Positions 1 through 36,123 of a stretch of DNA of 36,123 bases are shown one piece after another. The position numbers were made by a program, and so were the translations under genes. The notes beneath the pieces were generated by a model that had not been told where the DNA came from, ran no database searches, and worked only from the letters and a program-made list of their open reading frames with translations. This stretch comes from Acidimicrobiaceae bacterium (GTDB lineage: Bacteria > Actinomycetota > Acidimicrobiia > Acidimicrobiales > Bog-793), in contig DAHUZG010000078.1 in NCBI GenBank assembly GCA_027306715.1, positions 1-36,123 of the forward strand, in the 5' to 3' direction. How positions within the stretch are numbered: position 1 is the first letter of the stretch; the number at the start of each line of letters is the position of its first letter.

Positions 1-1
1 C

Positions 2-862
2 GAGCGGAAGCCGCCCTGGCTTCGCGCCCGCGCCGAGATGGGCGAGCCGTTCCTCGAGCTGCGCCGGCGGATGCGCCAGCTGCGCCTCGTGACCGTCTGT
101 GAGGAGGCCGGCTGCCCGAACATCTTCGAGTGCTGGGCAGACGGGACGGCGACGTTCATGATCAACGGCGAGCGCTGCACTCGTGCCTGCGGGTTCTGCC
201 TCGTCGACACCCGCCACCCGCTGCCGCTCGACCCGGACGAGCCGGCCCGGGTCGCCGAGGCGGCGGCGGCCCTCGGCCTCGCCCATGTGGTCGTCACCGC
301 TGTCGCCCGCGACGACCTGGCCGACGGCGGGGCGGCCGCCTTCGTGGCCACGATCGAGGCGATACGTGACGCCGCCCCGGGCACCGCCGTCGAGGTGCTC
401 GTCCCGGACTGCAAGGGCGACGAGCAGGCGCTGCGGGCGATCCTCGCCGCCGCCCCTGACGTGCTCAACCACAATCTCGAGACTGTTCTCCGGCTGCAGC
501 GCGCGGTTCGGCCGTCGGCGTCCTATGCGCGCAGCCTGTCGGTGCTGGCGCGGGCCAAGGCTGCGGGGCTGACGACCAAGAGCGGGATCATCCTCGGCAT
601 GGGCGAGGAACCCGGGGAGGTCCTCGGGGCGCTCGCCGATCTCCGCAGCGTCGGTGTCGACATCGTCACCCTCGGCCAGTACCTCCGGCCCTCGGCGGCG
701 CACCTCCCGGTGGTGCGCTGGTGGGCTCCCGGGGAGATCGAGCAGCTCGCCGGCGCGGCGCGGGCGATGGGGTTCGCCCACGTCGAGGCGTCCCCGCTGA
801 CCCGCTCGAGCTACCACGCCCGGCGGGGCGCCGAGGCCGCGGCCGCGGTCGCCCACCGGTGA
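2..862 (+). CDS. lipA: Lipoyl synthase (radical SAM); 5' end lies outside the window
   Basis: Frame is open from nt 2 (RKPPWLRARAEMGEPF...), so the track Met at 38 is internal. Contains CEEAGCPNIFEC (auxiliary Fe-S Cys motif) and CTRACGFC (CxxxCxxC radical-SAM motif). Stop TGA 860-862. Confidence 0.9.
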   Translation, partial: ERKPPWLRARAEMGEPFLELRRRMRQLRLVTVCEEAGCPNIFECWADGTATFMINGERCTRACGFCLVDTRHPLPLDPDEPARVAEAAAALGLAHVVVTAVARDDLADGGAAAFVATIEAIRDAAPGTAVEVLVPDCKGDEQALRAILAAAPDVLNHNLETVLRLQRAVRPSASYARSLSVLARAKAAGLTTKSGIILGMGEEPGEVLGALADLRSVGVDIVTLGQYLRPSAAHLPVVRWWAPGEIEQLAGAARAMGFAHVEASPLTRSSYHARRGAEAAAAVAHR

Positions 863-1998
863 GCACTGCGGCCCCGACGAGCCCGTGGGCGGCGCGCACG
901 GCGCGCTTCGGGCGCGCCCGTGCGGCGATGGCAGCGGCCGGGATCGAGGTGGCGCTCTGCTCGATCGGCGCCGACCTGCCGTGGCTCAGCGGGTACACGG
1001 CGATGCCGCTCGAGCGACCGACGGTGCTCGTGCTGCCCGCCGACGGCGACGCCACACTCGTCGTCCCGCGCCTCGAGGCACCGCGGGTGGAGGCCGGTGG
1101 CGAGCTGTTCGGGCTCCGCCCATGGCTCGACGGCGAGGACGCGGTCGGCATCGTCGCCGAGCTCGTCGGCCGCCGCCGGCGGCTCGTGATATCCGACCGC
1201 GCCTTTGCCGGCCTGCTCGTCGATCTCCAGTCGGCGCTCCCGTCGGCCGTCTTCGGACGCGCCTCGGCGATCTTCGGACCGCTTCGCGCGGTGAAGGACG
1301 AACAGGAGACAGCGGCGTTGCGGGCCGCCGGCGCCGCCGCCGACCGGGTTGCCGAGGCCCTCCTGGCTGGCGAGATCCCGCTCATCGGGCGGAGCGAGAT
1401 CGACGTCTCGCGCGAGCTTGCGGCGCGCCTCGTCGCCGAGGGTCACCGGCGGGCGAATTTCGCCATCGTCGGCTCGGGGCCGAACTCGGCGAGCCCGCAC
1501 CACGAGCCGGGCGAGCGCAGGATCGGCCGGGGCGAGGCCGTCGTCTGCGACTTCGGAGGGACCTTCCACCTCCCCGGCGACGCCGGCTACTGCTCGGACA
1601 CGACCCGGACCGTCGTCACCGGCGAGCCGCCGGACGGCTTCTCGGAGATGTACGCCGTGCTCCAAGCCGCCCAGGCGGCTGCCTGCGCCGTGGTGGGAGC
1701 GGGGATCTCCTGCGAGCAGGTCGATGGCGTCGGGCGGAGGATGATCTCCGAGGCCGGCTACGGCGAGCACTTCCTCCACCGCATCGGCCACGGCATCGGC
1801 ATCGAGGAGCACGAGGACCCCTATCTCGTCGCCGGCAACACAGAGGCGCTGGCGGTCGGGAACGCCTTCTCGGTCGAGCCGGGCATCTACCTCGACGGGC
1901 GGATGGGCGCCCGCATCGAGGACATCCTCGTGCTCGGCGCCGACGAGCCGATCGCCTGCAACAGCTCTGACCACAGCCTCCACGTCGTCGACGCCTGA
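859..1998 (+). CDS. M24-family Xaa-Pro aminopeptidase/dipeptidase
   Basis: Creatinase_N-like N-terminus plus M24 pita-bread core with the canonical metal ligands visible (CDFGG, YCSDTTRT, GHGIG, SVEPG, RIEDI). Start set to GTG 859 (GTGA overlap with the lipA stop, same frame as track ORF 721..1998). A start at 721 would overlap lipA by about 140 nt. Confidence 0.8.
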   Translation: MSTAAPTSPWAARTARFGRARAAMAAAGIEVALCSIGADLPWLSGYTAMPLERPTVLVLPADGDATLVVPRLEAPRVEAGGELFGLRPWLDGEDAVGIVAELVGRRRRLVISDRAFAGLLVDLQSALPSAVFGRASAIFGPLRAVKDEQETAALRAAGAAADRVAEALLAGEIPLIGRSEIDVSRELAARLVAEGHRRANFAIVGSGPNSASPHHEPGERRIGRGEAVVCDFGGTFHLPGDAGYCSDTTRTVVTGEPPDGFSEMYAVLQAAQAAACAVVGAGISCEQVDGVGRRMISEAGYGEHFLHRIGHGIGIEEHEDPYLVAGNTEALAVGNAFSVEPGIYLDGRMGARIEDILVLGADEPIACNSSDHSLHVVDA

Positions 1999-2083
1999 GC
2001 GGAGCTGAGCAGGGCGCCGGTGACCGAAAGGAGGGGCGGCGCGGCTGCCCCCGGCGCGGCCCGGTGCGGTTAGCCTCACCCTG

Positions 2084-2962
2084 ATGGCTACGAGACTGAG
2101 CGACGGCGTCGTGCCGCCGTCGAGCCCGGTTCTCGTCGTGGCGCTCGAAGGCTGGATCGACGCCGGGTTCGCAGCGGCCACCGCGTCGGGGATCCTGCTC
2201 GGCACCGTGGACACCGAGCTCTACGCCGCCTTCGACGCCGACGAGCTGCTCGACCAACGGGCCCGGCGCCCCCGCATGACGGTCGACCACGGCATCATCA
2301 CCGATCTCGTCTGGCCGGAGCCGACGATCCGTGTCGGCACCGACCGCCTCGGAAACGGACTGGCCCTGCTCGTCGGCCCCGAGCCGGACTACCACTGGCG
2401 CGGGTTCGTCTCCGATGTCGTCGCCATCGCCACCTCGCTCGAGGCGCGCCTCGTCGTCAGCCTCGGCGGCTTCCCGGCAGCGGCGCCGCACACGCGCCCG
2501 GTCCGCCTTGCCGCCACCGCCACCGACCGGGCGCTCGCCGCCCGAGTGGGCTTCGTCCCCGGGGTCATCGAGGCCCCTTCGGGTGCGGCCGACGTCGTCG
2601 TCGCCCGCTGCGCCGAGGCCGGCCTTCCCGCGCTCGGCCTGTGGGCGCGGGTGCCGCACTACGTCGCCGCGATGCCGTTCCCGGCAGCGGCGCTCGTCCT
2701 GCTCGAGTCCCTCGAGCAGCTCGGCGGGCTCTCGCTCGACTTGAAGGAGCTGCGCGAGAGCGCGGATTCGAGCAGGGAGAAGGTCGACCAGCTGATCGCC
2801 CAGTCCGCCGAGCACGCCGAGATGGTGCGCCAGCTCGAAGAGCAGGTCGACGATGCTGCCGGCGAGGATGCCGAGGGGTCGCCCATCGACGCCGGGCGGC
2901 TGCCTTCGGGTGACGAGCTTGCCGCCGAGCTCGAGCGGTTCCTGCGCGGCGAGACGCAATAG
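2084..2962 (+). CDS. PAC2 (proteasome assembly chaperone 2-like) family protein
   Basis: N-terminal VLVVALEGWIDAGFAA motif, length and acidic C-terminal tail are typical of actinobacterial PAC2-family proteins. Recognised by eye, no search run. Confidence 0.7.
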   Translation: MATRLSDGVVPPSSPVLVVALEGWIDAGFAAATASGILLGTVDTELYAAFDADELLDQRARRPRMTVDHGIITDLVWPEPTIRVGTDRLGNGLALLVGPEPDYHWRGFVSDVVAIATSLEARLVVSLGGFPAAAPHTRPVRLAATATDRALAARVGFVPGVIEAPSGAADVVVARCAEAGLPALGLWARVPHYVAAMPFPAAALVLLESLEQLGGLSLDLKELRESADSSREKVDQLIAQSAEHAEMVRQLEEQVDDAAGEDAEGSPIDAGRLPSGDELAAELERFLRGETQ

Positions 2963-2967
2963 CCGGC

Positions 2968-3717
2968 GTGGACGAGGCGACCGCGAGCGCCCTGCCGGTC
3001 GCCACCCCGGTCACAGCCCGAGCGGCTCCGGCTGAGGCCTGCATCTTCGACATGGACGGCCTGCTCGTCGACTCCGAGCCGATCTGGCAGGCCGCCCACA
3101 TCGAGGTTCTCGGCGAGCTCGGCGTCGACGTCGGTCCGCTCGTCGGCAGCGGGCTGACGACCGGGATGCGCGTCGTCGAGGTGGTCGCCCTGTGGCGGGC
3201 GCACCAGCCGTGGACCGGGCCGAGCGACGAGGAGGTAACCGACCGCCTCGTCGAGACCGTCGCCACGATGATCCGCCGGCGGGCGTCGCTGCTGCCCGGT
3301 GCGGTCGAGGCGCTCGACTGGTGCAAGTCGCATGGCCTGGCGGTGGCGTTGGCGACCGGCTCGACGATGCCGGTGGTCGACGCGGTGCTCGAACGTTTCG
3401 ATCTCGCGAGCCGCTTCGCCGCCGTCTGCTCGGCCCAGCACGACCTGCTCGGAAAGCCGCACCCGGCGATCTTCCTCCGCGCCGCCGAGCTGCTCGGCGT
3501 CCTTCCCGTGCGCTGCGCGGTGCTCGAGGACTCGATCAACGGGATCATCGCCGCCAAGGCGGCACGGATGCGGGTGGTCGCCGTGCCCCCCGCCGAGCTC
3601 GCCCGCGATCCCCGCTACGCGATCGCCGACGCCTGCATCGCCAGCCTCGAGGAGATCGGCTCGCCGGCGGTCGCCCGCGTGCTCGGCACCGCCGGGTCAG
3701 CGCGGGATGACCGGTAG
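2968..3717 (+). CDS. HAD-IA family hydrolase (sugar-phosphate phosphatase / beta-phosphoglucomutase-like)
   Basis: Motif I IFDMDGLLVDSE (DxDGxxxDS). Later motifs GKPHPAIFL and VLEDSINGIIAAKAA. GTG start. The 3' end overlaps the convergent gene 3697-5439 by 21 nt. Confidence 0.8.
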   Translation: MDEATASALPVATPVTARAAPAEACIFDMDGLLVDSEPIWQAAHIEVLGELGVDVGPLVGSGLTTGMRVVEVVALWRAHQPWTGPSDEEVTDRLVETVATMIRRRASLLPGAVEALDWCKSHGLAVALATGSTMPVVDAVLERFDLASRFAAVCSAQHDLLGKPHPAIFLRAAELLGVLPVRCAVLEDSINGIIAAKAARMRVVAVPPAELARDPRYAIADACIASLEEIGSPAVARVLGTAGSARDDR

Positions 3718-5439
3718 CAGCAGCCTCGAGGGCCGCCCGGCACCGGTGTAAAGCTCGGTGGTCCCGTCGTAGACCGCCGCCGGCCGGTGGTCGGGATCAC
3801 AGTGCAGGTACGGGCCCGAGCCCTTGTCGGCCAGCTCCGCCGGGTCCGACACCTCCCCGACGCCGCGGGCGAAGTCACGCCCGGCGACGGTGACGGCGAG
3901 GCGGTAGCCCGCCGGCAGCACCACGCAGGTCGGCCAGATCTCGACGTCGAGCTCGTAGACCTCTCCCGGCTCGAGCGGCTCGACCCTGTCGTGAGGGTGG
4001 TACGGCCGGTAGGGGAGTGAACGGTCGGGGTCGAGGCGGCGGTGCGAGGCGCGCAGGCACCCCTGGGCGATCGGCGTCAGCGGGTCCTGGGCGCCCTGGA
4101 AGGCGACCTCGGTGCCGTCAGGATCAAAGGCGCGAAGCGTCACGAACAGGTCGGCGTCGCTTGTCGAGGAGGAGACGAACAGCTTGGCGGCGACCGGGCC
4201 GGTGATCTCGAGCTCGCTCTCGAGCGGCTCGCCGAAGAAGGTGACGCCCTCGCCGAAGCCGTGGAAGGCACACCTCGCCGCCTCCCCGGCAGCGAGGCCG
4301 ACGCTCATCGCGCCGGCGTCGAGGTGAAGCGGCGTCCAGCGCGTGCGCGCCAGGGGCCACTCCTGCTCGTCGCGCCGGAGGAAGCGCTCTCCAGGGTGGC
4401 GGACGTGCAAGATGACCGGCGCCTCGTCGTCGAAGCCGTTGTCGACGCCTTTGAGGAAGCGCTCGAGGAAGCGCCTTTGCAGCTCGTGGCCCTCGGTCTC
4501 GTAGAAGAACTCCTCGTGTCGCCCGCCATGGACCTCGAGCCACTTCTTCGGCGAGCCCGCCCGGAGGTAGCCCTCGAAGTTGCCGCGGGGATGGATGCTG
4601 AGCCCGCTCCAGCTCGTGGCGCTGAGGAGCGGCACCGTGATCCTCTCGAGCTCGCCGGTACGCTCGCGGTGGAACTCGTCACAGAGCGGATGCTGCTTGA
4701 TCGCCTGCGGGAGGTCGATGCGGTTGGCGGCAAGCTCCTCCTCGCCGAGGGTCTCCGGGCCCGAGGCCGGCTCGCCGAGCCAAGGGTCGGTGAGCCCGCG
4801 GCTGCCGAGCCCGTGCTGGTTCCGCAGGATGCGACCGGACCACCAGCGCGCGGTGAAGGTGTTCGACAGGATGCCGCCGTGGTAGGTGCGCTCGCGGTAG
4901 TGGTCGCTGGCGCCGTCCCAGATCACGCAGGCCTCGAGGTGGGGCGGCTGCAGGGAGGCGACCTGCCACTGGTTCATCGCGTAATAGGAGACGCCGCAGA
5001 GCCCGACGCGGCCGTCGCACCACGGCTGCGCGGCCGCCCACTCGATCGCCTCGTAGTAGTCCCTCGTCTCGCGCTCGCTGCGAGGGTCGAGATAGCCCGG
5101 TGACCGGCCGGTGCCGCGCGAGTCGACGCGGATGACGACATAGCCGTCGGGCACGAAGCGCTCCGGGTCGACGGTCTCCCAGCACATGTACGAGGTGGTC
5201 GACCCCTCGAGCAGCTAGGGGTGGCGGCCGACGAGCCAGTCCCATTCCGGGCCGTAGCCGTCCTGGTAGCGGATCCCCTTGCCGTAGGGCCCGAGGGTCA
5301 TGATCACCGGCGCAGCCTCGTCCGACTGCGGCCGGAAGACGTCAGCTCGAAGCATCGTGCCGTCGCTCGTCTCGATGGCGACGTCACGCTCGATCGTCAT
5401 CGGCGCCGGCGTGGCGCCGGCCGTCGGCCCATCCCCCAT
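3697..5439 (-). pseudogene. CocE/NonD family (peptidase S15) hydrolase interrupted by an in-frame TAG at 5215-5217
   Basis: Track ORFs 3697..5187 and 5215..5892 are in the same minus-strand phase (5187, 5217 and 5892 are all divisible by 3). Read through, the protein is MGDGPTAG...ERDVAIETSDGTMLRADVFRP...WLVGRHP*LLEGSTTSYMCWETVDPERFVPDGYVVIRVDSRGTGRSPG...CGVSYYA, one continuous S15 hydrolase N-terminus. ATG 5439 follows a G-rich SD and lies 17 nt after the stop of the upstream SDR gene. Confidence 0.75.
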
Positions 5440-5456
5440 CGCTCGCCCCCACCCGT

Positions 5457-6239
5457 TCAGCTGAAGATCCGGCCCCCGTTGACCCAGAAGTCCTGACCGG
5501 TGACGAAGTCGGCGCCGGCGCTGGCGAGGAACAGCAGGGTCCCGACGAGGTCCTCGGGCCTGCCCGGCCGCTTGATGGCGCGCAGCGCTGCGAGGCGCTG
5601 CTCCATCTCCGGCTGCTGATCGAACAGCGGTCCGTCGTGGGCGGTGTAGTCCGGCGAGATCGTGTTGACGCAGATGTTGTACTGGCCGAACTCGCGGGCG
5701 AGGCAGCGCGTCAGGCCCACGATCGCAGCCTTCGTCGAGGCGTAGTGGGCGAAGCCCTCGATCCCACCGCCGTGGATGGTCATCGAGGAGGTGTTGACGA
5801 TCTTGCCGCCTCCCTGGGCCCGCATCGCCGGCAGCACGGCGCAGGCGCAGAGCCAGGCGCCGCGCACGTTGACGGCGAAGGCGAGATCCCATTCGGCCAC
5901 CGTGATCTGCTCCACCGGCTTTTTCAGGATCTGCGAGAAATAGGCGGCGTTGTTGACGAGAAGGTCGATGCGGCCGAACTCGCCGACCGCAGCCTCGGCC
6001 ATCGCCCGTGCCGAGTCGGCGTCCGAGACGTCGGTGGCCACGGCGATGGCCGCGGGTCCCGACTCGGCGACCTCGGCGGCGAGCTTGCCGGCTTCCTTCA
6101 GGTCGGCCAGGACGAGGCGGTAGCCGGCACCCGAGAGGGCACGCGCATAGGTGCTCCCGATCGCCCCTGCCGCCCCGGTGATGACCGCCACCGGGGACTC
6201 CCGCCCACCAGCCAGGTCGCCCGTTCCCGCAGCGCTCAT
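5457..6239 (-). CDS. Short-chain dehydrogenase/reductase (SDR)
   Basis: TGAAGAIG cofactor motif, NNAA, YASTKAA (YxxxK) catalytic motif. Confidence 0.85.
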   Translation of the reverse strand: MSAAGTGDLAGGRESPVAVITGAAGAIGSTYARALSGAGYRLVLADLKEAGKLAAEVAESGPAAIAVATDVSDADSARAMAEAAVGEFGRIDLLVNNAAYFSQILKKPVEQITVAEWDLAFAVNVRGAWLCACAVLPAMRAQGGGKIVNTSSMTIHGGGIEGFAHYASTKAAIVGLTRCLAREFGQYNICVNTISPDYTAHDGPLFDQQPEMEQRLAALRAIKRPGRPEDLVGTLLFLASAGADFVTGQDFWVNGGRIFS

Positions 6240-6274
6240 GTCCTCGTCCCGCCTCTCTTCGCCTCGCTCGTGTT

Positions 6275-6311
6275 CCGCCCTGCCGCCGGCCGCCCTGCCG
6301 CCGGCCGCCCT
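6275..6311. repeat. 15-bp tandem repeat CGCCCTGCCGCCGGC x2.5
   Basis: Copies at 6275-6289 and 6290-6304, partial at 6305-6311. Lies in the BKACE/SDR spacer. Flanked by CTCTTCGCCTCG at 6253-6264 and 6316-6327. Confidence 0.9.
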
Positions 6312-6351
6312 GACCCCTCTTCGCCTCGGCGCTGCCCCGCCGCCGCCGTGC

Positions 6352-7185
6352 TCAGGCAGCCAGCGCCGGATCGGGTCCGAGCCCGAGCATCTGCTCGGCC
6401 TCGGGCACCGAGGCGATCTGGCGGTCGAGCGCCGTGACGGCGTTGGCCAGGCGGGAGACGAGCACCTCGTTGCTCGGTGCGAGCTCGCCCTTTCGCAGGT
6501 AGATGGTGTCCTCCATGCCGGTCCGGGCGTTGCCGCCCATCGCCACGGCGACGGCGGTGAGGTCGAGGTTCGCCCGCCCGATGGCGATGCCCTGCCAGAT
6601 CGCGCCCGGCGGCAGCATCCGCACGGCGTGGATGAGGTTGTCGATGGTGGCTGCCATCCCGCCCTTCACGCCCATCACGATCGAGAACTGCAGCGGCTCG
6701 GCGAGCAGGCCTTCCTCGAGCAGTGAGAGGCAGGCGGGGATGTGACCCATGTCGTAGATCTCGAGCTCGGGCTTGACCCCGAGCTCGCGCATGCGCGCCG
6801 CCAGGCGCCGGACGCCGAGCGGCGGGTTGAGGAACTCGCCCATGCCGAAGCTCATCGAGCACGGGTTGAGCGTGGCCATCCTCGGGCGCAGCTCGACGAG
6901 CTTCTCGCGATCGGAGAACGGCACGTCGAGGCCGACCCCGGTCGAGAGCTGGATGAGGATCGGGGACTGCTGGCGGATCAGCTCCATCGCCCGCTCGGCG
7001 ATGCCGAGGTCGGCGGTCGGTCGCTCGTCGGCGTCGCGCAGGTGGACGTGCACCACCGCAGCGCCGGCCTGGTAGGCGGCGGTTGCCGCGGCGGCGATCT
7101 CCTCCGGAGTGGTGGGCAGGTTCGGGTTGTCGGCCTTCGTGGCGATCGGGCCTGTCGGTGCCGCCGTGATGAGGACGCTCGACAT
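6352..7185 (-). CDS. BKACE/DUF849 family beta-keto-acid cleavage enzyme (3-keto-5-aminohexanoate cleavage enzyme-like)
   Basis: VLITAAPTGP...TPEEIAAAATAAYQAGAAVVHVHLRD matches the BKACE TIM-barrel family. Start moved from the track's 7212 to ATG 7185, which sits 7 nt after AAAGGAGG. Confidence 0.85.
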   Translation of the reverse strand: MSSVLITAAPTGPIATKADNPNLPTTPEEIAAAATAAYQAGAAVVHVHLRDADERPTADLGIAERAMELIRQQSPILIQLSTGVGLDVPFSDREKLVELRPRMATLNPCSMSFGMGEFLNPPLGVRRLAARMRELGVKPELEIYDMGHIPACLSLLEEGLLAEPLQFSIVMGVKGGMAATIDNLIHAVRMLPPGAIWQGIAIGRANLDLTAVAVAMGGNARTGMEDTIYLRKGELAPSNEVLVSRLANAVTALDRQIASVPEAEQMLGLGPDPALAA

Positions 7186-7307
7186 CTGTCGCCCTCCTTT
7201 CGTGGTGCGCATCTTCGAGAGACTGAGTGGCCCTCGGTGAGGACCTCGTCACTGTTCGTGCTACCGCCAGGCTACGGCGCTGCGGTGCGGAACGCCCGCC
7301 GCCCCAT

Positions 7308-7349
7308 GAGCCGGCGGGCTCTCAGCCGGCGGGCTCTCAGCCGGCGGGC
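7308..7349. repeat. 15-bp tandem repeat CCGGCGGGCTCTCAG x2.6 spanning the cupin stop codon
   Basis: Copies at 7311-7325 and 7326-7340, partial at 7341-7349. Confidence 0.9.
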
Positions 7350-7675
7350 GCGACGATGACGAGCATCGAAGCCGGCTCGTTCGTCTCGTTGACGACGCGC
7401 CGGCGCTCGCCGGCGCCGAGCAGGACCGAGTCGCCCGGCTTCAGGACGACGCGCTCGTGCTCGTTCTCGACGGTGATCTCCCCGTCGAGAACGACGTAGA
7501 CCTTGTGGGCGTTGGTCGCGTCCCACTCGGCTCCCCCGTCGGGCAGGAAGTGCGACAGCCCGACCCAGAAGCCCGGGATCGGCGAGGCCTCGGCGCCCTG
7601 CAGGCGGAACGCCGCGCAGCCGTGGTGCAGCGCCGCCTCGTAGCCCTTCGCCTCGTTGCCGCGTGTGACGTGCAT
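7337..7675 (-). CDS. Cupin-domain protein
   Basis: 112-aa single beta-barrel protein (…KVYVVLDGEITVENEHERVVLKPGDSVLLGAGERRRVVNETNEPASMLVIV). It is only the C-terminal part of track ORF 7337..8578. ATG 7675-7673 shares one base with the stop of the upstream cyclase gene (TGATG). Confidence 0.7.
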   Translation of the reverse strand: MHVTRGNEAKGYEAALHHGCAAFRLQGAEASPIPGFWVGLSHFLPDGGAEWDATNAHKVYVVLDGEITVENEHERVVLKPGDSVLLGAGERRRVVNETNEPASMLVIVAPAG

Positions 7676-8493
7676 CAGCTGGCTCCTCCGCGCTCGATCC
7701 GGAACGTCCCCTCGGGGTCGACGATCGCCACCAGCCGGACGATACAGCCGTCGCCGCCGACCCACCGCCACGGGAAGGCGGCGATCGTCACCCGTTGGCC
7801 GGTCACCTCGTCGAGGTCGCCGCCGACGTTCTCGAAGCCGACGATCCCCTGGGAGAGGATGGCCCGGTGGCAGGGCTCCCAGAGGGCGAAGTCCTCCCGC
7901 ACCGAGCGCCCCGTCTCCTCCTCGTACTCGGCGATCGCCCAGGGCAAAAGCCCGTTCGGGGCGCCGGGCCCGTGCGGTCCGATGGCGGTGGCGAGCGGGT
8001 GGTCGAGGGCTTGGGTGTCGGTGCCGACGGCGCGCACCCCCTTCTCGGCGAACCACTCGCCGGCCTCCTTGTAGAAGCCGGGGGAGTAGGCGTAGTACAT
8101 GGAGCTGTCGCTGTAATGGTGATGCCAGCCCGTGTTGACGAGGACGATGTCGTCGGGCTGGATCTTCGGCGTCGCCGCCTCCAGATCCTCCGGCGTCACC
8201 ACCTCCCACTTCTTCTTCGGGACCGAGACGACGACCCCGGTGCCGAAGAATCGCCATAGCGGCAGCTCGTCGAGCAGCGGCGTCCCCTCGATCACGTGTC
8301 CCGGGGCGTCGACGTGGGTCCCCGAGTGCATCACGGTCGTAATTCGTTGCGTGAGGACGCGCGAACGGGCATGGTTGTGCAATCGCTCGATCTTCACGTC
8401 CTCGAAGTACGGCCAGCACGGGGTGCCGTGGCCCCAGCGGTGGCTCAACTCGTAGAAGCGGAGTCCGGTGACCGGATCGACCTGCACGGGCAT
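7675..8493 (-). CDS. Putative cyclase family protein (kynurenine formamidase / isatin hydrolase-like metal hydrolase)
   Basis: HSGTHVDAPGHV (HxGTHxDxPxH motif) and VGTDTQALD. Real gene is the last 272 codons of track ORF 7675..9402. ATG 8493 preceded by GGGAGG. Confidence 0.8.
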   Translation of the reverse strand: MPVQVDPVTGLRFYELSHRWGHGTPCWPYFEDVKIERLHNHARSRVLTQRITTVMHSGTHVDAPGHVIEGTPLLDELPLWRFFGTGVVVSVPKKKWEVVTPEDLEAATPKIQPDDIVLVNTGWHHHYSDSSMYYAYSPGFYKEAGEWFAEKGVRAVGTDTQALDHPLATAIGPHGPGAPNGLLPWAIAEYEEETGRSVREDFALWEPCHRAILSQGIVGFENVGGDLDEVTGQRVTIAAFPWRWVGGDGCIVRLVAIVDPEGTFRIERGGAS

Positions 8494-8502
8494 TGCTACC
8501 TC

Positions 8503-8514
8503 CCAACTGGTTGG
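8503..8514. promoter_or_regulatory. Perfect 12-bp palindrome CCAACTGGTTGG next to the cyclase SD (candidate IclR operator)
   Basis: Lies in the 105-bp divergent spacer 8494-8598. Confidence 0.3.
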
Positions 8515-8561
8515 CGTTGCCCTCGCTGCGATTCCTCGGGCGGTAGCATGCCAAGGTTCTT

Positions 8562-8577
8562 TGGGACCATCGTCCCA
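8562..8577. promoter_or_regulatory. Inverted repeat TGGGAC-CATC-GTCCCA (candidate operator)
   Basis: Lies in the divergent cyclase/IclR spacer, 22 nt before ATG 8599. Confidence 0.3.
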
Positions 8578-8598
8578 CCTACTAGGACGAGAGGTAGG

Positions 8599-9489
8599 AT
8601 GCCGTACGTGACCAGCGGTGTCAACACCGCGGCGCGAAGCGCCGACGGTGCCGTCGGCGCGGCGAGCGGGGAGACGGGGGCGGCGCCGACCGAAGGCCGC
8701 GCCAACGGCACCGTCGACATCCAGTCGGTCGCCCGTGCCGCTGACGTGCTGCGCGCCCTCGCCGCCTCCCCCGACGGGCTCAGCCTCGCCCAGATCTCCT
8801 CGGTCGTCCGCCTCTCGCGCTCGACGGTCCACCGTATCGTCCTGGCGCTGGTGCGCCAGGACTTCGTGCGCTCGACCGAGTCCGGCTACCGCCTCGGCCC
8901 GGGCCTGCTCCGGCTCGCCGAGGCGAGCCGCTCGAGCTTCGAGGTCGACATCCACCACCATCTGACCGAGCTCTCCGCCGAGCTCAACGAGACGGTCGAT
9001 CTCTCGGTGATGACGGGACAGGCGATCACCTTCGTCGACCAGATCGTCGCCCGCCGCCGTCTGCGCGCCGTGTCGGGGATCGGAGTGTCGTTCCCCCTGC
9101 ACTGCACCGCCAACGGAAAGGCGGTGCTCGCCGCATTGCCGCCGGGCTCGCTCGACGAGCTCTTGCCCCCTCGTCTCGAGCGCTTCACGCCGGCGACCCA
9201 TGTCGACCGCGAGGCCCTCGGGCGCGAGCTCGACGAGGTCCGTGAGCGCGGCATCGCGTTCGACCGCGAGGAGCACACCGTCGGCATCTGCGCCGTCGGG
9301 ATGGCGCTGCGCGCCCCTGACGGAAGCTGGCACGCGGTCTCGGTCCCGCTTCCTGCGACGCGTTTCTACGGCCACGAGGAGCGCCTCGCCACGGCGCTGC
9401 ACGACGCCTACCGGCGGATGGTCGGAGAGCCGTCGGCGGCAGCCGCCGAGCCTCGCCGGGCTCGTCGCCGCGCCGGATCACGGGGATGA
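8599..9489 (+). CDS. IclR family transcriptional regulator
   Basis: wHTH LSLAQISSVVRLSRSTVHRIVLALV followed by an IclR effector domain (…FDREEHTVGICAVGMALRAPDG…). Divergent from the cyclase-cupin operon. Start ATG 8599 is in the frame of track ORF 8296..9489; the exact start is uncertain. Confidence 0.85.
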   Translation: MPYVTSGVNTAARSADGAVGAASGETGAAPTEGRANGTVDIQSVARAADVLRALAASPDGLSLAQISSVVRLSRSTVHRIVLALVRQDFVRSTESGYRLGPGLLRLAEASRSSFEVDIHHHLTELSAELNETVDLSVMTGQAITFVDQIVARRRLRAVSGIGVSFPLHCTANGKAVLAALPPGSLDELLPPRLERFTPATHVDREALGRELDEVRERGIAFDREEHTVGICAVGMALRAPDGSWHAVSVPLPATRFYGHEERLATALHDAYRRMVGEPSAAAAEPRRARRRAGSRG

Positions 9490-9607
9490 CGCGGCCGTAG
9501 CCGTCCCGCGGCGTGGACCGTAGCCCGCGTGGGCCCTGGGGGCCAATCTCGACCGGCAGCTCGGGGCGGGGAGGGGCGGGGGCCGCGTCGTCGCTCCGGG
9601 TGAGCCG

Positions 9608-9637
9608 ATTGACGCCGCGCCCCGGAGAGACCTACGT
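9608..9637 (+). promoter_or_regulatory. Candidate sigma-70-type promoter TTGACG-18-TACGTT upstream of the Amidohydro_2 A operon
   Basis: Read from the sequence. About 100 nt upstream of GTG 9740. Confidence 0.35.
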
Positions 9638-9739
9638 TCGCGGCGGGGCCGCCGTGCTGGCGGCAGGACGCGATGTCGGGGCAGCTGGCGCGGCCCGCCA
9701 GGCGAGCGTCGCCTCGTTGATCCGAAGGGGGGCCTGACC

Positions 9740-10816
9740 GTGGCTGCATCCGATGACGCCGCGACCGCCGGCGCGGCCGCTGGCGGCACGCCCGCCGGTC
9801 AGGCGCACGCCGGAAGGGCGCAGCGTCCGGCGCTCGACTGCCATGCGCACTTCATGCCGCCGGCATTCGTGTCGGCGCTCGAAGAGTGGTCGGCGGACCC
9901 GACCGTCGCCGCCGGGCTCGGCCAGCTCGAGCAGATGCGGGCGAGCGGGAGCTACGCGGGCCTCTTCGCCGGGCTCGGCGAGCGTGCCGCGGGGATGGAG
10001 AGCGCCGGGATCGGGACGCAGCTGCTCAGCATGGCGACGCCGTACATCCACCCCGACGACGAGGGGGCGGCGGCTGCGGTTGCCCGAACGTGGAACGATG
10101 CCTGCCATGAGGCGGTGAGCGGGCACCGGGGCCGCTTCGCCGTGTTTGCCAGTGTGCCGATCCGCCACGTCGCGGCCGCCGTGGCCGAGACCGAGCGCGT
10201 CCTCGGCCGTTCGACCACCGCCGGCTTCAACGTCAACACCCACACCGCCGGCTTCGGCCTCGACGACCCGTCGCTCGCACCTCTTTACGAGCTGTGGGAC
10301 GAGCGCGAGGTGACGGTCTTTCTTCACCCGAACGGCTTCTGCGTGAAGGGCATCCTCGACGACTACAGCATGGAGTGGGACCTCGGGACCCAGTTCGACG
10401 ACGTCATCGCCGTGACGAGGCTGATCTACGCCGGGGTCCCGGAGCGATTCCCCGGCATCAAGTGGATCGTGCCGCACCTCGGCGGCGCCCTGCCGTTCCT
10501 GCTCGAGCGCCTCGACCAGCACTGGGAGCGCGACCGCGGTGAGCGGGCGCTCAAGGTCTTCCCGAGCGCGGCAGTGCGTGCGCTGTATTTCGACACCGCC
10601 GGGCACGGCCGCGACTCGATCCGGTTCGGGCTCGACAAGCTCGGCTTTGAGCGCGTCGTTCTCGGCAGCGACTTCCCGATGATCGGCGCCCACGACATCG
10701 GGCTCGCCGCCCGGACCGTCGCCGGCGCCTGCAGCACCTTCGAGGAGGCCGACGCGGTGCTGCGAGGCAACGCCGAGCGGCTCCTTCCCCGAGAAGCGAT
10801 CGCCGCCGGCGGCTGA
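9740..10816 (+). CDS. Amidohydro_2 (ACMSD-type) family hydrolase/decarboxylase, paralogue A
   Basis: LDCHAHF (HxH), FLHP and GSDFPM metal-ligand motifs. GTG start 7 nt after GAAGGGGGG. Confidence 0.8.
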   Translation: MAASDDAATAGAAAGGTPAGQAHAGRAQRPALDCHAHFMPPAFVSALEEWSADPTVAAGLGQLEQMRASGSYAGLFAGLGERAAGMESAGIGTQLLSMATPYIHPDDEGAAAAVARTWNDACHEAVSGHRGRFAVFASVPIRHVAAAVAETERVLGRSTTAGFNVNTHTAGFGLDDPSLAPLYELWDEREVTVFLHPNGFCVKGILDDYSMEWDLGTQFDDVIAVTRLIYAGVPERFPGIKWIVPHLGGALPFLLERLDQHWERDRGERALKVFPSAAVRALYFDTAGHGRDSIRFGLDKLGFERVVLGSDFPMIGAHDIGLAARTVAGACSTFEEADAVLRGNAERLLPREAIAAGG

Positions 10817-10856
10817 GCGATCCGGGGCCGGGTCGCTCCCGAGGGGCGACGGCCGG

Positions 10857-10885
10857 TTGACGCTGCCCGGGGCCGTCGGTACGCT
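10857..10885 (+). promoter_or_regulatory. Candidate promoter TTGACG-17-TACGCT upstream of the SDR/HCDH/CocE genes
   Basis: Read from the sequence. Same -35 hexamer as the 9608 candidate. Confidence 0.35.
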
Positions 10886-10890
10886 CACCA

Positions 10891-10902
10891 AGACACGTGT
10901 CT
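10891..10902. promoter_or_regulatory. Perfect 12-bp palindrome AGACACGTGTCT (candidate operator)
   Basis: Starts 5 nt after the candidate -10 at 10880-10885. Confidence 0.35.
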
Positions 10903-10951
10903 CAGCTGGTGGGAAGTGTCACCCGTTCGCAATATTGAGGTGGGGGGGACG

Positions 10952-11740
10952 ATGGACGCGGCTCGTGGCGACAGCTTCTCGGTCTCGGGGCGGTCGGTGA
11001 TGGTCGTCGGAGCGACCGGCGCCCTCGGCCAGGCCGTGGCGCGGGACCTCTGCGCCGGCGCTGCGAGGGTCACCCTCACCGGTGGCAATGCCGACAAGCT
11101 CGAGGAGCTGCGCGAGGAGCTCGCCAAGACCGGCGAGGTCTGCGCCGTCAACCGGCGGCCGGATGGCGAGGCCGACGCAGCTGCGATGGTCGCCGCCGCG
11201 CTCGCCGCCTTCGACGGCCTCGACGGCCTCGTCGTAGCCGGCGGCGCGAACCGGGTGGCCCTCATCGAGGAGATGACGACCGAGCAATTCGACGAGGTGA
11301 TGGAAGCGAACGTCCGCAGCACGTGGATGATCGCCCGGGCCTTCGGCCGCCACGCCAAGCCCCGAGGCGAGGGCGGCTCGGTCGTGCTCGTCTCCTCGAC
11401 GCGTGGCGCTCTCGGCCATCCGGCGGGCTACTCCGCCTACTCCACCTCGAAAGGCGCCGTCAACCTTCTCAACCGGACGCTCGCTGCCGAATGGGGCGCG
11501 GCGCAGATCCGCGTCAATGCCGTCGCTCCGACGGTGTTCCGGTCGGATCTGACGGCTTGGATGTACGAGGACAACCCCCGCGCCACCGCTGTGCGGGAGG
11601 CCTTCCTCGCCCGCATCCCGCTCGGCCGCCTCGCCGAGCCTGACGACGTCACCGGTCCGGTGCGCTTCTTCTTGAGCGACGCCGCCCGCTTCATCACCGG
11701 CCAGGTGCTCTACGTGGACGGCGGCTACACGGCGTGCTGA
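10952..11740 (+). CDS. Short-chain dehydrogenase/reductase (SDR)
   Basis: VVGATGALGQAV cofactor motif and YSTSKGAV (YxxxK). Start set at ATG 10952 after GAGGTGGGGGG (track start 10916 is upstream in the same frame). Confidence 0.8.
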   Translation: MDAARGDSFSVSGRSVMVVGATGALGQAVARDLCAGAARVTLTGGNADKLEELREELAKTGEVCAVNRRPDGEADAAAMVAAALAAFDGLDGLVVAGGANRVALIEEMTTEQFDEVMEANVRSTWMIARAFGRHAKPRGEGGSVVLVSSTRGALGHPAGYSAYSTSKGAVNLLNRTLAAEWGAAQIRVNAVAPTVFRSDLTAWMYEDNPRATAVREAFLARIPLGRLAEPDDVTGPVRFFLSDAARFITGQVLYVDGGYTAC

Positions 11741-12684
11741 ACCGCCGCTCCGGCGGCCTCCCCCGGCCGTTCGACGGCGACTCGGTCGCTGTCATCGGGG
11801 GCGGGCTGATGGGGCACGGCATCGCTGCCGTGTTCGCCTCGGGCGGCTACGAGGTGAGCTGCGTCGAGCCCGTCGAGGCCGTCCGCCGGTCCCTCGTCGA
11901 GCGGGTGGCCGGCGCGCTCAGCGCCATGGGCGCGTCGGCCGCGCAGGCGCAGCTCGTCCGACCCCTCGCCAGCCTCGAGGAGCTGCCGCCCGGCACCGGG
12001 TTCGTCACCGAGGCGGCGCCGGAGGACCTCGCGCTGAAGCAGCGGCTGCTCGCCGACCTCGGCGAGCACCTGCCGGCCGCGGCGATCGCCAGCAACACCT
12101 CGGTGTTCCGGGTCAAAGACGTCGCTGCCGAGGTCGAGACGCCGGGCCGGGTCGTCGGCACGCACTGGTGGAACCCGCCGTACCTGATCCCGCTCGTCGA
12201 GGTCGTCCAGGGCGCGGCGACCGCGCCCGAGGTGGCGGAGGGCACGATCGCCCTTCTCCGCTCGCTCGGCAAGCTCGCCGTGCACGTGAGGGGCGACTCG
12301 CCCGGCTTCGTCGGCAACCGCCTGCAGCATGCGATGTGGCGCGAGGCGATGGCGGTGATCGACGAGGGCCTCTGCGATCCCGAGACCGTCGACCTCGTGG
12401 TCAAGAACAGCTTCGGGCTGCGGCTGTCGGTGCTCGGCCCGATCGAGAACGCCGACTACGTCGGGCTCGACCTGACGCGGGCGATCCACGAGTACGTCTT
12501 CCCGGCGCTCAGCCGCGCCGAGCGCCCGATCGCCGTGCTCGAGCAGCACGTCGCCGCCGGCGAGCTCGGGGCGCCGAGCGGGCGCGGCTTTTTCGAGTGG
12601 ACACCGGAGCGCCGTGCCGCCACCGGCGCTCGGATCGGCGAGCGGATCCGGCTCCTGCTCGACCAGCCGGGCGCCGGCGAGTAG
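11734..12684 (+). CDS. 3-hydroxyacyl-CoA dehydrogenase family enzyme (beta-hydroxy-acid dehydrogenase; L-carnitine/L-gulonate dehydrogenase-like)
   Basis: VAVIGGGLMGHGIA Rossmann motif, NTSVF, HWWNPPYLIPLVEV, GFVGNRLQHAMWREA. GTG start overlaps the SDR stop (GTGCTGA). Confidence 0.85.
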   Translation: MLNRRSGGLPRPFDGDSVAVIGGGLMGHGIAAVFASGGYEVSCVEPVEAVRRSLVERVAGALSAMGASAAQAQLVRPLASLEELPPGTGFVTEAAPEDLALKQRLLADLGEHLPAAAIASNTSVFRVKDVAAEVETPGRVVGTHWWNPPYLIPLVEVVQGAATAPEVAEGTIALLRSLGKLAVHVRGDSPGFVGNRLQHAMWREAMAVIDEGLCDPETVDLVVKNSFGLRLSVLGPIENADYVGLDLTRAIHEYVFPALSRAERPIAVLEQHVAAGELGAPSGRGFFEWTPERRAATGARIGERIRLLLDQPGAGE

Positions 12685-12738
12685 CCGGCAACGGCTCACG
12701 TTCGTCCCCCCTGCGAGCCCCTGCGAGAAAGGCACGAC

Positions 12739-14583
12739 ATGGCCAGAACCCCGCCGAGCGACCTGCTGCTCAACTCGCCCGAGATGCCTCCGCCGGCCTA
12801 CGACCGGCCGCCACAGTACGAGGGCATGGTCTGGGAGCGGGACGTGATGATCCCGGCGCGCGATGGCGTCGGGCTGTGCGGCGACATCTACCGACCCGAC
12901 GCCGAGGGCAGGTTCCCCGTCCTTCTCGCCTTCGCCCCGCACAACAAGGACCTGCAGACCCCCGACGCCACCGAGCGGGCGCCGGCGATCGGTCCTCAGC
13001 CGGCCTACTCGGCGTGGTGGATGGGTGCTCAGGAGGCAGGCGACACCCGCTTCTTTGTCTCGCGCGGCTACGCGCATGCCACGTTCAACCCCCGTGGGAT
13101 CGGCAAGTCCGACGACGGCCCGGACGTCGAGAGCCCGTGGATCGGCGCCCGCTACGACGTCTATGACGTCATCGAGTGGCTGGCGGCCCAGCCCTGGTGC
13201 GACGGCAACGTCGGGATGATCGGCATCTCCGCCTTCGGCAGCTCGCAGTTCCACGCCGCCACGCTCGAGCCGCCGCATCTCAAGGCGATCTTCCCCTACG
13301 ACCCGGGGTCCGCCTACGGCGAGATGGTGACGGGCTTTCGCGACATGTACCCGGGCGGGGTGGTGCACCCGTTCATCTACTTCCTCGACCCCCTCGGCGT
13401 GGCGCACCTGCATCGGGGCCAGCCGCCGGGGCTCGAGGGGGAGCGGCTGGAGCGCTGGCTGGCGGCCGTCGACAACCCCGACTTCCGGATGTACCTCAAC
13501 CTCTACAACGTGCTCACCCAGCGAGGCGAGCACACGCCGTACATCTTCGACCTGCTGCTGAACCCCTACGACAGCGAGGAGTGGATGCGGGTCTCGGAGG
13601 AGAGGTTCCCGAAGGTCAAGCTGCCCGCCTACACCGGCTGCGGCTGGTACGCCTACTCCTACAAGACTCACATGCAGGGTTGCCAGCACTGGTTCGACAA
13701 GCTGCAGGGCGAGAAGAGGCTGCTGTTCACCGGTCCGGCGCACCTCGAGCGACCCTGGCACGCCTTCCACAACGAGGTGCTGCGCTGGTACGACTACTGG
13801 CTGAAGGGCATCGACACCGGGATCACCGACGAGCCCAGGGTGAAGTACTGGCTGATGGGCGCCAACGAGTGGCGGCTCGGCGACGACTGGCCCCTGCCGC
13901 AGACGAGGTGGACCAAGCTCTACCTCTCGAGCTGGGGGCGGTTGCGCGCCGAGCCGTTCCCGCCGTCGAGCCGCGACGATCTCGAGGAGCCGGACGCCTT
14001 TGTCCAGATGCCGCCGACCCAGACACGCGAGGTGGCCTCGCTGCGCTACATGACCGACCCGTTGCCCCACGACGTCGAGATCACCGGGCCCTCGGTGCTC
14101 AACCTCTACGCCTCGGTCGACCAGGACGACACCAACTGGATCATCATCTTGAAAGACGTCGGGCCCGACGTCTCGGTCCGCACGGCGCGCGAGGGCGAGA
14201 CGGCGGTCCCCGGGGACCTTCCCGAGCGCGAGCTCGTGCGCGGCTGGCTGAAGGCGTCGCACCGGGCGATCGACGGGTCGCGCTCGAAGCCGTGGAAGCC
14301 CTGGCACCCGCTCACCCGCGAGGCCCAGCAGCCGGTCGTGCCCGGAGAGGTGACGGAGTACTCGATCGAGATCCTGGCGACCTCGAACCTGTTCAAGGCC
14401 GGCCACCGGATCTGTGTCGAGATCACGAGCATGGACATGCCGACCGGCACGGCCGGATTCCACAACGTCGAGTACTTCCCCTACCACGTCTGCAGCTCCC
14501 AGACGACCCTTCACAAGGTGCACCACTCGAGCCGCTATCCCTCGCACCTGCTCGTCCCCGTGATCCCTGCGGGCGATGACTGA
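12739..14583 (+). CDS. CocE/NonD family (peptidase S15) hydrolase, paralogue 1
   Basis: S15 alpha/beta-hydrolase core (NPRGIGKSDDG, QPWCDGNVGMIGISAFG nucleophile elbow) plus a C-terminal beta-sandwich domain (…HRICVEITSMD…). Confidence 0.85.
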   Translation: MARTPPSDLLLNSPEMPPPAYDRPPQYEGMVWERDVMIPARDGVGLCGDIYRPDAEGRFPVLLAFAPHNKDLQTPDATERAPAIGPQPAYSAWWMGAQEAGDTRFFVSRGYAHATFNPRGIGKSDDGPDVESPWIGARYDVYDVIEWLAAQPWCDGNVGMIGISAFGSSQFHAATLEPPHLKAIFPYDPGSAYGEMVTGFRDMYPGGVVHPFIYFLDPLGVAHLHRGQPPGLEGERLERWLAAVDNPDFRMYLNLYNVLTQRGEHTPYIFDLLLNPYDSEEWMRVSEERFPKVKLPAYTGCGWYAYSYKTHMQGCQHWFDKLQGEKRLLFTGPAHLERPWHAFHNEVLRWYDYWLKGIDTGITDEPRVKYWLMGANEWRLGDDWPLPQTRWTKLYLSSWGRLRAEPFPPSSRDDLEEPDAFVQMPPTQTREVASLRYMTDPLPHDVEITGPSVLNLYASVDQDDTNWIIILKDVGPDVSVRTAREGETAVPGDLPERELVRGWLKASHRAIDGSRSKPWKPWHPLTREAQQPVVPGEVTEYSIEILATSNLFKAGHRICVEITSMDMPTGTAGFHNVEYFPYHVCSSQTTLHKVHHSSRYPSHLLVPVIPAGDD

Positions 14584-14634
14584 GCGCCCGGGAACGCCAC
14601 GACGGCCGGCGAGCCGGCGAGAGGAGGGTGTCCG

Positions 14635-16350
14635 ATGATCGGGACGACGTGGGCGACCTCGCCGCGCCAGTACCGGGCGAAGCTCGAGGAGAAGGTGATG
14701 ATCCCGGTCAGCGCCGGGCACTCGCTCGAGGCCCAGGTCTACCGGCCGGCGGCAGACGGCCGCTTCCCGGCGATCCTCTCGCCGTCGCCCTACGCCTACG
14801 CCGACCAGGTGGCGCCGCTCGTGCCCGAGGCCTTCTCGCACCGGCGCGGGCACATCGAGGCCGGCGACCCGTATTTCTACGCCCGGCGCGGCTACAGCCA
14901 CGTGCTCGTCAACCTGCGCGGGACGGGCGGCTCGGGCGGGGAGTTCGACAACCTCGGCCACGGCTCGATCGACGACATCTGCGACGCCGTCGGCTGGCTC
15001 GCCTCGCAACCGTGGTGCGACGGGCAGGTGGCGATGTTCGGAGCTTCGTACTTCTCGCTCGTCGCCAACCACGTCGCTGCCCGCCAGCCGGAGGGGCTCG
15101 CGTGCGTCTTCGCCCCTTTTGCCTGGACCGACGCCTACCGCGACCGCTACTACCACGGCGGGATCCTCAACCACGGCTTCACCAAGGCGTGGTTCGCCAC
15201 GCTCCCGCCGACCCGCTTCGCCGGGGGAGGCCTGCGCCAGCGCTGGGGCGAGGAGCGCTACCAGCAGGCGCTGGCGGCCGCCAAGGCCGACCCCGAGCTC
15301 ACCGCCGTGCCGTTCCTCGTCGATGTGCTCGAGGACCCCGATCAAGGTGGCAACCGGTTCATCATCGAGCTGCTGCTGCAGCCCTTTGACGGCGAGTTCT
15401 ACCGTGAGCGCTCGGTCGACTACAGCCTCGGCTCGACGGTGCCCGGCTACTTCGGCGCCTGCTGGGGCGTCTACGGCAACCACCTGCCGGGTGCGTTCCG
15501 CAGCTATGGGAGCTGGGCCGGCCCGCGCAAGCTGACGATCGGGCCGCCGATCTACCTCGACCGCCCGCTCTACCAGTACGCCCACGAGTCGCTTCGCTTC
15601 TTCGACCACTTCATGAAGGGCAACGACACGGGGCTGTTCGACGAGCCGCCGATCACGCTGTTCGTCGACGGCGGGCGGGGCGAGTGGCGCACCGCCGAGA
15701 GCTGGCCGCTGCCCGAGACCCGGTGGACCCCCTTCTACCTGCACGAGGGGGGGCTTTTGAGCGAGCACGAGCTGTGGCCCGGCGAGTCGCCGTCGGGCTA
15801 CGCCGACTCCCCGTTCGAGCGCGGCGAGGTGAGCTTCACGACCCCCCCGATGGTCGAGGCGACGGAGGTCTGCGGACCGATGGCGCTCAAGCTGTGGGCC
15901 TCGACGACGGCACGGGACGCGCTGTTCTTCGTCTCGTTGTTCTACATCGACCCGGCCGGAGGGGAGCGCCTGCTCACCCGCGGCTGGCTGCGCGCCTCGC
16001 AGCGCGAGATCGACCCAGAACGCTCGCTGCCGTGGGCCCCGTACCATTCGCACACCCGCCGCCAGCCGCTCGAGCCCGAGGAGGTGTACGAGCTCGACAT
16101 CGAGGTGCGCCCGTACGCCATCCTCCTCGAGCCGGGCGCCCGGCTCCGCCTGCGGATCAAGAGCGCCGACGACGAGACGCCGAAGACGGCGCTCGAGGCG
16201 ATCGCCCAGGGTCATCTGCACGGCGCCAGCCACGCTCGGATCCGGATCTTCCACGACGACGAGCGGCCGTCGCACCTCCTGCTCCCGATCACGCGTGGCA
16301 ACCGGATCGGCACCTACGTCTCCGGTGGCGTGCAGGAGCCGCCCGGCTGA
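14635..16350 (+). CDS. CocE/NonD family (peptidase S15) hydrolase, paralogue 2
   Basis: NLRGTGGSGGEF and QPWCDGQVAMFGASYFS nucleophile elbow. C-terminal beta-sandwich (…ARLRLRIKSADDE…). Confidence 0.85.
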   Translation: MIGTTWATSPRQYRAKLEEKVMIPVSAGHSLEAQVYRPAADGRFPAILSPSPYAYADQVAPLVPEAFSHRRGHIEAGDPYFYARRGYSHVLVNLRGTGGSGGEFDNLGHGSIDDICDAVGWLASQPWCDGQVAMFGASYFSLVANHVAARQPEGLACVFAPFAWTDAYRDRYYHGGILNHGFTKAWFATLPPTRFAGGGLRQRWGEERYQQALAAAKADPELTAVPFLVDVLEDPDQGGNRFIIELLLQPFDGEFYRERSVDYSLGSTVPGYFGACWGVYGNHLPGAFRSYGSWAGPRKLTIGPPIYLDRPLYQYAHESLRFFDHFMKGNDTGLFDEPPITLFVDGGRGEWRTAESWPLPETRWTPFYLHEGGLLSEHELWPGESPSGYADSPFERGEVSFTTPPMVEATEVCGPMALKLWASTTARDALFFVSLFYIDPAGGERLLTRGWLRASQREIDPERSLPWAPYHSHTRRQPLEPEEVYELDIEVRPYAILLEPGARLRLRIKSADDETPKTALEAIAQGHLHGASHARIRIFHDDERPSHLLLPITRGNRIGTYVSGGVQEPPG

Positions 16351-16362
16351 GCGCCGGCTGCT

Positions 16363-16422
16363 CCGAGTGCCGGCAGTCCCGAGTGCCGGCAGTCCCGAGT
16401 GAGGCGGCCCGAGTGCCGGCCC
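16363..16422. repeat. 16-bp tandem repeat CCGAGTGCCGGCAGTC (2 perfect + 2 degenerate copies)
   Basis: 16363-16378 and 16379-16394 are perfect. 16395-16408 and 16409-16422 are 14-bp variants. Each unit contains the palindrome TGCCGGCA. Confidence 0.9.
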
Positions 16423-16464
16423 AACATGACCGCCGGGCCGCCCGGCGAGCGAGGAGATGACACC

Positions 16465-17652
16465 ATGGTGCTGTCCGAGCGATTCGTGGCTGCGGTGTCC
16501 GACGACGAGCTCGAGCGGCGCTGGCGCGCCACGCGCCAGGCCATGGCCGGCGCCGGCCTCGACGTCCTCGTCGCCGAGAACAACAACAACTCTGTCGGCG
16601 GCTACGTGCAGTGGCTCACCGGTGTGCCGGCGACCAACGGGGTGCCGCTCACGGTCGTCTTCCCCCGCGACGACGAGATGACCGTGATCAACCACGGCCC
16701 GCGCGACGCCCGGCGCGAGCTGTCGGAGAGCGACGGCGTATGGCGCGGGGTGAAGGCGATCCGCTCGACGGCCTTCTTCGCCGCCGTCGGCTACACGAGC
16801 ACGAGCCAGAGCGCGCTCGTGGTCGAGGCGCTGGCGCCGTTCGCGACGGCGACGATCGGGCTGCTGACGCCGTTCCAGATGCTCTACTCGACTGTCGCCG
16901 ACGTCGCCTCGGCGTTGCCGTCAGCCCGCCTCGTCGACGCCGCCGACTCGATCGACCCGGTGAAGGTGCCGAAGTCGGCGGAGGAGATCGAGATGATCCG
17001 GCGTGCTGCCGCCATCCAGGACGCCGCCTTCGAGGCGGCGCTCGCGGCCATCGAGCCGGGGCGCACCGATCGCGAGGTGGCGGCCGCCGCCCAGGCGCGC
17101 AGCGTCGAGCTCGGCAGCGACCAGGGCTTCGTCCTCTGTGGCTCCTCCCCGCTCGGCCTGCCGGCGCACTTCGGGCCTTCTCACCTGCAAGGACGGGTGA
17201 TCAAGGAAGGCGACGTCGTCGCCCTGCTCGTCGAGAACAGCGGTCCGGGTGGGATGTGGAGCGAGCTCGGCCGCTCGGTCGTGCTCGGCAAGGCCCCCGA
17301 GCGCCTCCTCGAGGCGTTCGACTTCGCCTTCGCAGCCCAGAGCTTCACGCTCGAACGGCTCCGTCCCGGCGCCTCGGCGGCGCAGGTGCACGCCGAGTAC
17401 CAGGAGCACCTCCGCCAGCACGGGCGGCCGCCCGAGCGCCGCATCCATTGCCACGGCCAGGGCTACGACCTCGTCGAGCGACCTCTCATCCGTGACGACG
17501 AGACGATGCCCCTCCCGGACGTCCTCAACGTCGCCTGCCACCCCGGCTTCGACACCGAGGACGCGTTCTGCACGGTCTGTGATGGGTTCATCATCACCGC
17601 AGCCGGCGCCGAACGTCTGCACAAGACCGAGCAGAGGCTCTTCGAGCTGTGA
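16465..17652 (+). CDS. M24-fold (creatinase/prolidase superfamily) protein with non-canonical metal-ligand positions
   Basis: Creatinase_N-like N-terminus plus pita-bread core that aligns by eye with the M24 gene at 859-1998. Start ATG 16465 sits 7 nt after GGAGA (track start 16399 is upstream in the same frame). Confidence 0.75.
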   Translation: MVLSERFVAAVSDDELERRWRATRQAMAGAGLDVLVAENNNNSVGGYVQWLTGVPATNGVPLTVVFPRDDEMTVINHGPRDARRELSESDGVWRGVKAIRSTAFFAAVGYTSTSQSALVVEALAPFATATIGLLTPFQMLYSTVADVASALPSARLVDAADSIDPVKVPKSAEEIEMIRRAAAIQDAAFEAALAAIEPGRTDREVAAAAQARSVELGSDQGFVLCGSSPLGLPAHFGPSHLQGRVIKEGDVVALLVENSGPGGMWSELGRSVVLGKAPERLLEAFDFAFAAQSFTLERLRPGASAAQVHAEYQEHLRQHGRPPERRIHCHGQGYDLVERPLIRDDETMPLPDVLNVACHPGFDTEDAFCTVCDGFIITAAGAERLHKTEQRLFEL

Positions 17653-18629
17653 GCGCGCCGCTCGCCGTCGACGTCCACGCCCATGCCTCGACCGAGCCCT
17701 TCAGCGCCCTCGTCGGCGGTTACGAGGGTCGCGACGAGGTGATGCTCGCCGCCCGCGAGCGCCATCTCGCACAGGTCGAGCGCTTCCCCCTGCTCTCGTC
17801 GGGCTGGGACCGCCGCGTCCAGCTGATGGAGGAGGTGGGCGTCGGCCGCCAGCTGCTCAGTGCCGGCACCCCACGACCGTTTCCCGGGCGCCAGCTGCGC
17901 GTCGAGATCGTGCAGGCGTGGAACGACGGCGCCGACGAGCTCGCCCGCCGCTATCCTGGACGGTTCTCGGTGTTCGCCAGCGTTCCGCTGCCGTTCGTCG
18001 ACGCGGCGATCGAGGAGACGCGGCGGATCGCCGCTCGGCCGACGACCACCGGGGTGACCGTGAGCACCCACACCGCGGGGATGGCGATCGACGACCCCGC
18101 CTGGGAGGCGCTCTACGAGGTCTGGAACGAGCTCGGCCTGACGGTCTTCTTGCACCCGGACGGGTTCTGCGTGCGCGGGTTGCTGGCCGACTACGGGATG
18201 GACATCGATATCGGCACCCAGTTCGACGACGTCATCGCCTCGGTCCGGCTCATCAACTCGCTCATCCCCGAGCGCTTCCCCGACGTCTCGTGGATCGTGC
18301 CGCATCTCGGTGGGGCGCTGCCGTTCCTCCTCACCCGCCTCGACCAGCACTGGTGGAACAGCCGTCAGCAGCGACCACTCTCGGCTCGGCCGAGCGAGTC
18401 CTTGCGCGGGTTGTACTTCGACACCGCCGGGCACGGCGCGGCGCCGATCCGCTACGCCCTCGACCACCTCGGCTCGCGGCGCGTGCTGTTCGGCTCGGAC
18501 TTCCCGATGCTCGGCGAGGACTGCTTGTCGCTGGCGATGCGCTCGCTCCTCGACGGCACCACCGCCGAGGAGCGGGGCGCGGTGCTCGAGGCGAACGCCG
18601 CGGGGCTCACTGCGAAAAGCCGTGCCTGA
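17649..18629 (+). CDS. Amidohydro_2 (ACMSD-type) family hydrolase/decarboxylase, paralogue B
   Basis: VDVHAHA (HxH), FLHP, GSDFPM. Clearly paralogous to 9740-10816 (long identical runs such as GTQFDDVIA, WIVPHLGGALPFLL, LYFDTAGHG). GTGA overlap with the upstream M24-like gene. Confidence 0.8.
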   Translation: MSAPLAVDVHAHASTEPFSALVGGYEGRDEVMLAARERHLAQVERFPLLSSGWDRRVQLMEEVGVGRQLLSAGTPRPFPGRQLRVEIVQAWNDGADELARRYPGRFSVFASVPLPFVDAAIEETRRIAARPTTTGVTVSTHTAGMAIDDPAWEALYEVWNELGLTVFLHPDGFCVRGLLADYGMDIDIGTQFDDVIASVRLINSLIPERFPDVSWIVPHLGGALPFLLTRLDQHWWNSRQQRPLSARPSESLRGLYFDTAGHGAAPIRYALDHLGSRRVLFGSDFPMLGEDCLSLAMRSLLDGTTAEERGAVLEANAAGLTAKSRA

Positions 18630-18650
18630 GCCCGGTTCCTGAGCCCGGTG
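18625..18650. repeat. 13-bp tandem duplication CCTGAGCCCGGT(T/G) including a stop codon
   Basis: 18625-18637 and 18638-18650. The first copy carries the TGA stop (18627-18629) of the Amidohydro_2 B gene. Confidence 0.85.
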
Positions 18651-18657
18651 CTTCGCC

Positions 18658-18673
18658 CCCGGCTCGAGCCGGG
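18658..18673. terminator. Perfect 16-nt palindrome CCCGGCTCGAGCCGGG between convergent genes (terminator-like hairpin, no U-tract)
   Basis: Read directly from the sequence. Position between the 3' ends of 17649-18629 (+) and 18775-19731 (-). Confidence 0.3.
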
Positions 18674-18774
18674 TGCAGGCTCCCTCGCCGGCGGCGCGGC
18701 GCCCCCGCTCAGCGGATGCTCCGAGAGATCGCGGCCGGGCGAGCTTCCTCCCGCCGGCCCGAGGGGCGCGGCGC

Positions 18775-19731
18775 TCAGCTGTCGAGGGGGATGCGGTTGA
18801 GCATCGCGGCCTTGTCACCGCTGAGGTAGCAGCGCAGGTTGTGCTCGAGCACGCTCAGCGCCTGATCGGCGTAACGGTCGCTGCGGCCGGCGAGATGGGC
18901 CGTGAGGAAGACGTTGTCGAGGTCCCAGAGCGCGCTCGACGAGGGCAGCGGCTCGGTCTCGAACACGTCAAGGGCTGCGCCGGCGATCGACCGGGCTCGC
19001 AAGGCGTCGATCAGCGCCTCCTCGTCCACCACCCCGCCACGGGCGACGTTGAGCAGGTAGGCCGACGGCCGCATCCTGGCCAGCAGCGCGGCGTCGACGA
19101 GGTGATGGGTCTCGGCGGTGTACGAGGCGGTGAGGACGAGGAAGTCGACCCGGGAGGCAACCTCGGCGAGCTCGTCGTAGCCGTGAAGCTCGTCGCAGCT
19201 GCCGGCGGCGTCGCTTGTTCGCGAGACGCCGATCACGTGCATCCCGAGGCAGCGGCAGAGTCGTGCCACCTGCTGGCCGGAGACGCCGAGGCCGACGACG
19301 CCGACGGTCTTGCCGGCGAGCTGCACCGGGCTCCAGCGGTCCCACCGGCGAGCTGCCTGATTGAGGACCGAGCGGGCGACGCTGCGGTTGAGCACGAGCA
19401 TCTGGGTGATCACCGTCTCGGCCATCTGCGGTCCGTGGATCCCGCGCATCGAGGTGAGCTCGACCTCGCCGCGGCCGCGCAACGCCGGCACGAAACGGTC
19501 GACTCCGGTGATCAGCGCCTGCACCCAGCGCAGGCGGGGCAGGGACTCGAGAACCTCGGGGCACATCGAGGCGCCCTTGGTCATGAGCACCTCGGCGTCG
19601 GCCACCTCGGCGAGCCGGTCGACGAGCCCGTCGAGGTCGGGGGCGACGGAGAAGCGCACCGCCGGGAACGCCGTGGCGAGGACCTCCTCGTAGTGCTCGC
19701 CGTCCTCGTCCTCGATGATGATCGTCGTCAC
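18775..19731 (-). CDS. D-isomer-specific 2-hydroxyacid dehydrogenase (NAD-binding)
   Basis: VGVVGLGVSGQQVA, ARGGVVDEEALIDALR, GAALDVFETEPLP, LTAHLAG. Start set to GTG 19731 (VTTIIIEDEDG…) after GAGAGGGA. The track's 74 extra N-terminal codons are Arg/Gly/Pro-rich junk. Confidence 0.85.
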   Translation of the reverse strand: MTTIIIEDEDGEHYEEVLATAFPAVRFSVAPDLDGLVDRLAEVADAEVLMTKGASMCPEVLESLPRLRWVQALITGVDRFVPALRGRGEVELTSMRGIHGPQMAETVITQMLVLNRSVARSVLNQAARRWDRWSPVQLAGKTVGVVGLGVSGQQVARLCRCLGMHVIGVSRTSDAAGSCDELHGYDELAEVASRVDFLVLTASYTAETHHLVDAALLARMRPSAYLLNVARGGVVDEEALIDALRARSIAGAALDVFETEPLPSSSALWDLDNVFLTAHLAGRSDRYADQALSVLEHNLRCYLSGDKAAMLNRIPLDS

Positions 19732-19952
19732 GTTGTCCCTCTCGGTTCCAGCCGGGCAGTCTCCGGACGCCCCGGGCCGCCCGGGGCCCTCCACGCGGCG
19801 GCCCTGCCGGCGACAGCCCGATCCCGGCCCGGTGATCCGTCCGGCACGCGGATGCCTCACGCGCCCGGGCGACGGGTGCCGGAATGGTAAGGGTTGCTGC
19901 TTTATCCCGTCAATCGAGCCCGCGCCGTCGCCCGGGCCGACCGGACGCGACA

Positions 19953-19981
19953 TTGAAGCCGCGACGTCGCCGTGCTAGCTT
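19953..19981 (+). promoter_or_regulatory. Candidate promoter TTGAAG-17-TAGCTT for the ABC-transporter operon
   Basis: Read from the sequence. Would give a leader of about 200 nt before ATG 20191. Confidence 0.3.
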
Positions 19982-20113
19982 CCCGGGTGGGATAGTTGTC
20001 CCGATTGGTGGGATGATCGAGACGGTGTCTGAGAGGATACCCGGGACGGCAGGGCAAGCCGGAGAGGCCGCCCGGCCTCCGAGGCGGCCGAGCTGACGCT
20101 CGGGGACGCCGAG

Positions 20114-20149
20114 CCGGAGGATGCCCCGGAGGATGCCCCGGAGGATGCC
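20114..20149. repeat. 12-bp tandem repeat CCGGAGGATGCC x3
   Basis: Copies at 20114-20125, 20126-20137 and 20138-20149, in the leader of the ABC-transporter operon. Confidence 0.9.
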
Positions 20150-20190
20150 GGAGCGCTGCAGCGTTGCAGCAAAGCAGAGGGGGAAACGAC

Positions 20191-21291
20191 ATGCGCAAGT
20201 CAGGGTCGGGCTCCACGCGTCTTGCAGCCGGTGGTCGGCGCTGGACCGCCGGGGCGCTCGTCGCAGCAGCGGCGGCGCTCGCGGTCATGCCGGGCGCGGC
20301 CTCGGCGACGGGGCGAGCTACCGTTCGTGATGCCGGAGCCCGACCGGCGGCGACGCGACATGTGGGCCGGCACTACACGATCGGCTTCATCCTCGCCTCC
20401 CCGGTATCGGCCTTGATCGACATGGGCAACGGCGTGCAGGGTGAGGCGAAGCGGCTCGGGATGGGTTTTGACTACGAGAGCGCTAGCTTCTCCTCGAGCA
20501 CCCAGCTCTCGGCGATGAGCTCGATGATCGCCCGCCACGTCAGCGCCATCATCACCTCACCGCTTGTCACGAAGTCCTTCGAGACCTCGATCGAGCAGGC
20601 GAAGAAGGCGGGCATCCCGGTCCTCGTCTACGACGGCTCCGACCCGGGGCTCACGATGGACATGACCAACGCCGACTACCAGGCCGCCTACGACATGGTG
20701 GGCTACGTCGCCAAGCATCTGAGGTCCGAGCACAAGCCGTGCGACATCGCCCTGCTGCAGGGCCTGCCGGTCGTTCCGGCACTGGGCAACCGGGACAAGG
20801 GGATGGTCGCCGGCGCCAAGGCGAACCACTGCACCGTGCTCGGCACCCAGGTCGACACCGCCGACACGCTGAGCTCTGCAGCGACGATCGCAGATCAGTG
20901 GAAGAGCCAGTTCGGCAGCAAGCTCGAGGCGATCATCCCGTACAACGACGGCGCGGCGCTCGGCGTCGTCTCGGCGGTCAGCTCGAGCTTCAACCCGGTC
21001 GTCGTCGGGTTCAACGGCGAGCCGCAGAACGTCAAGGACGTCGCCGCCGGCAGGCTCTGGGAGGACTACGCGCTGCAGAACACGATCATGGGCGAGGGCC
21101 TCGCCTGGGCGGCGTACCAGGTGCTCACCGGCCACAAGGTGCCGGTGACGGTGTACTCCCCGTACGTGTTGCTGACCAAGTCGAATGCGGCCAGCTACAA
21201 GGGCGATACGTACTTCCTGGCGCACCCGCCGAAGTCGTTCTCGATCATCAGGTACAAGGGGCAGTGGCAGCTCAAGTACTCGGGTTCCTGA
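20191..21291 (+). CDS. Sugar ABC transporter substrate-binding protein (ribose/xylose-type periplasmic binding protein fold)
   Basis: N-terminal signal with RRWTAGALVAAAAALAVMPGAASA, then a type-I PBP core (IGFILASP…, KKAGIPVLVYDG). ATG 20191 follows AGAGGGGGA. Confidence 0.8.
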   Translation: MRKSGSGSTRLAAGGRRWTAGALVAAAAALAVMPGAASATGRATVRDAGARPAATRHVGRHYTIGFILASPVSALIDMGNGVQGEAKRLGMGFDYESASFSSSTQLSAMSSMIARHVSAIITSPLVTKSFETSIEQAKKAGIPVLVYDGSDPGLTMDMTNADYQAAYDMVGYVAKHLRSEHKPCDIALLQGLPVVPALGNRDKGMVAGAKANHCTVLGTQVDTADTLSSAATIADQWKSQFGSKLEAIIPYNDGAALGVVSAVSSSFNPVVVGFNGEPQNVKDVAAGRLWEDYALQNTIMGEGLAWAAYQVLTGHKVPVTVYSPYVLLTKSNAASYKGDTYFLAHPPKSFSIIRYKGQWQLKYSGS

Positions 21292-21338
21292 GCCGGCCCG
21301 CCTGACGGCCGGCGACGACTCGGCGCCGAGCGGCCCCG

Positions 21339-22808
21339 GTGTTGCGCGCAGCTGGCATCTCCAAGCGGTTCGGCTCGGTTCAGGCGCTCGCCGGGGTCGA
21401 CTTCGAGGTCGACGCCGGCGAGGTCGTGGCCCTGGCCGGGGAGAACGGCTCCGGGAAGTCGACACTGTCACGGATCCTCTCGGGTGTCATCCGGCCTGAC
21501 AGCGGGGAGATCGCGCTCGACGCCCGGCGCGTCGAGCTCTCCCGCCCTCTCGAGGCGCTGCGGGCGGGGATCGCGATCGTCACCCAGGAGGTGACGGCGG
21601 TCCCGGCCCTGAGCGTGGCCGAGAACGTCCTCCTGCCGACCGAGCGCTCCCTGCTCTCTGCTTATCGACGTCGAGCAGTGGTCCGCGAGGCGCGGCGGGC
21701 GCTCGAGCAGGTGCAGCTGAGCGTCGACCCGAGCGCAGCGTTCTCGTCGCTCAACCCCGGGCAGGCCGTGCTGGCCGAGCTGGCGCGGGCGCTCGTCTCG
21801 GCGCCACGGCTGCTCATCCTCGACGAGGTGACGACCCGGATCGGGGGGCCTGACGTCGACCGCCTGTTCGCACTGTTGTCGTCCCTCGCCGCCGGCGGGA
21901 TGGGAATCGTGCTCATCACCCATCGCCTTGTCGAGATCACCGCCTTGGCGGACAGGACGGTCGTGCTGCGCGACGGGCGTCGGGTCGGCGAGCTGCGGCG
22001 TGGAGAGAGCTCCGAGGACCGCATCTCGGCGATGATGGTCGGGCGCGACGTCGAGGAGTTCCAACGGCGGCCGATCGAGCCCTCGGCTCCGCCCCGTCTC
22101 GAGCTGCGGGGGCTTGTCGTCGCCGGCCTCAAGTCGCCGGTGAGCCTGTCCGTGCGCGCCGGTGAGGTGGTCGGCATGTCCGGCCTCGTCGGTGCCGGGA
22201 GGAGCGAGGTGCTCGAGACGATCGTCGGGCGGCGCCCCGCGACCGGCGGCGAGGTGCTCGTCGACGGCCGGCCGCTGCCGCTCGGCAACGTCCGGGCTAC
22301 CTGCGCTTCCGGCGTGGCGCTCGTCCCCGAGGACCGGCGCGGCCAGGGTCTGTTGATGGAGGCGCCGGTCAGCACCAACGTCGCGCTCGGCCGCTGGCGG
22401 GCGTGGTCACGGGCGAGCAAGTCCCGCGAGCTGGCGCTGCTGCACCGCTTCGGGCCGCGCGTCGGGCTGCGACTGCGCCGCCGCGCCGACCCGCTCGTCA
22501 ACACCCTCTCCGGCGGCAACCAGCAGAAGGTGCTCTTTGCCCGTGCCCTGGCGACCTCGCCGAAGGTGCTGTTGCTCGACGAGCCGACGCGCGGCATCGA
22601 CGTCGGAGCCCGCGAGGAGATCTTCACGCTCGTCGGCGAGCTGCTGCTCGAGGGGATGGCGGTGCTGATGGCTTCCTCGGACATGCGCGAGCTGCTGGCG
22701 CTGTCCCACCGGATCGTCGTGCTGCACGACCGTGAGGTGGTCGCCGAGCTCGACGCCACCGAAGCCTCCGAGGAGCGGCTGGCGCTGCTCGGAGGAGGTG
22801 GCCGGTGA
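21339..22808 (+). CDS. Sugar ABC transporter ATP-binding protein with two ABC cassettes (RbsA/MglA-like)
   Basis: Walker A GENGSGKST, second cassette GLVGAGRSE, signature LSGGNQQK, Walker B LLLDEPTRGID. Confidence 0.9.
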   Translation: MLRAAGISKRFGSVQALAGVDFEVDAGEVVALAGENGSGKSTLSRILSGVIRPDSGEIALDARRVELSRPLEALRAGIAIVTQEVTAVPALSVAENVLLPTERSLLSAYRRRAVVREARRALEQVQLSVDPSAAFSSLNPGQAVLAELARALVSAPRLLILDEVTTRIGGPDVDRLFALLSSLAAGGMGIVLITHRLVEITALADRTVVLRDGRRVGELRRGESSEDRISAMMVGRDVEEFQRRPIEPSAPPRLELRGLVVAGLKSPVSLSVRAGEVVGMSGLVGAGRSEVLETIVGRRPATGGEVLVDGRPLPLGNVRATCASGVALVPEDRRGQGLLMEAPVSTNVALGRWRAWSRASKSRELALLHRFGPRVGLRLRRRADPLVNTLSGGNQQKVLFARALATSPKVLLLDEPTRGIDVGAREEIFTLVGELLLEGMAVLMASSDMRELLALSHRIVVLHDREVVAELDATEASEERLALLGGGGR

Positions 22809-23962
22809 GGGCGCCAGGCGCTCGAGAGAGCGACGACCTCGACGGGCAGGCCCGGGGTGTCCTGGCGGCGCAGCGTTTCGTGGGCGCCCTCGGAACCTAT
22901 CGCGGCGTGATCGCCATCCTCGTCGGGCTCGTCATCCTCTTCTCGATCCTCCAGCCGGGCTTTCGCACGACGGCCGACGTCCAGAACATCGTCGAGACCA
23001 ACGCCGTGCTGCTCATCGTCAGCATCGGCCTGACCTTCCCGATGCTGAACGGCGGCTTCGACCTCTCGATCGCCGGGGTCGACGCCCTTGCCGGGATCTT
23101 CCTCGTCAAGCTGCTCATCGCCGGGGTGCCGCTGTGGGCGTCCGTCATCGTTGTCGTGGTCGGCTCGATCCTGTTCGGGGCGATCGGCAACGGCATCCTC
23201 ATCGGCTACCTGAACGTCAACTTCTTCATCGTCACCCTCGGCACTCTGACGATCGCCCAGAGCCTCTCGTTGCAGCTGACCGGCGGTGCCGCCATCGGCA
23301 TGTACAGCCAGCACGTGCTCACCGACTTCGGCAGCGGCCAGCTCGGCCCGATCCCCGACTCCGGGATCATCGCTGCGGCGGTGGTCGTGCTGGCGATCTG
23401 CGCCCTTCGCTACACCGGTTTCGGCCGCATGGTCTACGCCGTCGGAGGCAACCCCGAGGCGGCGCGGCTGGCCGGGATCTCCGCTCCCTGGATCCGGATG
23501 CTCACCTACGCGGTCTCGTCCGGGCTCGCCGGCATCGGCGGCATCATCGAGGTCGGACGCCTGCAGTCGGCCAGCCCGACGACCGACTCGACGATCGAGC
23601 TCACCGCCGCGGCGGCGGTGCTGATCGGTGGGGTCGCCTTCGGCGGCGGCGTCGGCACGATCCTCGGCACGCTGCTCGGCGTCGCATTCCTCGGCGTTCT
23701 CCAGTCCGGCCTGTTGATCTCGGGCCTCTCCTCGTACTGGCAGGGCGTCATCACCGGTGTCGTGCTGATCGGCTCGGTGTCGCTCGACAAGCTCCGCACG
23801 CGCAGTGGCGGCAGGCCGCCGGACCAACGCGGCGTCTTCCGAGTCGTCGACCGGCTACTCGGAGCCGACTCGACGGCTCGCGCCGGGACGTCGGGAAAGA
23901 CCTCGGAGCTCACCCCCGGGTCCGGTGCCGGTCGGGCGGGAGCCGACACCGACAGCGTCTGA
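22805..23962 (+). CDS. ABC transporter permease (ribose/branched-chain type, BPD_transp_2-like)
   Basis: Multiple hydrophobic helices and conserved GGVAFGGGVGTILGTLLG region. GTGA overlap with the ATPase gene. Roughly 55-aa hydrophilic C-terminal tail. Confidence 0.85.
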   Translation: MRAPGARESDDLDGQARGVLAAQRFVGALGTYRGVIAILVGLVILFSILQPGFRTTADVQNIVETNAVLLIVSIGLTFPMLNGGFDLSIAGVDALAGIFLVKLLIAGVPLWASVIVVVVGSILFGAIGNGILIGYLNVNFFIVTLGTLTIAQSLSLQLTGGAAIGMYSQHVLTDFGSGQLGPIPDSGIIAAAVVVLAICALRYTGFGRMVYAVGGNPEAARLAGISAPWIRMLTYAVSSGLAGIGGIIEVGRLQSASPTTDSTIELTAAAAVLIGGVAFGGGVGTILGTLLGVAFLGVLQSGLLISGLSSYWQGVITGVVLIGSVSLDKLRTRSGGRPPDQRGVFRVVDRLLGADSTARAGTSGKTSELTPGSGAGRAGADTDSV

Positions 23963-23967
23963 GCCCG

Positions 23968-24072
23968 GCCGAGGCGGCCCAGCTTCGGGCCGAGGCGGCC
24001 CAGCTTCGGGCCGAGGCGGCCCAGCTTCGGGCCGAGGCGGTTCAGCCCCCGGCCGAGGCGGCCCAGCCTCAG
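23968..24072. repeat. 21-bp tandem repeat GCCGAGGCGGCCCAGCTTCGG x5 (3 perfect, 2 variant)
   Basis: Period measured from GAGGCGG at 23971, 23992, 24013, 24034 and 24055. Fills the whole spacer between the permease stop (23962) and the leuS stop (24069-24071). Confidence 0.95.
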
Positions 24073-26528
24073 ACGACGACGTTGACCAGGCTCGGTGGCC
24101 GGGCGACGACGCGGCGGGGCTGGCGGCCGGCGAGCTCGTCGACGATGCGCGGCAGGGCGAGAGCAATCGCCGCCGCCTCGTCCTCGCCGATGTCACGAGG
24201 CACCTCCGCCCGGGCTCGCAGCTTGCCGTTGACCTGGACGACCATCGTCTCGCTCGGTGCTTCGAGCCAAGCCGGATCGGCCACCGGCCATGGCTCCTCG
24301 TGGACGTGACGCCCGTGGCGACGCTCGAAGGCCTCGGCGGCGAGGTGCGGGGCGAACGGCGCCAGGAGCTTGAGCAGGACGTCGGTGGCCTCGTCGACGA
24401 CGGTCGGGGGGGCGCCGGCACGAGCCTCGTCCTCGATCGCCTTGCGCAGCTCGAAGCAGTGGGCGACGGCGGTGTTGAAGCCGTAGCGCTCGAGATCGGC
24501 GGTGACGTCGCGGATGGTCCGGTGAACAACCCGACGAAGGCGATCGCCCGGCGGTGGGGCGACGGCACCCGGTTGGGCTGACCCCTCGGGTCCGTCGAGG
24601 GCGAGACGCCACACCTGGCGGAGGAAGCGTCCGCGCCCCTCGATGATCTCGTCCGTCTGCCCGCTCCAGTCCACGTCGTCGCCGGGCGGGGCGAGGAAGC
24701 AGTGGGCGAGGCGCAAGGCGTCGGCCCCGACGGTGTCGAAGTACTGGTCGGGCGAGACGACGTTGCCGCGTGACTTGGACATCGCCCGCCCACCGAGACG
24801 GATCATCCCCTGGGTGAAGAGCTGGGCGAAGGGCTCGCGTATCTCCGCCGGCGAGAGGTTGGTGTCGCCGAGCGCCCTTGTGAAGAAGCGGGCGTAGAGC
24901 AGGTGCAAGATGGCGTGGGTGATGCCGCCGATGTACTGGTCGACGGGCATGAAGTGGCGCGCCGCTTCGAGGGCGACGGGGCGCTCGTGGTCCCACGGGT
25001 CGCAGAAGCGGAGGAAGTACCACGACGAGTCGACGAAGGTGTCCATGGTGTCGGTCTCCCGGCTCGCCGGGCCGCCGCAGATCGGGCACGTCGTCTGCAG
25101 AAATCCTTGGTGCGAGCGCAGCGGTGACTCACCGGTAGGCAGGAACTCGACGTCTTCGGGCAGCAGCACGGGGAGGTCGGCGTCGGCGACCGGGACGATC
25201 GCATGGGTCGGGCAGTAGACGACCGGGATCGGGCATCCCCAATAGCGCTGCCGGCTGATCAGCCAGTCCCGCAGCCGGTACTGGACCGAGCGGCGTCCGA
25301 TGCCCTCACCCTCGAGCCAGTCGATCGCCGCCTGCTTGGCCGCCGGGACGTCGAGGCCGTCGAGGAAGCCGCTGTTGATCTTCGTGCCGTCACCGCCGTA
25401 GGCGCCACCGTCAAAGCCCGGCGGCGGCTCGACGGTGCGGACGATGGGCAGGCCGTAGGCCATGGCGAAGGCGTAGTCGCGCCCGTCCTCGGCGGGCACA
25501 CCCATGATCGCGCCCGTGCCGTAGCTGCCGAGCACGTAGTCGGCGATGTAGATCGGGACGCGCCCGCCGTTGAAGGGGTTGAGGGCGTAGGAGCCGGTGA
25601 AGGCACCGCGCTTGTCGAGCGCTCCCTCCTCGGAGAGCCGCTCGACGTCGGACTCGTGCGAGACGCGCTCGATCAGCTCGTTGACGGTCGCCGACTGCTC
25701 GGCGGTGATCAGCTCGGGCACGAGCGGATGCTCGGGAGCAAGGGTGACGTAGGTGATGCCGAAGCCGGTGTCCGGCCTCGTCGTGTAGACCTCGATCGAG
25801 ATCTCGGGACGGCCGTCCACACGCAGGTCGAGCAGGGCACCCTCGGAGCGGCCGATCCAGTGGCGCTGCATCGTCTTCACCCGCTCGGGCCAGTCGAGGC
25901 CCTCGAGCGCCTCGAGCAGCTCGTCGGCGTAGGCCGTGATCCGCAGGAACCACTGCTCGAGGTTGCGACGGACGACGAGGTCGCCCGACCGTTCGCAGGT
26001 GCCGTCGGGCAGCACCTGCTCGTTGGCAAGCACGGTGCAACAGCCTGGGCACCAGTTGACCGGCGCCTCGGCGCGGTAGGCGAGACCGGCCTCGAGGAGA
26101 CGCTTGAAGATCACCTGGTTGAAGCGCATGTACTCGGGGTCGTGGCTGCGCAGCTGGCGGCGCCAGTCGTAGACGGCTCCGAGGCGGCGGACGCTTCGAG
26201 TCAGCTCGGCGATGCGCGCCTCGGTCCAGTCGCGCGGGTTGGCGGCGCCCCCCTTGATCGCCGCGTTCTCCGCCGGCAGCCCGAATGAGTCGAAGCCGAA
26301 TGGAGTGAGCACGGCGTGGCCCTGCATCGTGCGGTAACGGACGAGGACGTCGCCGAGGGTGTAGTTCCGGACGTGGCCCTGGTGGGCCGGACCGCTCGGA
26401 TAGGGGTACATGCAGAGCACGTAGTACGCCGGGCGCGGGTCGTCGAGCTCGACCTGATAGGTCCCCCGCGCCTCCCAGCGCTGCTGCCAGCGCTGCTCAA
26501 CCTCCTGGACGTCGTAGTCCTCAGCCAT
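24069..26528 (-). CDS. leuS: Leucine--tRNA ligase
   Basis: 819 aa. Class-I HIGH-type motif [14 protein letters not shown]-type motif AMSKSRGN, typical LeuS editing-domain and C-terminal sequences. Confidence 0.95.
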
Positions 26529-26668
26529 CGCCCCAGGTTAGGTGCCCCCGCCGGCGCCCGGTGAAGGCGACCCCGCCTGCCAGCGGCCGACGGGAGGCGC
26601 TCCTCGAGCCCGCACCTGTGGCGGCGGTGAGTCGGGTCCGACGCTGCTGGTAAGCTCGGACTCCCGAC

Positions 26669-26742
26669 GGGGGCGTAGCTCAGCTGGTAGAGCGCTTGAC
26701 TGGCAGTCAAGAGGTCCGAGGGTTCGAGTCCCTTCGCCTCCA
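26669..26742 (+). tRNA. tRNA-Ala (anticodon GGC)
   Basis: Hand-folded. Acceptor GGGGGCG/CGCCTCC with the Ala identity pair G3:U70, U8, D arm GCTC-AGCTGGTA-GAGC, anticodon arm CTTGA-CTGGCAG-TCAAG (anticodon GGC), T arm GAGGG-TTCGAGT-CCCTT, discriminator A. CCA is not fully encoded (ACCG). Confidence 0.85.
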
Positions 26743-26831
26743 CCGTAAAAGGCCTGGTAGACGCCAAAAAGTTTCCTTCTTCGGAGCAGTCACCGCTTCC
26801 CTGTCCCAACAAAATCCCAACCTTCGGGGGG

Positions 26832-28265
26832 GTGGCGGTGACACGCCAGGGCAGTAGGTTGCGTTCGATGACGACCGACGAGGCAGCTCAGACGCCGGGT
26901 GCTGATCCCTCCGGTGACCCACGGGGCCGAGGACGCACCAAGGCTGGGTTGCGGGAGCTCCGGCGAGGCGTGTACGAGATTCGCACTTTTGTCGGCAAGG
27001 ATCCACTGACCGGCAAGAGGCTGCAGCGCTCAGAGACGTTCCACGGCGGATACCGCGACGCCGTGCGACGACGAGCACAGCTCGTTGCCGAATCGCAGCA
27101 GGCCAAGCGCGCAACCTCGGGAGCAACGGTCGGTGATCTGCTGGAAGCTTGGTTGGCGCGTTGCGAGGAACGTCGTGCCGCCGGCGATCTGTCGGCCAAC
27201 ACAATCGCCTCGTATCAATACCAGCAGCGTCGTTTGCGTGAGTTGGCGCCCGCGTTCCTCGCGCTGCGACTTGACCGGATCGACACCGCACAACCCGTCG
27301 AAGAGCTGTTGAGCGGGCTTCGACGTTCGGGCGTTACCGACGCCGGGCTTGTGCAGACGCACAAGGCGCTACGTGCAGCATTCGAATGGGGGATCGGGCA
27401 CAAGTGGCTGCGATGGAACCCTGCTAAGTACCTCGATGCGACACCGCGACCGCCCGAGAAGAAGACGCCGAAGGCGACAGTCGAAGACGTGAAACGGCTG
27501 ATTGAAATTGCTCCCAGCGTCCATCCCGACCTCGGCGCCTACTTCCTACTAGCAGCGCTGACGGGCTTGCGACGTCAAGCTCTTTGCGGTCTCCGTTGGT
27601 CCGACATCGATGCGGAAGGCCAACAGCTCACCGTCAATCGAGTCCGGAACGTGGTCTGGGGTAAAACCGTCGACCAGGAGTTCTCGAAGCACCGCCGCTC
27701 GAAGGAAAAGCCTGTGAAATGGCTCGACCCGATCGCGGTTGACACGCTCGGGGCCCTCCGCGAGGCGCAGCGCCGCCGCTGCGTCGAGTCTGTGACGACG
27801 CCACCAGACGATGGATGGGTGTTCAGCGCTGACGGCCTCGGCCTCACGCCGATGAATCCCGACTTCGTGCAACGGCGTGTGAAGCGGGCGGCAGACCTCG
27901 CAGGGTTGCCGCATCGCTCACACGACATGCGGCACCACCGGGCGACGGAGCTCATCGGCGCCGGTGTTGACGTCGGGCGCGTTGCCGACGAACTCGATCA
28001 TCGTGACAAGTCGTTCACGCTGCGTACCTACGTCGGGTCGCACCCAGCGGGCGAGGGTGCAATGGCCGGACTCGGCCGGCGTTACGTCGACCTAGAGCGA
28101 GCGAACATCGAAGTGGTCCCGGCTGTCGCAGCCGTGATGCCGGCGCAGGACCTGTTCGTGAACGACACCGGACAGAGCACCCCGGATCGGCCTCGTCGCG
28201 CCCCGGCGCCATGCGGCTCCGGCTCGACGACAGCCAATCCCAGACGCAATCCGGCTCGTCGTTAG
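26832..28265 (+). CDS. int: Tyrosine-type site-specific integrase
   Basis: Catalytic signature GLRRQALCGLRWSDI (Arg), HDMRHHRATELI (HxxR), FTLRTYVGS (Tyr). N-terminal SAM-like/core-binding region. Start uncertain (GTG 26832, GTG 26838 or ATG 26868). Confidence 0.9.
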   Translation: MAVTRQGSRLRSMTTDEAAQTPGADPSGDPRGRGRTKAGLRELRRGVYEIRTFVGKDPLTGKRLQRSETFHGGYRDAVRRRAQLVAESQQAKRATSGATVGDLLEAWLARCEERRAAGDLSANTIASYQYQQRRLRELAPAFLALRLDRIDTAQPVEELLSGLRRSGVTDAGLVQTHKALRAAFEWGIGHKWLRWNPAKYLDATPRPPEKKTPKATVEDVKRLIEIAPSVHPDLGAYFLLAALTGLRRQALCGLRWSDIDAEGQQLTVNRVRNVVWGKTVDQEFSKHRRSKEKPVKWLDPIAVDTLGALREAQRRRCVESVTTPPDDGWVFSADGLGLTPMNPDFVQRRVKRAADLAGLPHRSHDMRHHRATELIGAGVDVGRVADELDHRDKSFTLRTYVGSHPAGEGAMAGLGRRYVDLERANIEVVPAVAAVMPAQDLFVNDTGQSTPDRPRRAPAPCGSGSTTANPRRNPARR

Positions 28266-28495
28266 CTCATGACCTTGCCGGTTGTCGCGAGGAACCGCTG
28301 CAAACCGTCATGACTTACAAGGTGTCGTCTCCCGAGGCGGAAAGCGCCCGGCAACCTACCTTGAAGCGCCAGCTTGCGAGCGTGTTCTGCCGAGATGCGT
28401 AGAAGCACCGCGGCCTCAGCCAACGTAAGAACCGTAGGCGGGTTGAGATCAGTCCGGCGATCACCTTCGTATCGATGCGGTCCAAAATGTTGCAT
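28262..28495 (-). CDS. Excisionase-family helix-turn-helix DNA-binding protein (Xis-like)
   Basis: VLTLAEAAVLLRISAEHARKLALQGRLPGAFRLGRRHLVSHDGLQRFL matches the excisionase/MerR-type HTH pattern. Called from ATG 28495 (77 aa) because the longer track ORF to 28729 overlaps the upstream gene by 200 nt. Stop overlaps the int stop (convergent). Confidence 0.6.
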   Translation of the reverse strand: MQHFGPHRYEGDRRTDLNPPTVLTLAEAAVLLRISAEHARKLALQGRLPGAFRLGRRHLVSHDGLQRFLATTGKVMS

Positions 28496-28529
28496 AGGCA
28501 GCGCTAACTCGCCTTGCACTTTGAGCACC

Positions 28530-29078
28530 TTACCGCTTCTCGAGTTCGGAGCATGAGTGCTCGGATTTACCATGAATGCCATCGCGATTGGCTGCTTCCA
28601 TTGTGCCGTGGGCCGCAGCGGATGTCGAACTCGTCTCTTGAGCAAGCGCCACCACCTGCCCGGTGGCGCGTAGGACCGCCTCGGCGACAAGACGAGCGTT
28701 TCTGACGTCGAGTCCACATAGAGCTTCATTTAGGTCGACCGGGGATCCGCACGCCAAACTCGCGGCGAGGCCCAATACCTGACCCTCAGTGGCCGAGCAC
28801 CCAAGTTCGCCGCGCTCGAGCGCGTCAAAACACGCAGTCCAACGCACCACCGCCATCCGCGTAGAGCCGTCCTGCTCGACGAACCTAACCATGAAATCGC
28901 TGCTGAAGAGCAGGGTGCGGTGGGCGATGAGCAACTCCACGGCTGCTTCGGCGCAGTAGACGCCGCTTGCCCGATTCCTTAGCGCGCATGCGAGTCTGTC
29001 GCCAAGCTGCGGGGACCGCATCGGGTCGACCGTCTCAACCTCGCGCTGATGCGCGCCGATCGTCGTCTGCCGTGTCAT
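28530..29078 (-). CDS. Hypothetical protein, translationally coupled to the Prim-Pol gene
   Basis: ATG 29078-29076 overlaps the Prim-Pol stop 29077-29075 (ATGA). No motif recognised. The last ~30 codons lie in a lower-GC stretch, so the true 3' end is uncertain. Confidence 0.5.
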   Translation of the reverse strand: MTRQTTIGAHQREVETVDPMRSPQLGDRLACALRNRASGVYCAEAAVELLIAHRTLLFSSDFMVRFVEQDGSTRMAVVRWTACFDALERGELGCSATEGQVLGLAASLACGSPVDLNEALCGLDVRNARLVAEAVLRATGQVVALAQETSSTSAAAHGTMEAANRDGIHGKSEHSCSELEKR

Positions 29079-30757
29079 GGCGCGATATCTACGCTCGGCG
29101 GCGCAATCGACGACGGCACTTCGAAGCTGAGGGGTATCACCATGGACTCATGCTCGGCCATCGATTTTCGCAATGGATCGGTGTCGAGCCCGTGCTGTTC
29201 GGCCGCCTCGGCCCCGACGAGTTCTCTCAACTTGTCTTCATGCGTGGCGACGCGTCGCGACGTCGCGCCCCAAGCCGCTCTATCGAGGTCGTTGAAACGC
29301 TTCGTACCGCTCGTCTTCTCGGGGTCCACCAAGCTGGCAATCGCACGAGGTTGCTTCTCGCCGGCTCGAAGTCCCGACGCGATGGTGCACAGCGCCTCGC
29401 GCTCGTCCAGCCCAGCACTCCGCGCGGCGTCGACCAGCCGATCACGGGCGTCATCCTGAGTCAGCAACCGCGCGCCGATGAGAGTCCCAAGTGAGAACGC
29501 GGCGGTGTTGAGCCGATGATTGCGTCCGCCTTCTGGCGTCGATGCAACCGCCGCGCACTCCGATTCGACGGCTGCCCGCACGTAGTGCGAGCTCGTCAAT
29601 CGCACAGGCTCGGTCGGGCGCGAAGGTGACTGGTGATGCGGTGAGAGCCGCTCGACCAGCCACCCGGGCACGGCGGGAAGCGACTGGCCCAAGAGCGTCG
29701 TCGACAGCGCTCCGGTCGCCTCGTCGAGGAACTGGTAGCGCCAGCCGCCGGGATGCACCGACGGCGGGGCGACGACGTAGCCGCCGCGACCGCGCACGTC
29801 GACGCCGGGAAGCACCGCGACGCGCGACGCCAAGCCCTGCGAGGCGAACCACAGGTGCCACCCCCGCCCGGTCTTCACGACGACGCCGGCGCCGGGGTCG
29901 CCAGGGGCCGGGTCGAATAGCTCGGCCCGGGCGCCGGCGCTGTCGATATCGACCACGTCGAGGCCCTCGCCGGTGCGGATGCCGACGTTGGCGCGCCACG
30001 AGACTCTCCACCAGGTGTGGATCTTCTCCTCTGAGGTTGTCGCCTCGAGAAGTCCCCGGGGCACGAGCCGGCCGTCGGGCACCTTGTCCCCGGCGCGAAG
30101 CGGCAGCACGGCCCAGCCGCGCCGGGCGTAGCTGAGCGCTGCGGCAAGAAGCGGGTTCACCGCCTCGGCCACCATCTGCTGGTGGGCGAGCGCGGCGCCC
30201 GGCCCGAGGCGAGAGACACCGCGTGTGGGGGGAAGCATCGTGCGGACCTCGAGGCTGGCGTCGGGGCCGAAGCGGACGAGCTCGAAGTGGCACAGCCGCG
30301 AGAGCGTCGCTGCCATCGGGGCGTTTCGTGACAGGCTCGGCGAGAGCCCGAGGTCACGGGCGAGCTCGGCGAGATCGACGACGGCGCTGTCAGGCTGTCG
30401 CTTGAGCTCTCGTGCGAGCCGGCGCAGGCACCACGTCGCCGACGGCCCGATCACCGGGAGCCAGCAGCGCTCGACGTAGGGATGCGTCGGTGAGAAGCGT
30501 GCCTGCGCAGTACCTTCTTGTGACGCCTCCCCATACGGCAGAAGCTTGACGAAGCGCTCGATCGGGCTGGCGCCGCTTCCTGTCCGGTCGATCACGATGG
30601 GCCGGACCGGCTCCGGCCCTCGGGTCCGCTCCCGGGTGCCCGGACCGCTCGCCGGACGAGGAAGCAGGCGCGTCGCGCCGGGGGGCGCCGGCGCCCGCTC
30701 TGACGACTGTGGGAGATGCCGGACGCCGGAATCGTGTTGTCGGAGGTCGTTGTCCAT
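29075..30757 (-). CDS. Bifunctional DNA primase/polymerase (Prim-Pol, archaeo-eukaryotic primase superfamily) replicase
   Basis: GWAVLPLRAGDKVP, VGIRTGEGLDVVDIDS (DxD), GGYVVAPPSVHPGG in the centre. C-terminal GGRNHRLNTAAFSLGTLIG helical region common in actinobacterial element replicases. Extra ~150-aa N-terminal region. Confidence 0.85.
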   Translation of the reverse strand: MDNDLRQHDSGVRHLPQSSERAPAPPGATRLLPRPASGPGTRERTRGPEPVRPIVIDRTGSGASPIERFVKLLPYGEASQEGTAQARFSPTHPYVERCWLPVIGPSATWCLRRLARELKRQPDSAVVDLAELARDLGLSPSLSRNAPMAATLSRLCHFELVRFGPDASLEVRTMLPPTRGVSRLGPGAALAHQQMVAEAVNPLLAAALSYARRGWAVLPLRAGDKVPDGRLVPRGLLEATTSEEKIHTWWRVSWRANVGIRTGEGLDVVDIDSAGARAELFDPAPGDPGAGVVVKTGRGWHLWFASQGLASRVAVLPGVDVRGRGGYVVAPPSVHPGGWRYQFLDEATGALSTTLLGQSLPAVPGWLVERLSPHHQSPSRPTEPVRLTSSHYVRAAVESECAAVASTPEGGRNHRLNTAAFSLGTLIGARLLTQDDARDRLVDAARSAGLDEREALCTIASGLRAGEKQPRAIASLVDPEKTSGTKRFNDLDRAAWGATSRRVATHEDKLRELVGAEAAEQHGLDTDPLRKSMAEHESMVIPLSFEVPSSIAPPSVDIAP

Positions 30758-30776
30758 GTCCGAAGGTTGACAAGTC

Positions 30777-30916
30777 GACTTCCCGAACAGGTTCCCGATC
30801 GGATTCGAAGCGAGTTCCCGTTTCGCGTTTCGGGTGGATTTTCATCGTTCGGTCCAACCGGTCCGGCCTTTGCGGGGTTCCCGATCGCCGCAGAGAAGCG
30901 CTTCGACTTCCCGGTC
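30777..30916. repeat. Five dispersed copies of the same TTCCCG(A) motif upstream of the Prim-Pol gene
   Basis: Perfect TTCCCGA at 30780, 30792 and 30878. TTCCCG at 30815 and 30908. Same orientation as the 35.4-kb array. Confidence 0.85.
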
Positions 30917-30942
30917 GGCTTCCGGCAGCCAACCAGGCGTGC

Positions 30943-33486
30943 TCAGCGGTAGGGGGTGCGGCGCGGCAGCCTCGCCGGCGGTCCCTTGGTGCTGAGGCCG
31001 TTGTAGAGGGACTCGATGCGAGGATCGACCTCTTCGCCGAGCCCGAGCTCGTCGACGGCGTCGACAGCTTTGTAGAACTCGGACTCGATCCCGTCCTCGT
31101 CATCTGACGCCGCGGCGAGGCGAAGTGCGGCTTCACAGAGCGGCTCGGACTCAGGAGCGACGACGCGGCCCTTTCTGATCGCCCACGCCGCGTCGGCAAG
31201 GCTCGAGGGTGACGGGCGGTGGGTGATCGCCAGCAGTGCCATCTGATGCGCCGCGTGGACAACCGCGGTCTCGAGCTCGACGAGGAACTGCTCGGCGTCA
31301 AGGAAGCTGTAGCGCCCGATAACCGAGCGGTCCGAGCAGGGCGGACCGTCGTCTGAGATCAGCTCGAGAGCTTGGCGAAGCGCCTCGATCGCCTCTCTCG
31401 GCCGGCCGGCGCGCTCGAGGCTCCGCCCGATCGCGGCGATCTCGATGAACCGCAGCCAGTCACAGCTCACCGAGCAGTCGAGCCCGTACGGGCGGCCGCC
31501 CACGGCGTGCGGGAAGCGCTCCGGTCCGAGCGCGGCGCGGACCTTGGAGACGGCGTTGTGCACCGTCTTGGCGGCGCGGCTGACGTCGCGCTGGTAGTTG
31601 CCGAGCACGTCGCGCAGCTGCTCGGTCGTCGCTCGGTAGCTGTGAAGTGCCAGGTAGGCGGTCACCTGGACGACCTCGGGCGCGACGTTGTCGGCGACGT
31701 CGCCGACGAGGTCGGGAACCGGCCGGAGAAGGCGAAGCTCGACCGGCCCGGCGGCCGGAAGCTCGCTCGCCGGGTCGGGGAGCACCTCGTCCGCCGCTGT
31801 CACCGGCGGCAGCGGTGCCTGAGACGCGGCGGCCGACAGGCGCAGCACCGCGGCCAGCTCCGAGCGCGTCGGGAGTACAGCCGGAAGGGTGATCCCGAGC
31901 GGCTCGATGCTAAGCGTCGGTCCCTCGTAGACAACGACCCGGTCGGCGTCGAGCATCGTCCCGATCACCGCCACGATGCCGGGCGCTCTCGCCCGGACCT
32001 CGCCAGCGGTCTCGGGGTCCGCCACGATCACGACCGGCTGGCTCTCGGGAAGCCCCGCCCGCCAGAGCGGGTCGCGCCGGCTCGCCTCGGCGAGCCCGGC
32101 GACGACATCGACGCTCAGCTCGAGCATCTCCTCCGAGCCAACAAAGCTCGCCTCACCGACGCGGTAAAGCTCGACCTCGCCCCAGGGGGCAGCTTTGGCG
32201 TGTGCCCAGACTGCGCCGAGAGCGCGCTCCATCTCGTCGTCGGTGCCTCTGAAGGCGACCGACTCGCCCGGCCCGCAGGCAACGAGGTAGCTGCCGTCGT
32301 CGTCCTCGGCGACAGGTATCAGCACCGCCAGGTACGGCTGAGCCTCGCCGGCACCGGCGCGAAGCTCGTCGAGGTCGAGAGACGGGTCGAGGCGAAGACA
32401 GCGCCCCTCTGACTCAAGGACAAAGCCCGGCGGGGCCTCACTGAGTGCCTCGTCGAGCAGCAGCTCGATCCCGCGCGGCCCGGCGCGGACAAGGCTCACC
32501 CTCGGTGCCTCGATCCCGGGGTCGGCGAGCAGCCCGGCACAGAGGAGGCGGTTGGCGCCGTCGATGAAGTCGGGCAGCTCGGCGAGCTCGAGCGGCCGCA
32601 GCTCTGCCTCGATGGCGGCATCGGCGTCGGACAGCCGGGGCGGCGACCCGCCGGGCTGTCCTCGCATCTGCTGGAGGCGGCGCAGGCGGCGAAGCCTCCG
32701 GGCCAAGATCGCACAGCCGAGCAGGCCGAGACCGGAGAGGGCGGCGTAAAGCTCGACCGCCCGGAGCGAGCCGCTGGCGCTTTGGCCGGCGGGTCGGTTG
32801 CCGGGCCGGCTGGCCGCTCCGCTGCCTGCCCGGTTGCGAGTGCTTCCCTGAGGCGAGCGGGCGGCGCCGGGCAGCTCGATGGTCGTCCCGGCGTGCAGCA
32901 GGCTCGGATCCGACATCCTCGTGCCGGCGCCGGTGCGGCTCGGGTTGGCGGCGGTGATCCGCGGCCAGTCGAGTGGCGAGCCGTAGGCCTGCTCGGCGAG
33001 CGTGGTGATCGTGTCGCCGGGCCGGGTGACATACCGAGGCGTAGCCGCCGCCGCTGTCGGGGTGGCCGGGCCGCGAGGGGCGGCTGCGGGGGCGGCGATG
33101 CCCGACGCCGGCGCTGGCGCAGCCCCCGCGCCGGCGTGGGGAAGCGCCGGGCTCGACAGCGAGAGCAACAGTCCGACCACCGGTCCGGCGAGAGCTGCGG
33201 TCCAGGCGTAGCCGCTCCGTCGCCGTGTCGGCTCTTCGCCCGAGGCCTCGTCGAGGCCGGCGCGCACGTCGAGATAGATAAGGCGCGTCCCGTACGCCCA
33301 GCCGACGAGCACGACGGCCGAGAGCCCGAGTCCGAAGTAGATGAGGAGATGGTGCTGTGTCAGCACCAGGTGGTCGGCGAGGTCGCCGACGAACCACCCG
33401 ACGAGCAGTCCGACCCCGATCCAGCACAGGCCGAGGATCGAGAGCCCGAGACTTCTGAGCAGCCGAGCGCCAGCGCCCGCCGTCAT
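30943..33486 (-). CDS. Polytopic membrane protein with extracytoplasmic LysM domain and cytoplasmic SARP-type regulator (wHTH + BTAD)
   Basis: Three N-terminal hydrophobic helices, then LysM (YVTRPGDTITTLAEQAYGSPLDWPRITAANP…LHAGTTIELPG) and a fourth helix followed by RRLRRLRRL. SARP-like region: VELRLLRPVPDLVG…TTEQLRDVLG…VSKVRAALG, then a BTAD-like helical domain. ATG 33486 overlaps the upstream stop (ATGA). Confidence 0.8.
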   Translation of the reverse strand: MTAGAGARLLRSLGLSILGLCWIGVGLLVGWFVGDLADHLVLTQHHLLIYFGLGLSAVVLVGWAYGTRLIYLDVRAGLDEASGEEPTRRRSGYAWTAALAGPVVGLLLSLSSPALPHAGAGAAPAPASGIAAPAAAPRGPATPTAAAATPRYVTRPGDTITTLAEQAYGSPLDWPRITAANPSRTGAGTRMSDPSLLHAGTTIELPGAARSPQGSTRNRAGSGAASRPGNRPAGQSASGSLRAVELYAALSGLGLLGCAILARRLRRLRRLQQMRGQPGGSPPRLSDADAAIEAELRPLELAELPDFIDGANRLLCAGLLADPGIEAPRVSLVRAGPRGIELLLDEALSEAPPGFVLESEGRCLRLDPSLDLDELRAGAGEAQPYLAVLIPVAEDDDGSYLVACGPGESVAFRGTDDEMERALGAVWAHAKAAPWGEVELYRVGEASFVGSEEMLELSVDVVAGLAEASRRDPLWRAGLPESQPVVIVADPETAGEVRARAPGIVAVIGTMLDADRVVVYEGPTLSIEPLGITLPAVLPTRSELAAVLRLSAAASQAPLPPVTAADEVLPDPASELPAAGPVELRLLRPVPDLVGDVADNVAPEVVQVTAYLALHSYRATTEQLRDVLGNYQRDVSRAAKTVHNAVSKVRAALGPERFPHAVGGRPYGLDCSVSCDWLRFIEIAAIGRSLERAGRPREAIEALRQALELISDDGPPCSDRSVIGRYSFLDAEQFLVELETAVVHAAHQMALLAITHRPSPSSLADAAWAIRKGRVVAPESEPLCEAALRLAAASDDEDGIESEFYKAVDAVDELGLGEEVDPRIESLYNGLSTKGPPARLPRRTPYR

Positions 33487-34496
33487 GAGGAAGCTCCGGG
33501 CGTCGCCGTCATCAGCTGGACGAAGATCGGGTAGGAGACGACCTCGTCTGTCGCCACGGCCTCGCTGAGGGTCAGCTGGCAGGACCCGCCCGGGGAGTCG
33601 AGCGAGACGAACAGACCGTTCGCGCCGAGCTGCTCGGCCGACGCGGTCCCGCAGCTGAGGCGCAGCCGCAGCGTCGCCTGCCCCGACCAGCTGACGTCCG
33701 CGCTGAGCGGCCCCGGAGCCGTCGTCATCTGACGAGTCGTCGAGTAGAACGGCGGAGCGAGCTTGCCGCTCGTCGTGCGAGTCGTGCTCGTCGGCGCCAG
33801 AGTCGTCGTGGTCGTCGTGGTCGTCGTGGTCGTCGTGGTCGTCGTGGTCGTCGTCGTTGTCACGGTCGTGGTCGGCACCCTGCGTGCCGGCGCGCTCGTG
33901 GGGGGCGCCTTTCGTGCCGGGGCGCTCGTCGTCGAATGGCGCGGCGGCAGCGCGGTCGTGGCTGTTGTTGCACCGGGGTTCCGGTGGCGTGCGCCGGCGT
34001 GGCGGGTCGGCGCGGTGGTCAGATGAGCGCCGACGTCGCGCCGGTGCAGGGAAGCGCCGGAGCTTCGCTGCAGCCGCGGCACTGCCGCCGTGCTCGTGGG
34101 AGCAGCGGTTGCGGGCGCGGTCGCCGCCGCCGTGGTGGTCGCGAGCGGCGCGGTGCTTGCCCTGGTGGTCGTGGTTGGCATGGTTGTCGTCGGCGCCGTG
34201 CTCGTCGTCGCGGAGGCACGAGTGCTCGTCCTCCGCGGCGAGGTAGTAGTCGCCGCCGTCGTCGTTGCACCGCTCGGGTGCGAGGTCGTCGTGTCGTTCC
34301 GGCCGGTGGTGTGTAAACGGCTCGGCGGATCGGACCGGCCCCCCGACGCACCGGAGCGCCCGTGCAGGGACGACGCTGCGATCCTGTTCGAGTTGAGCGA
34401 CTCGGCCACAACGGCGACGAGCACGACGCCGACAAGGACGCAGAACACGACGAGAAGGATCGGCCGCCGGCCGTTTCGTGACTCGCCGTTTGCCAT
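33483..34496 (-). CDS. Single-pass membrane protein with Thr/Ala/Pro-rich stalk and small C-terminal globular domain
   Basis: MANGESRNGRRP, then the helix ILLVVFCVLVGVVLVAVVA, about 200 aa of low-complexity Thr/Ala/Pro/Ser/Arg including a run of more than 20 Thr, then a ~85-aa Cys-containing domain (…VSWSGQATLRLRLSCGTASAEQLGANGLFVSLDSPGGSCQLTL…). ATG 34496 preceded by GGAGGCGAGG. Confidence 0.6.
   Translation of the reverse strand: MANGESRNGRRPILLVVFCVLVGVVLVAVVAESLNSNRIAASSLHGRSGASGGRSDPPSRLHTTGRNDTTTSHPSGATTTAATTTSPRRTSTRASATTSTAPTTTMPTTTTRASTAPLATTTAAATAPATAAPTSTAAVPRLQRSSGASLHRRDVGAHLTTAPTRHAGARHRNPGATTATTALPPRHSTTSAPARKAPPTSAPARRVPTTTVTTTTTTTTTTTTTTTTTTTTLAPTSTTRTTSGKLAPPFYSTTRQMTTAPGPLSADVSWSGQATLRLRLSCGTASAEQLGANGLFVSLDSPGGSCQLTLSEAVATDEVVSYPIFVQLMTATPGASS
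33802..33846. repeat. 9-bp tandem repeat GTCGTCGTG x5 (coding, poly-Thr on the minus strand)
   Basis: Perfect copies at 33802, 33811, 33820, 33829 and 33838. Degenerate continuation to about 33875. Confidence 0.95.
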
Positions 34497-34617
34497 CCTC
34501 GCCTCCGGTCGCAGAGCCGTCCCGCCCCCGACGGCCATCACCGCAGGCGCCCATACTGCACGAAGTTGCAGCTGAGCACATCACGACACGTCACCTGCAC
34601 GAGAGGGGCCCCGAGGC

Positions 34618-35382
34618 TCAGGCGCACAGCGCCGCCTCGGTCTTCTCCCGGCAGGCATAGAGGCTTCGCCGAGCCCCCGCCCCCGAGGCGACGAGCTCGT
34701 CGATCGAATAGCCGAGCACCCGTGTCTGAAACACGAGCCGCAGGCCCCTCCGGTCCTCGCGGGAGGCCCCGGGCGTGGTGAGCGCTACGGCGAGGTCCTC
34801 GAGGGTGCTCGCTCGCCGGGGCTGCTGCGGCCAACCTCCCTGGCGATCGCCAAGGACCGAGAGCGAGGCCTCCTCGGCCGAAGCCTCGCGGCGCGTCCGG
34901 CGCCGGTGGGAGTAGATCGCGTAGTCGAGGCGCCGGCGGACCCGACGGAGAAGCTCGCGCTCGGGGTACCCGAAGCTCTGCCCGGCCATCGAGAAAAGGC
35001 CGATCCAGGCCTCGCTCACCAGGTCGGCGGTGAACTCCGAGGCGTCTGTCCACGGGCCGTCCCCGCCCCAGCGAAGCTGCCGGCCGACGGCGATCAGGCC
35101 GGGGACGGCCCGGGCGAGAAGGCCGAGGGCGACCAGCTCGTCGAGTCCGGCACAGCGCACGAGCGCCGCGCTAGCAAGCAGGCGTGTCGAAGCGGGCAGT
35201 CCGAAGCGGGGGTCGAGCGTCGCGAACAGCCCGTCGAGGCTCGTCGCCCCAAGCGCTGAGAGATCGGGCTCGACGGCGACGAGCTCGCTGAGCAGCTCAG
35301 CAGAGCCTGCGGCTCGGCAGCGCCGGGACCATTCGGCGCGTAGGGAGGCGATCGGGTCGGTGGGCATCTGCGAAGGGTCCAC
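34618..35382 (-). CDS. ECF-like sigma-70 family protein candidate with N-terminal extension
   Basis: By-eye region-2-like ADLVSEAWIGLF…LLRRVRRRLDYAIYSHRRR and region-4-like LRLVFQTRVLGYSIDELVASGAGARRSLYACREKTEAAL. About 95 unassigned N-terminal residues. Start GTG 35382 or ATG 35367. Confidence 0.5.
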   Translation of the reverse strand: MDPSQMPTDPIASLRAEWSRRCRAAGSAELLSELVAVEPDLSALGATSLDGLFATLDPRFGLPASTRLLASAALVRCAGLDELVALGLLARAVPGLIAVGRQLRWGGDGPWTDASEFTADLVSEAWIGLFSMAGQSFGYPERELLRRVRRRLDYAIYSHRRRTRREASAEEASLSVLGDRQGGWPQQPRRASTLEDLAVALTTPGASREDRRGLRLVFQTRVLGYSIDELVASGAGARRSLYACREKTEAALCA

Positions 35383-35386
35383 GCCC

Positions 35387-35475
35387 GAGTTCCCGATCGA
35401 GTTCCCGATCGAGTTCCCGAACCGGTTTCCCGAGTTCCTTTTTTCCGCCGGTTCCCGACCCTCGACTTCCCGATC
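35387..35475. repeat. Array of six TTCCCGA-core motifs (consensus GA(G/C)TTCCCGATC), the first three as 12-bp tandem units
   Basis: Cores at 35390, 35402, 35414, 35427, 35452 and 35467, all in the same orientation. Lies in the divergent spacer between 34618-35382 (-) and 35598-35888 (+). Confidence 0.9.
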
Positions 35476-35597
35476 GGCGCGAACTGCCAGCTCACGGCGT
35501 ACAGCGGGCGTTTTCCTCGAAGAGCGGTCCGAGCAAGATTTCTCTGCACAATTCGCGCCGAGGCGCGGCCATGACTACCCGACAAGGAGGTAGTCAC

Positions 35598-35888
35598 ATG
35601 ACAGCTGAGGATCCCTGCACCCGCGGCGACGACCCGCTCGAGGCCGTCCACATCGAAGCCCTCGCCGGCGAGCTGCGCCGAGCGGCGCTCCGCCTCGCCT
35701 GTGTGATCTGCGACCAGGCGTCGGCAGGCACTGGCGAGGCTCTCGTCGGGCTCGCCGACCTCGGTGGCTTCGCGCTGTGGGCGCTCGAGGCGGCGATCGA
35801 GGACGTCGTCGAGCTCCCCTCCCGCGCGGCGGCCTGTCGCGCGCCGGGCCCCTGTGAAGTTGCCTCTCGCATGGTGGTCGCGCCATGA
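35598..35888 (+). CDS. Hypothetical small acidic protein
   Basis: ATG 35598 lies 7 nt after a strong AAGGAGG. 96 aa, no recognisable motif. Stop overlaps the next start (ATGA). Confidence 0.45.
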   Translation: MTAEDPCTRGDDPLEAVHIEALAGELRRAALRLACVICDQASAGTGEALVGLADLGGFALWALEAAIEDVVELPSRAAACRAPGPCEVASRMVVAP

Positions 35889-36123
35889 CGCACAATGGGT
35901 GCATCGAGAACGCACTCGAAAAGATCAGAAGGCTACGACACCACCTCTGGCGCCCGGAGACCCGGCGCGGCCGGTGCGCCACGCCCGCTGCATCTTGCAA
36001 GCGCAGGCAGCTACTCGCCGCCGTGCTCTCCGCAGCCCTCGTCGGCGGCTTCTCGGGAACCCTCGCGGCGGCTCCTTTTGCTTTCGCCTCGGGCCCGGTC
36101 GCCGAGCAGGAAAGCTTCGGCTA
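35885..36123 (+). CDS. Hypothetical exported protein (3' end outside the window)
   Basis: Not in the ORF track because it has no stop in the window. Own translation from ATG 35885: MTHNGCIENALEKIRRLRHHLWRPETRRGRCATPAASCKRRQLLAAVLSAALVGGFSGTLAAAPFAFASGPVAEQESFG, open to the edge. Signal-peptide-like h-region ending AFA-S. Confidence 0.4.
   Translation, partial: MTHNGCIENALEKIRRLRHHLWRPETRRGRCATPAASCKRRQLLAAVLSAALVGGFSGTLAAAPFAFASGPVAEQESFG

Follow-up and report, generated by a model that had tools for sequence, protein, structure and literature searches.

A conserved sigma-like/membrane protein gene trio as a possible self-activating switch of tRNA-integrating elements in Actinomycetota

The window, meaning the whole 36,123-bp stretch of DNA analysed here, carries three adjacent genes (g1, g2 and g3) that form a conserved, recurrent module in uncultured soil Actinomycetota of Acidimicrobiales-like affiliation. 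The first gene encodes a sigma-like protein, the second a Thr-rich single-pass membrane protein and the third a multi-domain membrane protein with a SARP-type C-terminus. Our preferred reading, to which we give a probability of about 0.45, is that g1-g2-g3 is a regulatory module that activates itself and belongs to a family of tRNA-integrating elements, and that also occurs free in some chromosomes. The module would probably serve as an autoregulated on/off switch for element activation.

Gene content and setting of the module

The trio is composed of g1 (34618..35367), g2 (33483..34496) and g3 (30943..33486), all confirmed as ORFs in the minus orientation. The first-pass annotation of this DNA had correctly described both the co-directional arrangement and the overlap of g2 and g3 by ATGA at 33483-33486, which can be read in the sequence. 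It had placed a sigma-like gene at 34618-35382; the gene itself stands, but its GTG start at 35382 is rejected, as the conserved N-terminus and the gene call favour ATG 35367. The comparison of homologue neighbourhoods that it proposed recovered the same gene set. Among the loci that include upstream DNA, the g2-g3 pair is present in 15/15 and g1 is found upstream of it in 10 (the window, L001, L002, L003, L006, L009, L012, L014, L018 and L019); g2-g3 pairs lacking g1 occur in L010, L013 and L015. The order of the trio is kept down to approximately 30% g3 identity.

The left end of the element carrying the trio is marked by a tRNA-Ala(GGC) gene followed by a tyrosine integrase gene (26669..28265, plus strand); the right end lies outside the window, and no attR was found within it. 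The probable target operon of the module, Prim-Pol-orf182-xis (28262..30757, minus strand), was delimited with Pfam, PHROG and ORF coordinates. It encodes a Prim-Pol replicase (29075-30757; Pfam Prim-Pol, E=1.1e-29), orf182 (28530-29078), which is ATGA-coupled to Prim-Pol, and an HTH_17 excisionase-like protein (ORF 28262-28729, likely start near 28495; HTH_17 E=2.9e-9 and a PHROG excisionase match). The element resembles known tRNA-integrated elements that possess a tyrosine integrase, an excisionase and a Prim-Pol-type replicase, but differs from them in the type of its regulators. The part of the element within the window revealed no functional FtsK/TraB translocase, Spd, KorSA or Pra gene.

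At least six loci have a tRNA gene at a distance of 3-4 kb from g3, and in four loci (the window, L006, L009 and L011) tyrosine or serine recombinases are encoded between the tRNA and g3. The trio had previously been interpreted as mobile-element cargo. Because it lies at this distance from a tRNA and beside int/xis/rep genes in at least six loci, it looks instead like core regulatory equipment, and in L014 and L002 its setting is plainly chromosomal.

Repeat-bearing promoters

The repeated motif that had been reported for both spacers flanking the trio is present: TCGGGAAC occurs 10 times in the window against 1.64 expected, and six of these copies, each on the minus strand, fall within the two spacers. 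Upstream of g1 there are five TCGGGAA(C/G) direct repeats (35385..35473, minus strand), of which the three promoter-proximal ones have an exact 12-bp period. A -10-like hexamer, GACCCT (35374..35379, minus strand), is separated from the last repeat core by 9 bp and from the g1 ATG downstream by 6 nt. The spacer between g3 and Prim-Pol contains five CGGGAA(C/G) repeats (30779..30914, minus strand), the two proximal ones 12 bp apart, and the -10-like hexamer CAACCT (30764..30769, minus strand) shows the same spacing, 9 bp to the last core upstream and 6 nt to the Prim-Pol ATG downstream. Judged by this spacing alone, both promoters are predicted to be leaderless.

This layout of 12-bp direct repeats, 9 bp, nAnnnT, 6-7 nt and a start codon is found at 10 or more promoters in eight loci and, at the level of sequence pattern, is an invariant arrangement and a new finding. 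A composite search pattern (two cores 12 bp apart, then the same 9-bp, nAnnnT, 6-7-nt and start-codon sequence) returned 10 matches in 248 kb compared to 0.025 in shuffles, a count made on the same sequences from which the pattern was derived, with the L011 match alone being independent. All 10 matches are upstream of g1, Prim-Pol or xis-like genes. The layout precedes Prim-Pol-orf182-xis in the window, Prim-Pol in L001 and xis-like genes in L006 and L011, and further repeat arrays lie ahead of a serine-recombinase operon in L009 and ahead of g2 in L014. The earlier suggestion that the trio controls the element itself gains support from the sharing of one promoter type between g1 and Prim-Pol-orf182-xis, and from the Prim-Pol, xis-like and serine-recombinase genes so preceded in relatives.

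Every lineage has its own repeat word, and the 12-bp period is constant. The L001 variant, CAGTAAC, has six matches against 0.31 expected, all six being upstream of g1, upstream of Prim-Pol or just downstream of g3, where the site is ahead of an inserted 103-aa gene. Since iteron-like tandem repeats adjoin the rep gene in both the window and L001, the repeats could in principle be replication iterons bound by the Prim-Pol replicase and unrelated to the trio. This is very improbable, as it is contradicted by the distribution of the arrays: they stand upstream of g1 in seven loci without Prim-Pol (L002, L006, L009, L012, L014, L018 and L019), always at a fixed distance from the start codon.

By its sequence features the promoter layout is SARP-like. 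In known SARP promoters the direct repeats are spaced by one helical turn, 8 bp separate the 3' repeat from the -10 (CACTGT in afsS), and sigma region 4 is contacted by the SARP domain (PMC10936776). The candidate target promoters described here similarly carry tandem repeats approximately one helical turn apart that overlap the -35 and lie upstream of a weak -10; in L006 and L012 the -10-like hexamer is CACTGT, identical to that of afsS. Against the SARP reading, the repeats recur every 12 bp and leave a 9-bp gap to the -10, where the canonical values are 11 bp and 8 bp.

Domain anatomy of the three proteins

The g3 gene product (847 aa) contains four transmembrane helices (residues 4-39, 46-82, 93-110 and 241-275), a LysM domain, a central cytoplasmic domain and a C-terminal SARP-type domain. 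The helices, the LysM domain and the winged helix with BTAD had been recognised in the first-pass annotation, which missed the central domain. The LysM domain (32866..33039, minus strand; residues ~150-207) is predicted to be extracytoplasmic and, on sequence comparison, is weak but real: it scores under the Pfam cut-off (11.5 vs 20.9 bits), the g3 family profile aligns to PDB LysM proteins (E=4.9e-4 and 1.3e-3), and the PHROG search matches the LysM region of an endolysin (E=2.5e-6). The cell-wall sensing that the first-pass annotation proposed is a putative function, and this segment is lost in one homologue, P0005.

The central domain (31807..32589, minus strand; residues ~300-560) is an alpha/beta domain modelled with a pLDDT of 80-90. 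Foldseek analysis matched it to EccC (4nh0, E=3.7e-5) and FtsK (6t8g, E=2.9e-3), as well as EssC and KaiC. As in the FtsK/SpoIIIE-EccC-TraB ATPases, the RecA-like fold directly follows the membrane helices, but the P-loop position is degenerate (LVACGPGES...RGTDDEM, without GK[ST]) and the Pfam FtsK_SpoIIIE model does not match g3. Because none of the eight aligned family members has the Walker A lysine, the modelled domain is classed as an FtsK/EccC-like pseudo-ATPase.

The C-terminal SARP-type domain (30982..31764, minus strand) is composed of an OmpR-type winged helix, with a recognition helix at approximately KTVHNAVSKVRAAL, followed by BTAD/TPR. It superposes on AfsR (8hvr_I, E=8.3e-5, TM 0.69; 8k60_J, TM 0.73) and EmbR (2fez, TM 0.51). 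The BTAD is just under the Pfam cut-off (18.9 vs 22.1 bits), Trans_reg_C was not detected in g3 using Pfam, and identity to P0010, one of the pilus-locus relatives described below, is 29% over the wHTH/BTAD end and 31% over the LysM. The order of winged helix and BTAD is that of the SARPs AfsR, ActII-ORF4 and DnrI and of EmbR from M. tuberculosis. In contrast to every described SARP, g3 is membrane-bound and its SARP unit is C-terminal rather than N-terminal, carried on a four-helix protein with LysM and FtsK-like pseudo-ATPase domains, and the setting is a mobile element rather than an antibiotic gene cluster.

Distant relatives of g3 alone are the regular last gene of actinobacterial Tad/Flp pilus loci, found on a metagenome contig and on Streptomyces plasmids. 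These uncharacterised "LysM peptidoglycan-binding domain-containing"/BTAD proteins have the same domain order as g3, but are 1070-1160 aa in length, have two LysM domains and are sited after TadE/TadG genes; they could equally well be structural or regulatory. The first-pass annotation had named a routine accessory of a known locus type, such as a pilus cluster, as an outcome that would speak against its reading of the trio. The pilus association holds for these relatives, but since their loci contain neither g1 nor g2, the trio is not such an accessory.

It is nonetheless conceivable that the main role of g3 is structural, as a scaffold anchored to peptidoglycan that is either FimV/HubP-like or derived by decay from a TraB/FtsK-type DNA-transfer protein of the element. 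In that case g2 would be its surface partner, and the repeats would be bound by another protein, such as g1 or a small Xre-like protein, or would form a clt-like transfer locus. Streptomyces TraB reads 8-bp repeats, and the FtsK/EccC fold, C-terminal winged helix and wall binding of g3 recall that protein; no FtsK-like gene other than g3 is present in the element parts covered. The succession of LysM, transmembrane region, long cytoplasmic region and TPR end also mirrors FimV/HubP (PMC12918733), and the pilus-locus relatives point the same way. We consider this explanation quite unlikely, as g3 cannot be a motor because its family lacks the Walker A motif throughout, pilus genes are near none of the trio loci examined, and the fold of the C-terminus corresponds to the complete SARP unit and not to an FtsK gamma domain. 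The repeats, placed at a fixed distance from the start codons of specific operons, behave as promoter elements rather than as clt.

The g2 gene product has the topology that had been proposed for it: a 12-aa cytoplasmic tip (MANGESRNGRRP), a transmembrane helix, a Thr/Ser/Pro/Ala stalk of approximately 200 aa that is rich in Thr, Ala and Pro, and an extracytoplasmic domain of about 90 aa with two Cys residues, both invariant. The Thr-rich frame is backed by a GC3 of 0.85, compared to 0.56 and 0.74 in the other two frames. The two-Cys C-terminal domain matches no known family and is new; in each of the 15 loci with upstream DNA, its coding sequence immediately precedes g3.

The g1 gene product (249 aa, minus strand) is a divergent ECF-sigma-like protein with an AF2 model of pLDDT 79, and its family comprises 308 representative clusters. 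It consists of an N-terminal extension (~55-95 aa), a sigma2-like region (~residues 59-170), a disordered linker (170-186) and a sigma4-like HTH (189-248). The sigma-70 region-2 and region-4 stretches claimed for it are only partly recovered by Pfam: g1 itself has no hit, including to Sigma70_r2 and r4, Sigma70_r4_2 is matched by 31 of the 150 family members scanned, and Sigma70_r2 by none of them. The family profile aligns to residues 35-188 of the ECF sigma factor CnrH (E=4e-8), spanning sigma2 and sigma4, and weakens to E=0.016 when built from the 25 closest relatives alone. ECF sigmas make up 13 of its 14 PDB matches, with links also to SigC, SigD and SigE, and two Foldseek searches were both dominated by sigma factors, though with E>=0.06. 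Both profile and fold link the g1 family to the ECF sigma factors.

A few ECF groups are known to have N-terminal extensions (PMC7826278). With its sigma2-linker-sigma4 fold, its additional N-terminal segment and the membrane-protein genes that follow it, g1 is similar to the group 4 ECF sigmas that carry such extensions (BldN/ECF121 and SigC/ECF36). It differs from ECF sigmas in the missing Sigma70_r2 match and in having no anti-sigma partner; no anti-sigma domain was detected in the module, in agreement with the earlier annotation. The g1 family would escape ECF classification rules, and RNA polymerase binding by g1 is putative.

GGAAC is a widespread ECF -35 motif, and because the GGAAC-like repeat core resembles it, g1 could be the repeat reader. 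It would then be a genuine ECF-type sigma, with a region 4 that reads the cores (GGGAAC/GTAAC/GGAAG) as -35 elements, and g2-g3 would form a membrane sensor/anti-sigma complex holding g1 until an envelope signal arrives, the g3 wHTH/BTAD being a protein-binding scaffold rather than a DNA binder. The family's link to ECF sigmas and the classic ECF operon order of a sigma followed by two membrane proteins are consistent with this. The sigma4 recognition helix of g1 is also identical inside each repeat-word group and different between groups; as the g3 recognition helix varies with the repeat word too, this co-variation does not discriminate between the two readers. On the other hand, a sigma has no need of three to five tandem copies with a fixed 12-bp period, nothing sets the copy at the -35 position apart from the others, and the nAnnnT hexamer is of the housekeeping rather than the ECF CGT type. 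An anti-sigma function is further disfavoured by the lack of a detectable domain and by the mere 8-25 cytoplasmic residues of the g2 proteins, and by the g2-g3 pairs that occur without g1. We regard this alternative as rather unlikely.

A candidate activation switch

The analysis shows how the genes are built, how their products fold, which of them occur together, and how the promoters are laid out and where they are found. In the preferred reading of a self-activating module, we infer which protein binds the repeats, what g2 does, that g1 contacts RNA polymerase and what kind of signal is sensed. The g3 protein would be anchored in the membrane, attach to the cell wall by way of LysM and bind the lineage-specific direct repeats through its SARP domain; its pseudo-ATPase domain probably serves oligomerisation or partner binding. 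The repeats would replace the -35 element of leaderless promoters, with the last core positioned 9 bp upstream of nAnnnT, and g1 would act there with the SARP domain as a sigma or sigma-like adaptor. One window promoter would drive g1-g2-g3, giving positive feedback, and the other Prim-Pol-orf182-xis, and with it replication and excision, so that the module would decide when the element wakes up.

ToxR-ToxS, TcpP-TcpH and CadC are regulators with a membrane-tethered OmpR-type DNA-binding domain. By analogy with ToxR-ToxS and TcpP-TcpH, the extracytoplasmic part of g3 may be paired with a small single-pass partner from an overlapping or adjacent gene; g2, whose translation is coupled to that of g3 and which protrudes from the membrane to the outside, would modulate g3 as ToxS and TcpH modulate ToxR and TcpP. 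The topology of g3 is reversed relative to ToxR, TcpP and CadC, with the DNA-binding domain C-terminal, and it has four helices and no sequence relationship to them.

A small divergent gene (35598..35888, plus strand) encodes a 96-aa protein and is preceded by an AGGAGG Shine-Dalgarno sequence. The loci L001, L006, L009 and L012 have a homologue in this divergent position, and that of L001 shows a weak match to HTH_31 (Xre-type). The 96-aa protein may be a partner repressor.

A recurrent module beside tRNA genes

The module is composed of three minus-strand genes, namely g1 (34618–35367), encoding a sigma-like protein, g2 (33483–34496), encoding a Thr-rich membrane protein, and g3 (30943–33486), encoding an 847-aa LysM/SARP-type membrane protein. 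The strand and the ATGA overlap of g2 with g3 (33483–33486) read in the sequence as the first-pass annotation reported them. The start of g1, placed there at a GTG (35382), is corrected to the ATG at 35367, 15 nt further downstream, because the resulting N-terminus (M-x4-I-x2-LRxEW) is conserved in the family and the gene call of the collection begins at this codon.

Related loci (L001–L019) were gathered through g3 homologues, and the three genes were located by local HMM searches in all fetched loci. Close relatives of g3 are few: the searches recovered 9 clusters among 5.8 billion proteins, the genomes of 2 GTDB species, and 12 contigs from metagenomes. The end domain of g2 is encoded directly upstream of g3 in 15/15 loci that include upstream DNA, and g1 is found upstream of g2-g3 in 10 loci (the window, L001, L002, L003, L006, L009, L012, L014, L018 and L019), including some whose g3 homologues share only ~30% identity. 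Since the genes recur together elsewhere in this way, the trio first grouped from one sequence is a real module. The distant loci L010, L013 and L015 encode g2-g3 with no detectable g1, and g2-g3 is the older core of the module.

The window DNA is of high GC content (about 70%), and the nearest homologues belong to Acidimicrobiales and to metagenome bins labelled "uncultured Actinomycetota". The left end of the element is a tRNA-Ala(GGC) gene (26669–26744), followed by a tyrosine integrase gene (26832–28265; Phage_integrase, E=1.7e-18). Downstream of the trio, between 28262 and 30757, the minus strand encodes a Prim-Pol replicase (29075–30757; Pfam, E=1.1e-29), orf182 (28530–29078) and an HTH_17 excisionase-like protein identified by Pfam and PHROG. 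Neither Pfam nor PHROGs assigned the orf182 product to a family. The orf182 ATG overlaps the Prim-Pol stop codon (ATGA), which makes co-translation with the replicase probable. The element genes and the trio have a GC3 of 0.81–0.85, lower than the 0.88–0.96 of the genes on the left side of the tRNA. The window contains no second copy of the tRNA end (attR), so the element extends past position 36123; a search for attR in five related loci was likewise negative. In having a tyrosine integrase at a tRNA site together with an excisionase and a gene for replication, the element resembles an AICE (actinomycete integrative and conjugative element). Within the window the element spans 9.4 kb and encodes no FtsK/TraB-type translocase with intact ATPase motifs, a result that applies to this part alone as the remainder lies outside.

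A tRNA gene is located 3–4 kb beyond g3 in six loci. Between g3 and this tRNA there is a tyrosine integrase gene in the window (tRNA-Ala) and L011 (tRNA-Gly), a tyrosine integrase and a xis-like gene in L006 (tRNA-Gly), and a large serine recombinase gene in L009 (tRNA-Leu), while no recombination gene was identified in this interval in L001 (tRNA Glu/Gln) or L015 (tRNA-Val). Prim-Pol is present in the window and L001 only. The neighbours of the module in L002, L010, L014 and L015 are ordinary metabolic genes.

Several smaller features accompany these loci. In L009, a small ORF (13983–14224) overlaps by ATGA the large serine recombinase gene (14221–15954), which abuts tRNA-Leu; a tyrosine integrase is also encoded at 3484–4572, and this element may have two recombinases. 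Divergent from g1 in the window is a 96-aa gene (35598–35888, plus strand) with a strong AGGAGG ribosome-binding site. Homologues occupy the same place in L001, L006, L009 and L012, the L001 copy weakly matches HTH_31 (Xre-type), and the gene could encode the repressor of the element. An ISL3-family transposase gene is inserted between this small gene and g1 in L006 (6306–7412) and L012 (607–1791). At ~35990–36123 on the plus strand, an ORF with a signal-peptide-like start (KRRQLLAAVLSAALVGGFSGTLAAAPFAFA) runs off the window; the equivalent place in L001 and L003 is occupied by genes for large secreted He_PIG/NHL/Big_3_5 proteins.

Predicted domains of the three proteins

The g1 product does not match any family in direct searches of Pfam, NCBIfam, PADLOC and PHROGs, and Sigma70_r4_2 is likewise not detected in g1 itself. 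An exhaustive profile search placed it in a family of 308 representative clusters (E<=1e-3), most of which are ~240 aa and match g1 along its entire sequence, which makes the N-terminal part a feature of the family. Among the best 150 clusters, Pfam identified Sigma70_r4_2 in 31/150 (best E=3.7e-6) and Sigma70_ECF in 1/150; Sigma70_r2 is absent from g1 and from all 150 members scanned. Sigma70_r4_2 is also found in two of five close homologues (E=2.9e-4). The top match of the 150-sequence profile in the PDB was CnrH (E=4e-8), aligned over residues 35–188 and thus regions 2 and 4; 13 of the 14 PDB matches are ECF sigmas, and region-4 structures of SigC (E=1.2e-5), SigD and SigE were matched as well. 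CnrH is still the top match for a profile of the 25 closest relatives alone, but with E=0.016, and a five-sequence profile matched nothing in the PDB, the link to sigma factors appearing only with the 150-sequence profile. AF2 models g1 as entirely helical (pLDDT 79), with residues 170–186 forming a disordered linker, and the Foldseek matches of this model among PDB and viral models are almost all sigma factors, though at E>=0.06 and TM 0.2–0.44. From these results we place g1 in the sigma-70 superfamily as a very divergent member, which combines an ECF-like build of two domains with an extension at the N-terminus and for which RNA polymerase binding is putative. Of the two sigma-70 regions initially read in g1, region 4 is upheld by the relatives and the SigC, SigD and SigE matches, whereas region 2 has no Pfam match and is covered by the CnrH profile alignment. 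No relatives of g1 or g3 were found in IMG/VR viral contigs, and g1 had no match in plasmids.

ECF sigmas are usually, though not universally, encoded alongside an anti-sigma factor. No anti-sigma domain was identified in g2 or g3 by Pfam or NCBIfam, in agreement with the original reading, and the module differs from a canonical ECF/anti-sigma pair in this respect as well as in the missing Sigma70_r2 match.

The g2 product is composed of MANGESRNGRRP, a transmembrane helix, a long Thr/Ala/Pro/Ser stretch and an end domain of ~90 aa. This layout, together with the GC3 of its Thr-rich frame (0.85, versus 0.56 and 0.74 in the other two frames), agrees with the earlier description of a membrane protein with a Thr-rich stalk and a small end domain. 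The transmembrane helix and end domain are kept in the other loci and the cytoplasmic tail is 8–25 aa in all homologues; the stalk differs widely in length. Searches of Pfam, NCBIfam, PADLOC and PHROGs gave nothing, and a profile of the C-terminal domain found no relative in Pfam or PDB. A run of 20 threonines (33792–33865) arises from a tandem DNA repeat with a 9-bp unit. The g2 genes of L001 and L002 lose their frame within repeats of this kind, owing to either true frameshifts or long-read errors.

The AF2 model of g3 has a pLDDT of 68 overall and 80–90 in the cytoplasmic domains. It predicts helices at residues 4–39, 46–82, 93–110 and 241–275, a small beta-alpha-alpha-beta unit, the candidate LysM, at 151–204 (pLDDT ~73), an alpha/beta domain at ~300–560, and a winged helix followed by helical repeats at ~575–835. 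Judging by the positive charges (RRR at 88–90 and RRLRRLRR following helix 4), the LysM unit is exposed outside the membrane and the last 570 residues are inside. LysM scores 11.5 bits in Pfam, below the cut-off of 20.9; the family profile matches PDB LysM proteins (E=4.9e-4 and 1.3e-3), and the unit matches the LysM region of a PHROG endolysin (E=2.5e-6). The g3 homologue of L002 (P0005, 10001–12388; 56–58% identity), with no recombinase or Prim-Pol nearby, is without the entire LysM segment, and wall binding is therefore dispensable in at least one lineage.

The C-terminal unit, an OmpR-type winged helix followed by BTAD, superposes in Foldseek on AfsR (8hvr_I, E=8.3e-5, TM 0.69; 8k60_J, TM 0.73) and on EmbR (TM 0.5). 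BTAD scores 18.9 bits in Pfam, below the cut-off of 22.1, and Trans_reg_C has no Pfam match in g3. In our reading, the RTVWNATSxARxVLG segment occupies the position of the OmpR-family recognition helix. Described SARPs are soluble proteins that begin with this unit, whereas in g3 it is C-terminal and membrane-bound behind four transmembrane helices. The central domain has a RecA-like ATPase fold, with Foldseek matches to EccC 4nh0 (E=3.7e-5), ESX-3 6umm_E (E=5e-5) and FtsK 6t8g (E=2.9e-3), and to the EssC and KaiC ATPase domains. Walker A (GxxxxGK[ST]) is found in 0/8 aligned family members, the equivalent stretch being ...YLVACGPGES-LAVRG-SEDEM..., and as no member has the Walker A lysine this domain is a pseudo-ATPase. 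A TraB-like motor was rejected for g3 on the same ground. The four helices, LysM and C-terminal wHTH+BTAD first proposed for g3 are supported by AF2, Foldseek and the profiles, but the central FtsK/EccC-like domain had been overlooked.

Direct repeats and a candidate leaderless promoter

The repeat word TCGGGAAC is present ten times in the window versus 1.64 expected. The two spacers (upstream of g1, and between g3 and Prim-Pol) account for six of the ten copies, each of these six on the minus strand, in line with the earlier observation that one motif is common to both. Every lineage has at least three direct repeats upstream of g1 with a 12-bp period and a lineage-specific word, which is TCAGTAAC in L001, CGGTAAS / CAGGAAG in L002, GGGAAG in L006, L012 and L009, and CGTGAAT / CGTGAGG in L014, L018 and L019. 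CAGTAAC occurs six times in L001 versus 0.31 expected, and all six copies either precede g1 or Prim-Pol or directly follow g3. Related arrays are also found in L009 before the small ORF overlapping the serine recombinase gene and in L014 between g1 and g2; none was obvious by eye in the distant L010, L013 and L015. The repeats were considered as iterons and this was rejected, as arrays are present in loci without Prim-Pol. At 20114–20149, in the host portion of the window and just ahead of an ORF (20164–21291), the 12-mer CCGGAGGATGCC is repeated three times in perfect tandem; its sequence is unrelated to the repeats of the module.

The spacing of these elements does not vary: after the last 8-bp core come 9 bp, an nAnnnT hexamer (GACCCT, CAACCT, CACGGT, CACTGT, CACCGT or CAGAGT), 6–7 nt and the start codon. 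A composite pattern of two cores 12 bp apart followed by this layout was scanned over the 248 kb of the window and related loci. It gave 10 matches versus 0.025 in shuffles, a figure that excludes chance alone since the pattern was derived from the same sequences. Six matches are before g1, two before Prim-Pol (window, L001) and two before xis-like genes (L006, L011), with none elsewhere in the 248 kb. What is informative is this absence of other matches, together with the match in L011, which is independent because that locus had not been inspected beforehand. A consensus sigma-70 promoter scan returned no sites, and a terminator scan nothing above chance. Leaderless promoters of actinobacteria have this geometry, with a hexamer 6–7 nt ahead of the start codon.

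SARP-dependent promoters contain direct repeats at 11 or 22 bp over the -35 region, with the 3' repeat 8 bp from a weak -10; the afsS -10 is CACTGT, and the SARP dimer, which covers -19 to -40, makes contact with region 4 of sigma (PMC10936776). The candidate module promoters differ by 1 bp in each distance (12-bp period, 9-bp gap) and show no other difference in layout. The label of element "cargo" initially given to the trio is wrong, as the module adjoins tRNA genes and recombinases in several loci. Cell-wall sensing, also proposed there, is a candidate function. The accompanying suggestion of a regulatory circuit possibly controlling the element is strengthened by the repeat promoter before g1, Prim-Pol, the xis-like genes and the L009 recombinase operon.

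Proposed mechanism and related systems

The simplest reading of this layout is that the SARP-type end of g3 would bind the repeats, with g1 acting as a sigma or sigma-like partner at the repeat promoters, so that the module would activate itself and, on elements, the replication and excision/recombination operon. The g2 product, being translationally coupled to g3 and exposed outside, might, by analogy, modulate g3 as ToxS does ToxR. The main rival assigns the repeats to g1, which would read the GGAAC-like cores as -35 elements with g2/g3 as its membrane sensor. The recognition helix of g1 does change with the repeat word, but that of g3 changes as well, and because both helices track phylogeny this co-variation cannot name the binder.

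The module may be a previously undescribed master switch of mobile elements, in which a wall-anchored g3 (FtsK-like pseudo-ATPase with a C-terminal SARP), a dedicated divergent sigma and an extracytoplasmic partner would jointly read 12-bp repeats at leaderless promoters. Excision and replication in a family of integrative elements of actinobacteria would thereby be coupled to the state of the envelope, for example to wall damage or to contact between cells. The proposal is tentative, with a probability of roughly three in ten. To our knowledge, control of excision and replication in integrative elements of Actinomycetota is known only for a few Streptomyces AICEs (KorSA/Pra/Pif), and the module, if the proposal is true, is a different, envelope-linked solution. 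SARPs are usually regarded as soluble activators of antibiotic clusters; the family would gain membrane-tethered C-terminal forms, one paired with its own sigma-like protein, a pairing of interest given that SARPs exert their effect through contact with region 4 of sigma. The repeats, -10 hexamer and putative leaderless start form a clear cis-element code, which makes the regulon directly testable.

No description of this module was found in the literature on LysM/BTAD, membrane SARPs and sigma factors in AICEs, and PADLOC was negative, consistent with the first impression that it matches no characterised system. A defence system, prompted by weak STAND/AVAST Foldseek matches, was rejected with no PADLOC support. 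Two families are unannotated, that of g1, with 308 representative clusters and no model in Pfam, and that of the C-terminal domain of g2.

In a metagenome contig (L004) and on Streptomyces plasmids (L007), Tad/Flp pilus clusters end with a gene for a distant g3 relative. On this basis g3 could be a scaffold comparable to FimV/HubP, but no pilus genes are found near any trio locus: Tad genes are absent from the annotated flanks of L001, L002, L003, L009, L010, L014 and L015 and, in part, L011 and L012. These relatives have the same domain order as g3 and 29% identity over the wHTH/BTAD end, but are without g1 or g2 homologues. A role as a routine pilus-locus accessory thus fits the distant g3 relatives alone and not the trio. 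As the same architecture ends actinobacterial Tad pilus loci, the function of g3 may explain that gene. The L007 cluster (Streptomyces anulatus linear plasmid NZ_CP109414.1, 1–12720) is a complete Tad-like set encoding SAF, CpaF, TadB, TadC, a small pilin-size ORF and TadE/TadG, directly after a "replication-relaxation family" gene, and ends in a 1164-aa LysM/SARP-like protein. Such a protein is encoded on 26 Streptomyces plasmids, where it may have a role in plasmid transfer.
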